A stretch of DNA of 64,000 nucleotides from an uncultured Bacilli bacterium. GTDB lineage: Bacteria > Bacillota_I > Bacilli_A > RF39 > UBA660. Both the position numbers and the translations under genes were made by a program. Below, piece by piece: positions 1-64,000 of the stretch. The notes beneath the pieces were generated by a model. It ran no database searches. It had not been told where the DNA came from and saw only the letters and a list, made by a program, of their open reading frames with translations. The DNA is taken from NCBI GenBank assembly GCA_947629375.1, contig CANRDN010000008.1, forward strand, positions 1,389 through 65,388, read 5' to 3'. Every line of letters starts with the position of its first letter. The stretch's first letter is position 1.

Positions 1-98
1 AAGAATATCATAAATACGAAAATAGATTTAAATGGTGTGAGCAAGATTATATAGATACAATATTAGAAATTGAAAAAATGTTAAAAGAGGGAGAATAA
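1..98 (+). CDS. 3' end of a phage early-region hypothetical protein (partial, begins upstream of the window)
   Basis: Frame 3 is open from the window edge to TAA at 96-98 (...KWCEQDYIDTILEIEKMLKEGE*). The next gene's ATG follows at 100. Confidence 0.4.
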   Translation, partial: EYHKYENRFKWCEQDYIDTILEIEKMLKEGE

Positions 99-99
99 A

Positions 100-513
100 A
101 TGAAAATAGAAAAAGAAGTTTATATTGGAAATGTATATTATACTGAATGTCTTGATAAAAAATATCATTTAAATTTTAACTGTATAGTTTACAATTGTTT
201 AAATGAAAAAGAAAAGGAAACATTTAATAAATTACAAGAAAAAACAAAAATAAAACTAACTTTAGAAGCAGAAGATCCAATACTTGTACTTGATGATGCC
301 GAAAGAAAATATTTAAGTGATGTTATTAGACCTTTTAAAGATAAAGTTGCTTTTATTAAAAAATTGTGTTGTTGGGGTAATTTTGATTATGAATACATAA
401 GAATTTATTTTAGAGGAGACGATAGTATGCTTTTTCCAGCCTTTAAAAAAAACACTATGTACAAAAGAATGAAATTAAATAAAGGATACACTCTTAAGGA
501 ATTGGGATTATGA
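100..513 (+). CDS. phage hypothetical protein
   Basis: 137-aa ORF with GAGGGAG RBS upstream, tightly packed with co-oriented phage genes. No recognisable motif. Confidence 0.6.
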   Translation: MKIEKEVYIGNVYYTECLDKKYHLNFNCIVYNCLNEKEKETFNKLQEKTKIKLTLEAEDPILVLDDAERKYLSDVIRPFKDKVAFIKKLCCWGNFDYEYIRIYFRGDDSMLFPAFKKNTMYKRMKLNKGYTLKELGL

Positions 514-668
514 AAAAAATTAATATAGTTTTTAATTATATATGTAAAATTTTAATACCAGCATTTGGTTTAATGTGTTTATTGTTTGCAGGTAATACAA
601 TAACATTTATTCTTGGATTAGCAATTACAATATTATCATTTTATTTGTATTGTAAGGAGGCAAAATAA
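510..668 (+). CDS. small two-TM membrane protein (52 aa), not in the supplied ORF track
   Basis: ATG overlaps the previous stop (ATGA). Own translation is MKKINIVFNYICKILIPAFGLMCLLFAGNTITFILGLAITILSFYLYCKEAK*. It exactly fills the gap to the next ATG at 671. Confidence 0.4.
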   Translation: MKKINIVFNYICKILIPAFGLMCLLFAGNTITFILGLAITILSFYLYCKEAK

Positions 669-670
669 AT

Positions 671-901
671 ATGTTAAAGATAAAAGATAATGTTGATTTA
701 AAAGAATTAGAAAAGTTTGGATTTAAACTAAATTCAGATAAATCGTATTTATTAACAATTGAGAAAGATAATATAAATACAATAATTGCTATTGAAGAAG
801 AAAGAACACTTTATGTTCAAAGTAATAGATATCATATTGAAGAATTAGATATTTTATATGATTTAATAAAGGCTGGTTTAGTTGAGAAAGTGAGTGATTA
901 A
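671..901 (+). CDS. phage hypothetical protein
   Basis: 76-aa ORF with AGGAGG RBS at 656-661, abutting the next gene. Confidence 0.6.
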   Translation: MLKIKDNVDLKELEKFGFKLNSDKSYLLTIEKDNINTIIAIEEERTLYVQSNRYHIEELDILYDLIKAGLVEKVSD

Positions 902-1123
902 ATGCCAAGATTTTATGTAAAAAACAAACAAAATAAATGGAATATTTTTAGCACTATTATAGATAATTTTTTATATGATGAATTTATGGAATTTGATGAT
1001 TTAGTCAACAAAGTGTGCAAAGAAATAGTAGAAGACAAAAAGAAAGAACTGAAAACATTACTTACTAATGCTCCTGTTGTAAATGTAATGAGTTATGAAA
1101 AAGCTATAGAAAGGAAAAGATAA
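902..1123 (+). CDS. phage hypothetical protein
   Basis: 73-aa ORF whose start abuts the previous stop (TAAATG). Confidence 0.55.
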   Translation: MPRFYVKNKQNKWNIFSTIIDNFLYDEFMEFDDLVNKVCKEIVEDKKKELKTLLTNAPVVNVMSYEKAIERKR

Positions 1124-1124
1124 T

Positions 1125-2009
1125 ATGGAAAAACAAATGATTTTTAAAACACTCTCCGAATATAAGAAAATATTAGAAGATAAAGGATATGATGTAATCT
1201 ATATTGGATTATATGGTAGTCAAAATTATAATTTAGATGATGAAGAAAGTGATATAGATGTTAAAGCAATTGTACTCCCTAGTTTAAGTGATGTTATATT
1301 TAGACGAGTAACAAGTATAACTATTGAATGTAAAAATGGAAACATTGATGTAAAAGATTTATTGACTTTCTATGATGTTATTAAAAAAGGTAACTTCAGT
1401 TATATTGAAAGTATAGATACTGAATACTACATAGGTGATAAATATATAAAAGAACTGTTTAAATCATTTAGACCAAATGTAAAAAGCATATTAGATGCTA
1501 TGTATGAGAAAAGAAAAGCACTCACACACGAATATCCTAGTAAACATAAAGAGTTTGAAAAATGGGGATATGACCCTAAACAGCATCATCACATTTTGAG
1601 ATTGTATGATTTAATAAATCACAACCTACTATATAATGAAGAAAAAAGTTATTTAACTTACGATGATTTAGATATTAGAAGAAGAGAGTTAATGGACTTT
1701 AAAAGAAACAAAAACAATATATCATTAAGCATAGTTGAAGAAGATAGTGACTTAATAATTGAAAGAGCAAGAAATCTGATTGACTATAACTATTCATACA
1801 CTTATAAAGACATCGATAAAGAAATAAATGACTATATCGAAAAAAATCTAAAAAAAGAACTTATAAAAAGTGACATAATGTCTGCAAGAGAAGTACGAAC
1901 ATTTGATAATGGTATACCAAAGAAAGATTTAGAAAAATTCCCAATATTAGAACAATACAAGGGTCAAGATATTTCATATATAGTTTATGAAAGTATCGAA
2001 ATATTATAG
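1125..2009 (+). CDS. predicted nucleotidyltransferase (RlaP / Nuc-transf family-like)
   Basis: N-terminal minimal NTase signature YGSQNYNLDDEESDIDVKAIV (GS...D.D), followed by a helical region with the YDPKQHHHILRLYDL motif typical of the RlaP-type family. Confidence 0.6.
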   Translation: MEKQMIFKTLSEYKKILEDKGYDVIYIGLYGSQNYNLDDEESDIDVKAIVLPSLSDVIFRRVTSITIECKNGNIDVKDLLTFYDVIKKGNFSYIESIDTEYYIGDKYIKELFKSFRPNVKSILDAMYEKRKALTHEYPSKHKEFEKWGYDPKQHHHILRLYDLINHNLLYNEEKSYLTYDDLDIRRRELMDFKRNKNNISLSIVEEDSDLIIERARNLIDYNYSYTYKDIDKEINDYIEKNLKKELIKSDIMSAREVRTFDNGIPKKDLEKFPILEQYKGQDISYIVYESIEIL

Positions 2010-2024
2010 TTGGGGGGTAAGCAA

Positions 2025-2231
2025 GTGATAACAATTAAAACAGTCGGTGAAAATAAGGCTGAAATAAATATAAAAAAGGGTACACCACATACAACTATAA
2101 TTTTGGGGATTGAAATGTTAGTAGAAGCTTTAATAGAAATGGATGAAAATTCTAATATAACAATAGATTTACTTTTAGAAGATATAAAAAGAATTTACGA
2201 AAGAGATAATAAGGGCAATGTAGCAGGATAG
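2025..2231 (+). CDS. phage hypothetical protein
   Basis: The track ORF begins at TTG 2010. GTG at 2025 lies 6 nt after a GGGGGT RBS and is the more likely start. Confidence 0.45.
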   Translation: MITIKTVGENKAEINIKKGTPHTTIILGIEMLVEALIEMDENSNITIDLLLEDIKRIYERDNKGNVAG

Positions 2232-2247
2232 AGAATAAGGAGGATAT

Positions 2248-2667
2248 ATGGATTTAAAAACGGCAAATAAGGAACTTGAACAATTAGACAACGAATACGA
2301 ATATTGGTTATCTCAAAAGGAAATTGCTAAAAATATGGTAATTCCAAAGTCTGCTGATATTCAATTTGAACGAGTAGACGGAGGAAAAAGAGAAGATAGG
2401 TTACTAAGGTACATAGAATTACTTGATGACAAAAAAATTGATGAGACTTTAGATTATATTTTCAAGAGAAAACAGAATTTAATGAATTGGATTGATAATG
2501 AATTAAAGATTCTTAAAAAATATAAACAAACTGAACAGCTTATTGTCTTTTATAAAGAACAAGATCCAAGAAATCTATCCTGGTATAGTATTAGCAAATT
2601 AGTTAATTACTCTAAGGATTATTGCCGAAAAATCTATGCTAGGTACAAAAAAAGCAGGAATGTTTAA
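2248..2667 (+). CDS. putative phage late-gene transcriptional regulator (ArpU/RinA-like)
   Basis: 139 aa with AAGGAGG RBS, positioned directly upstream of the HNH/terminase packaging module. The C-terminal SWYSISKLVNYSKDYCRKIYARYKK resembles a sigma region-4-like HTH. Confidence 0.45.
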   Translation: MDLKTANKELEQLDNEYEYWLSQKEIAKNMVIPKSADIQFERVDGGKREDRLLRYIELLDDKKIDETLDYIFKRKQNLMNWIDNELKILKKYKQTEQLIVFYKEQDPRNLSWYSISKLVNYSKDYCRKIYARYKKSRNV

Positions 2668-2820
2668 AAAAAGACCACTTATGACCACTTTAAATGTGAT
2701 ATATTGATATTGTGAGAAATTAAAAAAACTCACGATATTAGATGTCATCAAAAACCCCTGTATTTTTTAAATACTGAAGAGTCAGCAGAAATGTTGGCTT
2801 TTTTCGTTGGAGAAAAGAAT

Positions 2821-3141
2821 ATGAAAGAACCACTCATAACAATGTTAGAAATCTATAAGCCTTTGGAACAAGGCAGGGATTGGATGAACTATAAGATAGT
2901 TAATCCAGCAGATTTGACTTTTCATCATATTAAAGAGAAAAGGAATGGTGGCGCAAGAGTTTTAAACAATGGTGCAATCTTAATCAGAAGAAGCCACGAT
3001 TATTTAAATTATCTGGATTATTGTTATCACAGGTATTATAAAGACTTAAACGAGTTGTTTCATATCTTAAATATGACAATGGCACCTCCAACAGAAGATT
3101 ATTATGAAGAAGTAGATTACATATTGAGGAAGATAAAATGA
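2821..3141 (+). CDS. HNH endonuclease (packaging-associated)
   Basis: LTFHHIKEKRNGGARVLNNGAILIRRSHDYLN matches the H-N-H pattern. ATG 2821 follows a GGAGAAAAG RBS, whereas the track start 2791 has none. Confidence 0.7.
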   Translation: MKEPLITMLEIYKPLEQGRDWMNYKIVNPADLTFHHIKEKRNGGARVLNNGAILIRRSHDYLNYLDYCYHRYYKDLNELFHILNMTMAPPTEDYYEEVDYILRKIK

Positions 3142-3323
3142 AGAAAAAGAATAAAAAGGAATCATACGATAAATTTATTTTTTTTGATTCAAAGTATTGT
3201 TTTAACAAAAAATGCAATGGTTGCAAAAGAAGCAGGGAGTGTGAAGCGTATGAAGATAGGATTGAACGAAATAGCGCTAGTAACAATATTGTTAATATTG
3301 ACAGTAACGCTGATAAAAAGTAA
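3138..3323 (+). CDS. small Cys-rich phage protein
   Basis: 61-aa ORF overlapping the HNH stop (ATGA). Contains a CFNKKCNGCKRSREC cysteine cluster. Confidence 0.45.
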   Translation: MKKKNKKESYDKFIFFDSKYCFNKKCNGCKRSRECEAYEDRIERNSASNNIVNIDSNADKK

Positions 3324-3363
3324 GAATAAGTAAATTAAAAAATTTTATAGCAGGTAAATACAT

Positions 3364-4413
3364 ATGAACATAATAGAAAAGAGTATAAATGAAGTTAAAC
3401 CTTATAAAAACAATCCAAGAAAAAATGATGAGGCAGTAGAGTATGTAGCAAATTCAATTAAAGAATTTGGATTCAAAGTACCGATAATTATTGACAAAAA
3501 CAATATTATAGTTGCAGGACACACAAGATATAAAGCATCTAAAAGGTTAGGGTTGCAAAAAGTACCTTGTATTATAGCTGATGACCTAAATGATGAGCAA
3601 ATAAAGGCCTTTAGGCTTGCAGATAATAAAGTTAGTGAGAAATCGGAATGGGATGATTCACTGTTAGATGAAGAACTAAGTAATATATTTGATATAGATA
3701 TGAAACTATTTGATTTTGACATATTTAATGGTGAACAGGAAGAAGTAGCAGAGTATAAATCAAATGAAAGAGAAAGAACTAATAATGCTTATAATTTAGA
3801 ATTATATGATGATACACGAGTAGATGGATTCTACCAAATGCCAATAATCAAAAATGATAACTTTATACCTGATAGATTAATAGGATTTAATTATATGTTA
3901 AATAGTAAAAGCACAAAAGCAGGTATTCATTGTTTTGTTGATGATTATCAATTTGAAAGATTATGGAATGATCCCTATAAGTATATAGATGATATATCAC
4001 ATTATGAATGTATATTAAGTCCTGATTTTAGTTTATATATGGATATGCCTATGTCTATGAAAATATGGAATGTATATAGAAGTAGAATGATAGGACAATT
4101 CTTACAAGATAATGGAATAAAGGTAATTCCTACATTAAGTTGGGCCGAGAAAGAAACATTTGAATTTTGTTTTGACGGAATACCAAAAGGAAGTATCGTG
4201 GCTATTTCTACTATAGGAGTTAAGCAGAGTAAAGATGCTTTAAAAATATGGAAAAATGGAGTAGATGAGTTGATTAAAAGAATAGAACCATCTACTATTC
4301 TTGTCTATGGTGGCAAAATAGATTATGACTATGGAAACATAGATGTAAGATATTACGATAATGAAGTCACTGAAAGAATGAAAAACTTGAAAAATCAGGA
4401 AGAAGTGATATAA
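3364..4413 (+). CDS. ParB-like nuclease domain protein with DUF4417-like C-terminal domain
   Basis: The N-terminus KPYKNNPRKNDEAVEYVANSIKEFGFKVPIIID..IVAGHTRYKASKRLG is the ParB/Srx nuclease fold signature. The C-terminal ~200 aa (GIHCFVDDYQFERLWNDP...LSPDFSLY) resembles DUF4417, which is common in phages. Confidence 0.7.
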   Translation: MNIIEKSINEVKPYKNNPRKNDEAVEYVANSIKEFGFKVPIIIDKNNIIVAGHTRYKASKRLGLQKVPCIIADDLNDEQIKAFRLADNKVSEKSEWDDSLLDEELSNIFDIDMKLFDFDIFNGEQEEVAEYKSNERERTNNAYNLELYDDTRVDGFYQMPIIKNDNFIPDRLIGFNYMLNSKSTKAGIHCFVDDYQFERLWNDPYKYIDDISHYECILSPDFSLYMDMPMSMKIWNVYRSRMIGQFLQDNGIKVIPTLSWAEKETFEFCFDGIPKGSIVAISTIGVKQSKDALKIWKNGVDELIKRIEPSTILVYGGKIDYDYGNIDVRYYDNEVTERMKNLKNQEEVI

Positions 4414-4414
4414 T

Positions 4415-4843
4415 ATGGGTGGAAGAGGAGCAAGTAGTAGTTTAAAAACAATTATAAAGAAACCTAAAGAATATAAAACTATGGGGAATTTAGATATTAA
4501 TATGATTGGTAAATACAAAGATATAATATCAACAAATGAAATAGTATTAACGAATGAACGCTCAGTCCATATTTATAAAGACCATCCAAAAGATTATGAT
4601 AAAATAATAAGAGGTATAAAACCAACATTAAATAATCCAAATTTTGTATTAGTAGATTCTAAAAAGGAGGACACTTTATTATTTATACGAAAATTAAAAG
4701 AAGATAATCAAAATGTTGTTGTAAAACTTAATACAACTAATGATGAAAAACATCCAAAAAATTCTATTATGACAAGTTGGATAATAAATGATAAAAATTT
4801 AAAAAGACTATTAAAGAAAAACAAAGCATTGTATGAAAAATAA
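4415..4843 (+). CDS. BECR-fold (PBECR-like) putative RNase/toxin-domain protein with MGGRGASS N-terminus
   Basis: The pattern IVLTNERSVHIYKDHPKDYDKII..LNNPNFVLVD.KKEDTLLF..K...NVVVKL....KNSIMTSW fits the phage Barnase-EndoU-ColicinE5/D-RelE-like nuclease families from memory. No HMM was run. Confidence 0.55.
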   Translation: MGGRGASSSLKTIIKKPKEYKTMGNLDINMIGKYKDIISTNEIVLTNERSVHIYKDHPKDYDKIIRGIKPTLNNPNFVLVDSKKEDTLLFIRKLKEDNQNVVVKLNTTNDEKHPKNSIMTSWIINDKNLKRLLKKNKALYEK

Positions 4844-4938
4844 AAAAGCTCGAGGTAGAGATTTAGTGATTCTATACACCTATAAGGTCAAAAGAGATGA
4901 GGGAACTGTCACACCCTCCGAGCTTAACTAATTATATC

Positions 4939-4963
4939 AAGACACGATTAAGTGTCTTTTTTT
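4939..4963 (+). terminator. rho-independent terminator
   Basis: AAGACAC-GATTAA-GTGTCTT stem-loop followed by a T7 run. Confidence 0.6.
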
Positions 4964-4989
4964 ATGCAACAAAAAAGGAGGAATTAAAT

Positions 4990-5457
4990 ATGGGAGGAAG
5001 AGGGGCAAACAGCTCAATAAGGAAAAAAGGGAATTTAGGTGATGGTTTAACAACTGATGTACCATTTTATCAAGTAGGAACTAATCGTTTTTTTGCTGGT
5101 GATGTTTTTACTTCTAATTTCAACGAGGGTGGAGATGAAAGAGATTGGAATAAATATTATGTCACAGGTGTATCAAAAAATGGAATAGAAGTAAAATTAC
5201 AAGACACCGGTTCTATGAGTAGAAGAAATCAAATCGGAACTTTTATGAATATGGATTCATCCTCACGCGCTTTACAAAAAGCAACAATAACTGAACAAAG
5301 TAGCGTTTCAAGACAGGCATATGCTCGAGCAAGAAATGATGAAAGAAGAAAATTAATTAAAATATTAAACGAAAATAATATTAAATATAGAGGAACTGAT
5401 TTGGATTATTTAAGAAGTGTAGTAAGTCAAAATCAAAAAGCTGGTTTAATTAAGTAG
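4990..5457 (+). CDS. phage hypothetical protein with MGGRGANSS N-terminus
   Basis: ATG 4990 follows an AAGGAGG RBS. The track start 4897 lies inside the upstream terminator region. The N-terminus is paralogous to that of 4415..4843. Confidence 0.55.
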   Translation: MGGRGANSSIRKKGNLGDGLTTDVPFYQVGTNRFFAGDVFTSNFNEGGDERDWNKYYVTGVSKNGIEVKLQDTGSMSRRNQIGTFMNMDSSSRALQKATITEQSSVSRQAYARARNDERRKLIKILNENNIKYRGTDLDYLRSVVSQNQKAGLIK

Positions 5458-5468
5458 GAGTTGATTAG

Positions 5469-5843
5469 ATGGCTAATGAAAAAAATTTGCAACCTATTAA
5501 AACCCTAACCAAAGAAGAAGCAAAGAAAAGGGGGTCTAATGGTGGTAAAGCTAGTGTTGAATCAAGAAGAAAAAGAAAAGCTATGAGAGAGCAACTGGAA
5601 TCTTTATTAAATATGCCAGTTAAGAATACAAAATTAAAAGCTCAAATATCTAGTCAATTAGGAATAAAAAGTGGAGATATTGATAATCAAATGGCAATAA
5701 CAGTTGCTTTATATCAAAAAGCATTACGAGGTGACACCAAGGCTTATGAATTAATAAGAGATACAATCGGTGAAAAACCAATAGAGCAAGTACAAAATAT
5801 TAATCCACCTATAATTAACATCGAAAGACCAAAAGATGATTAA
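5469..5843 (+). CDS. terminase small subunit
   Basis: 124 aa directly upstream of and overlapping TerL. The basic N-terminus KRGSNGGKASVESRRKRKAMRE is typical of Firmicutes phage TerS proteins. Confidence 0.7.
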   Translation: MANEKNLQPIKTLTKEEAKKRGSNGGKASVESRRKRKAMREQLESLLNMPVKNTKLKAQISSQLGIKSGDIDNQMAITVALYQKALRGDTKAYELIRDTIGEKPIEQVQNINPPIINIERPKDD

Positions 5844-7110
5844 TCCGTATGATTTAATAGCTAAGCATTTCTATGATTTATTAGATGATGCTTTAGACTG
5901 CAAACACACACATTATTGGTTAAAAGGTGGCCGTGGAAGTACAAAGTCAAGCTTTATTGGTATAGTAATTCCATTAATGATGATGATAGATGCTCAAAAT
6001 GGAATCCATTCTAATGCAGTAGCTATGAGAAAAGTTGGTGACACATTAGCTGACAGTGTTTATGCTCAGTTAATTTGGGGAATAGAGATGTTGGATGTAT
6101 CAGACTTTTGGGATATAAAAGTAAGCCCATTAAAATTAACATACAAGCCAACAGGACAAACAATATTATTTCGTTCTTGCAATAATAAGGATGATTATAA
6201 AAAACTAAAATCAACTAAATTTAAAAAAGGATTTTGCAAGTATTTATGGTTTGAGGAACTTGATGAGTTCTTTGGAATGGAAGAAATAAGAAGTATAATT
6301 CAATCATTATTTCGTGGTGGTAAAGATTATGAGGCTTTTTATTCATACAACCCACCAAAAATGTTGCAATCCTGGGTAAATGCTGAAGTTATAAATGATA
6401 GGCCAGATAGATTAGTTCATTCTAGTACTTATCTGGATGTTCCTGCTGAATGGTTAGGTGAAGAGTTCATTCAAGAAGCAGAACATTTAAAAAAGACTAA
6501 TGAATTAGCATATAGAAATGAATATTTAGGTGAAGCAACTGGAACTGGTGGAAAGATATTTAATAATATTACTCTTAGAGAGATAACAGATGAAGAAATA
6601 AGCCATTTTGATAATATATTGGATGGTAACGATTTTGGTTATGCAGTAGATCCTGACTGCTATTTGCAAATGAACTATGAAAAGACACATAAGCGTCTTT
6701 TTATTTTTAGTGAAATATACAAGGTAGGCATTAGCAATAAAAAGTTATCTATTGAGATTAAGAAAACAAAAATAAGTAAAAGTTTTATAACCTGTGATAG
6801 TGCAGAGCCAAAAAGTATAGCAGAATTACAAAGTTATGGATTAAGAGTTAAAGGTGCAAAAAAAGGACCAGATAGTGTCGAATATGGGATTAAGTTTTTA
6901 CAAGAGTTAGAAGAAATAGTTATAGACCCTAAAAGATGTCCTAACACAGCAAGGGAATTTGATTTATACGAATATGAAAAAGATAAGTTTGGTAATTTTA
7001 AAAGTTCATATCCTGATTTCAATAATCACTCAATAGATAGTGCAAGATATGGATTAGAAGATTACACAATAAGAAGAAATTGGGAAATTAGCAATAGGAG
7101 AGTTATATAA
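5836..7110 (+). CDS. terminase large subunit (PBSX/SPP1-like)
   Basis: Walker A WLKGGRGSTKSSF, a Walker B-like LWFEELDEF, and a C-terminal nuclease region ending NHSIDSARY. Confidence 0.9.
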   Translation: MINPYDLIAKHFYDLLDDALDCKHTHYWLKGGRGSTKSSFIGIVIPLMMMIDAQNGIHSNAVAMRKVGDTLADSVYAQLIWGIEMLDVSDFWDIKVSPLKLTYKPTGQTILFRSCNNKDDYKKLKSTKFKKGFCKYLWFEELDEFFGMEEIRSIIQSLFRGGKDYEAFYSYNPPKMLQSWVNAEVINDRPDRLVHSSTYLDVPAEWLGEEFIQEAEHLKKTNELAYRNEYLGEATGTGGKIFNNITLREITDEEISHFDNILDGNDFGYAVDPDCYLQMNYEKTHKRLFIFSEIYKVGISNKKLSIEIKKTKISKSFITCDSAEPKSIAELQSYGLRVKGAKKGPDSVEYGIKFLQELEEIVIDPKRCPNTAREFDLYEYEKDKFGNFKSSYPDFNNHSIDSARYGLEDYTIRRNWEISNRRVI

Positions 7111-7427
7111 TGAAAAGTTTTATATTAATAACCGACAACAGTGAGAAATATATAAAAGATGTTTTATACAGTCTATTACCATTAAAAGAAGACGAGGAAC
7201 TAATTATATTTGATAATTTGTCAAATGATAATACGGTTCCTTTTATTGTGGAAAAAATGGGTATTTTATGGATTGATAACAGACATAAATTTTATATAAA
7301 CACGAAAAAAGAAGAATACGAAACCATAAAGAATAAAGCCTTATCAATTGCAAAAGGAAAACCAATAATAATAATAACTCAAAAAGAAAAGTTTGATGTG
7401 GAGGAGGTACTAAAATGTTACGAATAA
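7110..7427 (+). CDS. small protein resembling the N-terminal ~100 aa of a family-2 glycosyltransferase
   Basis: FILITDNSEKYIKDVLYSLL....EELIIFDNLSNDNTVPFI resembles the GT2 N-terminal Rossmann segment. It overlaps the TerL stop and the portal start. Confidence 0.4.
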   Translation: MKSFILITDNSEKYIKDVLYSLLPLKEDEELIIFDNLSNDNTVPFIVEKMGILWIDNRHKFYINTKKEEYETIKNKALSIAKGKPIIIITQKEKFDVEEVLKCYE

Positions 7428-9022
7428 GTGATTTGGATACAATAACTGACCAAGAAAATATAAGTGAAACAATTCCTAAATTAGTTAAACTTATAAATCC
7501 AATACTTGAAAAAAGAAAAAAGTTACACAAGAAGTATTCAAGAGGAGCAAAAGATAGTGTTGTAATGTTCTCTGATAACAAGGAAAATACAATAGTACCT
7601 TTTGAAAAATTTCTAACAGATATTTCAGCAGGATATTTAAGTGCCAAGCCAGTATATTCTGTTACTGAAGTTATGGAAGATGAAAAGAGAGAGTTACTTA
7701 AAGAATTGTTTGATAAAGAAATAAAAGATAAAAACTATAAAACAGCAATGGAAATGATTATTGATTATATAGTTGGATATAATGATGATGAAACAGAGCA
7801 TCACGATTTCATTCACGATATATTAGAAATGACAAGTGGATATGAGATTCTATATGAAAACGAGTTTAATGAGATAGTGTATTCTCGATATAGTCCGTTG
7901 AACACAGTTGCAATATGGGATTATTCAATACCAGCTAATTTAATAGCATTAGTTCGTGTTTGGCAAGAAGAAAACATAGATAAAAAAACAACGATTAAGT
8001 GTGAAATAACTGACAAACTCGGAACAAAAACTTATTCTATGACAGATCACTATAAGGAAGTAGAGGAAACTGACAATTCTAATCACGATTGGGGAGATGT
8101 TCCAGCAATTGCAGTTGAAACAGATTGTGCTATATTTGAGCCTTGTGAGGACGTTGTATCTTGTTTTGAACAATTGATTCAAAATATTAGAAACACTTAT
8201 CAATACAATGATACAGATTGCAAAATGAAAGTAAGTGGATATGTTCCAGAAAATCCATTAACTATTGAAAGAAGTTTTTACGACGAAGAAACAGAAACTC
8301 AAAAAACAGAAATAATAGAAAACGAAGCTCGAAAAAAAGAAGACGAAGCAATATTAAAGGCTAGAACAATATATGTTCAAGAAAACGGTGATGTTGATTG
8401 GTTAACGAAACCGATGGAAACCGCTGGTGCAATTGATTTGTTGAAAGTGTACACTAATTTGATGTTCCAACTAGCAGGAATCCCTAACACAAACGATTTA
8501 GCATTTAATAGTGCAGATTTAAATGCCAGTGCAATTGATAGAAAGTTCTACATTATGAATATGATGACAGCAAATGTAATTAGTGAAGTTAAAAAGGCAT
8601 ATCAAAGACGATGGGAACTAATATTTGGACGCATTAATCTTAAAAGAAATACACAGTATGACTTTAGAGATATAGATATTGAGTTACCAAAGAATTTACC
8701 AGCAAATGATGATGAAAAGATTGATTCAATGCTTAAATTGCAGAATATCTTATCTAATCAAACAGTTATAGAGAAACTTGGATATAACTATTTAGACGAG
8801 AAGAACAAAAAAGACACAGAAGCTGAAGAAAATATGCTAAATAATATAGAAAGAATGCAGATGCTAGAATCAGGTGGAGCAGATATTGGTGATACAACTA
8901 TACAAGAACAAACAGGACAAGATGAAATTGCAACCAACAAAAGTGCAGATGAAATAATTCAAGAGGCAGAATCCAACAGAGAAAAAGACAAGGAAGATAA
9001 AGAAGAAGATAAAGAAAAGTAG
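7415..9022 (+). CDS. portal protein (SPP1 gp6-like)
   Basis: 535 aa immediately after TerL with an acidic C-terminal tail. Size and position are typical of a portal protein. Confidence 0.85.
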   Translation: MLRISDLDTITDQENISETIPKLVKLINPILEKRKKLHKKYSRGAKDSVVMFSDNKENTIVPFEKFLTDISAGYLSAKPVYSVTEVMEDEKRELLKELFDKEIKDKNYKTAMEMIIDYIVGYNDDETEHHDFIHDILEMTSGYEILYENEFNEIVYSRYSPLNTVAIWDYSIPANLIALVRVWQEENIDKKTTIKCEITDKLGTKTYSMTDHYKEVEETDNSNHDWGDVPAIAVETDCAIFEPCEDVVSCFEQLIQNIRNTYQYNDTDCKMKVSGYVPENPLTIERSFYDEETETQKTEIIENEARKKEDEAILKARTIYVQENGDVDWLTKPMETAGAIDLLKVYTNLMFQLAGIPNTNDLAFNSADLNASAIDRKFYIMNMMTANVISEVKKAYQRRWELIFGRINLKRNTQYDFRDIDIELPKNLPANDDEKIDSMLKLQNILSNQTVIEKLGYNYLDEKNKKDTEAEENMLNNIERMQMLESGGADIGDTTIQEQTGQDEIATNKSADEIIQEAESNREKDKEDKEEDKEK

Positions 9023-9031
9023 GTGATGTGA

Positions 9032-10492
9032 GTGTCAAATGAAGAAATCTTGCAACAAAGATGGGATAAAACCGAAAAGACATTGAAACAATACCTAAAA
9101 AAATTTAATGCTTTAGGAAATGAAACAATTGATAAGATAATAGAAGCATTTGATAGTATCGATATAACATTTTCCGACCTCAATAAAAAAATTTCTAAAG
9201 CTGAAAAAAGACGACTAGATAGAAACATATTAGAATGGAAAGACAAAGGACTTTTAACTGGATATTTTGAGTATCTAATACTTTCAAAAAGCACTTATAC
9301 ATATAGTGACTTGATTGAAATAATTATTTACTCAATATTTATGGAACAAGAACAAAAACAGAATCTTTTAGCTAAAAAAGTATTTACTATAGTTGCTGAA
9401 GATATTTATAGTCAAGCTAAAAAAGAAATACCCATAAAGAACAAAAAAGAGTTTTCTTTAACTTGGGAATATATTTGGAGTTTACTTTGGGTTCCAACAT
9501 ATAACAAAAAATGGGATGAATATTTAAAGTTATTAACCTTAACTGGTGAGCAAGAAGTATTTAAGCAACTTTTAGTAAATATTCAAAATGATAGACCTTT
9601 GCTTGAAAAAGATTTAAAACCCATCATAGACAAGCAGACAAATAGAATTATATCTATAAGCAATGATAAATATAGTGGTGTATTAACTGCCACTTCTCGT
9701 CAACTAGGAAATAAGGTATATACTGATCCATTTGTATATACTGATTCATTTAAAAGTCAAAAAGATTTAAAAGATTTAAAAGTAAGATTTATAGCTGAAA
9801 TGGATAAAAGAACAACCAGGATGTGTGAAAGTATGAATAATATGCTTTTCTATGTAAATGATTGGAATAAATTTTATAGATACAGTGATGTTGATAAGAA
9901 AAATGTCCTTTATACAGTAAAAGGATTAGAGCAAGGAATCAATTTGCCTCCTATCAACAATCATTTTCACTGGTGTAGAAGTACAATAACATATTTAATA
10001 GATATGCCTGATGTCGAGTTATTAGCTGAATATAATCAGATGAAAAAGATAATTCCTAGTGAAGTACCTGGTACACTTGAAGAATATTCAAAATTAAGAT
10101 ATAATAATGGCAATTATTTTGAGGAATTAAAAGAAAAAGAAGAAGTAGGTATACATTATAATAAAAACATTGAAAGTGGTGAAAAAAAGAAAAAATTAAC
10201 ATTTAAAGAATATTACAATAAAGTTATGAATACTAGAGAATATTTAAGAAATGTTAAAGCCAAAGATATCGGTGTTATAAGTGAAATAAGTTTACATACG
10301 ATTGATAGAATGATAGATAGAAACATTACAAAGGAAGAAATAAAAGAAATATTGGAAAATCCGACAAATCATTGGTATACTACTATAAATAATAGTGAAG
10401 TATTCTTTAAAGATAAAAAAATGGTTGCTGTAAATAAAGAGAATTTAAATATTACAACGACATACAGAGGGAGAGGTAAGAAAAATGTTTAA
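9032..10492 (+). CDS. MuF / SPP1 gp7-family head morphogenesis protein with DUF4258-like C-terminal toxin domain
   Basis: MuF core FIAEMDKRTTRMCESMNN......PPINNHFHWCRSTITY. The C-terminal ~70 aa SLHTIDRMIDRNITKEEIKEILENP....VAVNKENLNITTTYRG fits the DUF4258 pattern (H..R...R.I..eei). Confidence 0.8.
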   Translation: MSNEEILQQRWDKTEKTLKQYLKKFNALGNETIDKIIEAFDSIDITFSDLNKKISKAEKRRLDRNILEWKDKGLLTGYFEYLILSKSTYTYSDLIEIIIYSIFMEQEQKQNLLAKKVFTIVAEDIYSQAKKEIPIKNKKEFSLTWEYIWSLLWVPTYNKKWDEYLKLLTLTGEQEVFKQLLVNIQNDRPLLEKDLKPIIDKQTNRIISISNDKYSGVLTATSRQLGNKVYTDPFVYTDSFKSQKDLKDLKVRFIAEMDKRTTRMCESMNNMLFYVNDWNKFYRYSDVDKKNVLYTVKGLEQGINLPPINNHFHWCRSTITYLIDMPDVELLAEYNQMKKIIPSEVPGTLEEYSKLRYNNGNYFEELKEKEEVGIHYNKNIESGEKKKKLTFKEYYNKVMNTREYLRNVKAKDIGVISEISLHTIDRMIDRNITKEEIKEILENPTNHWYTTINNSEVFFKDKKMVAVNKENLNITTTYRGRGKKNV

Positions 10493-10664
10493 TCCAGTAA
10501 AAATACTTTCAAAAGAAGATATAGAAATGCTAAAAAATAAAGGAATTACAGTTTTAGATAAAGACTTAAATTCTAAAGAAGAAATGGAATTATACAAAGA
10601 AATAACTACGAAATTAGATATTGATGAATCAGAAAGAATAATGGATAAACTTTCAGATAATTAA
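10485..10664 (+). CDS. small acidic ORF (59 aa), candidate immunity/antitoxin partner of the MuF C-terminal domain
   Basis: Not in the track (<60 aa). Its ATG overlaps the MuF stop (ATGTTTAA). Own translation is MFNPVKILSKEDIEMLKNKGITVLDKDLNSKEEMELYKEITTKLDIDESERIMDKLSDN*. A terminator follows. Confidence 0.4.
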   Translation: MFNPVKILSKEDIEMLKNKGITVLDKDLNSKEEMELYKEITTKLDIDESERIMDKLSDN

Positions 10665-10669
10665 AATAG

Positions 10670-10689
10670 AGCACTTTGAGTGCTTTTTT
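10670..10689 (+). terminator. rho-independent terminator
   Basis: AGCACT-TTG-AGTGCT hairpin followed by a T6 run. Confidence 0.55.
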
Positions 10690-10701
10690 GATGGAGGAAC
10701 A

Positions 10702-10899
10702 ATGGATAATTTACAAGAATTTCAAGAAGATACAGGATATAAAATAATTAGTTTTGAATATTATGACTATGATATTCCAAATTTTAGGGTGGAATTATAT
10801 AAAAATAATGTTTATATAACTATTAAAAGAAATATAAATCCACATATAAGTAATAATGTTGAAGAAATATTAAAAATAATAAAAGAAATAATAAAATAA
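10702..10899 (+). CDS. phage hypothetical protein (65 aa)
   Basis: ORF with a GGAGGAAC RBS at 10693. No recognisable motif. Confidence 0.5.
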   Translation: MDNLQEFQEDTGYKIISFEYYDYDIPNFRVELYKNNVYITIKRNINPHISNNVEEILKIIKEIIK

Positions 10900-11131
10900 C
10901 ACTATCTTTTATAGGTAGTGTACCAGCAGTGAATTTATTATAGTTGACTTTGCCCGGAATGGGGTTGTGCCTAACATACATCAACTATTTAGGTGATAAA
11001 ATGGCTACTGGTACAGTGCTTATAAGAATAGCACTAAAGCTCATTTACCAAGTGTAAAAGGGCAAAAATATCGTTAATACTGGTTATTGACGATTTTATT
11101 ATTTTACTCGATAGAAATATCGGGTTTTTTT
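10900..11131 (+). ncRNA. candidate structured non-coding RNA / regulatory leader inside the phage late operon
   Basis: 230 nt without a credible ORF. It contains several helices: 10900-10920 (7 bp), a long-range pair TACCAG 10921-26 with CTGGTA 11008-13, ATAGTTGA 10940-47 with TCAACTAT 10981-88, AGTGCT/AGCACT 11015-36, a 10-bp hairpin at 11070-11094, and a terminal terminator. Confidence 0.3.
11107..11131 (+). terminator. rho-independent terminator
   Basis: CTCGATA-GAAA-TATCGGG stem followed by a T7 run, about 70 nt before the scaffold gene start. Confidence 0.6.
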
Positions 11132-11201
11132 GTGTGGATTAATTAGCCTAACTAATTATGTATGGATATTTTCTATCCGTGAAAGAAAGGAAGGGTTATC
11201 A

Positions 11202-11801
11202 ATGAAAGATAACAAGTTTATGCCATTAAATCTTCAACTATTTGCTGAAGAGGAGAGTGGAAGTGTGGAGACTACTGCCGAAAAAGTAGATAACAACGAA
11301 GAAAAGAATACAAAAGAAGTTCCTGTTGAAAAGAAAGAAAAAACTTTTACTAGGGATGAAGTCAATAAGATGATTAATGCCGAAAGAGAAAAAGTAAAAG
11401 CAGAAGTTCTTAAAGAAGCAGAAACACAAAAAACTGAGGCTGAAAAGTTGGCCAAATTGGATGCTGAAGAAAAATTAAAATATCAGCTCGACAAAGCAAC
11501 TCAAGAAGTTGAAAGTTACAAGAGTCAGGTTAATTTCTTGACTTTAAAAGGTGAAGCTACCTCTTATGCATCTGAAAAAGGATTACCAATTGGGTATATC
11601 GAAGATATAGATTTTGCAAAAGAAACAGCTGAAAGTATAAAAACAAAGATTGATAAATTGAGTGATTTGAGAAGTAAAGATTTATCTAACTACTTAAACG
11701 ACAGACTTAAACAATCTGCCCCAAAAGAAGTGAATAGTAAAAAGGATACAGAAGATCCATACCTTCAAGGATTTAAAAATTATCAATCTAAAAGGAAATA
11801 G
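11202..11801 (+). CDS. capsid scaffolding protein
   Basis: ATG 11202 follows a GAAAGGAAGGG RBS. The N-terminus MKDNKFMPLNLQLFAEEE is the characteristic scaffold leader, and the body is a charged coiled coil. It lies directly upstream of the capsid gene. Confidence 0.75.
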   Translation: MKDNKFMPLNLQLFAEEESGSVETTAEKVDNNEEKNTKEVPVEKKEKTFTRDEVNKMINAEREKVKAEVLKEAETQKTEAEKLAKLDAEEKLKYQLDKATQEVESYKSQVNFLTLKGEATSYASEKGLPIGYIEDIDFAKETAESIKTKIDKLSDLRSKDLSNYLNDRLKQSAPKEVNSKKDTEDPYLQGFKNYQSKRK

Positions 11802-11813
11802 GAGGAAAAGAAA

Positions 11814-12644
11814 ATGGCTATTAATTTAGCAAAAAAATTTAGTCCTGTTGTTGATGAAACATTTACAACAGAGAGCAAAAGTTCACTAGTAACAAATAGT
11901 GATTATGATTTTGTTGGTGCAAAATCAATCTCAATCTATTCAGTAGGTACTGCTGATATGAATGATTACGGAAGAAACACTGAAGGTACAAATCGTTATG
12001 GAGAAGCAAAAGATTTATCTACAGAACTTCAAGAAGTTTCAATGGAAAAGGATAGATCATTTACATTTGTAATTGATAAAGCTGATGAAGATGAAACTTT
12101 AGGAGCATTAAACGCTGGTGAGGCTTTAGCAAGACAAATTAATGAAAAAGTAATTCCTGAAACTGATAAATATGTGTATGACAAAATGTGCACTAGTGCA
12201 GGTACAACAGCTGAAGAAGCAATTGATAAAACAAATGCTTACGATGCGTTAGCAACTGCAAATGCTATACAAGATGAAGCATCAGTTCCAGAGGAAGGAA
12301 GAGTTTGCGTTGGAAATCCAATGTACATTAAAAATCTAAAAGCAGATGAAAGAGCTGTATTAGATACTGAAGTTGGACAAGAAATGCGTATTAAAGGTGT
12401 AATCGGAGAAATGGATGGAGTAAACATCCAAAAAGTTCCTTCTAGATTATTACCTGAAAATGTTAACTTTATTCTAGCTCATCCAGTAGCAACAACATTT
12501 GCTGTTAAATTAGCAGAATATAAGATTCATACTGATGCACCAGGTGTAAGTGGTTCATTAGTTGAAGGTCGTGTATATTACACAGCATTTGTAAGAAACA
12601 ATAAAAAATCTGCTATTTATGTTTCTAAAAAAGCAAGTGAATAA
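11814..12644 (+). CDS. major capsid protein
   Basis: 276 aa with AGGAGGAAAAG RBS, placed after the scaffold gene. Codon usage looks like that of a highly expressed gene. Confidence 0.75.
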   Translation: MAINLAKKFSPVVDETFTTESKSSLVTNSDYDFVGAKSISIYSVGTADMNDYGRNTEGTNRYGEAKDLSTELQEVSMEKDRSFTFVIDKADEDETLGALNAGEALARQINEKVIPETDKYVYDKMCTSAGTTAEEAIDKTNAYDALATANAIQDEASVPEEGRVCVGNPMYIKNLKADERAVLDTEVGQEMRIKGVIGEMDGVNIQKVPSRLLPENVNFILAHPVATTFAVKLAEYKIHTDAPGVSGSLVEGRVYYTAFVRNNKKSAIYVSKKASE

Positions 12645-12663
12645 ATAGAAAGGAAAAGAAAAA

Positions 12664-12879
12664 ATGAAAAAATTTCAAGATAAAGTAACAAAAGTAATTT
12701 ACATTGCAAACACGGAAGCTATTGCAGAAGTATTTGCAAAGGACAGTCGTTACGTTGAATATAAAGCAAAAGAATCTAAGAAACCAGCAAAAGCTAAAGA
12801 AGATAAGAAAGCAACGAAAGCAAAAGCTCAAGATGAATTAAAAACAGATTCAGATGCTAGTAATTCTGATGAAGAATAA
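12664..12879 (+). CDS. small Lys/Ala-rich phage head-region protein
   Basis: 71-aa ORF with a KKPAKAKEDKKATKAKAQ low-complexity tail. Function unknown. Confidence 0.45.
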   Translation: MKKFQDKVTKVIYIANTEAIAEVFAKDSRYVEYKAKESKKPAKAKEDKKATKAKAQDELKTDSDASNSDEE

Positions 12880-12903
12880 AAGATAAAAAAGTGGAGGTGC
12901 AAT

Positions 12904-13203
12904 ATGAACGAAAATATAGAACGAATAAAAAAAGATTTAGCTGATAACTATCACGATGCAAACGATGAAGTTTTGACAGATATATTTAATCATTTTCTAA
13001 GTATTGCTTCCGATGTCTCAAACAGAGACAAAAATGATAAACAATTAATTCCATATGTTCATCAAGCAGTAATTGCTACATATTTACGCAGAGGTGACGA
13101 AGGAAAAGAATCAAGCAGTGAGGGTGGTATGAGTTCGGGTTATGTTGATATTGAAGAAAAATTAAGAAAAGATGTTCTAAGCATTAGGAGAGGTAATTTC
13201 TAA
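12904..13203 (+). CDS. head-tail connector protein (gp6-like)
   Basis: 99 aa. Called from size and synteny after the capsid gene. Confidence 0.5.
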   Translation: MNENIERIKKDLADNYHDANDEVLTDIFNHFLSIASDVSNRDKNDKQLIPYVHQAVIATYLRRGDEGKESSSEGGMSSGYVDIEEKLRKDVLSIRRGNF

Positions 13204-13547
13204 TGAAGTTAGTTAATCTTAAATGTGTATATTTCTATTCTCCAGTCGAAAGTAAAACTGATGGAGAAATTCAAAAAAGATGGAAATATAAAGATAAAAA
13301 AAGATTAAATAAACAAGATGATATTAATGAATTAGATCGTAACTCAGCAGGTACGATTGATTATGATAGAACTAAATTATTAATAGACTATGATATCAAT
13401 TTAAACAAAGGTGATGGTGTATCCCTAAAAGAAATAGAAATCGATTCTGAAGGATACACTATCGAACCGCCCCAATATATTGTCATTGCAAAACCAAAAA
13501 TTGGCAAAAAAACAACATATACTTGTGAAATATATCACGGAGAATAA
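13203..13547 (+). CDS. head closure / head-tail adaptor protein
   Basis: 114 aa with an overlapping start (TAATG). Called from synteny. Confidence 0.5.
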   Translation: MKLVNLKCVYFYSPVESKTDGEIQKRWKYKDKKRLNKQDDINELDRNSAGTIDYDRTKLLIDYDINLNKGDGVSLKEIEIDSEGYTIEPPQYIVIAKPKIGKKTTYTCEIYHGE

Positions 13548-13621
13548 TTATCAAAATAGATGTTAAAGTAAAGTCTAAAAAAGACTTTATAAAAAATATT
13601 GAAAAAGGACTGCCTAAAGCT

Positions 13622-14035
13622 ATGGAAGTACTGATGCAAAAGGCCCAGGAAATAGCTTTGAATAATAAAAGAGGAACTCGAAATAAGGATTTAATTCCTT
13701 ATGAAATTAGTAGTTCCAATTCTGAAGTAACTGGAAGATTGTATACAAACTTCGATTATGCGCTTTTCTTAGAATATGGAACGGGTAAAAAAGCGGAGAT
13801 GCCACATATTGGAACATCGGAAACATTTATAAAAAGTAACTTCTCTTACTGGTTCTTGCCAGTAAGTATGGTGGAACGAAAACTTAATAATCCAGTAATA
13901 TCGATTAAAGGTGAGCAGTTTTATATTATGTTTTCTACACAGCCTTATCCATTTATGAGGCCAACACTATTTGAACTTGAAAATAAAGCAAAAGGTATGT
14001 TCATAGAAGCTTTAAGAAAAGAAATAAGGAAGTGA
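13622..14035 (+). CDS. HK97 gp10-family tail-completion protein (true start probably upstream, non-ATG)
   Basis: NFDYALFLEYGTGKK is the gp10-family motif. The frame is open back to 13547 with no ATG/GTG/TTG, yet it encodes IKIDVKVKSKKDFIKNIEKGLPKA, which resembles the family N-terminus. Confidence 0.6.
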   Translation: MEVLMQKAQEIALNNKRGTRNKDLIPYEISSSNSEVTGRLYTNFDYALFLEYGTGKKAEMPHIGTSETFIKSNFSYWFLPVSMVERKLNNPVISIKGEQFYIMFSTQPYPFMRPTLFELENKAKGMFIEALRKEIRK

Positions 14036-14039
14036 TAGA

Positions 14040-14423
14040 ATGAGCGAATTTACAGTTGAAGATTTTTTAAGATACACTGTTAGACTGATTGAAAAGAATA
14101 GTAATGTTGAACTTTCAAATCCAGATGCTACGGCAGAATTTCCACTAACAGTTGTTAGCAATGCAATGCAAAGCATTTTAAAAACTGAAAACAATTTTCC
14201 TATACGAAAAAGGTTTTCTATCACTGTGGAGCATTGGGCCAATTCAAAATATGAAGCAATGAAAATGTTTCAGAAAACAAATGTCATATTAAGAAACAGT
14301 AATATGGCACAAGTTGGGACACCGGTAGATATGTATGATGAAATTACAAAAAAGCATCGTTATGGTGGACGATATGAAGTCATTTGGAATGGATTAATTA
14401 ATTGTTTAGAAAGAATTATATAA
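14040..14423 (+). CDS. tail component (tail terminator-like)
   Basis: 127 aa. Called from synteny between the gp10-like gene and the major tail gene. Confidence 0.45.
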   Translation: MSEFTVEDFLRYTVRLIEKNSNVELSNPDATAEFPLTVVSNAMQSILKTENNFPIRKRFSITVEHWANSKYEAMKMFQKTNVILRNSNMAQVGTPVDMYDEITKKHRYGGRYEVIWNGLINCLERII

Positions 14424-14457
14424 TTTAAATTTTTAAAAGGAAGGAAGGTAAAATTAT

Positions 14458-14913
14458 ATGGAAAATGGAGTAACACCAAAAGTAAGTACTTTGAGTACAT
14501 TATGGGTTGCTGAAACAAAGGAAGGTGCAAGAACACAGGTTGCTTATGTTCAAGAGATTCCACCTTTAAAAAGTGCAAAAGAAGCAATAACTTACAATGC
14601 TCTTGATTTAGAAGAAGAGCAACAAGCAAAAGGTAATAGAAAAGCAGAAACTCTGACAATTCCTTTACTATTTACTCATAAACAGCATAAGGAATTGACG
14701 GAAAAGTCAGAAAGTAATAAAGAATATTACTGGTTTATTAAGTTACCAGATGAAACAGCAATAGAAGAAGGAAAGCCACTTGTTTTTTACTTTACGGGTG
14801 CTTGTGACCTAGGATTAGATACTATTTCTATTGATGATTTATTAAAAGAAAACCTTACTATTTATAGAAGTAGTAAAGTTTCAGAAAGTGAAGGATTCCC
14901 TGCTACTGAGTAG
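14458..14913 (+). CDS. major tail protein
   Basis: 151 aa with a GGAAGGAAGG RBS, followed by a terminator-like hairpin and then the chaperone pair and tape measure. Confidence 0.6.
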   Translation: MENGVTPKVSTLSTLWVAETKEGARTQVAYVQEIPPLKSAKEAITYNALDLEEEQQAKGNRKAETLTIPLLFTHKQHKELTEKSESNKEYYWFIKLPDETAIEEGKPLVFYFTGACDLGLDTISIDDLLKENLTIYRSSKVSESEGFPATE

Positions 14914-14930
14914 GGTTTCCTTATTTTTTT
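14891..14930 (+). terminator. partial (attenuating) terminator after the major tail gene
   Basis: AAGGATTCCCT 14891-901 pairs with AGGGTTTCCTT 14912-922 (9 of 11), followed by a T7 run. Confidence 0.5.
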
Positions 14931-14943
14931 ATAGGAGGAAGAA

Positions 14944-15396
14944 ATGATAGTTTTACAAAATATGGGACAAGAATTTTGTTTAGTTCCTAGAACAAAAAAG
15001 GTAATTGCTCTAACAGAAAAATTAGATGCAAAAAATCTTAATGATTTAATTTTTAAAAGTGCAAACGAAGTAAATGTAAAAGTTTTAGCAGAAATCATAC
15101 TTGAATTTGCTGAAGGAACAGATGGCAATAAAATGTTTTCAAGTGTTAATGATGTATACGATTTTATGGATAGTTGGATAAAAGAAAATCAAAAATCTTA
15201 TAAAGATCTTTTTATGGAAGTTGCCAAGGTTGTAAATGAAATGGGTTTTTTCAAAGAGAAGATGACGGAAGAGCAAATGGAGAAACAGATGAACAATACA
15301 GCTTACGATATCGATATGGCAGAATTAGTGAGAAATTCAGCTCAAAAATTTGTGGACACAATGGCCGAAGAAGAGTTCAAGGGTTACAAAGGTTAG
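14944..15396 (+). CDS. tail assembly chaperone (gpG-like)
   Basis: 150 aa, acidic, immediately upstream of the tape measure with a second short ORF in the -1 frame. Confidence 0.6.
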   Translation: MIVLQNMGQEFCLVPRTKKVIALTEKLDAKNLNDLIFKSANEVNVKVLAEIILEFAEGTDGNKMFSSVNDVYDFMDSWIKENQKSYKDLFMEVAKVVNEMGFFKEKMTEEQMEKQMNNTAYDIDMAELVRNSAQKFVDTMAEEEFKGYKG

Positions 15397-15446
15397 ATTT
15401 TAAAGATCTTATTTATGAAATAGAACCTAAATGCTATCAATATGGA

Positions 15447-15722
15447 ATGACACCGAATGAATTTTGGAATTGTACATATAGAGAAGCGTATGTATTTGTA
15501 AATTCCAACTCTTTGCAAAGAGAAGAAGACTATAAGAAAAATATCATTTTGTTTGATGCATTAGGAGAAAAAATTATAAATGTGATAGGTAGAAAAAGAC
15601 CGAAAAATGTAAGCCTTGTTAGAGAAACCTTTAAAAATCTTTTTAAAGAAGAATTAAAAGTAAGCTCATCTCATCAACAGACTCCAGAAGAACAAATTCG
15701 AATCTTAAGAAGTATGAAATAA
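15447..15722 (+). CDS. tail assembly chaperone extension (gpT-like, probably expressed by -1 frameshift from 14944..15396)
   Basis: This ORF is in the -1 frame relative to the upstream chaperone and is open back past 15300. It has no convincing RBS of its own. Confidence 0.45.
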   Translation: MTPNEFWNCTYREAYVFVNSNSLQREEDYKKNIILFDALGEKIINVIGRKRPKNVSLVRETFKNLFKEELKVSSSHQQTPEEQIRILRSMK

Positions 15723-15734
15723 TGGGAGGTTCTT

Positions 15735-18700
15735 ATGGATAATAAGCAAATTTTAGAAGAAATCGATATTATAGTAAAAGCAAAAGTAGATGAAGCTAAA
15801 GATGATATAAAAAAAGTAACAAAAGAAATTAAAAATATGGTTAATTCTTATGTAACTGGTTTTAATGGATTAAATGGTTCTAGTAATTTAGACGGATTAA
15901 AAGAAAAGTTAGAGAAAGTAAATAAGTATGCTAAAACTCTTACAGAAGAATTTCAAAAGATTAGTAATAGTGATGGGATTGATAATTTATCAAAAAAATT
16001 AAATAAATCTAAAAAAGATATTAAAGAAACTGGCGATGAAATAAGAAAAATACAAATGAACATAGACGGCTTAGAGTTTTCTTATAATTATAACGATCTT
16101 GAAGATTTTGAAAATGAGTATAATAAAGCATTTGAAGGATATAGAAAACAAATGAAGGAATTAGCTAAAGAATGGAACAAAGGAGCATCATTAAAAAAGC
16201 CTAGTCCATCTTCAAGTGATAGTGGATATGATTCACAAGAGACAAATGTTGATAAAAAGACAGATAACGATGTTATAGAACATAAACACGAAATCCTTCT
16301 TGATACATCAGAAGCTGATAAAAAAGCTGAAGAGTTTAAATATAATTTAGAGAATTTCGATGCTTTAACTTTAAAAGATGAAATTAAAACAATTGGGATG
16401 CAGATTGAGGCACTATCACCTACAATCGCTCATATTTCTAACAAGATAAAAAATGGATTAAGTGGTGCAATCAGTGAAATAAAAACAAAAGCAGAATCAA
16501 TTAAATCTTCATTTGGAAAAGTAACACCAGTTTTCAGTAAGATAGGTGAAAAAGCATCAAAACTATTTTCACCATTAAAAGACAACATTTCAAAAGTTTC
16601 AACAGATATAAAAACAAAGTTTGGACAAGTTTCATCAATTTTCCGAAACATTAAAGATGTTGGGAAAAATGCTTTTGTTCAGTTAGGCGCTAATATAAAA
16701 GAACAACTAAATACAGCAGGAACGCCATTAAATAAATTGAAAAACAGTTTTTCTACTATAAAGAATGTTGTAAGTAAACCGGTAAGTGCTATTAAAACTT
16801 TAGTTAATAAAATTAAAGGTGTTGGAAGTGAATCAGATAAAGCTAAATCTAAAACAACTAGTCTAGGTTCAAGTTTAACAAATATAGGTTTAAGTTTAAC
16901 AAAAGAATTTAGTAAAGGATTTAGTAGTGTTAGTAAGAGCATCTCTTCTGGAATAGGATCAATTAAAAAATTTGCATTATCTCTTTTAAGTGTAAGAAAT
17001 GCTTTTAATATGATTGGTAGAGCCGCACAATCTTATTTAAGTTTTGATTCTCAGTTGCAAGGTTCTATTCAAAATTCTTGGAATGTTTTAGGCAGTTTGT
17101 TGGCTCCAGTTTTAGAGTATGTAGCTGGTTTATTTAGCCAGTTAGTTAGCATAGTAGCAAACTTTATAAAAATGTTAACTGGCATTGATTTAGTAGCAAA
17201 GGCTAATGCAAAAGCACTTGATAAACAAGCAGAATCAACAAAAAAAACATCACAATCTGCAAAACAACTTAGTGGTATTGATGATATAGATAATCTTTCA
17301 AGTGGTAACACTAGCGATTCTGGTGGAGGAGAGGCAACAACATTAACTGTTGAAGATATTGATATTGGTCCATTAAATAAATTCTTTGAAGAAGCAAAAC
17401 AAATCTTTTCTAAAATCTTTGATCCATTCATTGAAGCTTGGCAAAGTGTTGGAACAGAATTTACTAATAGTTTTGTTAGTATGATATCTAATGTTGCTGA
17501 TTTGGGTAAAAATATTTTTGGAAGCATTTTTGAAGTATGGACAAATGGAACAGGCACAAAACTTATTCAGAATAGTTTGAAAATGTTCAATAATCTATTT
17601 AAACTTATTGGAAATATATCAAAAGCATTAACTCAAGCTTGGAGTGAGGACAATTTAGGAACCGAAGCTATTCAAACAATAGCCGATGCTTTTGCAAGCA
17701 TTCAAGAAGTAATAATCGTTGTTGGTGAAAGTTTAAATGAAATTGCAGGTAATGGAACTTTTGCAGAAACATTTACACTTTTACTCGGTATTTTACAAAA
17801 TGTCTCTTCAGTAATAGATCAAATTGCACAAGGTTTAAGTAATGCTTGGACAAGCTCAGAAAATGGACAAAAAATCTTTCAAGCAATCTCTAATATATTC
17901 AATGATATTTTGAAGTTTACAAAGAGTATTTCTGAAAGCCTTTTAAAGTGGGTTATGAGTGAAGAGTTCCAGGTTGCATTAGAAAATGTGTTTAATTTCT
18001 TTAAAGATATTTTTGAAATTGCCGAAGATATTGCAAAATGGGTATTAGAAATGTACGACAAATACTTAAAACCAGTACTTGAAGACAAAATAATTCCAGC
18101 AATTAATAATATCATTGATGCAATTTCTGATATATGGAAGGTTGTTGAACCTGTAGTTAAAAGTGTAATAAATATAATACAAAGTATTTTAGAACCTGTT
18201 ATTGATGGATTATCTTCAATTATAGGTGGAATTGCTACTGTAATAGGTGGAATTGCAAAGTTTGTTAGTGGGGTATTTAGTGGTGATTGGAAAAAAGCCT
18301 GGGAAGGAATCAGCGATATTTTCTCTGGAATATGGGATGCTATTTGGGCTTTCTTAAAAGGAATAATAAATGCAATGATAGCAGGATTTGAAAGTTTAGT
18401 TAACCTAGCTCTTGATGCGTTGAAGTTCTTACTAGACCCACTTGCAGACATAGGGAATACTATTTTGGATTTGATAGGAGTTGACTTTACAATACCAAAA
18501 CTTAAAAAGGTAAAATTGCCAAGATTGCAATATGGTCAAGTTGCTTATGAAGAACAAACAGCAGTCATAGGTGAATATGCAAACGCTAGAAATAATCCAG
18601 AAATAGTTTCACCAGTTTCAATGATGAAAGATTCGTTTAGAGATGTTCTTAATGAATTTGATTTTAGTGGAACAAGATTTGAAAAGTTGATTGTAAATGT

Positions 18701-18788
18701 AGCAGGAGATAATTTTTATGACGATGCAATCGACTATATAAATGATAAAAGTGAGCGTATGGGAGTTAGCGTAATAAAGGAAGTGTAA
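15735..18788 (+). CDS. tail tape measure protein
   Basis: 1017 aa, helical and low-complexity, with a glycine-zipper-like hydrophobic segment (SSIIGGIATVIGGIAKFVSGVFSG). Canonical position for a tape measure. Confidence 0.9.
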   Translation: MDNKQILEEIDIIVKAKVDEAKDDIKKVTKEIKNMVNSYVTGFNGLNGSSNLDGLKEKLEKVNKYAKTLTEEFQKISNSDGIDNLSKKLNKSKKDIKETGDEIRKIQMNIDGLEFSYNYNDLEDFENEYNKAFEGYRKQMKELAKEWNKGASLKKPSPSSSDSGYDSQETNVDKKTDNDVIEHKHEILLDTSEADKKAEEFKYNLENFDALTLKDEIKTIGMQIEALSPTIAHISNKIKNGLSGAISEIKTKAESIKSSFGKVTPVFSKIGEKASKLFSPLKDNISKVSTDIKTKFGQVSSIFRNIKDVGKNAFVQLGANIKEQLNTAGTPLNKLKNSFSTIKNVVSKPVSAIKTLVNKIKGVGSESDKAKSKTTSLGSSLTNIGLSLTKEFSKGFSSVSKSISSGIGSIKKFALSLLSVRNAFNMIGRAAQSYLSFDSQLQGSIQNSWNVLGSLLAPVLEYVAGLFSQLVSIVANFIKMLTGIDLVAKANAKALDKQAESTKKTSQSAKQLSGIDDIDNLSSGNTSDSGGGEATTLTVEDIDIGPLNKFFEEAKQIFSKIFDPFIEAWQSVGTEFTNSFVSMISNVADLGKNIFGSIFEVWTNGTGTKLIQNSLKMFNNLFKLIGNISKALTQAWSEDNLGTEAIQTIADAFASIQEVIIVVGESLNEIAGNGTFAETFTLLLGILQNVSSVIDQIAQGLSNAWTSSENGQKIFQAISNIFNDILKFTKSISESLLKWVMSEEFQVALENVFNFFKDIFEIAEDIAKWVLEMYDKYLKPVLEDKIIPAINNIIDAISDIWKVVEPVVKSVINIIQSILEPVIDGLSSIIGGIATVIGGIAKFVSGVFSGDWKKAWEGISDIFSGIWDAIWAFLKGIINAMIAGFESLVNLALDALKFLLDPLADIGNTILDLIGVDFTIPKLKKVKLPRLQYGQVAYEEQTAVIGEYANARNNPEIVSPVSMMKDSFRDVLNEFDFSGTRFEKLIVNVAGDNFYDDAIDYINDKSERMGVSVIKEV

Positions 18789-18792
18789 TTAA

Positions 18793-19179
18793 ATGGTTTG
18801 GAAATATAATGGGGAGATTAAGAAATCTCCCTCTTCTTTTAAAATAAATATAGATGATATTGATTTAGATAGTTATCGTTCTGTTGTTGATGCAGCTTTA
18901 ATTGATAAGACATTAGCAAAAGGAATGATTAAAGTTAGTTTTAGTTGGGATTATTTAACTGAAAAAGAAGCAGAGGAACTTATGGATTTGACTTGGAATA
19001 ATCCAATGCCTTTGGAAATAAAATGTCCGATTCTAGGTGGCAAAACGCTAATAGCTAATTTTAGATGTTCTAAAAGAAGTTGTGATTTAATTTCAACAGA
19101 TGAAGAAGTTAAATCGGAAGAATCGAGATGGAAAGTATCGTTCAGTTGTTCTCAAAAACAGAAAGTTGATGGTCAATAG
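18793..19179 (+). CDS. tail component (small distal-tail-like protein)
   Basis: 128 aa directly after the tape measure. Shorter than a typical Dit protein. Confidence 0.4.
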   Translation: MVWKYNGEIKKSPSSFKINIDDIDLDSYRSVVDAALIDKTLAKGMIKVSFSWDYLTEKEAEELMDLTWNNPMPLEIKCPILGGKTLIANFRCSKRSCDLISTDEEVKSEESRWKVSFSCSQKQKVDGQ

Positions 19180-19181
19180 AA

Positions 19182-20726
19182 ATGGCATATAGTACTAGTA
19201 CTCAGTATAAAGAAAATATTTATAGTGAGGATTCTAAACAAACTTTAGATGTAAGAATAGATAATACTGACATCGAATCTAAATATATTAAATCAATATC
19301 TCAAAAAGACGCAATATTTGAATCTAATAATTTTTCGTTAGGAAGCACAATAAAAAATCAATATGTAATCACAATAGATAATGAAGCTTTAAAAAATGTT
19401 AAAGATTATAATAATATTGTTTTAAATTTTAATTTAATAATTGATAAAGTAGAAGAAAGCGTTCCGTTGGGCGCTTTTCTTATGGATAAAAAAGAAGATG
19501 GTTCTAATAATTCAACTAAGTTAACAATTGTTGATTATATGAAAAAGTTAGAAAACGTCTTTTTTGATTTTAGTGAATTGTTACCGTGTACAAGATATGA
19601 CCTTTTAAAAGCAATTTGTGAATACTGTGGATTAGAACTTGAAAACGAAAGTATTGTAAACGGAGATGTAATAGTCGATGTTTACGACAATACTATTGAT
19701 TGTAAAAAATATGTATCATTTATAGCAGAAAGAAGCGCAGGATATGCAAAAACTAATAGATACAATAAGCTTGTAATAAGAAGTTTTAAAGATGTCGATG
19801 TTGTTGAGTTACCAACTGGCAAAGTTGGTGATTATAAATACAATGAATTGAAGACGATAACTGGAATAATATATGAAAATGCAACGCAAAAATTCGAGAG
19901 TGGAAATAATGCTGGAGAAGTGATTTTTCTTGCACAAGATTCTCCATTTACTTGTTCACAGGAAGAAGTTGACAACATTTATAATGCTTTAAATGGACTA
20001 AGCTTTCAGGGATTAGAAGTTAAGATTTGGGGAGACCCTGCAATTGACACTGGAGATATTATTGTTGCAAATGGTATTAGAAGTTTTGCGCAAAAAGAGT
20101 GGAATTTTGGAAATGGATTTTATGGTTCCTATAAGACATCACTGGAAAAAGTGGTAACAAAATCAAATGTTGAACGAATATCTTCTAAGGAGAAAATTAA
20201 AAAGATACTAGCTCAACTAGACGAAGTTTCATTATCCATAAGGCAAATGGTAGAGAGAATAGATGAAACTAATTCACAAATGGCTGAAGTATTAATTAAC
20301 CTGGATGGTATTGAGCAGACTGTAACAAGTACGGTAGAAGATGTAACGGAACTAACTACTACTGTAAAAGAAACAATAACATCAAATGCAGAAAAGATTG
20401 AAGCCATAGAAAAAAAGGTTGAAAACGGCGTAGAAACACTTAAAAACTCTTTAGTCACTATCGACATAAATGGTATCAATGTTTCTACGAATGTATCAAA
20501 GATATCTACATTAATAACAAATGATACCTTTGCCATTGTCAACGATCAAGGTGCTTACTTGGCATTCTTTGGTTATAACGAAGCAGAAAAACGAAGTATT
20601 TCACAAATGGATAATTTAACGATAACTAATTTCCTTACAGCTGGTGCTCATAGACAAGAGAAATTTGTCGACCCAGATACTGGGGAAGTACGAACTGGCT
20701 GGGCGTACACGGAGGTGGATTTATGA
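19182..20726 (+). CDS. tail-associated protein (Tal / baseplate hub-like)
   Basis: 514 aa in the Tal position, with a C-terminal coiled coil (KKILAQLDEVSLSIRQMVERIDETNSQMAEV...). Confidence 0.55.
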   Translation: MAYSTSTQYKENIYSEDSKQTLDVRIDNTDIESKYIKSISQKDAIFESNNFSLGSTIKNQYVITIDNEALKNVKDYNNIVLNFNLIIDKVEESVPLGAFLMDKKEDGSNNSTKLTIVDYMKKLENVFFDFSELLPCTRYDLLKAICEYCGLELENESIVNGDVIVDVYDNTIDCKKYVSFIAERSAGYAKTNRYNKLVIRSFKDVDVVELPTGKVGDYKYNELKTITGIIYENATQKFESGNNAGEVIFLAQDSPFTCSQEEVDNIYNALNGLSFQGLEVKIWGDPAIDTGDIIVANGIRSFAQKEWNFGNGFYGSYKTSLEKVVTKSNVERISSKEKIKKILAQLDEVSLSIRQMVERIDETNSQMAEVLINLDGIEQTVTSTVEDVTELTTTVKETITSNAEKIEAIEKKVENGVETLKNSLVTIDINGINVSTNVSKISTLITNDTFAIVNDQGAYLAFFGYNEAEKRSISQMDNLTITNFLTAGAHRQEKFVDPDTGEVRTGWAYTEVDL

Positions 20727-22537
20727 CAACAAAGACTATTTCTGTTAAGTCGCCTCAGAGGAACTATGACTTTTATATTACTGTAAAAGTTGGTGACTAT
20801 GATGCTAACTTAAAGGGAGTTCCTTGTACAGCAGATTTATACATTCGCAATAACGGGGCAAGATTTAGTTCAGGTGGTTGGACAGTTTCTATAACAGCAG
20901 ACGAAGAAGAACATAAAGATACTGATGTATCATTAAATTCAACTGGTGTTGCTATGAGTGGTGGACAATATAACATTAAAACAATTAGTTTCATTGTTTC
21001 ACCAAGTAAAACATCTTTCAATGTCTCTGCATATATTTCTAAATCATCTTATACTACTTATGACCCTGGCTACTGTCATTTAAGTGGTTCTATAAAAATG
21101 CCACAAATTCAATCTTTGTGGGCTGTGGGTGTACTTGCCGTTGAAAATGTCGAAGGTAAATTTAATCTTCCAATAAACAAATTTGTTGATAATTATACTA
21201 ATAAGGTTACTATTTCTAATTTAGCAAATGACTTTATCGTTAAAACAATTGAAGATGTAGAAAATGGACAAGAGGTTCAATTCACACAAGACGAATTAGA
21301 AAAGATATATATATTAGATAACAATGAAAATTCCAAAATATTAAACTTTTATCTAAATTTGTACACATATAGCGAGGACGGAACTGAAATAGGTATAGTT
21401 CAAAGATTGTTAGCAAACGCATCTTTATCAAATGCTAATCCAACGCTACAATTTGATGTGGTAGAAGAAAATGCTAAAGTTATTGAGTTGTTTGGTGGCA
21501 ATCAAAACGATAGTATAGTTCAAAATGTAAGTAGTTTAAAATTTACGATAACAGCTGAAGCTTTTAAAGGTGCTCTCGTTGACAGTGTTAAAGTTAACGA
21601 TAACAAAGTCACTCCTGATGACCATAATAATTATGTGATTCAATTAGATAAGGTACAAACAGATTTATTTAAGATTGCAGTAACTGACACAAGAGGATAC
21701 ACAGCAAATGCTGAAGTTAAGAAGACTTTATTGCCTTATGAACCAATAAAAATTAAATCGTTCGAGTTTAAAAGAGTTTCACAAATCTCAAGTGAGATTT
21801 TATTAACTGCTGATATTATCTGCACATCAAAAAGTTACAACGGAATAAACAACATTCCAGAAGTATACTTCAAAGTTGGAAAAGATGGTTCATATATTGA
21901 GATTCCAAATGGATTCACCTTTGAAAATAATGCGATTAAATTTGACAAGTACAAATTGTCACAAGAGCTAGAATATAACCAAGAAGCAAATGTATATTTA
22001 TTGATTAAAGATTTATTCACTACAGCAGAAGATTCTAAAGTTGTTGGTCGAGGAGTTCATACTTTCGAAGCAGGAAAAGAAGACTTTCAAGTAAACGGGC
22101 ATTTAGTTGTTGCTGATACGCAGAGACAAAACAAAGTCGATGTTCTTGAATATATTAAAGATGCAATCAAAAATATTATTGATATTGAAGAGATGGGTGA
22201 AAATGGAAATGGTGCGTACATTAAATTTAAAAATGGCTACGCAATGGCATTTAAAAATATTTCTGGTAAAGTCAATATTACTGAAGCTTGGGGTAATGGA
22301 TATACTACAGGTTCAAATGCTACTGTTAATTTGGGAAGTTTTCCAATTGAATTTACTGAGATTATAAGTCACGATGTAACAGTTGCAAGAGAAGGTTACA
22401 ATTGTTGGCTTGGTGCTTGCCAAAGTACGAATTTAAAACACGCAGGATATGTATCGTTATTGAGATTTACATCTGCATCAAATGTCGCATATCATTTGCA
22501 TACAGTAACCTATGGAAAATGGAAGGCTGTTGAATAA
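20723..22537 (+). CDS. receptor-binding / tail fibre protein
   Basis: 604 aa, beta-rich, last structural gene before the lysis cassette. Confidence 0.5.
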   Translation: MTTKTISVKSPQRNYDFYITVKVGDYDANLKGVPCTADLYIRNNGARFSSGGWTVSITADEEEHKDTDVSLNSTGVAMSGGQYNIKTISFIVSPSKTSFNVSAYISKSSYTTYDPGYCHLSGSIKMPQIQSLWAVGVLAVENVEGKFNLPINKFVDNYTNKVTISNLANDFIVKTIEDVENGQEVQFTQDELEKIYILDNNENSKILNFYLNLYTYSEDGTEIGIVQRLLANASLSNANPTLQFDVVEENAKVIELFGGNQNDSIVQNVSSLKFTITAEAFKGALVDSVKVNDNKVTPDDHNNYVIQLDKVQTDLFKIAVTDTRGYTANAEVKKTLLPYEPIKIKSFEFKRVSQISSEILLTADIICTSKSYNGINNIPEVYFKVGKDGSYIEIPNGFTFENNAIKFDKYKLSQELEYNQEANVYLLIKDLFTTAEDSKVVGRGVHTFEAGKEDFQVNGHLVVADTQRQNKVDVLEYIKDAIKNIIDIEEMGENGNGAYIKFKNGYAMAFKNISGKVNITEAWGNGYTTGSNATVNLGSFPIEFTEIISHDVTVAREGYNCWLGACQSTNLKHAGYVSLLRFTSASNVAYHLHTVTYGKWKAVE

Positions 22538-22604
22538 ATATGAAAAGATAATATGAACTAGAAAGAGAATTAATAATTGCTAAAGCTAATAAGGAACATT
22601 TAAG

Positions 22605-22952
22605 ATGTTTTTTAATTTGGCTAAAAATAAAAATTTTAAAAAGGAAGTGGTATTTTTGACAATAACCTGGGAACTAGTTTTAGGTGTTGCAGGGGGAATA
22701 ATTACAATTGCCGAGGCGTTTAAAATAATTAAAAATTTAGGCAGTCCTGCAAAAAATTTGAAACAAAAAGTAGAGAAGCACGATGCTCTTCTTGATAACG
22801 ATAATAAAAGGTTGCTTTCAATTGAGCAAACGAATCGTATGATGTGTAAATCTATGATAGCTTTACTCGACCACGAAGTGACTGGAAATGGCATTGAAAA
22901 ATTGAAGAAATTAAAGACAGAGATGCAAGATTTCTTAATTGATAAAAGTTAA
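22605..22952 (+). CDS. membrane-anchored coiled-coil protein of the lysis cassette
   Basis: One N-terminal TM segment (WELVLGVAGGIITIAEAF) followed by a coiled coil. The start is uncertain; TTG near 22654 follows an AAGGAAGTGG RBS. Confidence 0.4.
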   Translation: MFFNLAKNKNFKKEVVFLTITWELVLGVAGGIITIAEAFKIIKNLGSPAKNLKQKVEKHDALLDNDNKRLLSIEQTNRMMCKSMIALLDHEVTGNGIEKLKKLKTEMQDFLIDKS

Positions 22953-22971
22953 ATGAAAGGTGGCGATAGAA

Positions 22972-23217
22972 ATGACAGTCGAAGTTATCATAGCAGTAGT
23001 TACAGCAGTAATAACTGGAGTATTAGGAGTTTTCTTTAAAGATAATATAGTGCCTTCAAGATTTATTCCTATACAAAACCTAATAATAGGTGTTATTGCA
23101 ACTATAATAACTATCTGCACAGGATTGGTAAGTGATCTATTAATTGCTGGATTAATTTGTTTTGGTGCATCGTTTGGAGTTGGTGGATTATATGACTTAG
23201 TTCACACAAAAAAATAA
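22972..23217 (+). CDS. holin
   Basis: 81 aa with three hydrophobic segments and a charged C-terminus (HTKK). ATG 22972 follows a GAAAGGTGG RBS. It lies directly upstream of the endolysin. Confidence 0.65.
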   Translation: MTVEVIIAVVTAVITGVLGVFFKDNIVPSRFIPIQNLIIGVIATIITICTGLVSDLLIAGLICFGASFGVGGLYDLVHTKK

Positions 23218-23239
23218 AAAAGAAAGAAGGTAAATAAAA

Positions 23240-24172
23240 ATGGAAAAGCTTTTTGGAATAGATATAAGTTATTATGAAAAAGGTATAGATTTATCTAAAG
23301 CAAAAAATGAGGGTATTAAGTTTATTATTTTGCGTGGTGGTGTTACTGGTTACGGAACTGGAACATCAAAAAGCAAAGATACTCAATTTGAGACTTTTTA
23401 TAAGCAGTGTAAAAACTTAAATATTCCAGTTGGGGCATATTGGTATAGTTGCGCTAACACTTATGAAAAAGGTAAAGCAGAAGCAGAATTTATGTACAAT
23501 AATTGCTTAAAAGGAAAACAGTTTGAATATCCAATATATATAGATGTAGAAGATACTCACTGGCAACAACCATCAGGAAAAACGGCTATAACAAATGCTA
23601 TTAAAGGTTTTTGTGAATATTTAGAAAGCAAAGGTTACTATGTTGGAATCTATGCTAATTCAAATTGGTTTAAGAACTATATTGACACAAAACAAACAAG
23701 TAAATATGATAATTGGATAGCAAATTGGGGTAAAACAAAACCAAGTACACCAGTTTGTGGCTTATGGCAATTCGGTGGTGAAACAAACAAATTAAGAAGT
23801 ACTAAAATAGCAGATTACACAGTTGACCAAGACTATGCTTATATTGATTATCCAAAAATAATGAAAGAAAAAGGGTTAAATGGTTTTAGTAAAATAGAAG
23901 TAAAAGAAGATAAAGAAGATACTAAACAAAGCACTGAAACAACAACTAACAATAATACTAACAACACTAATAGTTCTTTAAATGTAGGTGATAAAGTTAA
24001 AATAATTGGAACAGGTAATGGTGCAAGTGATGGATCTTCTAATACAGCTTATAGTATTGGTTGGACTAGAGAAATATTAAAAATTTATGCTGGAAGAAAA
24101 TTTCCATACCAAGTTGGAAACTCTACAGGTACAACAGGATTTTATAAAGCTAGTGCTTTACAAAAAATGTAA
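23240..24172 (+). CDS. endolysin: GH25 muramidase with C-terminal SH3-like wall-binding domain
   Basis: FGIDISYYEKGIDLSKAKNEGIKFIILRGG and YIDVED are GH25 signatures. A Thr/Asn linker leads to a ~70-aa C-terminal domain. Confidence 0.9.
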   Translation: MEKLFGIDISYYEKGIDLSKAKNEGIKFIILRGGVTGYGTGTSKSKDTQFETFYKQCKNLNIPVGAYWYSCANTYEKGKAEAEFMYNNCLKGKQFEYPIYIDVEDTHWQQPSGKTAITNAIKGFCEYLESKGYYVGIYANSNWFKNYIDTKQTSKYDNWIANWGKTKPSTPVCGLWQFGGETNKLRSTKIADYTVDQDYAYIDYPKIMKEKGLNGFSKIEVKEDKEDTKQSTETTTNNNTNNTNSSLNVGDKVKIIGTGNGASDGSSNTAYSIGWTREILKIYAGRKFPYQVGNSTGTTGFYKASALQKM

Positions 24173-24177
24173 TTAAA

Positions 24178-24211
24178 AAGGTAAGGACAATTATGTCCCT
24201 ACCTCTTTTTT
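24178..24211. terminator. bidirectional terminator between the endolysin and the convergent moron
   Basis: GGTAAGGACA-ATTA-TGTCCCTACC hairpin (9 of 10 bp) followed by a T9 run. Confidence 0.55.
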
Positions 24212-24705
24212 TTTGCTCTAATTTTCTCTAGTTTATATATATAGTCCTGTCCGTATCTTTTTATAAATTCTTCTAGTGTGTGTGTTTCTAAATATTCTTT
24301 TTGAAATTTAACTTTGTAAGTAAGATTCATTAAAGTATCTTTATGAAATAGTTTATGACAAAAAATACACATTGGAGCTACCATACCATCTTCTATTGAT
24401 AAACCTCTATAAGCCCCACTAAATATCTCATTTTTTTCAACTCTAGTGTATATATTTAATCTTATATCAAAATCACCCGTTTTTAAGCCACATTCACAAC
24501 ATTTAGTTAGATTAGGATAAATTATACTAAATCTTTCTTTTTCTTTTTTATCAAGCTTGTTTGAACGTGATTTTAAGGGTTTATATCGTTTATATTCTTT
24601 ATTATTACAATTACAGGAAAAAATTGGTACTTCTTTCCGGTATAAAGTACAATACCCGAACTTTTTTCCTTTTTTTGTTCTTGTTCTATAATTTTTACAA
24701 TTCAT
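24199..24705 (-). CDS. Cys-rich zinc-ribbon/HNH-like phage protein (moron at the prophage end)
   Basis: 168 aa, the only minus-strand gene in the prophage part, with an AGGAGTGTGAAATT RBS. The Cys pairs CCECG....EIFSG.YRG.S...G...PMCIFCHKLFH suggest a zinc-binding HNH/NinG-like fold. The family was not identified. Confidence 0.5.
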   Translation of the reverse strand: MNCKNYRTRTKKGKKFGYCTLYRKEVPIFSCNCNNKEYKRYKPLKSRSNKLDKKEKERFSIIYPNLTKCCECGLKTGDFDIRLNIYTRVEKNEIFSGAYRGLSIEDGMVAPMCIFCHKLFHKDTLMNLTYKVKFQKEYLETHTLEEFIKRYGQDYIYKLEKIRAKKKR

Positions 24706-24742
24706 AATTTCACACTCCTATAAGTGTGTGAATACTAAATAA

Positions 24743-25498
24743 CTAGAACGGAATGGAGCAGGAAAAACTACAACAATAAAAGCTATATTGGATATAATTA
24801 AATCTTATAGTGGTGAAATTAAAATCTTTGGATTAGATAACAAAAAAGCTGATGAAGAAATTAAAGAAAATGTTGGCGTTGTATTAGATGATATGTTTTT
24901 CCCTGAAATTCTTACCCCAAATGATATAAACATTACAATGCAAGGTATTTATAAAAATTGGGATTCTAAAATGTTTAATGACTATTTAAAAGAATTTTCT
25001 ATACTACCTAATAAACAAATTAAAACTTTTTCTAAAGGAATGAGAAAAAAACTAGAAATTGCAACCGCACTTTCTCATCATCCTAAACTTTTAATAATGG
25101 ATGAGCCAACTTCAGGACTTGATCCGGTTGCAAGAGCAGAAATAATCCAAATATTTCAAACATTTATTGAAAAAGATGACTGTTCAATTTTACTTTCTAG
25201 TCATATTACTGCTGATTTAGAGCATATTGCCGATTATATAACTTTTATAAATAATGGAGAAATTGTCTTATCTAAAACTACTAATGAATTATTAGATAAA
25301 TATGGAATAGTAAAATGTACGGAAAAAGAATTCAAAAAAATTAATAAAAAAGATTATATAAAATATAAGAAATCAAAATATGAGTATGAGGTATTGGTTC
25401 CTAATAAAAAAGAATTTAAAGCTAAATATAATATTTCTGTAATCGATAAAATAACTTTGGATGATCTTATGGTATTAATGATTAAGGGGGAAGAATAA
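24743..25498 (+). pseudogene. ABC transporter ATP-binding protein, 5'-truncated by the prophage insertion
   Basis: Own translation after the stop at 24740-42 is LERNGAGKTTTIKAILDIIKSYSGEIKIFG... (Walker A at the very start), with later LSGGM-like FSKGMRKKLEI and Walker B LLIMDEPTSGLD. The usual ~35 N-terminal residues and any start codon or RBS are missing. Confidence 0.8.
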
Positions 25499-26130
25499 TG
25501 ATTGGATTTATAAAAAAAGATTTAGCAATGATTAAAAGCAATTTTAAGTTGTTAGCGATTTTAATTGTTATATATACTGTTATGGGATTAATGGACAAGA
25601 TGGATATTTCGTTTATTTTACCATTTATGTGTGTAATGATAATGATTTCAACATTCAGTTATGATAATTATAACAAATGGGATGCTTATTCTATTTCATT
25701 ACCTAATGGAAGAAAAAATAGTGTGAAATCTAAATATGTTGCAACAATATTAATGACTTTTATTGTTGCTATAATAACAACTCTATTATCATTTCTTATT
25801 TCTTATATTAATACTAAATCTATTAACTATGAACAAATTCTAGTTACAATGTTTGGTACAGTTTTTGGAACATTATTAGTTTTAAGTGTTATGTATCCGA
25901 TAATTTATAAGCTTGGTGTTGAAAAAGCAAGAATTGGTATTGTTTTGTTGGTGTTTGGTACAGTTATAGCAGGTACTTTATTATTAAAATATGTAGACTT
26001 ATCTAATGTTTTAAAGTCTTTAACTTTTTTAGAAGATTACTTAATAATTATTTTAATAATATTAGCTGTTATTATGGTTTATATATCTTATAAAATATCA
26101 GTAAAAATATTTAGTAAAAAAGAATTTTAA
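25498..26130 (+). CDS. ABC-2 type transporter permease
   Basis: 210 aa with about 6 TM segments. Its start overlaps the ATPase stop (TAATG). Confidence 0.7.
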   Translation: MIGFIKKDLAMIKSNFKLLAILIVIYTVMGLMDKMDISFILPFMCVMIMISTFSYDNYNKWDAYSISLPNGRKNSVKSKYVATILMTFIVAIITTLLSFLISYINTKSINYEQILVTMFGTVFGTLLVLSVMYPIIYKLGVEKARIGIVLLVFGTVIAGTLLLKYVDLSNVLKSLTFLEDYLIIILIILAVIMVYISYKISVKIFSKKEF

Positions 26131-26203
26131 TAATTGAAATAATTTATAGGCAATATTTTTGACTTTGGTAAAAACGAAAAAGATGAGTTGGAAATTTATA
26201 TGA

Positions 26204-26229
26204 GCAGACTAGAAATAGTTTGCTTTTTT
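26204..26229 (+). terminator. rho-independent terminator
   Basis: GCAGACTA-GAAA-TAGTTTGC hairpin followed by a T6 run. Confidence 0.6.
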
Positions 26230-26257
26230 AAATATTTAAAAAAATTTTGAAAAGGTA

Positions 26258-26286
26258 TTGTCAAACATATGTTTGTATTGTATAAT
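26258..26286 (+). promoter_or_regulatory. sigma-A type promoter (TTGTCA-17-TATAAT)
   Basis: -35 TTGTCA at 26258-63, 17-nt spacer, -10 TATAAT at 26281-86, about 24 nt upstream of the Bro-N gene start. Confidence 0.6.
26262..26275. promoter_or_regulatory. LexA (Cheo-box-like) operator candidate
   Basis: Perfect 14-bp palindrome CAAACATATGTTTG overlapping the -35 element and spacer. Compare the Firmicutes SOS box CGAACATATGTTCG. It lies upstream of DinD-family genes. Confidence 0.5.
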
Positions 26287-26309
26287 GCTTCTATCAAGGA
26301 GGTAGCATT

Positions 26310-27170
26310 ATGAATCAAGATAGAATGCATTTGGTTAATAAAATATTTAACAATGAAACAATTAGAACAATTTGGGATAAGGAAGAAGAAAAATATTATA
26401 TCAGTGTTGTTGATATAGTAGGTGTTTTAGCAGAAAGTAAAGAACCCAGAAAATATTGGAATTGGTTGAAAAATAAAGTTTTAAAAGAAGACAAAATTGA
26501 ACTGTCTAGTATTACTAGACAGTTGAAGTTGAAAGCTAATGATGGTAAATACCGTTTAACTGATGTTTGTGATATTGAAGGAATGTTTCGAATTATTGAA
26601 TCTATTCCTAGTAAAAACGCTGAACCTATAAAACAATGGTTAGCAAAACTTGGTAGTGAAAGAGTAGATGAAGTGTTTGATCCATCAATAGCAGTACAAA
26701 GAGCAATTGATTTATATAAGGCAAAAGGTTATGAAGATAAATGGATTAATAGAAGATTACAAAATATTTAAGATAGAAAAGAACTTACAGATGTTTGGAA
26801 AGAAAATGGTATTACAGAAAGTAAAGAATATGCTATGTTAACTAATGAAATATATAAAACTTGGTCAGGAATGACTGCAAAAGAATATAAAGAGTTTAAA
26901 GGCCTTCGTAAAGAGGCACTTCGTGATAATATGGATAGTTTAGAAGTTTCTCTAACTGATATTGGTGAAGAAGTAACTAAAAGACTAGCAATGAAAAAGA
27001 AACCCAAGGGATTAGAAGAAAATATAAAAGTTGCTCATATTGGTGGACAGGTTGCTAAAAACACAAGAGATGATATTGAAAATGTACTTGGTGAATCTAT
27101 TATTAATAATCAAAATAAATTAAATTATCAATATAAAGATAAAACTTTAAAGATAAAAAATAAAAAATGA
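26310..27170 (+). pseudogene. Bro-N domain / DinD-C-terminal-like protein interrupted by one in-frame TAA
   Basis: Track ORFs 26310..26771 and 26835..27170 are in the same frame. Reading through the TAA at 26769-71 gives a continuous sequence ...RRLQNI*DRKELTDVWKENGITESKEYAMLTNEI... The N-terminus FNNETIRTIWDKEEEKYYISVVDIVGVL is Bro-N-like. Confidence 0.7.
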
Positions 27171-27218
27171 TAAAACAAATACGTATAAAAAGTTAATAGT
27201 AAGATTGGGGGAATTAAA

Positions 27219-28058
27219 ATGGGAAAAAATTTAAAAATTAAAGAAACAACTGAAACATTTGAAAGTATCAAACATTTAGATGAATATAATCAAGAATATT
27301 GGTATGCTAGAGAACTAATGATTGCTCTTAAATACTCAAAATGGAGTAATTTTGTAACTGTTATTGATAAGGCTAAAAACGCTTGTAAATTGAGTAATAA
27401 CAACATTGATGACCATTTTGCCGACATCGGCAAAATGGTATCTATAGGATCAGATGCTAAAAGGAAGGAAATTGATTATAAGTTATCTAGATATGCCTGT
27501 TATTTGATTGCTCAAAATGGGGATTCTAGAAAGGAAAGCATTGCTCTTGCACAAACCTATTTTGCTGTTCAAACTAGAAAGCAAGAGTTATCTCAAAAAG
27601 AATATAGTGAACTTACAGAAGATGAAAAAAGATTTTATCAAAGGAATTCAACAAAAAGAGGTAATTATTCTTTAAATATTGCTGCTAAAAATACTGGAGT
27701 AAAAAACTTTGATAAATTTCATAATTATGGATATAAGGGGCTATATAATGGAGAGACCGCTGATGATATAGCAAAAAGAAAGGGACTAAGATATCGAGAG
27801 GATATTTTAGATAATATGGGTAGTGAGGAGCTGATTGCTAATTTGTTTAGAATCTCTCAAACTGAACAAAAATTAAAAAGAGATAATGTTAAAACAGAAA
27901 GTAAGGCAAATAAAACACATTATGAAGTAGGAAAAGAGATACGAAATACAATTGAAAGGTTAGGTGGTACTATGCCAGAAGAATTACCTACACCTAAGAA
28001 AAGCCTTAAAGAACTTGAGAAAGAAAATATAAGTACTAAATCTATATCTAAAAAGTGA
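27219..28058 (+). CDS. dinD: DNA damage-inducible protein D (DinD) homolog, copy 1
   Basis: FESIKH.....EYWYARELM..L.YS.W..F...I.KAK.AC; LSRYACYLIAQNGDSRKESIALAQTYFAVQTRKQE; HNYGYKGLYNGETADDIAKRKGL; GGTMPEELPTPKKSLKELE. These are all hallmark DinD blocks. Confidence 0.85.
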   Translation: MGKNLKIKETTETFESIKHLDEYNQEYWYARELMIALKYSKWSNFVTVIDKAKNACKLSNNNIDDHFADIGKMVSIGSDAKRKEIDYKLSRYACYLIAQNGDSRKESIALAQTYFAVQTRKQELSQKEYSELTEDEKRFYQRNSTKRGNYSLNIAAKNTGVKNFDKFHNYGYKGLYNGETADDIAKRKGLRYREDILDNMGSEELIANLFRISQTEQKLKRDNVKTESKANKTHYEVGKEIRNTIERLGGTMPEELPTPKKSLKELEKENISTKSISKK

Positions 28059-28199
28059 AAAAAATAAAATAAATAGTTTAGAAAAAAACTGGTTCATCAT
28101 CTTAATATATTTCCAATTCTTTTTACAATGCAAACATAATGATGGTATAATAATATTATGTGAATAGATTAGAAAATAAATTGTAAAGGAAGTTTTGAT

Positions 28200-28826
28200 A
28201 TGTATAAGAAATATTTAGATGAAAAACCAAAGTTCGATTTGTCTCAAAAAATATCAATTATCTTTTTAATGATAGTTATTTCAGGTATTTTTGGCTGGGT
28301 TTATGAATTTATCTTTTACTTTTTAAATGGAGGATGTAAGGAGTTTTATTGGCGTGGTGGTAACTTTCTTCCTTGGATTAATATTTATGCTTATGGTGCT
28401 CTTGGAATATATTTCTTAACTTTTAAATATCGTAAAAGCCCTATAAAAGTTTTCTTACTTGGCTTTATTATTTGTGGTTTGCTAGAATTCCTTTCAGGTT
28501 ATGTTATGTACACATTCTTCGATGGATGGAGGTGCTGGAACTACAACACTGAAATATGGAATTTTGGAAATATTGGAGGATTTGTCTGCTTAAGAAGCGT
28601 GACATTCTTTGGAATTTCTGGACTTTTATTGATATATGGAATAGTTCCTATCTTGTTTTGGTTAGCTGAGAAAGTAAATAAAAAGGTATTACTTACTATC
28701 TCTAGTATCTTACTTGCAATAATACTTATTGATGATTTATATAACTTGATTTTTGCAAGAATATTTAATACACCAAGAGCATACGATGTTTATTCTAAAA
28801 ATGGAATGCCTTATGTAAAAAGCTAA
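28200..28826 (+). CDS. membrane protein of the putative ABC-transporter type IV (DUF1113/CmpB-like) family
   Basis: GWVYEFIFYFLNGG...NFLPWINIYAYGA pattern with 5-6 TM segments. Confidence 0.55.
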   Translation: MYKKYLDEKPKFDLSQKISIIFLMIVISGIFGWVYEFIFYFLNGGCKEFYWRGGNFLPWINIYAYGALGIYFLTFKYRKSPIKVFLLGFIICGLLEFLSGYVMYTFFDGWRCWNYNTEIWNFGNIGGFVCLRSVTFFGISGLLLIYGIVPILFWLAEKVNKKVLLTISSILLAIILIDDLYNLIFARIFNTPRAYDVYSKNGMPYVKS

Positions 28827-28856
28827 TTGTCTGTAAAGACTTTAATAGGTGATTTT

Positions 28857-29333
28857 ATGAAAAATAAGAAAACAATTTATGTATTACTATCTATTGTACT
28901 TATTGTACTTTTAATAGTAGGCTACAAAATCCTAACAAAAGATGATTTAAAAAAGGAGAAATCCAATATGGAAGATAAGGAAAAACAAGAAGAAATTTAT
29001 AATTTAGAAGTTCTTATAAACAACAAATCTTATGATGCAGTTTTAGAAAATAATGAAACAGTTAAAGAATTATTAAAATTAATGCCATTACAAGTAGAGA
29101 TGACGGATTTAAATAACAATGAAAAGTATTTTTATATGGATAAATCAATAAAAGCTTCTAATAATTATACAGGTAAAATATCTAAAGGAGATATTATGCT
29201 TTATGGTGATGATTGTCTAGTTATCTTTTATAAAAGTTTTAATACCAGTTATCATTATACTAAAATAGGTCACATTACTGATTTAGAGGAACTCGATAAT
29301 AGTAATGTATCTGTTGAATTTAAGATAATTTAA
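28857..29333 (+). CDS. cyclophilin-like fold protein, membrane-anchored
   Basis: N-terminal TM segment, then AVLENNETVKELLKLMPLQVEMTDLNNNEKYFYMD....GDIMLYGDDCLVIFYKSF, typical of the cyclophilin-like family. ATG 28857 follows a TAGGTGA RBS. Confidence 0.6.
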   Translation: MKNKKTIYVLLSIVLIVLLIVGYKILTKDDLKKEKSNMEDKEKQEEIYNLEVLINNKSYDAVLENNETVKELLKLMPLQVEMTDLNNNEKYFYMDKSIKASNNYTGKISKGDIMLYGDDCLVIFYKSFNTSYHYTKIGHITDLEELDNSNVSVEFKII

Positions 29334-29352
29334 ATAAATATAGGAGAATAAT

Positions 29353-31230
29353 ATGTCAAAAGAAAAAAGAAATAAAATTATTCAATTAGTTATAGCAATA
29401 ATTTCTTTTGGAATTGCTATTTTGTTAGATTATTTTTTAACTTTGAGTATCGAAAAAAGAGCCTTACTTTATTTGATTCCTTATGTGGTAGCTGCCTATG
29501 ATGTGTATATTGAAGCATTTATGGGAATTAAAAATGGTGAGATTTTTGATGAGCATTTCTTGTTATGTGTTGCTTCAATAGGGGCTTTGTGTATAGGTTT
29601 TTTACCTAATTCGGAACCGGAGTTTTTAGAAGCAGTTTTCGTTTTAATTTTCTTTCAAGTGGGTGAGTTATTCGAAATTATTGCTGAAGATGATAGTGAA
29701 AAATCAATCAATGCTCTTTTAGAAATTAGACCAGACTATGCAAATTTAGAAGGAGACGATAAAAAAGTTAAAAAAGTTAGTCCTGACAAGGTCAAAGTCT
29801 TTGATATTATTGTTGTAAATCCAGGTGAGAAGATTCCAATGGATGGAGAAATAATCGAAGGAAAGAGTAGCTTAAATACCGTTGCGTTGACTGGTGAATC
29901 TGCACCTTTAAGTGTCGATGTTGGTGACTATGTTATGTCAGGTTGTATTAATATTAATGGTTCTATAAGAATCAAAGTAATGAAGTTATTTGAGGAATCA
30001 ACGGCATCCAAAATAATAGATATGGTTGAGAACTCTACTGAAAATAAAGCATCAAGTGATAAGTTCATCACTAAGTTTGCAAGAGTCTACACACCACTTG
30101 TTGTTTTACTTGCTCTACTAATATTTTTAATACCACCACTTTTCTTAGGTAATTATGCTTTATGGTTAAAAAGAAGTTTAACTTTCCTAATTGTCTCTTG
30201 TCCTTGTGCCTTAGTTATATCCGTTCCACTTTCTTATTTTGGTGGAGTTGGCTGTGCTTCTAAAAGAGGAATTTTAATTAAAGGTGCATACTACCTAGAA
30301 AAACTGTCTAAAGTTTCGACAATCGCATTCGATAAGACTGGAACACTTACTAAAGGAACTTTTGAGGTTGTTGCAATTCACCCGGAAGAATATAATGAAA
30401 AAGAGTTACTTCATCTAGCAGCTCACGTTGAAAAAAATTCTAATCATCCGATTGCTAACTCATTAAAAGAAGCTTACGATAAATACGATAATTTAAATGA
30501 TTCTTGTAAAATAAAAGATATCGAAGAGTTACCTGGCCTTGGAATAAAAGCTAAAGTAAATAAAGACATAATATATGTAGGTAATAAAAAACTTATGGAC
30601 AGCATAAACATTAAAATAAAGAATTGTAAACACTATGAAACAGTTGTCCACATTGCTAAGAAAGATAGTTATCTTGGACATATCGTAATATCTGATATAA
30701 TAAAAGAGGACACGAAAAAGACAATCGAAACTTTAAAAAGCAAAAATATAAAAACCGTTATGTTAACCGGAGACACTAAAGATATTGCTAAGGAAGTTGC
30801 AAAAGATGTCGGTATTGATGAATACTACTATGAATTGATGCCTAAAGATAAAGTTAAAAAATTAACAGAGTTAAAGCAAGATGATTCTTGTGTTGCTTTC
30901 GTTGGAGATGGAATAAACGATGCCCCAGTACTTTCGAGAAGTGACTTAGGTATTTCTATGGGAGGACTTGGAAGTGATGCAGCAATCGAAGCATCCAATG
31001 TCGTCATAATGGATGATAATATAAGTAAAATAATCGATGCAATAAATATTTCTAAAAAGACAGAATTGATTGCTAAAGAAAATATTTCATTTACTTTAGT
31101 CGTAAAATTATGTGTTATGGTAGCAGCATTTTTTGGATATGCCCCAATGGCTCTTGCTATATTTGCCGATGTTGGTGTAACAATAATTGCTATTTTGAAT
31201 TCTCTTAGAACACTAAGAGATAAAAAATAA
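29353..31230 (+). CDS. heavy-metal translocating P1B-type ATPase (Cd/Zn/Co class), no N-terminal HMA domain
   Basis: TM6 motif SCPCAL, phosphorylation site DKTGTLT, hinge GDGINDAP, TGES. Confidence 0.9.
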   Translation: MSKEKRNKIIQLVIAIISFGIAILLDYFLTLSIEKRALLYLIPYVVAAYDVYIEAFMGIKNGEIFDEHFLLCVASIGALCIGFLPNSEPEFLEAVFVLIFFQVGELFEIIAEDDSEKSINALLEIRPDYANLEGDDKKVKKVSPDKVKVFDIIVVNPGEKIPMDGEIIEGKSSLNTVALTGESAPLSVDVGDYVMSGCININGSIRIKVMKLFEESTASKIIDMVENSTENKASSDKFITKFARVYTPLVVLLALLIFLIPPLFLGNYALWLKRSLTFLIVSCPCALVISVPLSYFGGVGCASKRGILIKGAYYLEKLSKVSTIAFDKTGTLTKGTFEVVAIHPEEYNEKELLHLAAHVEKNSNHPIANSLKEAYDKYDNLNDSCKIKDIEELPGLGIKAKVNKDIIYVGNKKLMDSINIKIKNCKHYETVVHIAKKDSYLGHIVISDIIKEDTKKTIETLKSKNIKTVMLTGDTKDIAKEVAKDVGIDEYYYELMPKDKVKKLTELKQDDSCVAFVGDGINDAPVLSRSDLGISMGGLGSDAAIEASNVVIMDDNISKIIDAINISKKTELIAKENISFTLVVKLCVMVAAFFGYAPMALAIFADVGVTIIAILNSLRTLRDKK

Positions 31231-31240
31231 AGGAGGAACT

Positions 31241-32185
31241 ATGAGAAAAAAAGTTGTTGTACTTGGTGGAGGAACTGGTATGAGTTCTCTTTTAAGAGGA
31301 CTTAAGGAATTTCCAATTGATATTACTGCTGTAGTATCTGTCTGTGATGATGGAAGAAGTACAGGAAGATTAAGAGAAGAGTTTCACGTTCCAGCAATGG
31401 GAGATTTGAGACAGGTTTTAACAGCACTTTCAGAAAGTGGGCCATTCGTTGAGAAATTACTTAATTATCGTTTTAACACTACTAGTGATTTAAATGGGCA
31501 TCCTGTCGGTAATTTACTTTTAACAGCAATGTCCAATATGACTGGTAATATGTCTAGTGGAGTAGAAGCTTTAGGTCAAGTTTTCAATTTAAAAGGAAAA
31601 ATATTACCACTTACTGATGATGAAGTAACTTTAGTAGCTACGATGGAAGATGGTACAACTGTCGAAGGTGAACACAATATCACATTATATCCATCTAAAA
31701 TAAAAGAAGTTCATTATTTAAATGAACCAAAATTAAATGATAAAGTTATAAATGCCATAAAAGAATCAGACCTTGTTATTTTAAGTATGGGAAGTATCTT
31801 TACAAGTATCATTCCTAATTTATTATGTAAGGAAATTATAAATGTCCTAGAAGAGACAGGCGTTCCTATAATGTATACTTGTAATATGGTAACGCAACCA
31901 GGGGAAACTGATGATTTAACTGTCAGTGAGCATATTTCAATAATTAATCAATATTTAGGAAATAGAAAAGTAGATGTCGTTATTGCTAACGATGGCGAAA
32001 TAGAAGAAAACATAAGAAAGAAATATGAAACATTAGAGCAAAAAGACCCAGTTATCTTAGATAAAGATAAATTAAAAGATGTTGAAGTAATTACCAATAA
32101 TTATGTTACAATAACAGATGAGCACTTAAGGCACGATGCCATTTTGCTATCACTTGATATTTTTAAATATCTAATTACTAAGTAG
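31241..32185 (+). CDS. yvcK: gluconeogenesis factor YvcK (CofD-like, UPF0052)
   Basis: VVVLGGGTGMSSLLRGLK at the N-terminus, DDGRSTGRLR, and MGSIFTSIIPNLL. Confidence 0.85.
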   Translation: MRKKVVVLGGGTGMSSLLRGLKEFPIDITAVVSVCDDGRSTGRLREEFHVPAMGDLRQVLTALSESGPFVEKLLNYRFNTTSDLNGHPVGNLLLTAMSNMTGNMSSGVEALGQVFNLKGKILPLTDDEVTLVATMEDGTTVEGEHNITLYPSKIKEVHYLNEPKLNDKVINAIKESDLVILSMGSIFTSIIPNLLCKEIINVLEETGVPIMYTCNMVTQPGETDDLTVSEHISIINQYLGNRKVDVVIANDGEIEENIRKKYETLEQKDPVILDKDKLKDVEVITNNYVTITDEHLRHDAILLSLDIFKYLITK

Positions 32186-32192
32186 AGGGTTT

Positions 32193-32630
32193 ATGATTAG
32201 TTTAGTTTTTATTACAGCAATATTATTGAATTTTTATGGAAATCTATCTAGTAAACTTCAAGAAATTGTAAATTATTTATTCTTTGGAGTTTGTACGACA
32301 CTTGTAAGTATTGTATCTTACTTTGTTTTAAGATTAGTTATAGATAACTATATGATTTGTACTGTCTTATCTTGGATTTTGGCAGTCTTATTTGCATATG
32401 TTACAAATAGAATTTATGTCTTCAAAAGTAAGGAAGATAACAAGCTTAAAGAGTTTGTATCATTTATTTCATCGAGAATTTTAACTCTTCTTTTAGAACT
32501 TGATCTTATGTTTGTTTTGGTAGATATTATGTCACTAAGTGATAGGATATCGAAAATTGGAGTCCAAGTGATTGTAATTGTAGCAAATTATGTTTTAAGT
32601 AAATTAATAGTTTTCAAAAGAAAAGATTAA
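32193..32630 (+). CDS. GtrA family membrane protein
   Basis: 145 aa with 4 TM segments, YLFFGVCTTLVS....VTNRIYVFKS and a C-terminal ANYVLSKLIVF pattern. Confidence 0.7.
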   Translation: MISLVFITAILLNFYGNLSSKLQEIVNYLFFGVCTTLVSIVSYFVLRLVIDNYMICTVLSWILAVLFAYVTNRIYVFKSKEDNKLKEFVSFISSRILTLLLELDLMFVLVDIMSLSDRISKIGVQVIVIVANYVLSKLIVFKRKD

Positions 32631-32690
32631 ACTTTTCTTTTTTTTGTGTTTTATTTGTATTATAATTATTATGGTAGAGAGGTTGGCAGT

Positions 32691-35264
32691 ATGAATGAGA
32701 CAGAATTAATGATTGAAGATTTGGTAAAAAGAGCCAAAGTAGCAAGTGAAGAGTTTTTAAAACTTAATCAAGAACAAGTTGATAATATCGTAAAAGAAAT
32801 GGCAATGGCAGCATTATCTAACCATATGTATTTAGCGCGCCTTGCTGTAAATGAAACAAAACGTGGAATCTATGAAGATAAAATCATCAAGAATATGTTT
32901 GCATCTGAATATATTTATCACAGCATCAAACACGATAAGACAGTAGGAATAATCGAGAATAATCCAGAAGAAGATTCAGAATTAGTGGCAGATCCAGTTG
33001 GAATTATCGCAGGTGTTACGCCAGTTACTAATCCTACATCTACTGTTATGTTCAAATCTTTAATATCTGCTAAAACAAGAAATGTTATTATTTTTGGATT
33101 CCATCCATCTGCACAACAATGTAGTCTTGAAACAGCAAGAATATTAAGAGATGCCGGTGTCAAAGCAGGAGCACCTAAAGACTTTATCTTATGGATTGAT
33201 AAACCATCTATTGAAGCAACGACAATGTTAATGAAGCATAAAGATGTCAACTTAATTTTAGCAACTGGTGGTACTAATATGGTTAAGTCAGCATATTCGT
33301 GTGGTAAGCCAGCTCTTGGAGTAGGGCCTGGTAATGTTCCTTGTTACATTGAAAAAACAGCGACTTTGGAGCGCAGTGTTACTGATTTAATAATGTCTAA
33401 ATCGTTTGATAATGGAATGATTTGTGCTAGTGAACAAGCAGTCATTGTCGATAATGAAATAAAAGATGAGTTTGAAAAGATAATGAAAAAGTATGGCTGC
33501 TATTTCCTAGATGATAGAGAAAAAGAACTTCTTACAAATTATATGTTTACGGGAGTTCACGATTTAAATAACGCCGTTGTTGGGCAATCACCGTATAATA
33601 TTGCAAAAGCAAGTGGTTTTAGTGTTCCATTGGGTACTAAGATTTTGGTAGTTAAAGAAAATGGTGTTGGCAAAGAGCATCCATATTCTATGGAGAAATT
33701 AAGCCCCGTTTTAGCGTACTTTAATGTTGATAATAGCGAAGAAGGTATAAGCCTATCTGAAAAGTTAATCGAGTATGGTGGACTAGGTCATTCAGCAGTA
33801 ATTCATTCAAACAACAACGAAATAATTGATGCTTTCTCAAGAAGAGTAAAAGTAGGAAGAATAATTGTAAATTCACCATCTACTCACGGTGCTATCGGTG
33901 ATATATATAATACTAATATGCCATCACTAACTTTGGGATGTGGTACTTTTGGTGGTAATTCTACAACTGCTAATGTTTCAAGTGTCAATCTTATTAATCT
34001 AAAAAGAGTGGCTAAAAGAAGAGTAAATATGCAGTGGTTTAAAATACCAAATAAAATTTATTTTGAAAGAGGTTCCATTGAATACCTATCACAAATGCAC
34101 GATATAAATAGAGCTTTCATTGTAACTGATGAATCAATGGTTAAACTAGGTTATGTCGATAAAATAATCTACCAATTATCTAAAAGACTTAACTATGTCC
34201 ATATCGATGTATTCTCTCAAGTAGAGACAGACCCATCTTTTGATACGATAATGAAGGGTGTCGAAAGAATGAAGTCTTTTGAACCTGATACCATTATTGC
34301 TTTTGGTGGAGGAAGTGCTATCGACGCTGCTAAGGGTATGTGGTTATTCTATGAAAATCCTGATGCCAACATCGAAGGATTGAAACTTAAATTTATGGAT
34401 ATAAGAAAAAGAGCCTATACTTATCCCGACTTAGGTAAGAAGACTAAACTAGTAGCTATTCCAACAACGAGTGGTACTGGTTCTGAAGTTACATCTTTTG
34501 CAGTTATCACTGACAAAAAGAAAAATATGAAGTATCCACTTGCCGATTACGAATTAACACCTAATGTTGCAATAGTAGATCCCGATTTCGTTATGAGTCT
34601 TCCTAAAGTTCAAACAGCTGATACTGGAATGGATGTATTAACTCACGGTATTGAAGCATATGTATCTAATATGGCCTCAGATTTTACTGATGGACTTGCC
34701 GAAAAAGCTTGTGAAATTGTATTTGAATATTTAAAAGAGTCTTACAAGAATCCAGATGATTATGTAGCAAGAGAAAAAATGCACAATGCTTCAACGATTG
34801 CAGGTATGGCTTTCACTAATGCTTTCTTAGGAATAAATCACTCTCTAGCTCACAAGATAGGAGCCGAGTTTCATATATCTCACGGAAGAACAAATGCAAT
34901 ACTTCTTCCTTATGTCATTAAATATAATGCCAAAATGCCTACAAAGTTTGTATCTTTCCCTAAGTACGAACACTATATTGCTAACGAAAGATATGCTTTA
35001 CTTGCATCCAAAATGGGTTTAAAATTTAATACAGTGGAAGAAGGAGTACAAGCTTTAATAGATGCTATTAAAGAAATGAACGAGTATTTGGATATTCCAA
35101 AATCATTTAAGGACTATGGACTTGATGAAGCCGAGTTTATGTCTAAGTGTGACAGCCTTGCTGATAAAGCTTTTGAAGATCAATGTACTAATGCTAATCC
35201 AAGACTTCCACTTGTTTCTGAATTAAAAGAAATAATGATTGATGCATATTACGGGAATTTGTAG
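32691..35264 (+). CDS. adhE: bifunctional acetaldehyde-CoA / alcohol dehydrogenase
   Basis: N-terminal ALDH domain (catalytic FDNGMICASEQ) fused to an Fe-ADH domain (GGGSAIDAAK, HSLAHKIGAEFHISHG). ATG 32691 follows a GAGAGG RBS. Confidence 0.95.
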   Translation: MNETELMIEDLVKRAKVASEEFLKLNQEQVDNIVKEMAMAALSNHMYLARLAVNETKRGIYEDKIIKNMFASEYIYHSIKHDKTVGIIENNPEEDSELVADPVGIIAGVTPVTNPTSTVMFKSLISAKTRNVIIFGFHPSAQQCSLETARILRDAGVKAGAPKDFILWIDKPSIEATTMLMKHKDVNLILATGGTNMVKSAYSCGKPALGVGPGNVPCYIEKTATLERSVTDLIMSKSFDNGMICASEQAVIVDNEIKDEFEKIMKKYGCYFLDDREKELLTNYMFTGVHDLNNAVVGQSPYNIAKASGFSVPLGTKILVVKENGVGKEHPYSMEKLSPVLAYFNVDNSEEGISLSEKLIEYGGLGHSAVIHSNNNEIIDAFSRRVKVGRIIVNSPSTHGAIGDIYNTNMPSLTLGCGTFGGNSTTANVSSVNLINLKRVAKRRVNMQWFKIPNKIYFERGSIEYLSQMHDINRAFIVTDESMVKLGYVDKIIYQLSKRLNYVHIDVFSQVETDPSFDTIMKGVERMKSFEPDTIIAFGGGSAIDAAKGMWLFYENPDANIEGLKLKFMDIRKRAYTYPDLGKKTKLVAIPTTSGTGSEVTSFAVITDKKKNMKYPLADYELTPNVAIVDPDFVMSLPKVQTADTGMDVLTHGIEAYVSNMASDFTDGLAEKACEIVFEYLKESYKNPDDYVAREKMHNASTIAGMAFTNAFLGINHSLAHKIGAEFHISHGRTNAILLPYVIKYNAKMPTKFVSFPKYEHYIANERYALLASKMGLKFNTVEEGVQALIDAIKEMNEYLDIPKSFKDYGLDEAEFMSKCDSLADKAFEDQCTNANPRLPLVSELKEIMIDAYYGNL

Positions 35265-35297
35265 TATATTATTAATAGAAATTGTTAGGTGTAGTAT

Positions 35298-35909
35298 ATG
35301 AGTAATAAAAACAAAACAAAAAAAGAAGATGTAATTGTTTCTTCAGTAATCGAAAAAGAAAAAAAAGATCATAAGAATCTAGTGATTATTTTATTGGTTC
35401 TAGTTATTTTAGTACTTTTACTAGTTTTATCTTACTTTGTATTCTTTAAAGAAGAAAAAGCAAGTGGAAAGTGCTCTGATGTAGAAATAAAAGAAGTAGA
35501 AGTAGAACCAAAATATCAATATATCAATTATCAAGGATTTAAACTTAAAATGCCACTTGAATGGGACTTTGTATCTCTTGATAATGTCTATGAAATATCA
35601 GACTCTGATTCTAAAATACATATTGAACTAGATTATCTTGAAGAAGACTATAATAAGTTTATCGAAAAAGATTATCAAAAAACTTATTTAGAAGATCTAC
35701 AAACTTCTGATGATATAACTATTAATTCTTCAGAAGAAAAAGATAATTATTACATATTTGAAGGAACTAAAGATAGTTATGATTATATCTTAGTAGCAGT
35801 AGGAAATGAAAATAAAACTATACTTGTAAATGCTATATTCCAAGATAAAGTATCTTATAACAATTATTCTAAAGATGTAATAAATTTTGCCACAAGTTAT
35901 AAAAATTAA
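35298..35909 (+). CDS. membrane-anchored hypothetical protein
   Basis: 203 aa with a single TM segment (LVIILLVLVILVLLLVLSYFVFF) and an acidic ectodomain. Confidence 0.5.
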   Translation: MSNKNKTKKEDVIVSSVIEKEKKDHKNLVIILLVLVILVLLLVLSYFVFFKEEKASGKCSDVEIKEVEVEPKYQYINYQGFKLKMPLEWDFVSLDNVYEISDSDSKIHIELDYLEEDYNKFIEKDYQKTYLEDLQTSDDITINSSEEKDNYYIFEGTKDSYDYILVAVGNENKTILVNAIFQDKVSYNNYSKDVINFATSYKN

Positions 35910-35933
35910 AATATCGACTATGATCGATATTTT
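35908..35933. terminator. bidirectional terminator between convergent genes
   Basis: AAAATATCGA-CTATGA-TCGATATTTT perfect 10-bp stem. Confidence 0.6.
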
Positions 35934-36934
35934 CTTTTGTAATTAAATAAATTTACAATGATAAAAATAATGTTAGAGATATAGAATAGAGTCAAACTTA
36001 TATTGTTAAAGCTTATAGATAGGATAAAGATAAGTAGAAGTACTAAATAATTCGTAAATTTAAAATTAATAATATTTTTTGTAAGAGTAATTATATAAAG
36101 AAGAGCAAGTGATACAAGAATAAAGTTTTCGATAAAGATATTGATAATCAAGAGTTCTTCTAGTCTTTCAAAGAAATTAAAAATATTTATAGATTTTAAA
36201 ATGGTTATTTCTGGATATTTAATTATACTTAAGTATTTTATTCCCAAGATAGAAATTATAAAGAGAATTTTAGTAAACAAGTATATATAGAAAATAACAT
36301 ATGTTTTTTTAACTTTATTTTTATAATCATTAAAGTTTAATATTTTATTTTTAGGGATTATTAAAAGAAAAAGTAAAGGGGAAATAGTAGATAGAAAAAT
36401 ACTCATAAAGGGCAATTTATTTATCTTAAATTCAATCGGTAATAAATTTATGGGGTCAACATTTAAGATATTGAAAGAAAAAGAGATAAGAATAATTAAA
36501 AGATAAATAATAAAGAGAAGATTAGATGATATAACTAAAGACTTTAATCCTTTAGATGCAAGAAAAAATGCTGCTAAAAGAAAAACTAAAATAATTATTT
36601 TATTATCGATACTTGGAAGTAATATGTCTTTAAATATTAATGAAGAATTTACAAGAAAGAATAATTCCATTATGAATGCACAAGTAATTAGAATTATGGA
36701 AGTAATTCTTTTTCTTTTTAAAGATTCAATTAAATCTTCATTGTAGTTTTTAAATATTATCAGTAAATAGATTAGTCCAAGAATAAATGAAATCAGTATT
36801 GAAACAATTATTTCAGAAATAGAATGATTCTTTATAACATTTATAATCACTGTAGAAAAAGTTGAGTTTAGAAGGATAAAAATTAAGATTGCTAGTTCAA
36901 AAGAAGTATATTTGTCCTTATATAAAATAATCAC
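35918..36934 (-). CDS. spore germination protein, GerAB-type permease subunit
   Basis: 338 aa with about 10 TM segments. It is the last gene of a gerA-type operon and overlaps the C-subunit gene by 17 nt. Confidence 0.7.
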   Translation of the reverse strand: MIILYKDKYTSFELAILIFILLNSTFSTVIINVIKNHSISEIIVSILISFILGLIYLLIIFKNYNEDLIESLKRKRITSIILITCAFIMELFFLVNSSLIFKDILLPSIDNKIIILVFLLAAFFLASKGLKSLVISSNLLFIIYLLIILISFSFNILNVDPINLLPIEFKINKLPFMSIFLSTISPLLFLLIIPKNKILNFNDYKNKVKKTYVIFYIYLFTKILFIISILGIKYLSIIKYPEITILKSINIFNFFERLEELLIINIFIENFILVSLALLYIITLTKNIINFKFTNYLVLLLIFILSISFNNISLTLFYISNIIFIIVNLFNYKRKYRS

Positions 36935-37835
36935 CTGAACTTTCTTTCATTAATGAAATATCAAGGTCATAGAGAAGTTCTAGATGTCCTTTTTTGCCAT
37001 ATTTATCTTGAAGATAGAAAAAATAATTATTGCTGTTTTCTTTTATGTGCTTATAAAAAGCATCACTTAAATATGTCTTAATTATTTCTTTATCTTTAGA
37101 AGAACCTTTATAATTACAAGATACTTTTAAAGTTATTTTATTTTCATCAATTAAGTTCGTGCTACTACAGCTTTCTAGCTTATAAGATTTATCATCGATT
37201 AATAAAGTAATATTATCGATTAAATTGTAACTAAAATTAACAGTGATCGAAGAGTCTTTATCTAATAATTTATTTTCTTCAAAGATACTTTTAAGTCCTA
37301 AAACTTCTTTATTTTCACTATCGATATAAGGAATGTATGAAAGACGGTAATTTAAAATATCTTTAATGATGCTATCGAAAGACTTATTTTTAGCAAGCCC
37401 ATTAGAGTTAATAGATAGGTCTAAAAGATTTTGAATCTCTTTAGAATCTATCTTTAAGAAGTCTTCTGTTATTTTATTTGTGATAATGGTATCAAAGGTA
37501 TTGCGAGAAGACTCTAAACTCAAAAAGAACTCAATTATATCTTTATAATTTTCTTTATCCAAATTATCTGAAAGAACGAGTAAATCTAAATGAGCTAGAT
37601 ATAGTTTTTTAGTTAACTTGTTATTAAGGGAAGAAAAACAGTCATCTAAAGTTTTACCATTTTCGATAAATATATCACTTTCTTTATCATTTTTTAAGAC
37701 CTTAACATATACTTTGTATTCTAAATCATAATCAATGGCTATTTCATTAATAATAGCAAGATTATTTATATCAGTATAATAATTAGAACAGCCTAAAAGG
37801 AAAAATACGGCAATAAATATTATTATTTTTTTCAT
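36918..37835 (-). CDS. spore germination lipoprotein, Ger(x)C family
   Basis: Lipobox FFLLGC at residues 12-17. 305 aa, positioned between the A and B subunit genes. Confidence 0.75.
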   Translation of the reverse strand: MKKIIIFIAVFFLLGCSNYYTDINNLAIINEIAIDYDLEYKVYVKVLKNDKESDIFIENGKTLDDCFSSLNNKLTKKLYLAHLDLLVLSDNLDKENYKDIIEFFLSLESSRNTFDTIITNKITEDFLKIDSKEIQNLLDLSINSNGLAKNKSFDSIIKDILNYRLSYIPYIDSENKEVLGLKSIFEENKLLDKDSSITVNFSYNLIDNITLLIDDKSYKLESCSSTNLIDENKITLKVSCNYKGSSKDKEIIKTYLSDAFYKHIKENSNNYFFYLQDKYGKKGHLELLYDLDISLMKESSGDYFI

Positions 37836-39209
37836 TTATCTCTCTCTTTTCTTTGTTAACAACGGATTTCTTTTGCTTTGGGATTCTGTTTTTATAATAG
37901 AGTCTTTTAAATCTTCTTTAATTAAAGGTACAAAGGGGTAGGTGTAAGGGTAACCAAACGAAGTAATAGATGAAATATTAGATATTAATATGACAAGGCC
38001 GATAAAAAGGCCAAATATACCGAATAAGGCACCTAAAAGAAGAATAAAAAAACGATAATATCTTATTAAATTGACTATAGAATTATAGGGAAACACGAAA
38101 GCACTAATGGCACTTATAGCAACAACTATAATCATAATAGGTGAAATAATACCAGCAGCTACTGCCGCATCCCCCAAAATTAAGCCCCCAAGAATCGATG
38201 CTGAAGACCCAACTTTATTAGGGATTCTAACATCACTTTCTCTTAATATTTCAAAAGCAATCGTCATTAAAAGAATTTCAAAAAAAGCAGGGAATGGTAC
38301 TGCTATATGTTGGTTTATTAAACTTAAAAGAAGAGTAGTTGGAATAGAAGTTGGGTTATGCGTAGTAATGCTTATATAGTAACCTGGAAGAAAGATTGCA
38401 ATCATAAAGGCAATAACTCTTAATATTCTTATAAAAGTTGTATTGATACTTTTCTGGTAATAATCATCAGCGGTATGAAAAAAGTCGATAAAGAAAGTAG
38501 GAATAATTAAAACAGTAGGTGAATTATCGATAATTATACAAATCTTTCCTTCTAAAAGTGCGTAGGAAGCAAGGTCCGGTCTTTCTGTTTGATTGACATC
38601 AGGAAATAAGTGCTTTAGGGATAGCTGTTCTTTTAAGTAGGCACCATCGATAATAATATCGTTTTTAATAGAAGTAATTTTTTCTAACACTTTATTTAAA
38701 AGTTCATTATCGACAATATCATTCATATAGCAGATACCTATTTTAGTATTACTTTCGCTACCTAAATTTACTGTCCGTAGTCTCAAATTTTTATTTCTTA
38801 TTCTTTTTCTAATTAGTCCAACATTAGTATTAAAGTTTTCTAAGAAAGCATCCTTGGGTCCTGAAATAGAACCTTCAACTTCACTTTCCGAAACCGATCT
38901 ATCCAAGTCTTTCTTCGTTTCTATTCCATAGATTTTATTATTATCTAAAATGATAATCGTGTACCCTAAAAACAGTTCGTCAGCGGCAGTAAGACTGTCA
39001 TCAATCTCTTTTAAAACACCTGAAGTAATTACTTCACTTATATTTTTATTATCATTAATATTTAAAGGCGTTAAAATAAGTTCATTTATAAAAGAAGAAT
39101 CAGATAAAGTTTCACAAAAAATAATATCTAAAACATAATCCTTTTTACTTATTGTCCTTGTTACTATATCTTCTGAGTTACCACAATAATTAATAATTTC
39201 TTCTTTCAT
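37836..39209 (-). CDS. spore germination protein, GerAA-type subunit
   Basis: ISGPKDAFLENFNTNVGLIRKRI, and a C-terminal membrane domain PFPAFFEILLMTIAFEILRESDVRIPNKVGSSASILGGLILGDAAV typical of the GerA family. Confidence 0.85.
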   Translation of the reverse strand: MKEEIINYCGNSEDIVTRTISKKDYVLDIIFCETLSDSSFINELILTPLNINDNKNISEVITSGVLKEIDDSLTAADELFLGYTIIILDNNKIYGIETKKDLDRSVSESEVEGSISGPKDAFLENFNTNVGLIRKRIRNKNLRLRTVNLGSESNTKIGICYMNDIVDNELLNKVLEKITSIKNDIIIDGAYLKEQLSLKHLFPDVNQTERPDLASYALLEGKICIIIDNSPTVLIIPTFFIDFFHTADDYYQKSINTTFIRILRVIAFMIAIFLPGYYISITTHNPTSIPTTLLLSLINQHIAVPFPAFFEILLMTIAFEILRESDVRIPNKVGSSASILGGLILGDAAVAAGIISPIMIIVVAISAISAFVFPYNSIVNLIRYYRFFILLLGALFGIFGLFIGLVILISNISSITSFGYPYTYPFVPLIKEDLKDSIIKTESQSKRNPLLTKKRER

Positions 39210-39295
39210 AGAATCACCATTATTATTATTGAAATTAAATTTATAAATATACTTATTAATAATTAAATGATAAAATTAAAGAGGTGAGATGCATT

Positions 39296-40501
39296 ATGTA
39301 TAAGATTAATAGGCTTGATGACTTTGGAAGAGGGGTAACAAGTATCGATAATAAAACTTGTTTTGTTTTTAATGCTTTGGAAGATGAAGAAGTAGATGTT
39401 TTAGTAACTTCTGAAAAAAGTAAATATTTAAGTGGTGAAAGTAAATCTATAAAAAATTTAAGTGCCGATAGAAAGAAGGCAGAATGCCCATATTATTTTG
39501 AGTGTGGTGGCTGTAACACGATGCATATGAAATACCAAAAAGAATTGGATTTCAAATTAAATAAAGTAAAAAGTATCTTAAAACGCTTTTCTAATCTAGA
39601 TAATGTCATTAAAGAAATTTTATATGGTAAAGAATTTAACTATCGTAATAAAGTAAGTTTAAAAGTTAAGAATGGTGTTTTAGGTTACTACCAAGATAAA
39701 TCAAATGACGTTATTAAAATAGATAAATGTTTATTAGTAAAAGAAAAGATTAATGAAGTTATAGAAAAACTAAACTCTCTTAATTTAAACAGTTTAAAAG
39801 AAGTAATAATAAGAGTAAATTATAAAGATGAAGTATTAATAGGACTTATAGGAGATAACATCGGTAAAGAATATTTTAAATCTAATTTAAATTCCAAAAA
39901 TATCGTTATCGTTGATAACTCTAAAAGAGAAATAATATGTGGTAATGATTATATAATCGATAGGATAGGGGATTTATTATTTAAAGTATCCTTAGAGTCA
40001 TTCTTTCAAGTAAATTATCAAGAAGTTTTATCTTTATATAACAAGGTTTTAGATTATGCATCCCTTAAAGGAAATGAAAATATCTTAGATTTATATTGTG
40101 GTACGGGTACAATTGGAATGTTTTTAAGTAAGAAAGCTAAAAATGTATTTGGAATTGAAATAAATGAAAAAGCTATCGAAGATGCTAACTACAATAAAGA
40201 GTTAAATAATATTAAAAATATTGACTTTCTATGCAATGATGTTTCAAAAGTAAAAAATAAATTTAAAGATATCGATTTAGTAGTTATTGATCCCCCAAGA
40301 GCAGGACTAGATAAGAATGCTATTAAAAATGTTTTGGATATTAATTCTAAAAAAATAATTTATGTTTCGTGTGACCCTGTTACACTTGCAAGAGATTTAA
40401 ATATCTTGAAAGATAAGTATGAAGTTAAAGAAGTAACTTTAGTTAATATGTTTCCTAACACTTATCATATTGAAAGTATTGCACTTTTAGAAAGTAAATA
40501 G
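39296..40501 (+). CDS. 23S rRNA (uracil-5-)-methyltransferase, RumA/RlmCD family
   Basis: N-terminal TRAM-like region, Fe-S cysteines CPYYFECGGCNTMH, SAM motif LDLYCGTGTIG, DPPRAGL, and catalytic YVSCDP. ATG 39296 lies 9 nt after the GAGG RBS. Confidence 0.85.
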   Translation: MYKINRLDDFGRGVTSIDNKTCFVFNALEDEEVDVLVTSEKSKYLSGESKSIKNLSADRKKAECPYYFECGGCNTMHMKYQKELDFKLNKVKSILKRFSNLDNVIKEILYGKEFNYRNKVSLKVKNGVLGYYQDKSNDVIKIDKCLLVKEKINEVIEKLNSLNLNSLKEVIIRVNYKDEVLIGLIGDNIGKEYFKSNLNSKNIVIVDNSKREIICGNDYIIDRIGDLLFKVSLESFFQVNYQEVLSLYNKVLDYASLKGNENILDLYCGTGTIGMFLSKKAKNVFGIEINEKAIEDANYNKELNNIKNIDFLCNDVSKVKNKFKDIDLVVIDPPRAGLDKNAIKNVLDINSKKIIYVSCDPVTLARDLNILKDKYEVKEVTLVNMFPNTYHIESIALLESK

Positions 40502-40512
40502 GGAAGTTTAAA

Positions 40513-40542
40513 ATTGACATTAACATAGTGTTACATTATAAT
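40513..40542 (+). promoter_or_regulatory. sigma-A type promoter (TTGACA-18-TATAAT)
   Basis: TTGACA at 40513-18 and TATAAT at 40537-42. The spacer contains the inverted repeat TAACA-TAG-TGTTA. Confidence 0.5.
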
Positions 40543-40609
40543 GAACTATGTATTTTATATAAACTTTATTAGCTCGCGAAAATTGCAAGTTATATTATGA
40601 GGTGCTAGA

Positions 40610-40723
40610 GTGAAAAAAATTATAAAAAGAATTATATCAATAATTTTTCTTGTTGGTATTATAAGTATCATTTGGAAAAAACATAAGTCAAAAAATGAGT
40701 ATATATTAAAAATAAAATTTTAG
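40610..40723 (+). CDS. small membrane peptide (37 aa), not in the ORF track
   Basis: GTG start 4 nt after a GAGGTG RBS. Own translation is (M)KKIIKRIISIIFLVGIISIIWKKHKSKNEYILKIKF*. Confidence 0.3.
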   Translation: MKKIIKRIISIIFLVGIISIIWKKHKSKNEYILKIKF

Positions 40724-40788
40724 TGAAATTGTACTACGATTATTAATATAATTCGCGAAAAAAACAGGTTGTATAGTGGAGGTATTTT

Positions 40789-41277
40789 ATGAATTATCAA
40801 ATTGATGAAGATGAAGTAATATTGTATGAGGGTTTAGGTGGATACAAATCAGGTTCAGTAAATGTCACTAATGCTAATATTCTAATTACTTCAAAAAAGA
40901 TAGTTATAGAAAAAGAAAGTGGCATTTTTAAAAAAAGTAAACAATTAGTTGATTCAATTAATCTTAGTGATATAAAAGTATTTAATAATGAGTTACAAAG
41001 TAAGCAAAAGGGAGAAGAAATTTTTATTCAATGTAAACAAAAAAATCTTACATTATCATTTGGTGGTATGCTTGAAGCAAGGAAAGCCAACACTAAAATA
41101 ATAGATGCAACTACAGGAACAACAATGGCTAAAAGAGGTTCTGAAAAAGTAAAAGATGCTATTAACCTTGTAGATGAAACTTTGGGATTAGATACAAAGG
41201 GAATAACTAAAGGAATTATTGAAAATGGCGTAGTAGGAACTTTAATAAATGGAATAAAGAAAAAAGACAAAAAATAA
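40789..41277 (+). CDS. bacterial PH/GRAM-like domain protein
   Basis: 162 aa with a GGAGG RBS. The N-terminal ~95 aa (DEVILYEG......NANILITSKKIVIEK....) resembles bPH/GRAM-like domains. Weak call. Confidence 0.45.
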   Translation: MNYQIDEDEVILYEGLGGYKSGSVNVTNANILITSKKIVIEKESGIFKKSKQLVDSINLSDIKVFNNELQSKQKGEEIFIQCKQKNLTLSFGGMLEARKANTKIIDATTGTTMAKRGSEKVKDAINLVDETLGLDTKGITKGIIENGVVGTLINGIKKKDKK

Positions 41278-41306
41278 TACCAATTTTAGATGTTGGTATT
41301 TTTTTT
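41276..41306. terminator. bidirectional terminator
   Basis: AATACCAA-TTTTAGATG-TTGGTATT stem followed by a T run. Confidence 0.6.
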
Positions 41307-41816
41307 GTATTCAGATACTAAAATACTTTCTATTTCTTCAGGAGATTCTTTACATCCATTATCGAGCCACTTCTTTATAATGGCGTTAAGGCCTGCTCTA
41401 AAAAACTCCATATGATAATCTATATATTTATCGTCATATAATTTTTTAGATAAATGATAATCATAATCTTCAATAATGAAGTTTTGATCCATCTTTAACT
41501 TAAAATATGTTTTATAAAATATTTGATTTTCTTTTATATGTTTAAATAACTTTAAAAAATTGTTAGAATTATGATTTGTTTCTCTTTCTTCTTCATATAA
41601 AGATAACACTTCTTGCTTTAATTCTTCTCCGATTTGATCTGCTAAATCATATATGTCAAGATAATTAACATAAAAAGTAGAACGATTTATTTTAGCAAGT
41701 TTACATATATCCGTAACAGAAATTTCCGTTATCTCTTTAGATTGAAGTAGTGATACAAAAACTTTACTGATTTTATCTTTTGTTTCTTTTTTTCTTTTAT
41801 TATTTGGTGTATTCAT
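41286..41816 (-). CDS. TetR/AcrR family transcriptional regulator
   Basis: N-terminal HTH KISKVFVSLLQSKEITEISVTDICKLAKINRSTFYVNY is the TetR signature. Confidence 0.85.
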   Translation of the reverse strand: MNTPNNKRKKETKDKISKVFVSLLQSKEITEISVTDICKLAKINRSTFYVNYLDIYDLADQIGEELKQEVLSLYEEERETNHNSNNFLKLFKHIKENQIFYKTYFKLKMDQNFIIEDYDYHLSKKLYDDKYIDYHMEFFRAGLNAIIKKWLDNGCKESPEEIESILVSEYKKNTNI

Positions 41817-41834
41817 ATATTTACTCCTTTAATT

Positions 41835-41847
41835 GGACAAATGTCTA
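41835..41847. promoter_or_regulatory. candidate TetR operator half (GGACAAATGTCTA)
   Basis: Inverted repeat GACA-N2-TGTC in the divergent intergenic region. A near-identical motif recurs at 41903. Confidence 0.35.
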
Positions 41848-41902
41848 TAAATTGTTGATTGTATTTCTTTTTTCTTTAGATTATATTAAAAATGTAATAA
41901 AA

Positions 41903-41915
41903 AGACAAGTGTCTA
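41903..41915. promoter_or_regulatory. candidate TetR operator half (AGACAAGTGTCTA)
   Basis: Inverted repeat AGACA-N2-TGTCT located 21 nt upstream of the ATG at 41937. Confidence 0.35.
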
Positions 41916-41936
41916 GTTATTGAAAGGAGTTAGAAT

Positions 41937-42206
41937 ATGTCTAAAATAGTGGATGCTAATAAGAAAATTGAAAAAGGTGTTGTTAGTGGATACAAGAAAG
42001 TTGAAGATAGTGTCGTTGGAGGATATAAGAAGGTTGAAGATAAATTTGTCGATACTTTCTTAAAAAAAGATGGTGAAACAGTAGAAGAGGCCAAAAAAAG
42101 ATTAAAAAAAGAAGAAGAAAAAAGACATCAAGAACAAAAGAAATACTCAAAATCAACTGAAGAAATTCAAAAAGAAATTAAAGAAAAATTAAGTAAAAAG
42201 AATTAA
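41937..42206 (+). CDS. Lys/Glu-rich hypothetical protein
   Basis: 89 aa with a GAAAGGAG RBS and the internal repeat VVSGYKKVEDSVVGGYKKVEDKFV. Confidence 0.5.
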   Translation: MSKIVDANKKIEKGVVSGYKKVEDSVVGGYKKVEDKFVDTFLKKDGETVEEAKKRLKKEEEKRHQEQKKYSKSTEEIQKEIKEKLSKKN

Positions 42207-42217
42207 AAGGAGTAACT

Positions 42218-42613
42218 ATGAAAAAAGAAACTTTATTAGAAATTATTTTAGGAACAATTGGTGGTTTAGTATTTGCAATAGGTATGTGTATGTGTTTAAT
42301 ATCAGAATGGGATTTATTAAAAGCAGGTGTTGTTGTAGCAGTTTTAGGATTTATCATTCTCCTTTGTATTATTCCGGTATATAGAAACAATCATCCTAAA
42401 AAAGAACATACAAAAGTAAACTGGGGAATCGTAATAACTTGGTTTATAGGTATAGTTGGTGCATTAGTAATGGGATTTGGTATGAGTAAAGTAATGGTGG
42501 GTGACCCATCTCAAACAGATTTACTAATAGGCATTGTAACAGGTATTGTCGGTTTACTTGTATGCGTATTAAATTATCCAATTTATTCATATATTAAAGG
42601 TAATAAAAAGTAA
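42218..42613 (+). CDS. membrane protein (4 TM)
   Basis: 131-aa hydrophobic ORF with an AAGGAG RBS. Confidence 0.55.
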   Translation: MKKETLLEIILGTIGGLVFAIGMCMCLISEWDLLKAGVVVAVLGFIILLCIIPVYRNNHPKKEHTKVNWGIVITWFIGIVGALVMGFGMSKVMVGDPSQTDLLIGIVTGIVGLLVCVLNYPIYSYIKGNKK

Positions 42614-42616
42614 TAT

Positions 42617-42640
42617 GAGGATTACTAAATCCTCTTTTTT
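42617..42640 (+). terminator. rho-independent terminator
   Basis: GAGGATT-ACTA-AATCCTC hairpin followed by a T6 run. Confidence 0.65.
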
Positions 42641-42655
42641 GATTTTAGGTGATTT

Positions 42656-43525
42656 ATGAGAGAAATATTGAAAAAAATATTTATTCCAAACAATAAAATC
42701 GGTTTTGTTCTATTTAATCTTGGCTTTGGTTTACTTATCTATGTATTCTCTTGTCATTTAGAAGATACATCTCTTGCATATGTAAGTTATTTATTATCTA
42801 CTTATGCCTTAATAATATTTTGTATTTGGTTTTGTAAAGTTTGTAAATTTGGTAATAAGGCTATAAAGAAGTCTAAACCTTACCAAGCATACAAGAAAAA
42901 TGAACTCCTAATAACTAAGTATAGTCTAGGATTTGCCACTTTTCTTCACTTTGTTTATGGTATTTTTAAGCTAGGAACAGGAATATATTATATGTCTTGG
43001 TGGTTTATAACCTTTGCTGTATACTACTTGATTTTGTCTTTGATGAAATTATCTATAGTTAAAAATATAAAAAATGGAGTAGGAAAAAATTTGCAAGAAG
43101 AATATAAAAAGTTAAAGTTAACGGGGATAATTCTATTGCTTTTAAACTTAGTTCTATCTGGTATAATTGTTCTAATTATTAGACAAAACAAACAAATAAC
43201 TTATGCTGGATTTATTATCTATATTGTTGCTATCTATGATTTTTATTTAATAATAAGTGCAATTATTAATGTAATTAAATATCGAAGGAATCACAGCCCA
43301 CTTTTAGCATCAAGTAAATGTATTAATTTAACTGTTGCTATGATATCGATGATTTCTTTAGAAGTTGCTATGGTCTCACAATTTGGCACTAATGAAAGCG
43401 AATTTAAAATAATAATGACTAGTATAATGGGAGCTTTTGCTTGTTTAATAAACACTTTTATGTCTATTTATATGATATTAAGAGCTAATAAAAATTTAAA
43501 AAATACTAATAAAAGCAAACAGTAA
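42656..43525 (+). CDS. polytopic membrane protein
   Basis: 289 aa with about 7 TM segments. No family recognised. Confidence 0.5.
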   Translation: MREILKKIFIPNNKIGFVLFNLGFGLLIYVFSCHLEDTSLAYVSYLLSTYALIIFCIWFCKVCKFGNKAIKKSKPYQAYKKNELLITKYSLGFATFLHFVYGIFKLGTGIYYMSWWFITFAVYYLILSLMKLSIVKNIKNGVGKNLQEEYKKLKLTGIILLLLNLVLSGIIVLIIRQNKQITYAGFIIYIVAIYDFYLIISAIINVIKYRRNHSPLLASSKCINLTVAMISMISLEVAMVSQFGTNESEFKIIMTSIMGAFACLINTFMSIYMILRANKNLKNTNKSKQ

Positions 43526-43540
43526 AAAGTTTGCTTTTAT
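43512..43540 (+). terminator. rho-independent terminator overlapping the stop codon
   Basis: AAAGCAAAC-AGTAAAAA-GTTTGCTTT 9-bp stem. Confidence 0.5.
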
Positions 43541-43601
43541 TATGATATAATAATATTAAATCAAGAAGATAATAAGTATTAGAATTATGAAAGGAGAACG
43601 T

Positions 43602-44105
43602 ATGAGTGAATTTAAAAATAAAAAAAGTTTAGTTATCTATTTTTCAAGAGCTGATGAAAATTATGCAGTAGGCTATATTGACAAAGGAAATACTGAATAT
43701 ATTGCTGAGTATGTAAGAGATATTGTTGGTGCTGATTTATTTAAAGTAGAACCATTAGTACCTTATAGTAAAGAATATAATAAATGTATTGAAGAAGCAA
43801 AAGAAAGAGTAGGTAATGCACCTATTAAAAATAAGATAAACGATATTTCTAAATATGAAGTTATTTACATTATGACACCTGTATATTGGGGAAGTTATGC
43901 TCCAGAAGTTGAAACAGCAATAAAAAATTTAGACTTTACAGGTAAAGTAATTAGAGTTGTCACAACTCACGAAGGATCAGGTTTAGCAAATGTTGTAGAT
44001 GATGTTAGAAAAATATGTGTTGGAGCAAATATATTAAATGATAGCATCGCTATAAAAGGAACAGATTGCAAGAATGCAAGAAATATAATTGAAAAATGGA
44101 TATAG
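43602..44105 (+). CDS. flavodoxin-like protein
   Basis: KSLVIYFSRADENY at the N-terminus and IYIMTPVYWGSYAP fit the flavodoxin_4-type family. ATG 43602 follows an AAAGGAG RBS. Confidence 0.7.
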   Translation: MSEFKNKKSLVIYFSRADENYAVGYIDKGNTEYIAEYVRDIVGADLFKVEPLVPYSKEYNKCIEEAKERVGNAPIKNKINDISKYEVIYIMTPVYWGSYAPEVETAIKNLDFTGKVIRVVTTHEGSGLANVVDDVRKICVGANILNDSIAIKGTDCKNARNIIEKWI

Positions 44106-44127
44106 TAAAAATAGGAGGATATGATTT

Positions 44128-44469
44128 ATGAAAAAACAAACAGCAGGTAGAGAGAAGTTAGGTAATATTGCACCTAAGTTTGCCGAATTAAACGATGATG
44201 TATTATTTGGAGAAGTATGGAGTAGAGAGGATAAATTATCAGCAAGGGATAGAAGTTTAATAACAATTTCAGCCTTATTTGCTCAGGGATTATTTCCTCA
44301 ACTAAAAAGTCATATTGCTATTGGAAAAGAACACGGAATTACAAAAGATGAAGTTGTCGAAGTGGTAACACAACTAGCATTTTACGCGGGATGGCCAAAA
44401 GCTTGGAGCACATTTCCTTTGATTGAAGAAGTGTATGGAAATGATGATACAAATCAAAAAAATAATTAA
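44128..44469 (+). CDS. carboxymuconolactone decarboxylase (CMD) family protein
   Basis: FGEVWSREDKLSARDRSLITISALFAQG...QLKSHIAIGKEHGITKDEVVEVVTQLAFYAGWPKA. Confidence 0.8.
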   Translation: MKKQTAGREKLGNIAPKFAELNDDVLFGEVWSREDKLSARDRSLITISALFAQGLFPQLKSHIAIGKEHGITKDEVVEVVTQLAFYAGWPKAWSTFPLIEEVYGNDDTNQKNN

Positions 44470-44497
44470 TTATATAGATAAAAACTAATGTCAATAA

Positions 44498-44525
44498 GCA
44501 AACCGATAAATGGTTTGTTTTTTTT
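44498..44525 (+). terminator. rho-independent terminator
   Basis: GCAAACC-GATAAAT-GGTTTGT stem followed by a T8 run. Confidence 0.6.
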
Positions 44526-44547
44526 GACAAAATTTTTAAAAAAAGTA

Positions 44548-44576
44548 TTGCCAAACATATGTTCACATAGTATAAT
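44548..44576 (+). promoter_or_regulatory. sigma-A type promoter (TTGCCA-17-TATAAT), paralog of the 26258 promoter
   Basis: -35 at 44548-53 and -10 at 44571-76. About 55 nt are closely similar to 26236-26290. Confidence 0.6.
44552..44565. promoter_or_regulatory. LexA (Cheo-box-like) operator candidate
   Basis: CAAACATATGTTCA occupies the same position relative to -35/-10 as the 26262 palindrome, upstream of dinD copy 2. Confidence 0.5.
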
Positions 44577-44629
44577 GCTTATATCGAACTAATGTTGGAT
44601 AAAAATTCAAATATAAGGAGGTTTTGTTT

Positions 44630-45454
44630 ATGAATAATTTAGAGAAAACAATAGTGACATTTGAAAGCATTAAGCATATTGATGAGTTTGGTGCTGAATA
44701 CTGGGAGGCTAGAGAACTTCAACTTGCCTTGGGTTACAAAGAATGGAGAAAATTTGAAGGAATAATTAAGAAGGCAAAAGTTGCGTGTGAAGTAAGTAAT
44801 AATGTAGTTGATTATCATTTTGTCGGCTCCGACAAAACGATAGATATGCCTAAAGGTGCTATCAAAAAGGTTGACGATTATAAGTTGTCGAGATATGCTT
44901 GCTATTTAATTGCTCAAAATGGTGATTCAAGAAAAGAAAGTATCGCTCTTGCTCAAACTTATTTTGCTGTTCAGACAAGGAAACAAGAAATTTCTGAATT
45001 AGAATATAATGAACTAACTGAAGATGAAAAGAGACTTTATAAAAGAAACCTAACAAAAAAAGGAAATTATTCATTGAATATTGCTGCTAAAAATGCGGGA
45101 GTCAAAAACTTTGACAAATTTCATAATTATGGATATAAAGGATTATATAATGGAGAAACAGCTGATGACATTGCTAAAAGGAAAGGTTTAAGATATCGAG
45201 AAGATATTTTAGATAATATGGGTAGTGAAGAGCTAGCAGCTAACCTTTTTAGAATCACACAAACAGAACAAAAATTAAAAAGAGACGGAATTAAAACAGA
45301 GAACGATGCAAACAAAACACATTATGAAGTTGGAAGTAAAATAAGAGAGACAATAAAAGAACTTGGAGGAACTATGCCAGAAGACTTACCAACTCCAAAG
45401 AAAAGCCTTAAAGAATTAGAAAAAGAAAAAAATAATAATATGATAAAAAATTAA
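44630..45454 (+). CDS. dinD: DNA damage-inducible protein D (DinD) homolog, copy 2
   Basis: Same conserved blocks as copy 1 (LSRYACYLIAQNGDSRKESIALAQTYFAVQTRKQE, HNYGYKGLYNGETADDIAKRKGLRYREDILDNMGSEEL). ATG 44630 lies 9 nt after an AAGGAGG RBS. Confidence 0.85.
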   Translation: MNNLEKTIVTFESIKHIDEFGAEYWEARELQLALGYKEWRKFEGIIKKAKVACEVSNNVVDYHFVGSDKTIDMPKGAIKKVDDYKLSRYACYLIAQNGDSRKESIALAQTYFAVQTRKQEISELEYNELTEDEKRLYKRNLTKKGNYSLNIAAKNAGVKNFDKFHNYGYKGLYNGETADDIAKRKGLRYREDILDNMGSEELAANLFRITQTEQKLKRDGIKTENDANKTHYEVGSKIRETIKELGGTMPEDLPTPKKSLKELEKEKNNNMIKN

Positions 45455-45574
45455 TGAAATGATTTTATGTTATTCTATTTATTAGAAGTAAATATTGTAA
45501 AGTAGAAAAAGTGTTACTTATGAAACTTAGAAGAAAAGCATTTATATGATATAATCAAATTAGGTGAATATGAT

Positions 45575-46249
45575 ATGAAGTGTAAAAAATGTGGTAATGA
45601 AATAAATGAAAATAATAAATTTTGTGGCAATTGTGGTGCTGCTAATTTGAAAGATAATATAGATAACAAGGAAAATAAAAATCATATAGAAAAGCGAGAA
45701 AAAACTGATTTGCCAATGATAGTTGTATATGTCGTTGTTGGGTTTATTCTAGTTCTCTTGTTATTATATCGTTTTAATGGAATTTATAGTATTATCAATA
45801 TATTTAGAACGAGTCATTACGATGTTGGTAAATTTGAAATAGAATGTAATAAAAACTGTGATCACAAAAGTGGAAGCTATTATAATACTGGAGAAGTCTT
45901 TGAAGTATCAGATGGAAAAGCATCGTTGGAAACCCTTTCAACTGACTTTTTACGCTACTATAGTTTAAGTGATTATGTAGATAGAATAAAAGATAATTGT
46001 AATGATGGTTGTAATGTTATTGAAGATATAACAAAACTTGAAATAAATGATGTAACTTGGTATAAGTTAACTCTTAATGAAAATAAATATACCGATATGT
46101 ATTTGTTTACAGAAGATAATGGAAGAATCTACCGATTTGTTTATTCTGTTAAAGAAAAGTATTATGATATCAAACACCAAAAAGAAATTAAAAAAATGTA
46201 TAGCACAATAACTTATATAGATGGCAATGAGGAGGATTATGATGAATAA
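45575..46249 (+). CDS. zinc-ribbon domain membrane protein
   Basis: N-terminal MKCKKCGNEINENNKFCGNCGA zinc ribbon, one TM segment, and a Cys-containing ectodomain. Confidence 0.6.
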   Translation: MKCKKCGNEINENNKFCGNCGAANLKDNIDNKENKNHIEKREKTDLPMIVVYVVVGFILVLLLLYRFNGIYSIINIFRTSHYDVGKFEIECNKNCDHKSGSYYNTGEVFEVSDGKASLETLSTDFLRYYSLSDYVDRIKDNCNDGCNVIEDITKLEINDVTWYKLTLNENKYTDMYLFTEDNGRIYRFVYSVKEKYYDIKHQKEIKKMYSTITYIDGNEEDYDE

Positions 46250-46967
46250 AAAGAAAATGTTATTTTTTGTTATAATTATGCTTGCATTCGTTACTTCTTG
46301 TGAAAGCGTTGACCCAAATGATGTAGATAAGAACTATGTTAAAGATGCCTTCGAAGAATATTTAGATGAAAATTTTGAAGGAGTTGACTATAAGGTTACA
46401 GTTAATTCTTTAATCAAAGATGATGAAAGAAATTCAACTGGTACGGTTAAATTTAATGATAAATTTAAAACTGTTTGCAGTATTTATGGATATATTCAGG
46501 ATGAAATGTTCGATCAATCTGTAATAGGTTCTCATTATGAGGTTTATAGTGATTGTATGGAAGTAATAATAGAAAATGCCAATAAAAAAATAAATAAACT
46601 AGATTTTAAAATTAAGCTAGATACTGACTATGAAGTTCTTGCTAACGATATAAAGACATATATTAAGGCATTAAAAAAAGAAATAAAAGAATACAAGAAA
46701 AGTAAAGAATTTGAGGATTATTTTTCTGATGAATATGATTACTTTAGTGAAGATATAATTGAAGAAGAATATTCACATAATGAATCAATATATATTGATT
46801 CTTATAATGGTATGGTAATTTTAAATCGTTCTGGATCAAACTTTTCAATGCGTGGGGAAATAGAATTATCAGAATACTTGAAGTTACTTTACAATAATGA
46901 ATTAAAGGCAAAGGAAAAAGAGTTAGATTACAAACATAATGGACAAATCAAAGGAATTGATTATTAA
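46239..46967 (+). CDS. lipoprotein
   Basis: ATG 46239 follows a GGAGG RBS. The signal MMNKKKMLFFVIIMLAFVTSC ends in a lipobox Cys. Confidence 0.6.
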   Translation: MMNKKKMLFFVIIMLAFVTSCESVDPNDVDKNYVKDAFEEYLDENFEGVDYKVTVNSLIKDDERNSTGTVKFNDKFKTVCSIYGYIQDEMFDQSVIGSHYEVYSDCMEVIIENANKKINKLDFKIKLDTDYEVLANDIKTYIKALKKEIKEYKKSKEFEDYFSDEYDYFSEDIIEEEYSHNESIYIDSYNGMVILNRSGSNFSMRGEIELSEYLKLLYNNELKAKEKELDYKHNGQIKGIDY

Positions 46968-46980
46968 AACTCAAAAATAT

Positions 46981-47017
46981 AAATCTATTTTAGAAAAAAA
47001 CTTAAAATAGATTTTTT
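46981..47017 (+). terminator. rho-independent terminator
   Basis: 12-bp stem AAATCTATTTTA / TAAAATAGATTT followed by a T run. Confidence 0.65.
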
Positions 47018-47029
47018 CTTTTACTTTGC

Positions 47030-47075
47030 TTTTTAACAGCTTTATAAATGATTTTTTAACAGCTTTATAAATGAT
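47030..47075. repeat. perfect tandem direct repeat, 2 x 23 bp (TTTTTAACAGCTTTATAAATGAT)
   Basis: Read directly: 47030-47052 equals 47053-47075. Each unit contains the palindrome TTTATAAA. It lies 46 nt upstream of trkA. Confidence 0.85.
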
Positions 47076-47120
47076 TTACAATTTACATTTTTTTTAATAT
47101 AATATCATTTGGTGATAAAG

Positions 47121-48485
47121 ATGAAGATAATAGTAGCAGGCATAGGAAAACTCGGTGAGTATTTAGCTCGTGAATTATCATTAGATGGTAATGAAGTTAC
47201 GATAATAGATGATAAAGCTTTTACAAATAAGTCAATAGTAAATAATGAAGATGTTTTCTATGTCAATGGAAATGCACTTGACTCTAATGTTTTATTAGAA
47301 GCAGGTATTGAAAACTCTGATTTGTTAATTTCTGTTATGGATAAAGATGAAAAAAACATAATGTGTTCTTTTCTTGGTAAAAAATTAGGCGTTAACAAGA
47401 CTATTGCTCGTGTTAGAACACCAGAGTATTCTTCATCTTTAAATTTATTAAAAGAAGATTTAGGACTTTCTATGATTATTAATCCTGAATATATGACAGC
47501 AACTCATATAGCAAGATTATTAAGTATTCCTAATGCTTTGGATACTGTTTCTTTTTTTAAGGGAAGAATTTCTTTGGTGTCCATTAAAGTTAAAGAGAAT
47601 AGCCCTCTTGCTAAATTGACTCTTAATGGACTTTCTAAAAAACTTAAGAAAAAAGTAATAATATGTGCAATTGAAAGAAATGGTGAAACCATAATACCAA
47701 AAGGTAATTATCGTATTGAAGAAGGGGATAAAGTCCATTTTACAGGTACAAGAGATCAAATCTTCTCATTCCTACAGTTTGCAGATTTAGTTGGAAGCAA
47801 AAGTAAAAGGGTAATGATAAGTGGTGGATCTACTACTTGTATTTACTTATCTCAAATGTTAATAGAGATGGGGATGGAAGTAAAGATAATAGAAATAAAC
47901 AAAGATAGATGCGACTTTCTATGTGAAACCCTACCTAAAGCTTTAATAATAAATGGAGATGTATCAAATCAGGATTTGTTGTATGAAGAAGATATCGAAA
48001 ACTTTGATTCTTTTATATCTTTAAATAATATCGATGAAGAAAATATAATTCATTCGATGTTTGCTAAAACGGTAGGAGTTCCTAAAATAATTACTAAAGT
48101 TAATCATATAAATCTAGATGGTGTCTTAGAAAAAGCTGATATAGATGCAGTTGTAACACCACATAAAATTGCTGCAAATCAAATAGTTAGTTATGTAAGA
48201 GCAATGGAAAATAGTAGCAATAGTAATAGTAGCTGTGAATCTATTTACAAGTTCGCCGATGAATCTTTTCAAATGTTGGAATTTAATGTTAAAAAGGGCT
48301 TTAAAAAGTTAAATGTTAAACTTAAAGATATCGATATCGATGAAGATGTTTTAGTTACAGCTATTTTAAGAGGCAGGAATATTATCTTCCCTTCAGGAAA
48401 CGATGATATAAGAGAAAAAGATACAGTAATTATTGCTGCTCTTGAGAAAAAAGAATTAAAAGATATCAATGACATTTTGAGGTAG
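47121..48485 (+). CDS. trkA: potassium uptake protein TrkA (two RCK/NAD-binding units)
   Basis: MKIIVAGIGKLGEYLAREL Rossmann motif and a second VMISGGSTTCIYLSQML unit. Directly upstream of trkH. Confidence 0.85.
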   Translation: MKIIVAGIGKLGEYLARELSLDGNEVTIIDDKAFTNKSIVNNEDVFYVNGNALDSNVLLEAGIENSDLLISVMDKDEKNIMCSFLGKKLGVNKTIARVRTPEYSSSLNLLKEDLGLSMIINPEYMTATHIARLLSIPNALDTVSFFKGRISLVSIKVKENSPLAKLTLNGLSKKLKKKVIICAIERNGETIIPKGNYRIEEGDKVHFTGTRDQIFSFLQFADLVGSKSKRVMISGGSTTCIYLSQMLIEMGMEVKIIEINKDRCDFLCETLPKALIINGDVSNQDLLYEEDIENFDSFISLNNIDEENIIHSMFAKTVGVPKIITKVNHINLDGVLEKADIDAVVTPHKIAANQIVSYVRAMENSSNSNSSCESIYKFADESFQMLEFNVKKGFKKLNVKLKDIDIDEDVLVTAILRGRNIIFPSGNDDIREKDTVIIAALEKKELKDINDILR

Positions 48486-48488
48486 AAT

Positions 48489-49904
48489 ATGAGAAACAAA
48501 TTAATATATAAATATATTGGTAAAGTTTTAATTGGTTATTCTTTCTTATTAATTCTTCCATTTTTAGTTGGACTTTACTATAATGAATTGCCTCTTGTTT
48601 TTCTTTATACGGCTTTAGAAACCTTAGCGCTTGGATTTCTTTTAACGAGACTTAAAAGTGATAGAAAAAACTTATTTGCAAGAGATGGTTTTAAGATAGT
48701 TACAATATCTTGGGTAGTTATAAGTTTAATTGGTGCAATACCGCTTATGGTGGATGCCAATCTATCATTTGTCGATGCTTTTTTTGAAGCAGTTTCAGGA
48801 TTTACGACAACAGGTGCTACGATGTTTGATAATGTCGAAATATTACCGAAGAGTATTCTTTTTTGGCGAGACTTTATGCACTTTATTGGTGGAATGGGAG
48901 TTCTTGCTTTTGTAATGGCCATTGTTCCTCTTGCCAAAAGTGATAAATCGATGTATCTACTTAAAGCCGAGATGCCAGGACCTTCTGTATCAAAATTAGT
49001 TCCAAGTATTAAAAAGACCTTATATTATCTATATGGCATCTATTTTGCTCTTACTTTAATTGAGTTTATCTTACTTTTAATATCAGGAATGCCTGTGTTT
49101 GACAGCCTTTTAATATCTATGGGAACAGCGGGTACTGGTGGATTTAGTCCACTAAGTACAAGTGTAGCAACTTATAGTGTAATGGCCAAAATAGTCGTAT
49201 CAGTCTTTATGTTTTTATTTGGAGTTAACTTTAACATCTATTTCTTGATTTTAATTAAAGACTTCAAAAGTGCCTTTAAAAGTGAAGAATTAAAAGTATA
49301 TATCGGACTTTATCTTTTTACAGTATTTTTACTTGTTATGAATTCGATAAATATCTTTTCAAGTATTAATGAAGCTTTATTAAATGGCTTTTTCAATGCA
49401 AGCTCATTTATTTCGAGTACTGGTTACAGTATTGGAGATGTCAATATCTATCCGACTGCTTGTAGGCTTTGGATATTGTTTATGATGGTTGTATCTGCCT
49501 GTGCTGGAAGTACTTGTGGTGGCTTTAAAGTATCTCGTCTTATCTTAATTTTTAAAATAATAAAAAGGGATATTCAAAAGATTGTTCATCCAAATAGTGT
49601 GTCAATGATAACTTTTGAAGGTAAAAAAGTAGAAGAGGAAACTCTAGAGAGCACCAAAAGCTTTATGTTTTTATATATTCTACTTATACTCATCATCTTG
49701 TTTGTGGTGTCCCTTGATGGATTTTCTTTAGAGACTAGTATAAATGCTGTTTTCTCAACTTTTGGTAATGTTGGACTTTATTTTGATATTCCAAGTTTTT
49801 CAATGTTTAGTGACTTATCTAAAATATTTATGTCTATAGGTATGCTTTTAGGAAGACTTGAGATATATCCAATAATTGCACTTCTCGTATCAAGAAGAAA
49901 ATAA
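48489..49904 (+). CDS. trkH: potassium transporter TrkH/KtrB family membrane subunit
   Basis: 471 aa, polytopic, with selectivity-filter-like repeats GFTTTGATM, TAGTGGFS, SSTGYS and STFGNVGL. Confidence 0.85.
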   Translation: MRNKLIYKYIGKVLIGYSFLLILPFLVGLYYNELPLVFLYTALETLALGFLLTRLKSDRKNLFARDGFKIVTISWVVISLIGAIPLMVDANLSFVDAFFEAVSGFTTTGATMFDNVEILPKSILFWRDFMHFIGGMGVLAFVMAIVPLAKSDKSMYLLKAEMPGPSVSKLVPSIKKTLYYLYGIYFALTLIEFILLLISGMPVFDSLLISMGTAGTGGFSPLSTSVATYSVMAKIVVSVFMFLFGVNFNIYFLILIKDFKSAFKSEELKVYIGLYLFTVFLLVMNSINIFSSINEALLNGFFNASSFISSTGYSIGDVNIYPTACRLWILFMMVVSACAGSTCGGFKVSRLILIFKIIKRDIQKIVHPNSVSMITFEGKKVEEETLESTKSFMFLYILLILIILFVVSLDGFSLETSINAVFSTFGNVGLYFDIPSFSMFSDLSKIFMSIGMLLGRLEIYPIIALLVSRRK

Positions 49905-49925
49905 AATATAGAAAGGAATATGGTT

Positions 49926-50648
49926 ATGCAAGAAGAAAAACTTAATAATTTAATGAATAAATACTCTTTAAGTGATAATGAGAAAAAAGAGTTTTTAAAA
50001 ATTGTTAATCCAATTATCGAACATAAAGAATTTCAAAGAAGATTAACTAAAGAATTTCTTCATCATAGTGATATTACCTTAGGTGAGCACATCTTAGAAG
50101 ATGCTTTAATTACTTATAAACTTTCTAAAAAGGAGAAAAAGAAAAATATAAATATTAATCTTGCTGTTAAAATTGCTCTTTTTCACGACTTATACACAAT
50201 TCCTTGGCAAAATAATAAGGAAAATACTAAAGTTAAAAAGTTTTCTCATAAACACGGATTTAGACATCCAATAGAAGCTGCGATAAATGCTTCTTACTGG
50301 TATAAAGATGAATTTAAAAATGAAGAGGAAGCAAAAATATTAATCGATGGTATAATTCACCATATGTATCCACTTCCAGTAACAAGAACTAAAAGAATAG
50401 AAGAAGATGAACTTAAAAACTATGACTTATTTTTAAAACTTCCTAAAAACATCCAACAAATGATAAAGGATTCTGCAAATAGAACGAAAGTATTCAGTTA
50501 TTCTTTATGTAGAAGTAAATACCCTGAAGGTAGGATTATGTCTAAATCTGATAAAATGGTTTCTTTTCATCAAATAAAGAACTTAAATAGTCTTACTGCA
50601 CTTTTAACAGGTAAAAATAAAAGTATCGAAGATAAGGATAAAGAATGA
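49926..50648 (+). CDS. HD domain protein
   Basis: HHSDITLGEHILEDA......LFHDLYT supplies the H...HD metal-binding residues. ATG 49926 has better RBS spacing than 49920. Confidence 0.6.
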   Translation: MQEEKLNNLMNKYSLSDNEKKEFLKIVNPIIEHKEFQRRLTKEFLHHSDITLGEHILEDALITYKLSKKEKKKNININLAVKIALFHDLYTIPWQNNKENTKVKKFSHKHGFRHPIEAAINASYWYKDEFKNEEEAKILIDGIIHHMYPLPVTRTKRIEEDELKNYDLFLKLPKNIQQMIKDSANRTKVFSYSLCRSKYPEGRIMSKSDKMVSFHQIKNLNSLTALLTGKNKSIEDKDKE

Positions 50649-51343
50649 TTATGAAATCCGATTTATATAAGATAGATAATAGTGTCGAGAAAATATTAAA
50701 TAAAAAAAGTACTTTATTTTTAGATCAGAAAGAATTTAAAGAAGTAACAGCAAAATTAAGAAAAGGAAGTTATAAAGTTTATTATCCATACAAAGATAGT
50801 GAGAAAGTAATACTTTATTGTGATAAAATACCTGGTGTTACGCTTTTCGAAATTAAGTCATTTACTCCATTAAGACACCAAGACATTTTAGGTAGTCTAA
50901 TGGCTCTTAATATCTCTTCAAGTTATTTAGGAGATATCATAATCGATAAAGATAATTATTACTTTTATGTTCTAGACGAATTAAGTAGTTTTATAAGTGA
51001 TAATTTAAAAACTATTGGGTCCTCAAGCGTTTCTTTAACAAAGATTGATTTAGATTACTTAAAAGATTACGAAAGAAATTATGAAAAGAATGAAGTAATT
51101 GTCTCAAGTCTTCGAATCGATAATGTCTTATCAAAAGTCATAGGAACCAATAGAGATAAAATAATAGAAAAAATAAAAAATAAAGAAGTAATTTTAAATT
51201 ATGAAGTTTTAACTAAATCATCGATTAATCTAAAAGAAAATGATGTCTTTAGTGTTAGAAAATATGGTAAATATAAATTCGTTGGAGTAACTAATCATAC
51301 TAAAAAGGATAATTTAGTAATTGAATACTTAAAGTATATATAA
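50645..51343 (+). CDS. S4-domain RNA-binding protein (YlmH-like)
   Basis: The C-terminal segment LRIDNVLSKVIGTNRDKIIEKIKNKEVILNYEVL is an S4 motif. Size and layout match YlmH. Confidence 0.6.
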   Translation: MIMKSDLYKIDNSVEKILNKKSTLFLDQKEFKEVTAKLRKGSYKVYYPYKDSEKVILYCDKIPGVTLFEIKSFTPLRHQDILGSLMALNISSSYLGDIIIDKDNYYFYVLDELSSFISDNLKTIGSSSVSLTKIDLDYLKDYERNYEKNEVIVSSLRIDNVLSKVIGTNRDKIIEKIKNKEVILNYEVLTKSSINLKENDVFSVRKYGKYKFVGVTNHTKKDNLVIEYLKYI

Positions 51344-51369
51344 TTAAAAACTTTTCAAGAGGTAATAAT

Positions 51370-51867
51370 ATGATAAATATAGCAAAAAGAAAAGCATTAA
51401 TGATATCTTTAATACTTATCTCTTTATCTTTTCAAAAGGATAATGAGCTAAATAAACCTAATATTGAAATAATGGAGAACTCTAATTATTTTGGTAAATA
51501 TAGTAAAGGTAAAATATATATTGGAGATATTAATTTTTTAAAAACTTTAAATAATAAAGAAGATGGGGATGTCTTGGTTTTAGATGCTAGAGATTCTATA
51601 GAAGACCCTTGTCTCAAAATATTAGATTCTTCTTCGATAATCGACGAAAAAGATCGAGATGACATTATAAAAGTTTTATGTAGATATGAAGAACTTTTCC
51701 CAAGTGATTGGAAAAGAAGTTTTGATTCAATGAAAATTGAATGGTATGTCCATAATCTTTTATATTATTTGAATATTGAAAGAGATAGAACTAAAGATGT
51801 TGATTTAAACAATGCTGATGAAGAAATGTACAACAATAAAGTATTAAAAAAAGTACTAAAAGTATAG
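51370..51867 (+). CDS. hypothetical secreted/membrane-anchored protein
   Basis: 165 aa with an N-terminal hydrophobic segment ALMISLILISLSF. Confidence 0.5.
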   Translation: MINIAKRKALMISLILISLSFQKDNELNKPNIEIMENSNYFGKYSKGKIYIGDINFLKTLNNKEDGDVLVLDARDSIEDPCLKILDSSSIIDEKDRDDIIKVLCRYEELFPSDWKRSFDSMKIEWYVHNLLYYLNIERDRTKDVDLNNADEEMYNNKVLKKVLKV

Positions 51868-51876
51868 GAGGATATT

Positions 51877-52512
51877 ATGTTAGATAATGTTATAGTGTTT
51901 AGACAAAGTAGTATTAAAATTACAAGAGATAAAGTGTTGTATTTTGACCCATTTAAAATTGAAAAGGAGTATAAGGATGCTGATATAATTTTTATTACCC
52001 ACGATCATTTTGATCACTTCGATTTAGAAAGTATTAACAAAGTAAAAAAGGATACCACTAAAATAGTTGTGCCATATTCTTTAAAAGATAAAGTTTTAAA
52101 TAGTTTTAAAAGTGATAATGTTTTACTTGTTGAACCAGATAAAAGTTACACACTTGATAATATTAAATTTGATACAGTAAGAGCATATAACAATAATAAA
52201 AAATTCCATCCTAAAGAAAATAATTGGGTAGGGTACCTTCTTTATTTAGATAACTATAAATATTATGTAATGGGAGATACTGATGATACAGTAGATGCAA
52301 GGAGTGTTGCACCTGATATTTTATTTGTTCCAATTGGTGGAATGTACACGATGGATGTATCTGAAGCAATAAATTATACTAACTATGTAAAGCCTAAAAT
52401 AGCTGTACCAATCCATTATGGTGAAGTAGTAGGAAGTAAAGAAGATGGTGAAGAGTTTATTAACGGACTTGATGAAACAATAAAAGGAGTTATACTTATA
52501 AATAAAGGATAG
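51877..52512 (+). CDS. MBL-fold metallo-hydrolase
   Basis: ITHDHFDHF (HxHxDH) motif and a later VPIHYG. Confidence 0.75.
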
Positions 52513-52520
52513 GAAAATAT

Positions 52521-52769
52521 ATGAGAAAAATAGTAATAAAAGGAATATATAAGCATTTTAAGGGTGACTACTATCTTGTCGAAGACGTAGCAACTCATTC
52601 AGAGACAGATGAAAAATTAGTTATTTATCGAAGCTTATATGGAGATGGAGAACTTTACGCAAGACCTATCGATATGTTCTTAAGTGAAGTAGATCACGAA
52701 AAATATAAAGATGTAAAACAAAAATATCGCTTTGAATTACAAAAAATAGAAAGCAAGAATCATAAATAA
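52521..52769 (+). CDS. DUF1653 family protein
   Basis: [44 protein letters not shown] matches the DUF1653 pattern. Confidence 0.75.
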
Positions 52770-52803
52770 TTAGATTTTTGTCATATTAAATATAGGAGAG
52801 TTT

Positions 52804-54267
52804 ATGAATAAAGAAAAGTTACAAGAATATTTAAAAAGAATAGGAGAACTTAGATACTTAATCACAGTCCTTAGATGGGATATGGATACAGTAGCACCTA
52901 AAAAGAGTTACGACTATTTAATAAATGTCAGTACTAAGTATGAAATGGAAGCTTATGAACTTGAAACAAGTGAAGAATTATTGACTTTATTAATTAACTT
53001 AATAAATAGTGATGAATTTAATTCTTTATCTAAAGAAGAGCAAATTTATATAAATGATTTAAAAGAAGATTTCTATAAATTTAGACAAGTTCCTAAAGAC
53101 TTTTATGAAGACTATTGTAATCTTAGAAGCACTTCCTTAAATGTCTGGAAAGAAGCTAAAGATAATAATGATTATGAGACTTTTAAACCATATTTGACAA
53201 AGGTTATCGAGTATACTAAAAGATATTATCGTTTTATGTATCCTGATACTGACAACTTATATGATTGTATGATAGGGGAATATGAAAAAGGAATAAAGTC
53301 AGAATTTATTGATTCCTTATTTGATAAGTTAAAAGAAGAAATAATTCCAATTGTCAAAAATCTTAAAGAAAAGAATGTAAAAAAAGTTAAAAATGTTTTA
53401 GATGACAGTGAGTTTATCTCTTTTGCTAAGTTTCTTTTAGATTATATTGGTTTCGATAACGAAAGAGGCGCTCTTGGAATATATACTCACGGATATACAA
53501 CTAAGTTAAATAAAAATGATGTAAGAATTACTTTTTCCAATAATGACAATCCAATCGATTCAATAAGCACGATAGTTCACGAAGGTGGACACGGAATATT
53601 TGATCAAAATATTGGAAGTAATCTAACAGAGTATGAAACATACGATGTCAATAAATATGCTTTGCACGAATCCCAATCAAGATTCTTTGAAAATATCTTA
53701 GGAAGAAGAAAAAGTTTCTTTGTTCCTATCTACGATGAAATAAAGAAAAGACTAAATATCGATTTAACATTAGATGAATTTGTAGATAATTTTAATAACG
53801 CTAAGGCATCTTTAGTAAGAACTGAAGCAGATGAATTAACTTACTGCCTTCATATCATAATTAGGTACGAAATAGAAAGAGATATCTTCAATGAAAACAT
53901 TCCTCTTGATGATTTACCTACCATTTGGAATCAAAAATATCAAGAATATTTAGGTATCTCAAGTGATAATTACAAAGAAGGAATTTTGCAGGATATGCAC
54001 TGGTCAGATGGTTCTTTTGGATACTTTCCATCTTATCTTTTAGGGTCAATCTTCGATGGAATGCTTCTTAACTTAGTAAATGAAAAACTAGGGGATGTCG
54101 ATAAGATTCTAGAAGAGGGAAGAATAAAAGAAATAACGAAGTTCTTAAACGAATCAATTCATAAATATGGTGGTTCATATAACATAAATGAAGTATGTCA
54201 AAGAATTTGTGGTAAGGACTTAGATGTAGAACCTCTAGTACTTTACTTTAAAAGTAAATATCTATAA
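52804..54267 (+). CDS. M32 family metallocarboxypeptidase (Taq-like)
   Basis: Zinc motif VHEGGHG (HExxH), LHESQSRFFEN, DMHWS..FGYFPSYLLG. Confidence 0.9.
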   Translation: MNKEKLQEYLKRIGELRYLITVLRWDMDTVAPKKSYDYLINVSTKYEMEAYELETSEELLTLLINLINSDEFNSLSKEEQIYINDLKEDFYKFRQVPKDFYEDYCNLRSTSLNVWKEAKDNNDYETFKPYLTKVIEYTKRYYRFMYPDTDNLYDCMIGEYEKGIKSEFIDSLFDKLKEEIIPIVKNLKEKNVKKVKNVLDDSEFISFAKFLLDYIGFDNERGALGIYTHGYTTKLNKNDVRITFSNNDNPIDSISTIVHEGGHGIFDQNIGSNLTEYETYDVNKYALHESQSRFFENILGRRKSFFVPIYDEIKKRLNIDLTLDEFVDNFNNAKASLVRTEADELTYCLHIIIRYEIERDIFNENIPLDDLPTIWNQKYQEYLGISSDNYKEGILQDMHWSDGSFGYFPSYLLGSIFDGMLLNLVNEKLGDVDKILEEGRIKEITKFLNESIHKYGGSYNINEVCQRICGKDLDVEPLVLYFKSKYL

Positions 54268-54270
54268 TTT

Positions 54271-54295
54271 GGACTTTATTTAAAAGTCCTTTTTT
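54271..54295 (+). terminator. rho-independent terminator
   Basis: GGACTTT-ATTTA-AAAGTCC hairpin followed by a T6 run. Confidence 0.65.
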
Positions 54296-54322
54296 GATAA
54301 GATATTAATATAGGAGAAAGAT

Positions 54323-54676
54323 ATGAAAAAGATATTCGAGTTATTATTATGCTTTGTCTTTCTTTTTAGTTTAACAGGATGTCAAAGTGACTCTACAGAA
54401 GAAGAAAAGAAAGCAAAGGTAAAAGAGAAAAATTACTATGAAACAATGGAAGAAATTGTCTTAACTAATTCTCAACACTATTTTGTTACTAATAATAAAG
54501 AAGTAGTAAGTATGGATGAATTAGTTAACACTGGTTATATAAATAAAGAATTTCTAAAAGATTACGAAATTGATTCTTACTGTGATGGATATGTAGTAAA
54601 TAAGGAAGAAAAGAAAGTTTATATAAAATGTAAGAACTATGTTACTGATGGATTCGATTCTTCATTATTAAAATAA
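54323..54676 (+). CDS. lipoprotein
   Basis: Signal peptide with the lipobox LFSLTGC. Confidence 0.6.
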   Translation: MKKIFELLLCFVFLFSLTGCQSDSTEEEKKAKVKEKNYYETMEEIVLTNSQHYFVTNNKEVVSMDELVNTGYINKEFLKDYEIDSYCDGYVVNKEEKKVYIKCKNYVTDGFDSSLLK

Positions 54677-54688
54677 GTAGGTGAATAA

Positions 54689-55960
54689 ATGATTGTTTAT
54701 GCTTTAGCGTTATTTATATTTACTTATGTTTTGATGTTTTCTTTTTCAAAATATAAGTCTTATATTGCCCTTGGGTCAGCTCTTTTATTTGTTATACTTG
54801 GGTTCCTTCCAGTAGATAAGATAATTGCAAGTATCGATTTTAACGTTTTACTTATGATTTTTGGAACGATGGGTACAGTTAGCTTGTTTGTCGAATCAAG
54901 AATGCCTAATATGCTTGCCGATATAATTATTAAAAAAGCTACAAATATTAAGAACTTAACTATTACTTTAGCTTTGTTTTCAGCAATAATTTCGGCATTT
55001 ATCGACAATGTTGTAACGGTTCTTATGTTAGTACCAGTAACTCTTGAAGTTGCTAAAAAAATAGAAGTGTCCCCAGTACCAATTGTCTTTGCTATATCAA
55101 TATTTTCTAATTTGGAAGGTGCTGCTACACTAGTTGGAGACACTACATCTATCTTACTTGCTGGTGCTATGGATATGAACTTTATGGATTTCTTCTTTTA
55201 TCAAGGAAGAATTGGTTTATTCTTTATCGTACAGATTAGCTTAATAGCAGCAACTCTTGTATTGTATTACATAATAAGAAAGAAAAATAGAAAAATAGAA
55301 GATTGCAAAGTCCAAAGGGTTAAAGATTATGTTCCAACTATATTACTTGTTATGACAGTTCTAACTTTGATAGGAGCATCCTTTATTCCAAATACACCTG
55401 ATTTAATAAATGGTTATATCTGTGTCTTTTATTTCTTGCTTGGTCTATTTATTAAACTTATTAGAACTAAAAAAGTTAAAGCAGTTCTTAAGACATTTAG
55501 AGAGATTGATTTTGAAACTTTGTTACTTCTTGCCAGTTTATTTGTAATAATTGGAGGTATAAAGGAAACAGGTGCAATCGATAAGATAGGAGAGTTCTTT
55601 ACAACAATTGGTACTAATAATGCCTTTATTATGTACACTTTGATTGTAGTTATATCAGTTCTTGTATCAGCCTTCATCGATAATATTCCATATGTTGCTA
55701 CAATGTTATTTGTAATAGGTTCTATTTCGGAAGCCTCAGGAATTCCTGCAATTCTTCTATATTATGGCTTGATAGTGGGATCAACTCTTGGTGGAAATAT
55801 AACGCCGATTGGAGCAAGTGCCAATATAACCGCAATTGGACTATTGAAACGAAATGGTTACAGAGTGTCCAATAAAGAATACTTTAAATATAGTATTCCA
55901 ATTTCTATAATAGCCATCCTAGTAGGTTATGTTATGAATATATTCTTATTTTTGTTATAA
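54689..55960 (+). CDS. ArsB/NhaD (CitMHS/SLC13-like) family anion permease
   Basis: 423 aa with about 11 TM segments and the duplicated motif FIDNVVTVLMLVP / FIDNIPYVATML typical of this superfamily. Confidence 0.7.
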   Translation: MIVYALALFIFTYVLMFSFSKYKSYIALGSALLFVILGFLPVDKIIASIDFNVLLMIFGTMGTVSLFVESRMPNMLADIIIKKATNIKNLTITLALFSAIISAFIDNVVTVLMLVPVTLEVAKKIEVSPVPIVFAISIFSNLEGAATLVGDTTSILLAGAMDMNFMDFFFYQGRIGLFFIVQISLIAATLVLYYIIRKKNRKIEDCKVQRVKDYVPTILLVMTVLTLIGASFIPNTPDLINGYICVFYFLLGLFIKLIRTKKVKAVLKTFREIDFETLLLLASLFVIIGGIKETGAIDKIGEFFTTIGTNNAFIMYTLIVVISVLVSAFIDNIPYVATMLFVIGSISEASGIPAILLYYGLIVGSTLGGNITPIGASANITAIGLLKRNGYRVSNKEYFKYSIPISIIAILVGYVMNIFLFLL

Positions 55961-55961
55961 G

Positions 55962-55983
55962 GTGACTTAGGTCATCTTTTTAT
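55962..55983 (+). terminator. rho-independent terminator
   Basis: GGTGAC-TTAG-GTCATC hairpin followed by a T5 run. Confidence 0.55.
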
Positions 55984-56088
55984 TTGATGTAAACTTATAA
56001 AAAAAAGAATGTCAAAAATTGACAATCACATATGAGTAACCTTATAATTAAAATAAGAATAGTGTAGATGGTTATTGGAAGTGAAGAG

Positions 56089-59085
56089 ATGAATAATAAC
56101 AAGTTAAAAAAGAATAAAAAATTAACTTTAAAAATATTTATTATCGTAATTTTATTTGTTACTCTTGGAGGTCTATTAATTGAGACTAAGACAGGATTTT
56201 TTTCAACGGTTACTCGTAAGTTTTTAAATAGTTTAGGTATTTATACAGAAGGAGTAAAAGAAGTTGAGTTTGAATCAGATGATTTTAGTTCTGGTGCTGG
56301 TGGAAGTTACCATATAAAAAAGAGTGCCGATTGGACAGCATTATCAACTGCAACAATTCACTTTGATGTAGAAACAACAGTACAAAGCCATTACTTGCAT
56401 AGAGATGTTGTATTTGTTTTTGATACTTCATCAAGTATGCTTGGCTTAAGAATGGCAGAAGTAAGAGAAGAAGGCAACGAACTTGTTCCAAAAATCTTAG
56501 AAGACAAAGATAGTAGAATTGCTTTTATAACTTTTGATAAAGATGCTAAGTTAATAACGGATTTCACAAATGATGAAAGAATGCTTCTTGATGAGATCAA
56601 TAAACTTGAAGCCAATACAGTAGATGGAACAACAAACTACTATGATGGATTAAAGAAAGCAGAAGAAATATTAGAGGGTTATACACAAAAAGATGATACT
56701 GAATTAGTTGTACTTTTCTTAACAGATGGACTTCCAAATGTTAACACACCAAATCAAATTGCAGAGTATCAAAAATTAAAAATAAAATATCCATTTATGA
56801 GAGTATGTGGAATCCAGTACGAAATGGGTGAAACAATAATGTCTCAAATTAAAGAAATAAGTGATGAACAATTTGAAGCACATTTAAATGATTTACATAA
56901 TGCAATGTTTGATGCAGCTTTTTCACCAATGGCCTATGATACTTTTGAAATAACAGATTATATAGATAACGATTATTACACAGTAGAAGATGATACAAAG
57001 ATAAAAACAACAAAGGGTACAGCTACCTTACAAGTAGAAGGAGGAAAACAAAAAGTTGTATGGCATTTCAATAAAGGAGAACTTCACTCTGGAAATGAAG
57101 TTGAAATGGATATCGATGTTAAAATTAATAATAACTTAAAAGAAAAACCAGGATATTATCCAACTAATGAAAATGTTGAAGTAAAAAGTACTATAGATGG
57201 TAAGAACAACAATACAACTTTTTCAAATACACCAATATTACAACACGGCTATAAAGTAAAGTATGAAAGTAATATGCCAAGTGGATGTTCAAGTAGCTTT
57301 TCAAAAGAAGAAACACACTACGCTTTTGAATCAGTAAAAATTGAAGGAGAAAATTTAACTTGTAAAGATTATCTGTTTAAAGGATGGAAAGTAAAAGAAG
57401 CTGTACAAATGGTAAATGATGAAACCTTTGTAATGCCACAAAATGATGTTATAGTGCGTTCTTTATGGACAAACTTCGGATTACAGAAGAGTATGGAAGG
57501 AACGATAAATGAAAAATTAACATTGTATCGAGCAGTAGCAAAACAAGCTGTACCAGATAATGAAAAAAGTGAATTTACTGGATCATCTGGAATCAATTTC
57601 AATCAAAATTCTTCTGATACGAATGGTAAAGGCGTCTATACAATTGCTGATACATTAGGTGAAAGATATCCAATTCATTACTTTAGAGGAGAAGTTAATA
57701 ACAATAATGTAATCTTTGGAGGGTTCTGTTGGCAAATAGTAAGAACGACAGAAACAGGTGGAGTTAAATTAATTTATAATGGAACACCACTTAATAATCA
57801 GTGCCCTGAAGGAAGAACAAATGATGAAAGAATAATAAAAAAAGCAGCCTTCAATAAAAACTATAACTCACCAGCATATGTTGGATATAAGTATGGAACT
57901 GCTTATACATATAAAGAAAAAGTTATGGATATAACAGGTCTTACAACAGGACATTCAAAAACAATTACTGGTGGTATGACAGAAACAAATTATTGGTATT
58001 CAGATACAGTAACATACGACCCTGTAACTGGAATGTATACACTAGAGAATCCAACACAAAAATTTTGGTCAGATACATATAGAGAAAATCAGTTTAAATA
58101 TACTTGTCTAAGTGATATAGAGACAAGTTGCAGTCCAGTATATTATGTTATTGCAACTGCAAATAGTAGTATGTCAAAAACTGAATTAAAAAACGGAGAA
58201 ACAGCTGATGAAGTAGGTAGTGCCAAAATCATATATGGAAATGATGTAACATATGAAGATGGAACTTACAAACTTACGAATACTTTTGAAGGTCTTGTTG
58301 GTAGTGCTCAAACTGAATATCAAAAAATAGCAGGAGCAAATGGATATCATTATACTTGCTTTAGTGATAAAGATACTTGTAGTACAGTAAGTTATATATA
58401 TTATGCTGAAAGTATAACTAATAGTGGCATTCCTCAAATTAGTGCTTATTACATAGACCTGGAAAATGGCAAGAAAATAGATGAAGCACTAAAAGAGATG
58501 ACAACAGAAAGTGACAATTCAACACCATCTAACATAATGACTGAAATAGATAAGTGGTATGAAGAAAATTTGAAAGGCACTTATGGAAGTATGCTAGAAG
58601 ATACAATTTGGTGTAATGATAGAACAATAAGTGATTATGGTGGCTTGGACAAAGATGGTGATGGTGTATCTAAATCTTTGTACTTTTCACCTTATGCCAG
58701 AAGAAATTCACAGCCGTCACTTACTTGTAGTAATCCAAATGATAGATTTACTGTTAGTGGTGAGGTAGGAAATGGCAAATTAACTAACCCGGTTGGAACA
58801 ATAACGATGGATGAAGCACGATATGCTGGTGCATATAGTACAACGACAAACAAAACATATTACTTGTATACTAACGGGTCCTACTGGCTTGCGTCCCCTT
58901 ATAACTTCTACCACAGCGGCGCTAGCGAGTTCTTCGTGCATTCGAATGGCAGCTTGTACTACAACTACGTGTACACCTCTTCGTACGGCGTGCGTCCTGC
59001 CGTTTCACTTAAACCTGGCACATTGTACTCATCAGGGGATGGAACACCTGAACAACCATATATTGTTGATTTACAAGATTATTAA
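56089..59085 (+). CDS. N-terminally anchored surface protein: vWA domain + Listeria-Bacteroides repeat + C-terminal WLxSP...GVRP (lectin-like) module
   Basis: TM segment LKIFIIVILFVTLGGLLI. vWA MIDAS motif DVVFVFDTSSSM with LFLTDG. A YLFKGWKV repeat. A C-terminal YWLASP....YGVRPAVSL motif. The start could be 56068 or 56089 (purine-rich RBS). Confidence 0.8.
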   Translation: MNNNKLKKNKKLTLKIFIIVILFVTLGGLLIETKTGFFSTVTRKFLNSLGIYTEGVKEVEFESDDFSSGAGGSYHIKKSADWTALSTATIHFDVETTVQSHYLHRDVVFVFDTSSSMLGLRMAEVREEGNELVPKILEDKDSRIAFITFDKDAKLITDFTNDERMLLDEINKLEANTVDGTTNYYDGLKKAEEILEGYTQKDDTELVVLFLTDGLPNVNTPNQIAEYQKLKIKYPFMRVCGIQYEMGETIMSQIKEISDEQFEAHLNDLHNAMFDAAFSPMAYDTFEITDYIDNDYYTVEDDTKIKTTKGTATLQVEGGKQKVVWHFNKGELHSGNEVEMDIDVKINNNLKEKPGYYPTNENVEVKSTIDGKNNNTTFSNTPILQHGYKVKYESNMPSGCSSSFSKEETHYAFESVKIEGENLTCKDYLFKGWKVKEAVQMVNDETFVMPQNDVIVRSLWTNFGLQKSMEGTINEKLTLYRAVAKQAVPDNEKSEFTGSSGINFNQNSSDTNGKGVYTIADTLGERYPIHYFRGEVNNNNVIFGGFCWQIVRTTETGGVKLIYNGTPLNNQCPEGRTNDERIIKKAAFNKNYNSPAYVGYKYGTAYTYKEKVMDITGLTTGHSKTITGGMTETNYWYSDTVTYDPVTGMYTLENPTQKFWSDTYRENQFKYTCLSDIETSCSPVYYVIATANSSMSKTELKNGETADEVGSAKIIYGNDVTYEDGTYKLTNTFEGLVGSAQTEYQKIAGANGYHYTCFSDKDTCSTVSYIYYAESITNSGIPQISAYYIDLENGKKIDEALKEMTTESDNSTPSNIMTEIDKWYEENLKGTYGSMLEDTIWCNDRTISDYGGLDKDGDGVSKSLYFSPYARRNSQPSLTCSNPNDRFTVSGEVGNGKLTNPVGTITMDEARYAGAYSTTTNKTYYLYTNGSYWLASPYNFYHSGASEFFVHSNGSLYYNYVYTSSYGVRPAVSLKPGTLYSSGDGTPEQPYIVDLQDY
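58873..59006 (+). other. compositional island with DGR variable-region-like codon pattern inside the 3' end of the vWA gene
   Basis: Own count: 72 G+C in the 132 nt 58873-59004. Of the 44 codons, none ends in A, 24 end in C and 25 are adenine-free. All 23 adenines are at codon positions 1 or 2. A 21-nt A-free run spans 58986-59006. Confidence 0.5.
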
Positions 59086-59090
59086 AATTA

Positions 59091-59131
59091 AATAGTGAAG
59101 CTATGCCTTTATGGTGTAGCTTTCCACTATT
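59091..59131 (+). terminator. strong hairpin downstream of the vWA gene (no clear U-tract)
   Basis: AATAGTG/CACTATT (7 bp) plus AAGCTA/TAGCTT (6 bp) with a 2-nt bulge and a 13-nt loop, starting 6 nt after the stop codon. Confidence 0.4.
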
Positions 59132-59206
59132 ATTAATGGTAGATGAAAAAAGTAATATTTTTCTAGTATTACTTTTCTTGGTTATCATTACGAAAGGATG
59201 ATGTTA

Positions 59207-60988
59207 ATGAAAAAATGGACTATTATAATGCTATCGATTCTAGTATTAGGTTACATATTTTTTCGCCCAACAATTGCCGAAATATTAGAAGATGGAGTAG
59301 AAGTAAAAGAAAATACTGAATTAATTTATTATTTAGATGTTACTTATGACGGAGTGGATGTAAATGGAATAGAATCTACTGGTAGTAATCTACCAAATGT
59401 CTATAGTGATTATATCTATGTCGAAGATAAACTTCCTGAAGGACTAACATTTACTGGATTTAAAACTTCAGAAGATGGAAGTATTGGCGCAGTAAGTAAA
59501 AATGACCCTGATACACCGTGTCTTGGGTATGTCGTAGATGGAGTAGATGGATTAAAATACAATAATAGTACAAGAACTGTTTCATTTACTGTTAAAAATC
59601 TTCAAGCAGGATGTAAGTTAACTGTAGGAATTAAGACAACAACACCAAATATAAATGACCCAACAACTTCTGAAACGGAAGTAAGAAGGGACTTTTATAA
59701 TACGGCAACTGCAACAGAAGAGGATAAAACAGAAAACTCAAATACTGTACACGTATGGATGGGAAAAGAATCATTAAAAATGTATTCAGTAACATATAAG
59801 TATGCAGAAGGAAGTCCTGAAAATGCACCAGAACTTCCACCTATATCAAGTTATGGTGATGGTTCTATTGTAGGACTAGAAAAAGATCCGATACTCGAAG
59901 GATATAAGTTTAATGGATGGAAAACATCTGATGTTGCGGTAGTAGATGGTAAATTTACAATGCCAAAACAAAATGTAACATTCGAAGGGAGCTTTACAGC
60001 AATTCCAAAATATCGAGTAAGTTATAAAATAGATGGAGAATTTCCAAGTGGTTATGTTTTACCAAGTACTAAAGAATATTATGAAGGTTCAATGGTAACC
60101 CTAGATGTCTTAAAAGCAGGCGATGTACTAAACGATTATAGATTCCTAGGCTGGGAAACAAAAGATGGAGTTATATTAAATAGTGAAAAAGCTTTCTCTA
60201 TGCCAAATAAGAATGTAGAGTTTGTAGGTAAATTTGAAGAAATTTCTTACAAAGTTGAATATAAATTTCAAGGAAGCGTTATGCCACCTAGTGCTAGTTC
60301 ATTACTTCCTGCAGTTAAACAATATAAACCAGGTGAAAAAGTAAAACTTGAAAAAGATCCAGTAGCATCTGATTACAATTTCTTAGGGTGGTATTATGAT
60401 AAAGAATTTGTAATGCCTGAACAAGATATAACAATATATGGAGAATGGGAAAAACTGCCTGGTATCTTTAATTTATCAATTACTAAATCAATAATAGATG
60501 AGAAGCCTTCATATGAAAATGGCGACGAAGTTAGCTTTGAAATTGAAGTAAAAAATGAAAATGATTTTGCTGTATCAAATGTTGTTATACAAGAGCAAAA
60601 TGAAAAGGCATCATTGGTAGAAGATGTGGAAGATAGTACTTATACTTTAGATTCAGATCATATTGCAACAATACCAATATTAGAAGGAAATCAAATTGTT
60701 ACGATAAAAGCAGTATATAAAGTTGACGAAAATGACAAAGGAATAATAGATAGCACTGCAGAAATAATAGGTGCAGAAGTAGAAGGTAAAACTCTAAACC
60801 CTAATGGAAACTACAAGGCAACACAAATGTTTAAGGTAGATGTCAAGGAAAAGCCAAAAGATGATAATCCGAATACTTATGATGCAATTATGGAAAATAT
60901 CTTTGTATTAGTTATTTCAGTTTTAGGTCTTGCAGGAGTAGTATTCATATTCTTGTATGTTAATAAGAAAAATAAAAACAAAAAGTAG
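59207..60988 (+). CDS. cell-surface adhesin: pilin-like/DUF11-type Ig-fold domains + 4 Listeria-Bacteroides (FxGW) repeats + C-terminal hydrophobic anchor
   Basis: Signal peptide. Repeats YKFNGWKT, YRFLGWET, YNFLGWYY, each with a (F/V)xMP motif. C-terminus NPNTYD + IFVLVISVLGLAGVVFIFLYV + NKKNKNKK resembles a sortase sorting signal with a non-canonical motif. Confidence 0.75.
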   Translation: MKKWTIIMLSILVLGYIFFRPTIAEILEDGVEVKENTELIYYLDVTYDGVDVNGIESTGSNLPNVYSDYIYVEDKLPEGLTFTGFKTSEDGSIGAVSKNDPDTPCLGYVVDGVDGLKYNNSTRTVSFTVKNLQAGCKLTVGIKTTTPNINDPTTSETEVRRDFYNTATATEEDKTENSNTVHVWMGKESLKMYSVTYKYAEGSPENAPELPPISSYGDGSIVGLEKDPILEGYKFNGWKTSDVAVVDGKFTMPKQNVTFEGSFTAIPKYRVSYKIDGEFPSGYVLPSTKEYYEGSMVTLDVLKAGDVLNDYRFLGWETKDGVILNSEKAFSMPNKNVEFVGKFEEISYKVEYKFQGSVMPPSASSLLPAVKQYKPGEKVKLEKDPVASDYNFLGWYYDKEFVMPEQDITIYGEWEKLPGIFNLSITKSIIDEKPSYENGDEVSFEIEVKNENDFAVSNVVIQEQNEKASLVEDVEDSTYTLDSDHIATIPILEGNQIVTIKAVYKVDENDKGIIDSTAEIIGAEVEGKTLNPNGNYKATQMFKVDVKEKPKDDNPNTYDAIMENIFVLVISVLGLAGVVFIFLYVNKKNKNKK

Positions 60989-61012
60989 AAAGTATCGTTT
61001 TGATACTTTTTT
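60989..61012 (+). terminator. rho-independent terminator
   Basis: AAAGTATC-GTTTT-GATACTTT hairpin followed by a T run. Confidence 0.65.
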
Positions 61013-61065
61013 CTTTACTTTTAATATTACCATCTATATAATAAAAACTAATTTTAGGAGATATT

Positions 61066-62337
61066 ATGAACAAATTAAAAATTAATAAAAAAGCAATTTC
61101 TTTAATTCTTGCAGGTGCTATTGGTTTAGGTGGTATTTCTTTAAATAAAACAGTGGCAGAAGGAAATAAAACATATATTATGACGACTACTAAAGTTAAC
61201 TTAAGAACTGATAGTAATACAGATAGCAAGATTATAACAACCCTTAATAATGGGGATATTATTGAATCTGTTACTCTTCTTCCTAATGGCTGGTACGAAG
61301 TAATCTATAATGGACAGACTGCTTATATTTGTGGGGATTATGTAACACCTTTAGATAATAGTATAGAAAAAGGTTCTAATATAGTTATTGCAAATGATAA
61401 TGTGAGAGTTAGAAGTACTAATTCAACAGATGGAGAAATTTTAGGCCTTTTAGAAAAAGGAGATTCTTTGCAGTATGTAGGTACAACATCAAACGGTTGG
61501 TACGAAGTAAAATATAAAGGAAATACTGCCTATATATCAAGTGACTATGCTGATTTATCAAAAGAAGAGTTACAAGTAGAAAAGAAAAATATTATAATTG
61601 CAAATACAAGTGTCAATATAAGAGAATTACCCACAACTGACAGCAGGAAACTAGGTCTTTTAAACGAAGATAACTCTCTTGAGTTTATAAGAAAACTTGA
61701 TAATAATTGGTATGAAGTTTTATATGACGGAGGATACGCCTATATAAGTGGTGAATTTGTAAGAGAAAGTACTAAAGATGTCGTTGGAAACAAAGTATAT
61801 AAATTAGTGTCTATGAAAGAAGATAGTACGATTTATAAAGATAAGTATTTTACAGAACCACTTTGCGATATACCTAAATATGAACTTGCTAATGTCTTGT
61901 GTGGTGGTGATAGTTACTACCTAGTAACATCAGAAAATGGAAGTGGTTATATTAAAAGAGGAGTTACTGAAAACCTTGGCGATGTTGCAGTCGTTGTAGA
62001 TGTTAGCTCTCAACTTTTAACTTTGTATAAGGACGCTGAACCATTCCACACGGCATCAGTAGTTACCGGAAAAAACTCAATGCCAACAGATATTGGATTA
62101 TTCCAAATAAATAGAAAAATGAGAGATTATTATATGTCTTCCTACGATGTTTTTGTAAGTTTCTGGATGCCTTTTAGTGGTGATCAAGGATTGCACGATG
62201 CTTCTTGGAGAAAAGAGTTTGGTGGTAATATCTACAAAAAGAATGGAAGTCACGGATGTATCAACCTTCCATACGAAACAGCAGAAACAGTTTACAATAA
62301 TGTAAAGAAAGGAACAAAAGTTCTCGTTAAAAATTAA
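61066..62337 (+). CDS. L,D-transpeptidase (YkuD domain) with three SH3b domains
   Basis: Signal peptide. Three copies of NGWYEV.Y.G.TAYI...Y (SH3b). C-terminal GLHDASWR.....GSHGCINLP catalytic motif. Confidence 0.85.
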   Translation: MNKLKINKKAISLILAGAIGLGGISLNKTVAEGNKTYIMTTTKVNLRTDSNTDSKIITTLNNGDIIESVTLLPNGWYEVIYNGQTAYICGDYVTPLDNSIEKGSNIVIANDNVRVRSTNSTDGEILGLLEKGDSLQYVGTTSNGWYEVKYKGNTAYISSDYADLSKEELQVEKKNIIIANTSVNIRELPTTDSRKLGLLNEDNSLEFIRKLDNNWYEVLYDGGYAYISGEFVRESTKDVVGNKVYKLVSMKEDSTIYKDKYFTEPLCDIPKYELANVLCGGDSYYLVTSENGSGYIKRGVTENLGDVAVVVDVSSQLLTLYKDAEPFHTASVVTGKNSMPTDIGLFQINRKMRDYYMSSYDVFVSFWMPFSGDQGLHDASWRKEFGGNIYKKNGSHGCINLPYETAETVYNNVKKGTKVLVKN

Positions 62338-62373
62338 TACTTATGATACAATTATCTTAATAGGAGATAAGGT

Positions 62374-62646
62374 ATGCAAGAAGAATTAGAAAAGGGAAAA
62401 TTTATTCTTAATGAAAATGGTGAAGAAAAAGAATATACGACGATTCTTACTTTTTTGAATAAAGAAAATGGTAAGAACTATGTTGTATATACTGATGAAA
62501 CTAAGGATGAAGATGATAATATAAATTTATATGCTTCTAGTTACGACCCTAATGATAGTGGATTTCATCTTTACGATGTTTTAAGAGATGATGAATGGAA
62601 CAAAATTAATCAAGTATTAAATAATTTAATATCAGGTGGTGAGTAA
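62374..62646 (+). CDS. DUF1292 family protein
   Basis: 90 aa, acidic. NGEEKEYTTILTF...NGKNYVVYTDE....NLYASSYDP fits DUF1292. Confidence 0.7.
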   Translation: MQEELEKGKFILNENGEEKEYTTILTFLNKENGKNYVVYTDETKDEDDNINLYASSYDPNDSGFHLYDVLRDDEWNKINQVLNNLISGGE

Positions 62647-62647
62647 T

Positions 62648-63067
62648 ATGACAGAAGAAGTAACTTATGTAAATAAAGAATTTTTACAAGAAAAAAGTAA
62701 AGGAGAAATGACTTTTAAAGAGTTAATGGCACGTAATAAAGGAAAAATTGCCACAGCACTTACTTTTTTTGCTACAAATAAAGCTGCAGTTTTCTTAGGT
62801 GGAATAGAACAGGACGGGTTTATGTACTGGCTTGGACAACAATCAATTAAGTATCCAGCCCTTGCAGGTCTAATTAAAACTTCTGCTGGCGTTGTTTCCG
62901 TTGCGTGGAATGCTCTTGTAGCAAATCCTAATCTTTGTGCCTTAGTAATAACGGCTTTAATATCTTTTGGGGCTGTTGTTAAATGGGGTATCCATAAAAT
63001 GAAATTAAAGCATCAACAGAAAAAAGGTGTAGTATTAAAAACAAATGAAAAAACAAGAGAACTATAA
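62648..63067 (+). CDS. membrane protein
   Basis: ATG 62648 follows a GGTGGTGAG RBS. Contains 2-3 hydrophobic segments. Confidence 0.5.
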   Translation: MTEEVTYVNKEFLQEKSKGEMTFKELMARNKGKIATALTFFATNKAAVFLGGIEQDGFMYWLGQQSIKYPALAGLIKTSAGVVSVAWNALVANPNLCALVITALISFGAVVKWGIHKMKLKHQQKKGVVLKTNEKTREL

Positions 63068-63081
63068 AAATAGTTCTTTTC
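63058..63081 (+). terminator. rho-independent terminator
   Basis: AGAACTAT-AAAA-ATAGTTCT hairpin followed by a T run. Confidence 0.6.
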
Positions 63082-63130
63082 TTTGACTTAAATCACTATA
63101 ATCTATATAATATTCAAAGGAATGAGGTTT

Positions 63131-63781
63131 ATGGTGAAAAATAGAGAAGATTTTGAATTACATTTATATGAGAAAATTGGCATAAAGCACTTCAAAACTT
63201 TTGTTTTAAAACTTAGAGATTTGTTGCTTTATCGTTCTGCTAGCAAGATGACTGATGAAGAAAGGCACGACTTTTTGAACTCTCAATCTAACTACAATAT
63301 TGGTAAGATTAATAGTATGGAAGATGTAGTTAAATTTAAAAAAATGCTTTATTTAAACGCTTCAATTCACTCTCTTGCAATGATTCCTTGTCTATTTTCT
63401 CTTATAAATGGAATAAATTTATTCTTTATATTGTGTACTATCATAAATCTTTATTGTATTATTCTACAAAGATATAATTGTATTAGAGTAAATAAAATAA
63501 TTAAAAAGATGACACCACACTATGAAAGACAAAGAAATGAAGTTAAAGAAGAACTAGAAAAAGATGATGCTCTACTAGAAGAACATACTTATAAAAAAGT
63601 ATCAAGGAAAAATGAGATTCCTATAACTCTTGAAGAAATAATAAATAACTCTAGTATTGAGGATTTAAAAAAATATCGAGAATCTCTAAAAAAATATCTA
63701 GAAGAAGAAAATCAAGAAGAGTTAGATAATACTTTTGGAAGTAAAAAATTAAAATTAGAATTCAAATCGAAGGGAAATTAA
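63131..63781 (+). CDS. membrane protein with C-terminal charged coiled region
   Basis: Two central TM segments (ASIHSLAMIPCLFSLINGINLFFILCTIINLYCIIL). ATG 63131 has better spacing from the AAAGGA RBS than 63122. Confidence 0.5.
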   Translation: MVKNREDFELHLYEKIGIKHFKTFVLKLRDLLLYRSASKMTDEERHDFLNSQSNYNIGKINSMEDVVKFKKMLYLNASIHSLAMIPCLFSLINGINLFFILCTIINLYCIILQRYNCIRVNKIIKKMTPHYERQRNEVKEELEKDDALLEEHTYKKVSRKNEIPITLEEIINNSSIEDLKKYRESLKKYLEEENQEELDNTFGSKKLKLEFKSKGN

Positions 63782-63813
63782 AGTATAATAAAAGTATAAG
63801 AAGGAGAGTTTTT

Positions 63814-64000
63814 ATGGTTAAACATATAAATAGTAATGAATTTGATGAAGTTGTATTAAAAAGTAAAGAAACTGTTTTAGTAGATTTTTATGCTGATTGG
63901 TGTGGTCCTTGTCAGATGCTTTCACCAGTAATGGAAGAGATTGGTAAGTCTTATAATGTCTATAAAGTAAATACTGATGAAAACGAAGAATTAGCTCGTA
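63814..64000 (+). CDS. trxA: thioredoxin (partial, continues beyond the window)
   Basis: AAGGAGAG RBS. Own translation is MVKHINSNEFDEVVLKSKETVLVDFYADWCGPCQMLSPVMEE..., with the WCGPC active site. Confidence 0.9.
   Translation, partial: MVKHINSNEFDEVVLKSKETVLVDFYADWCGPCQMLSPVMEEIGKSYNVYKVNTDENEELAR

Follow-up and report, generated by a model that had tools for sequence, protein, structure and literature searches.

A predicted diversity-generating retroelement variable region without an adjacent cassette in a vWA surface protein gene of an uncultured gut Bacilli bacterium

Surveys of diversity-generating retroelements (DGRs) go from the reverse transcriptase (RT) to the repeats near it, and variable regions (VRs) whose cassette is distant or lost are missed (Roux et al. 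2021, PMC8144416). In the prototype, the DGR of Bordetella phage BPP-1 (Mtd VR, template repeat or TR, Avd, and bRT), the transfer from TR to VR is adenine-specific, the template is rich in AAC, the VR is located at the far C-terminal end of a ligand-binding protein, and VR and TR have a GC-rich 3' end in common. All of this recurs in the locus described here or in its homologues, and the relatives of the locus also have an Avd-like protein (PF22296). Unlike Mtd, however, the protein concerned is a cellular adhesin and not a phage tail fibre, and no TR, Avd, or RT accompanies its gene in cis. The cassette-bearing relatives also depart from the prototype in that they are ordered target-TR-avd-RT on one strand and encode an RT of about 495 aa that bears a MutS_I motif at its C-terminus. 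Moreover, no hairpin stands immediately 3' of the IMH-like end of the VR.

The TvpA-type DGRs of Treponema denticola were shown by Wu et al. (2018, PMC5758913) to consist of one cassette with several scattered paralogous targets, which is also the arrangement in the present family; there is thus nothing anomalous in a VR that has no RT beside it. In T. denticola, a matching TR is known for every remote VR, whereas the searches made here found no cognate TR. DUF6273 domains are already known as DGR targets in phages (the tentaclin paper, PMC10743442), but here the domain forms the C-terminus of a bacterial vWA surface protein. The DGRs of the type V pilus adhesins of Bacteroides (bioRxiv 10.1101/2024.11.15.621889) similarly allow gut commensals to diversify the adhesive or tip part of a surface appendage, and their Msl finds a MutS-like counterpart in the MutS_I motif fused to the RT of our relatives (a separate ORF in the locus L051). 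They differ in that our context is of the Gram-positive type, in the RT lineage and the target fold family, and in that our copy has no cassette.

The locus lies in a stretch of 64,000 nt (hereafter, the window) of contig CANRDN010000008.1, and its features are collected in Table 1. An N-terminal hydrophobic membrane anchor opens the protein encoded by the target gene; a vWA domain that contains a MIDAS motif comes next and, after a long middle part, the protein ends in a DUF6273-like variable domain.

Table 1. Features of the locus, in window coordinates
Feature	Position	Strand	Description	Basis
Promoter-like site	56019..56048	+	TTGACA, 18 nt spacer, TATAAT; 12/12 matches	consensus match, predicted
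DGR target gene (predicted)	56068..59085	+	1005-aa surface protein	ORF, Pfam, MIDAS DTSSS, homology to L010 target
vWA domain	56404..56868	+	residues 113-267	PF00092 E = 9.5e-12, PF13519 E = 2.6e-12
C-terminal ligand-binding domain carrying the VR	58420..59085	+	DUF6273-related	homologues, alignments, AF2 model, weak PF19789 match
Variable region (VR)	58873..59001	+	A-depleted GC-rich island	composition and register with L010, L094, L087
A-free GC-rich 3' end of VR (IMH-like)	58986..59006	+		comparison with relatives' VR/TR ends
Intergenic gap	59086..59197	.	112 nt; cassette position in L010/L094	synteny
Hairpin	59091..59131	+	6 nt past stop; -20 kcal/mol, z = -4.2
Neighbour surface protein	59198..60988	+	Flg_new / DUF11-CLIPPER repeats, C-terminal membrane anchor	Pfam and identity to L010/L094

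Near the end of the target gene, the first-pass annotation had reported an abrupt flip in nucleotide composition, and all of its counts were reproduced. The island (58873-59004) consists of 44 codons in frame with the ORF and contains 72 G+C in 132 nt, against 28.8% for the window. None of the 44 codons ends in A, compared with 415 of 961 (43%) in the remainder of the gene, and such an outcome would have a probability of around 1.6e-11 at the gene-wide rate. The third positions are instead C in 24 codons, G in 10, and T in 10 (34 of 44 being G or C), the 23 adenines are distributed as 8, 15, and 0 over the first, second, and third codon positions, and 25 of the 44 codons are free of A altogether. 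The 21-nt A-free run at 58986-59006 reads as had been claimed, and 26 codons separate the end of the island from the stop. A scan of 15,928 segments of 44 codons, taken from every stop-free frame of 150 aa or more in the window, returned two or fewer third-position adenines exclusively for segments starting at 58849-58882; the 120-nt stretch with the highest GC in the window is again the island (66/120).

The C-terminal domain belongs to a family of at least 596 loci in MAGs of gut Bacilli. In four of these homologous loci (L010, L047, L051, and L087), a TR lies just 3' of the segment equivalent to the island and is followed by Avd and RT genes; a fifth, L094, has the same target-TR-Avd-RT layout, in this case inside a cluster of vWA adhesin, SpaA-type pilin, and sortase genes. 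The genes of these cassettes are bAvd-like (PF22296) and RVT_1. The mismatches between TR and VR fall at template adenines in 13 of 13 cases in L051, 17 of 18 in L010, and 17 of 22 in L047. The loci L087, L088, and L089, which come from three assemblies of one relative, differ from one another at 21 columns, all within the VR, the remaining 2.8 kb being identical save for a 3-nt offset. The VR occupies the same alignment columns in the five cassette-bearing loci and in the window, and a composition island is present at the same place in homologues that are 40-50% identical and that come from different genomes of 27-33% GC. The proposal that the island is a DGR variable region is thus borne out insofar as the same segment of its homologues is the VR of complete DGRs, with TR mismatches that fall at adenines as counted above, Avd, and RT; homology and not composition alone thus speaks for the DGR reading.

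The correspondence with these proven VRs extends to the codon register. In the window, 18 variable NNC/NNT codons alternate with an A-free scaffold, and wherever the TRs of L010, L094, and L087 have an AAC/AAT slot, the codon in the window is NNC/NNT (18 of 18). The suggested descent of the NNC codons from template AAC agrees with their location, which is precisely that of the AAC slots in three related templates. Among the scaffold codons running from TCC CCT to CGT CCT, 16 of 17 are A-free, the exception being GAG. At the 3' end, GGCGTGCGTCCTGCC at 58987-59001 corresponds to the last bases common to VR and TR in the relatives, with near-identical DNA in L010 and L094. In L010, the VR ends in GGCGTGCGTCCGGCA followed by GTTTCAC, and the TR ends in GGCGTGCGTCCGGCA followed by TTTTCCA; in the window, judged by homology to the relatives, the stretch that matches the TR probably stops at 59001 (GCC), GTTTC (59002-59006) being VR-side flank. 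The resemblance of this end to an IMH, noted in the first-pass annotation, appears well founded, in that the A-free run corresponds to the GC-rich end common to the VR and TR of the relatives.

With respect to the fold of this domain, 62 homologues with 37-53% identity were found, and PF19789 (DUF6273) is annotated on several of them. The target itself matches PF19789 with an E-value of 2.6e-4 and 21.3 bits, which is below the 23.5-bit cut-off and covers the last 46 positions of the model. The assignment of DUF6273 to the C-type lectins (CLec) comes from the literature (PMC10743442). An AF2 model of the domain is confident (pLDDT 88, pTM 0.82), but Foldseek with this model gave no match at E <= 0.001 in PDB or BFVD, and a profile search of PDB with the domain sequence gave none. 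The C-type-lectin-like fold that had been proposed may apply to this domain, the DUF6273 match being sub-threshold and the confident model having no significant structural match.

The strong hairpin that had been placed just past the stop is indeed there, and none of 200 shuffled sequences folds equally well. It lies around 90 nt from the end of the VR, and L010 and L094 also have a hairpin past the stop of the target gene. It is probably a terminator or an attenuator rather than a DGR target-recognition element; the terminator scan did not call it because it has no T run.

The target of L010 is 39% identical to that of the window over its full length and has the same architecture and the same neighbour. 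In both L010 and L094, the gene order is the vWA target, TR-Avd-RT (about 2.2 kb), and a Flg_new/DUF11 gene, and the window is syntenic with them apart from the cassette. The product of the gene 3' of the gap is 51% identical to L010 5421-7382 and 47% identical to L094 7555-9603 and, judged on these identities, is the orthologue of the gene 3' of the RT in the two relatives. No remnant of a cassette was detected in the gap, either as similarity to cassette DNA or as the conserved element found 5' of the TR. This cassette-less arrangement is present in all eight contigs that have the neighbouring gene.

The absence of an RT, an Avd, and a TR from the window, already given as a caveat in the first pass, holds and extends to around 17 kb of flanking DNA. 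The VR matched itself alone in blastn, so that no TR-like repeat was found in the window, in the 10 kb upstream, or in the 7 kb downstream; over these same 81 kb or so, the family HMMs detected no RT or Avd while matching the positive controls L010 and L094 alone. An RT motif scan was negative, and there is no RT in the prophage in the first 24 kb of the window. The portion of the genome examined being around 81 kb, a cassette may lie elsewhere in it, which speaks against regarding the VR as an orphan. Degenerate TR patterns had 0 matches in the viral_contigs and metagenome_contigs collections, from which the VR itself is missing as well. A TR pattern had 0 matches in genome_contigs, but this pattern starts 21 nt upstream of the TR start of the relatives and could miss a TR; genome_contigs contains no orthologue above 52% identity. 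Since the VR itself is unmatched in the genome, metagenome, and viral collections, the organism seems to be absent from them. Several candidate partners were rejected: the TR beside the candidate RT P0147 has 8 non-A mismatches in 87 nt, the TR beside P0180 is only 62% identical, and P0080 and the other candidate RTs come from samples other than those of the window. A phage origin was rejected too, as there is no match in the phage collection and no relative in the viral contigs. The lineage of the window is the outgroup to L010, L094, and L087, and on this branching order the gain of the cassette in their ancestor would be as parsimonious as its loss in the lineage of the window.

The VR is identical in 8 assemblies, which represent at least three strains, and 8 contigs encode the identical target protein, which is the one member of its 90% cluster. 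Between L101 and the window, there are 99 SNPs in 14.4 kb, of which 2, both synonymous, are in the target gene and none in the VR. No strain variation confined to TR-adenine positions was found among the 8 assemblies, the control, L087/L088/L089, having its 21 VR-only differences. However, the whole of the locus between 56 and 61 kb has almost no SNPs between strains; the copies therefore separated very recently, and the invariance of the VR is weak evidence.

The best explanation would be that the island is the VR of a DGR target and that its composition bears the mark of mutagenic retrohoming. The segment would have been written by repeated replacement with cDNA copied from a TR in which the scaffold residues are in A-free codons and the variable residues are AAC/AAT, and this would leave NNC/NNT at around 18 positions, third positions free of A, and a 3' end rich in GC. 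The bearer would be a vWA-domain surface adhesin that displays the variable residues on its C-terminal DUF6273-type domain. The composition, the register with proven VRs, the synteny without a cassette, and the invariance across assemblies are shown directly; we infer that retrohoming wrote this copy of the VR and that rewriting has since ceased. Given that the cassette is absent at the locus and that the VR is invariant among the sampled strains, we read the VR as DGR-written, detached from its cassette, and static at present, and we slightly prefer the reading of a very recent orphan to that of a quiet remote target.

How, then, might the other readings be weighed? One is that the island has nothing to do with DGRs and is a patch from a higher-GC organism or reflects a local constraint on codon usage or mRNA structure. 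The composition alone would permit this, as would the local absence of TR and RT, but the island occurs in the same columns of distant homologues from AT-rich genomes, which excludes a high-GC donor; the island recurs across the family, and its boundaries are those of the TR/VR homology in the relatives, for which reason both the transfer and the codon-bias versions are rejected. Moreover, its A-containing codons sit in AAC slots, and there is no near-identical DNA in the phage, viral, metagenome, and genome collections, so that this reading is strongly disfavoured and hardly credible. Another is that the DGR was lost long ago and that purifying selection on the protein sequence alone has kept the island. 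The loss of DGRs does occur, as the decayed VR-like segments of the family show (10-17 third-position adenines in 47 codons). However, selection on the protein leaves synonymous third positions free, and these would be expected to drift to A/T, as in the decayed paralogues, rather than to remain without A and largely G/C in a genome of 29% GC; an old fossil is thus very improbable.

A more serious competitor is that a TR-Avd-RT elsewhere in the genome, probably beside a paralogous DUF6273 target, rewrites the VR in trans, a low or conditional activity leaving the few sampled strains with one VR. We regard this as possible, though not as the favoured reading. In its support, the flanks examined contain no TR in 75 of 78 family loci, and yet many of these loci still have the signature; in the MAG CAZWXX, the two L037 VRs and the L029 VR have one DNA skeleton and differ at positions 1-2 of the NNC codons alone, so that one TR serves several loci. 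Remote targeting of this sort is common in the DUF6273-related family, which also counts against an orphan, and for cellular DGRs there are documented remote targets at distances of over 100 kb (PMC5758913). The VR of the window stands at the clean end of the range seen in the family: it has 0 third-position adenines where the TR-adjacent VRs scored (L010, L051, and L047) have 2 to 5, and since it is undecayed and as clean as or cleaner than these, continued maintenance fits at least as well as loss. The scarcity of SNPs at 56-61 kb, moreover, leaves little time since the sampled copies diverged. Against it stand the lack of a cognate TR in the collections searched (from which the species itself seems absent) and of any RT, Avd, or TR in the 81 kb, the failure of P0147, P0180, P0080, and the other candidates, and the fact that the VR is unchanged in a strain with two synonymous SNPs in the same gene, while an active relative has 21 VR changes and no flanking SNP. 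In a variant of this reading, which we consider rather doubtful, the VR is a live remote target in which a single advantageous variant has recently swept the species by recombination, which would account for the pristine state of the VR as well as for the SNP dip at 56-61 kb.

On this variant, the VR of the window would be one node of a large DGR system, no description of which was found in the literature searched. Much has already been shown for the family: its hosts are small-genome gut Bacilli, its RT-MutS_I fusion cassette is within Gram-positive adhesin/pilus operons, this cassette acts in trans to rewrite a large number of paralogous DUF6273 domains, and the operon context comprises a vWA adhesin, SpaA-type pilins, and sortases. 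As the present case demonstrates, composition by itself can reveal a VR, and homology to relatives that have the cassette can then confirm it. The matched pair of orthologous loci, of which one has the TR-Avd-RT insert and the other lacks it, should be useful for the study of cassette gain, loss, and sharing among paralogous adhesins. At the level of the family, the finding points to DGRs as a source of diversity in the vWA-type surface adhesins of gut Bacilli that are still poorly known, and these DGRs would be the Gram-positive counterpart of the pilus-adhesin DGRs of Bacteroides.

The adenine-depleted island lies in frame near the 3' end of the gene for a 1005-aa protein with a vWA domain, a MIDAS motif and an N-terminal anchor. 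The counts in the first-pass annotation were all reproduced: G+C makes up 72 of 132 nucleotides (versus 28.8% GC for the window), 24 codons end in C, 25 are without A, and none of the 23 adenines occupies a third codon position. In the remainder of the gene, A is the last base of 415 of the 961 codons; at that rate, finding 0/44 has a probability of 1.6e-11. Among 15,928 segments of 44 codons from all long stop-free frames, those with two or fewer third-position adenines all start at 58849-58882, and, of all 120-nt stretches in the 64 kb, the one richest in G+C falls inside the island, which is a unique feature in the window. The A-free run and the hairpin (-20 kcal/mol, z = -4.2) were likewise as described.

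A search with the C-terminal 215 aa gave 62 homologues (37-53% identity); in their alignment, hypervariable positions are set within a conserved scaffold, YW..SP..F....A..F.V.S.G.L....V....GVRP.VSLKPG. With one genome scanned for each species, the family comprises at least 596 loci, often several per genome and nearly all from gut Bacilli MAGs; 78 of these loci were fetched for comparison. A GC-rich island poor in third-position A is found at the same place in distant homologues from other AT-rich genomes. Because the island is thus family-wide, a recombined or acquired patch from a higher-GC source, which the first-pass annotation had named as a case against its reading, is excluded.

In three fetched loci (L051, L010 and L047), the segment is directly repeated 130-270 nt downstream of the gene, and 13/13, 17/18 and 17/22 of the mismatches, respectively, are at positions where the downstream copy has adenine. 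An Avd-like ORF and a reverse transcriptase (RVT_1, in most cases with a MutS_I motif at its C-terminus) come after the repeat in all three, which is proof that the segment is a DGR variable region (VR) in these relatives. The RT family contains at least 1326 clusters (E <= 1e-20), whereas Wu et al. 2018 knew only three RTs of this type (PMC5758913). Look-ups of three RTs yielded further cassettes. For one of these RTs, three assemblies (L087, L088 and L089) are identical over 2.8 kb, bar a 3-nt offset at the start, except at 21 columns; since these all lie in the VR while the template repeat (TR) is identical, this cassette is an active DGR. In the MAG CAZWXX, three VRs at separate sites have one DNA skeleton in common and differ only at positions 1-2 of NNC codons, a pattern by which trans-action on several targets is usual in the family. 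This MAG carries five VR-bearing paralogues (L029, L038, L069 and two in L037), these three with one template skeleton and two visibly decayed by third-position changes, so that the five grade from maintained to dying within a single genome.

A codon-level alignment placed the window's VR against the VR/TR pairs from L010, L094 and L087. In the 18 slots that are AAC or AAT in two or more of the three templates, its codons are NNC or NNT throughout (18/18), and 16 of the 17 scaffold codons from TCC CCT to CGT CCT are A-free, the exception being GAG. Its 3' end, GGCGTGCGTCCTGCC, agrees with the final bases that VR and TR share in the relatives, beyond which the VR reads GTTTCAC and the TR TTTTCC. 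The first-pass reading of the island as a DGR VR is borne out by this register and by the homologous VRs with TR, Avd and RT in relatives, and a DGR origin is very probable. The VRs of L087 and L088 are one codon longer than their own TR and than the L089 VR, and the same excess of one codon is seen in the window's VR relative to the three related TRs, which points to occasional 3-nt slippage with retrohoming or a length difference among templates.

Gene order is shared by the window, L010 and L094: the vWA target (~1018 aa in L010 and L094; 39% and 35% identity to the window's) and then a Flg_new/DUF11 surface protein (51% and 47%). Between the two genes, L010 and L094 carry TR-avd-RT (~2.2 kb); the window has a gap of 112 nt in which no remnant of the cassette was detected, and 8/8 contigs on record with the neighbouring gene have this cassette-less order. 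Because L010, L094 and L087 group together with the window lineage outside them, parsimony would serve loss in the window and gain in the relatives equally and does not decide between them. The first-pass caveat that RT, Avd and TR are missing from the 64 kb holds: no TR-like sequence was found within the window, in the 10 kb upstream or in the 7 kb downstream, and motifs and family profiles gave no RT or Avd in any of these. Immediately 5' of the TR, L010 and L094 share a conserved ~35-nt element with a small hairpin (ATGGATTAAACT...AGTTTAATTTAGGATTA), which may belong to the DGR RNA or to its promoter and is absent from the window.

Given a DGR origin, we lean slightly towards a VR that is now static or orphaned. 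Eight contigs encode the exact protein, which is the single member of its 90% cluster. The variation at A-derived codons that the first-pass annotation proposed to look for in related strains did not appear: L001 and L100 are identical to the window, and in the other strains L002 and L101 (1.3% and 0.7% divergent over the compared stretch) the VR is unchanged, L101 having two SNPs elsewhere in the gene. However, 56-61 kb is almost SNP-free between strains, so the split between these copies is very recent and their lack of variation is weak evidence. A live remote target, less probable but to be taken seriously, would fit the composition: among 81 VR-like family segments, the number of codons ending in A runs from 0 to 17 out of 47, with the window at the cleanest extreme, cleaner than the scored cassette-adjacent VRs (L010, L051 and L047, with 2 to 5). 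Therefore, unless the VR continues to be maintained from elsewhere, any loss must be very recent.

Between L002 and L101 and the window, most flanking blocks (46000-56000 and 61000-62000) have 6-51 SNPs per kb, with one SNP-free block at 53-54 kb, and the adhesin gene and its neighbour (56000-61000) have only 0-2. This local dip in diversity at the surface-protein locus suggests recent recombination or a sweep.

At the other end of the window lie the late genes of a prophage, whose early genes occupy the 10 kb upstream (contig L102); no RT or DGR was found in either part. An IS605-family gene lies ~5 kb past the window's end, on L001.

Coordinates of features in the window and in related loci
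Locus	Positions	Feature
Window	1-24200	Prophage late region
Window	5836-7110	Terminase
Window	7415-9022	Portal
Window	11814-12644	Major head
Window	15735-18788	Tape measure
Window	19182-20726	Tail
Window	23240-24172	Endolysin
Upstream of window		Prophage early genes YqaJ, SSB, NinB, PcfJ/K
Window	56068-59085	vWA target ORF
Window	58873-59004	Island (VR)
Window	58986-59006	A-free run
Window	59091-59131	Hairpin
L001	19210-20358	IS605-family OrfB/TnpB gene
L010	3255-3300	Element 5' of TR
L010	3922-5415	DGR RT, ~495 aa, C-terminal MutS_I (mismatch-binding) motif
L029	10418-10621	VR-bearing paralogue
L037	6408-6614; 7985-8191	VR-bearing paralogues
L047	5487-6989	DGR RT, as L010
L051	4836-5243	MutS_I motif as separate ORF upstream of bAvd
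L087	2499-2627	VR
L094	~5290-5340	Element 5' of TR
L094	6001-7488	DGR RT, as L010
L094	2176-13488	Pilus-like cluster: vWA target, TR-avd-RT, Flg_new/CLIPPER/SpaA protein, SpaA-domain protein, two sortases

For the last 221 residues, AF2 gave a confident model (pLDDT 88, pTM 0.82). With it, Foldseek returned nothing significant from PDB and BFVD, the best viral matches being DUF6273 proteins at E of 0.1 or worse; a PDB profile search was empty, and the DUF6273 match at residues 928-982 is sub-threshold only. A C-type-lectin fold for this domain would rest on the DUF6273 literature, in which that assignment was made (PMC10743442).

Remote DGR targets, MutS-like accessory functions and DUF6273 targets have already been described (PMC5758913, PMC10743442, bioRxiv 10.1101/2024.11.15.621889). 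The L094 cassette lies within a Gram-positive pilus-like cluster. Among the papers searched, none was found in which sortase or pilin operons of Gram-positive bacteria are target loci of DGRs; the one paper with both terms concerns conjugative megaplasmids. RT-centred surveys, as admitted, miss remote VRs (PMC8144416). The VR of the window was picked out by composition, and the absence of the cassette from its syntenic slot adds a modest evolutionary twist.
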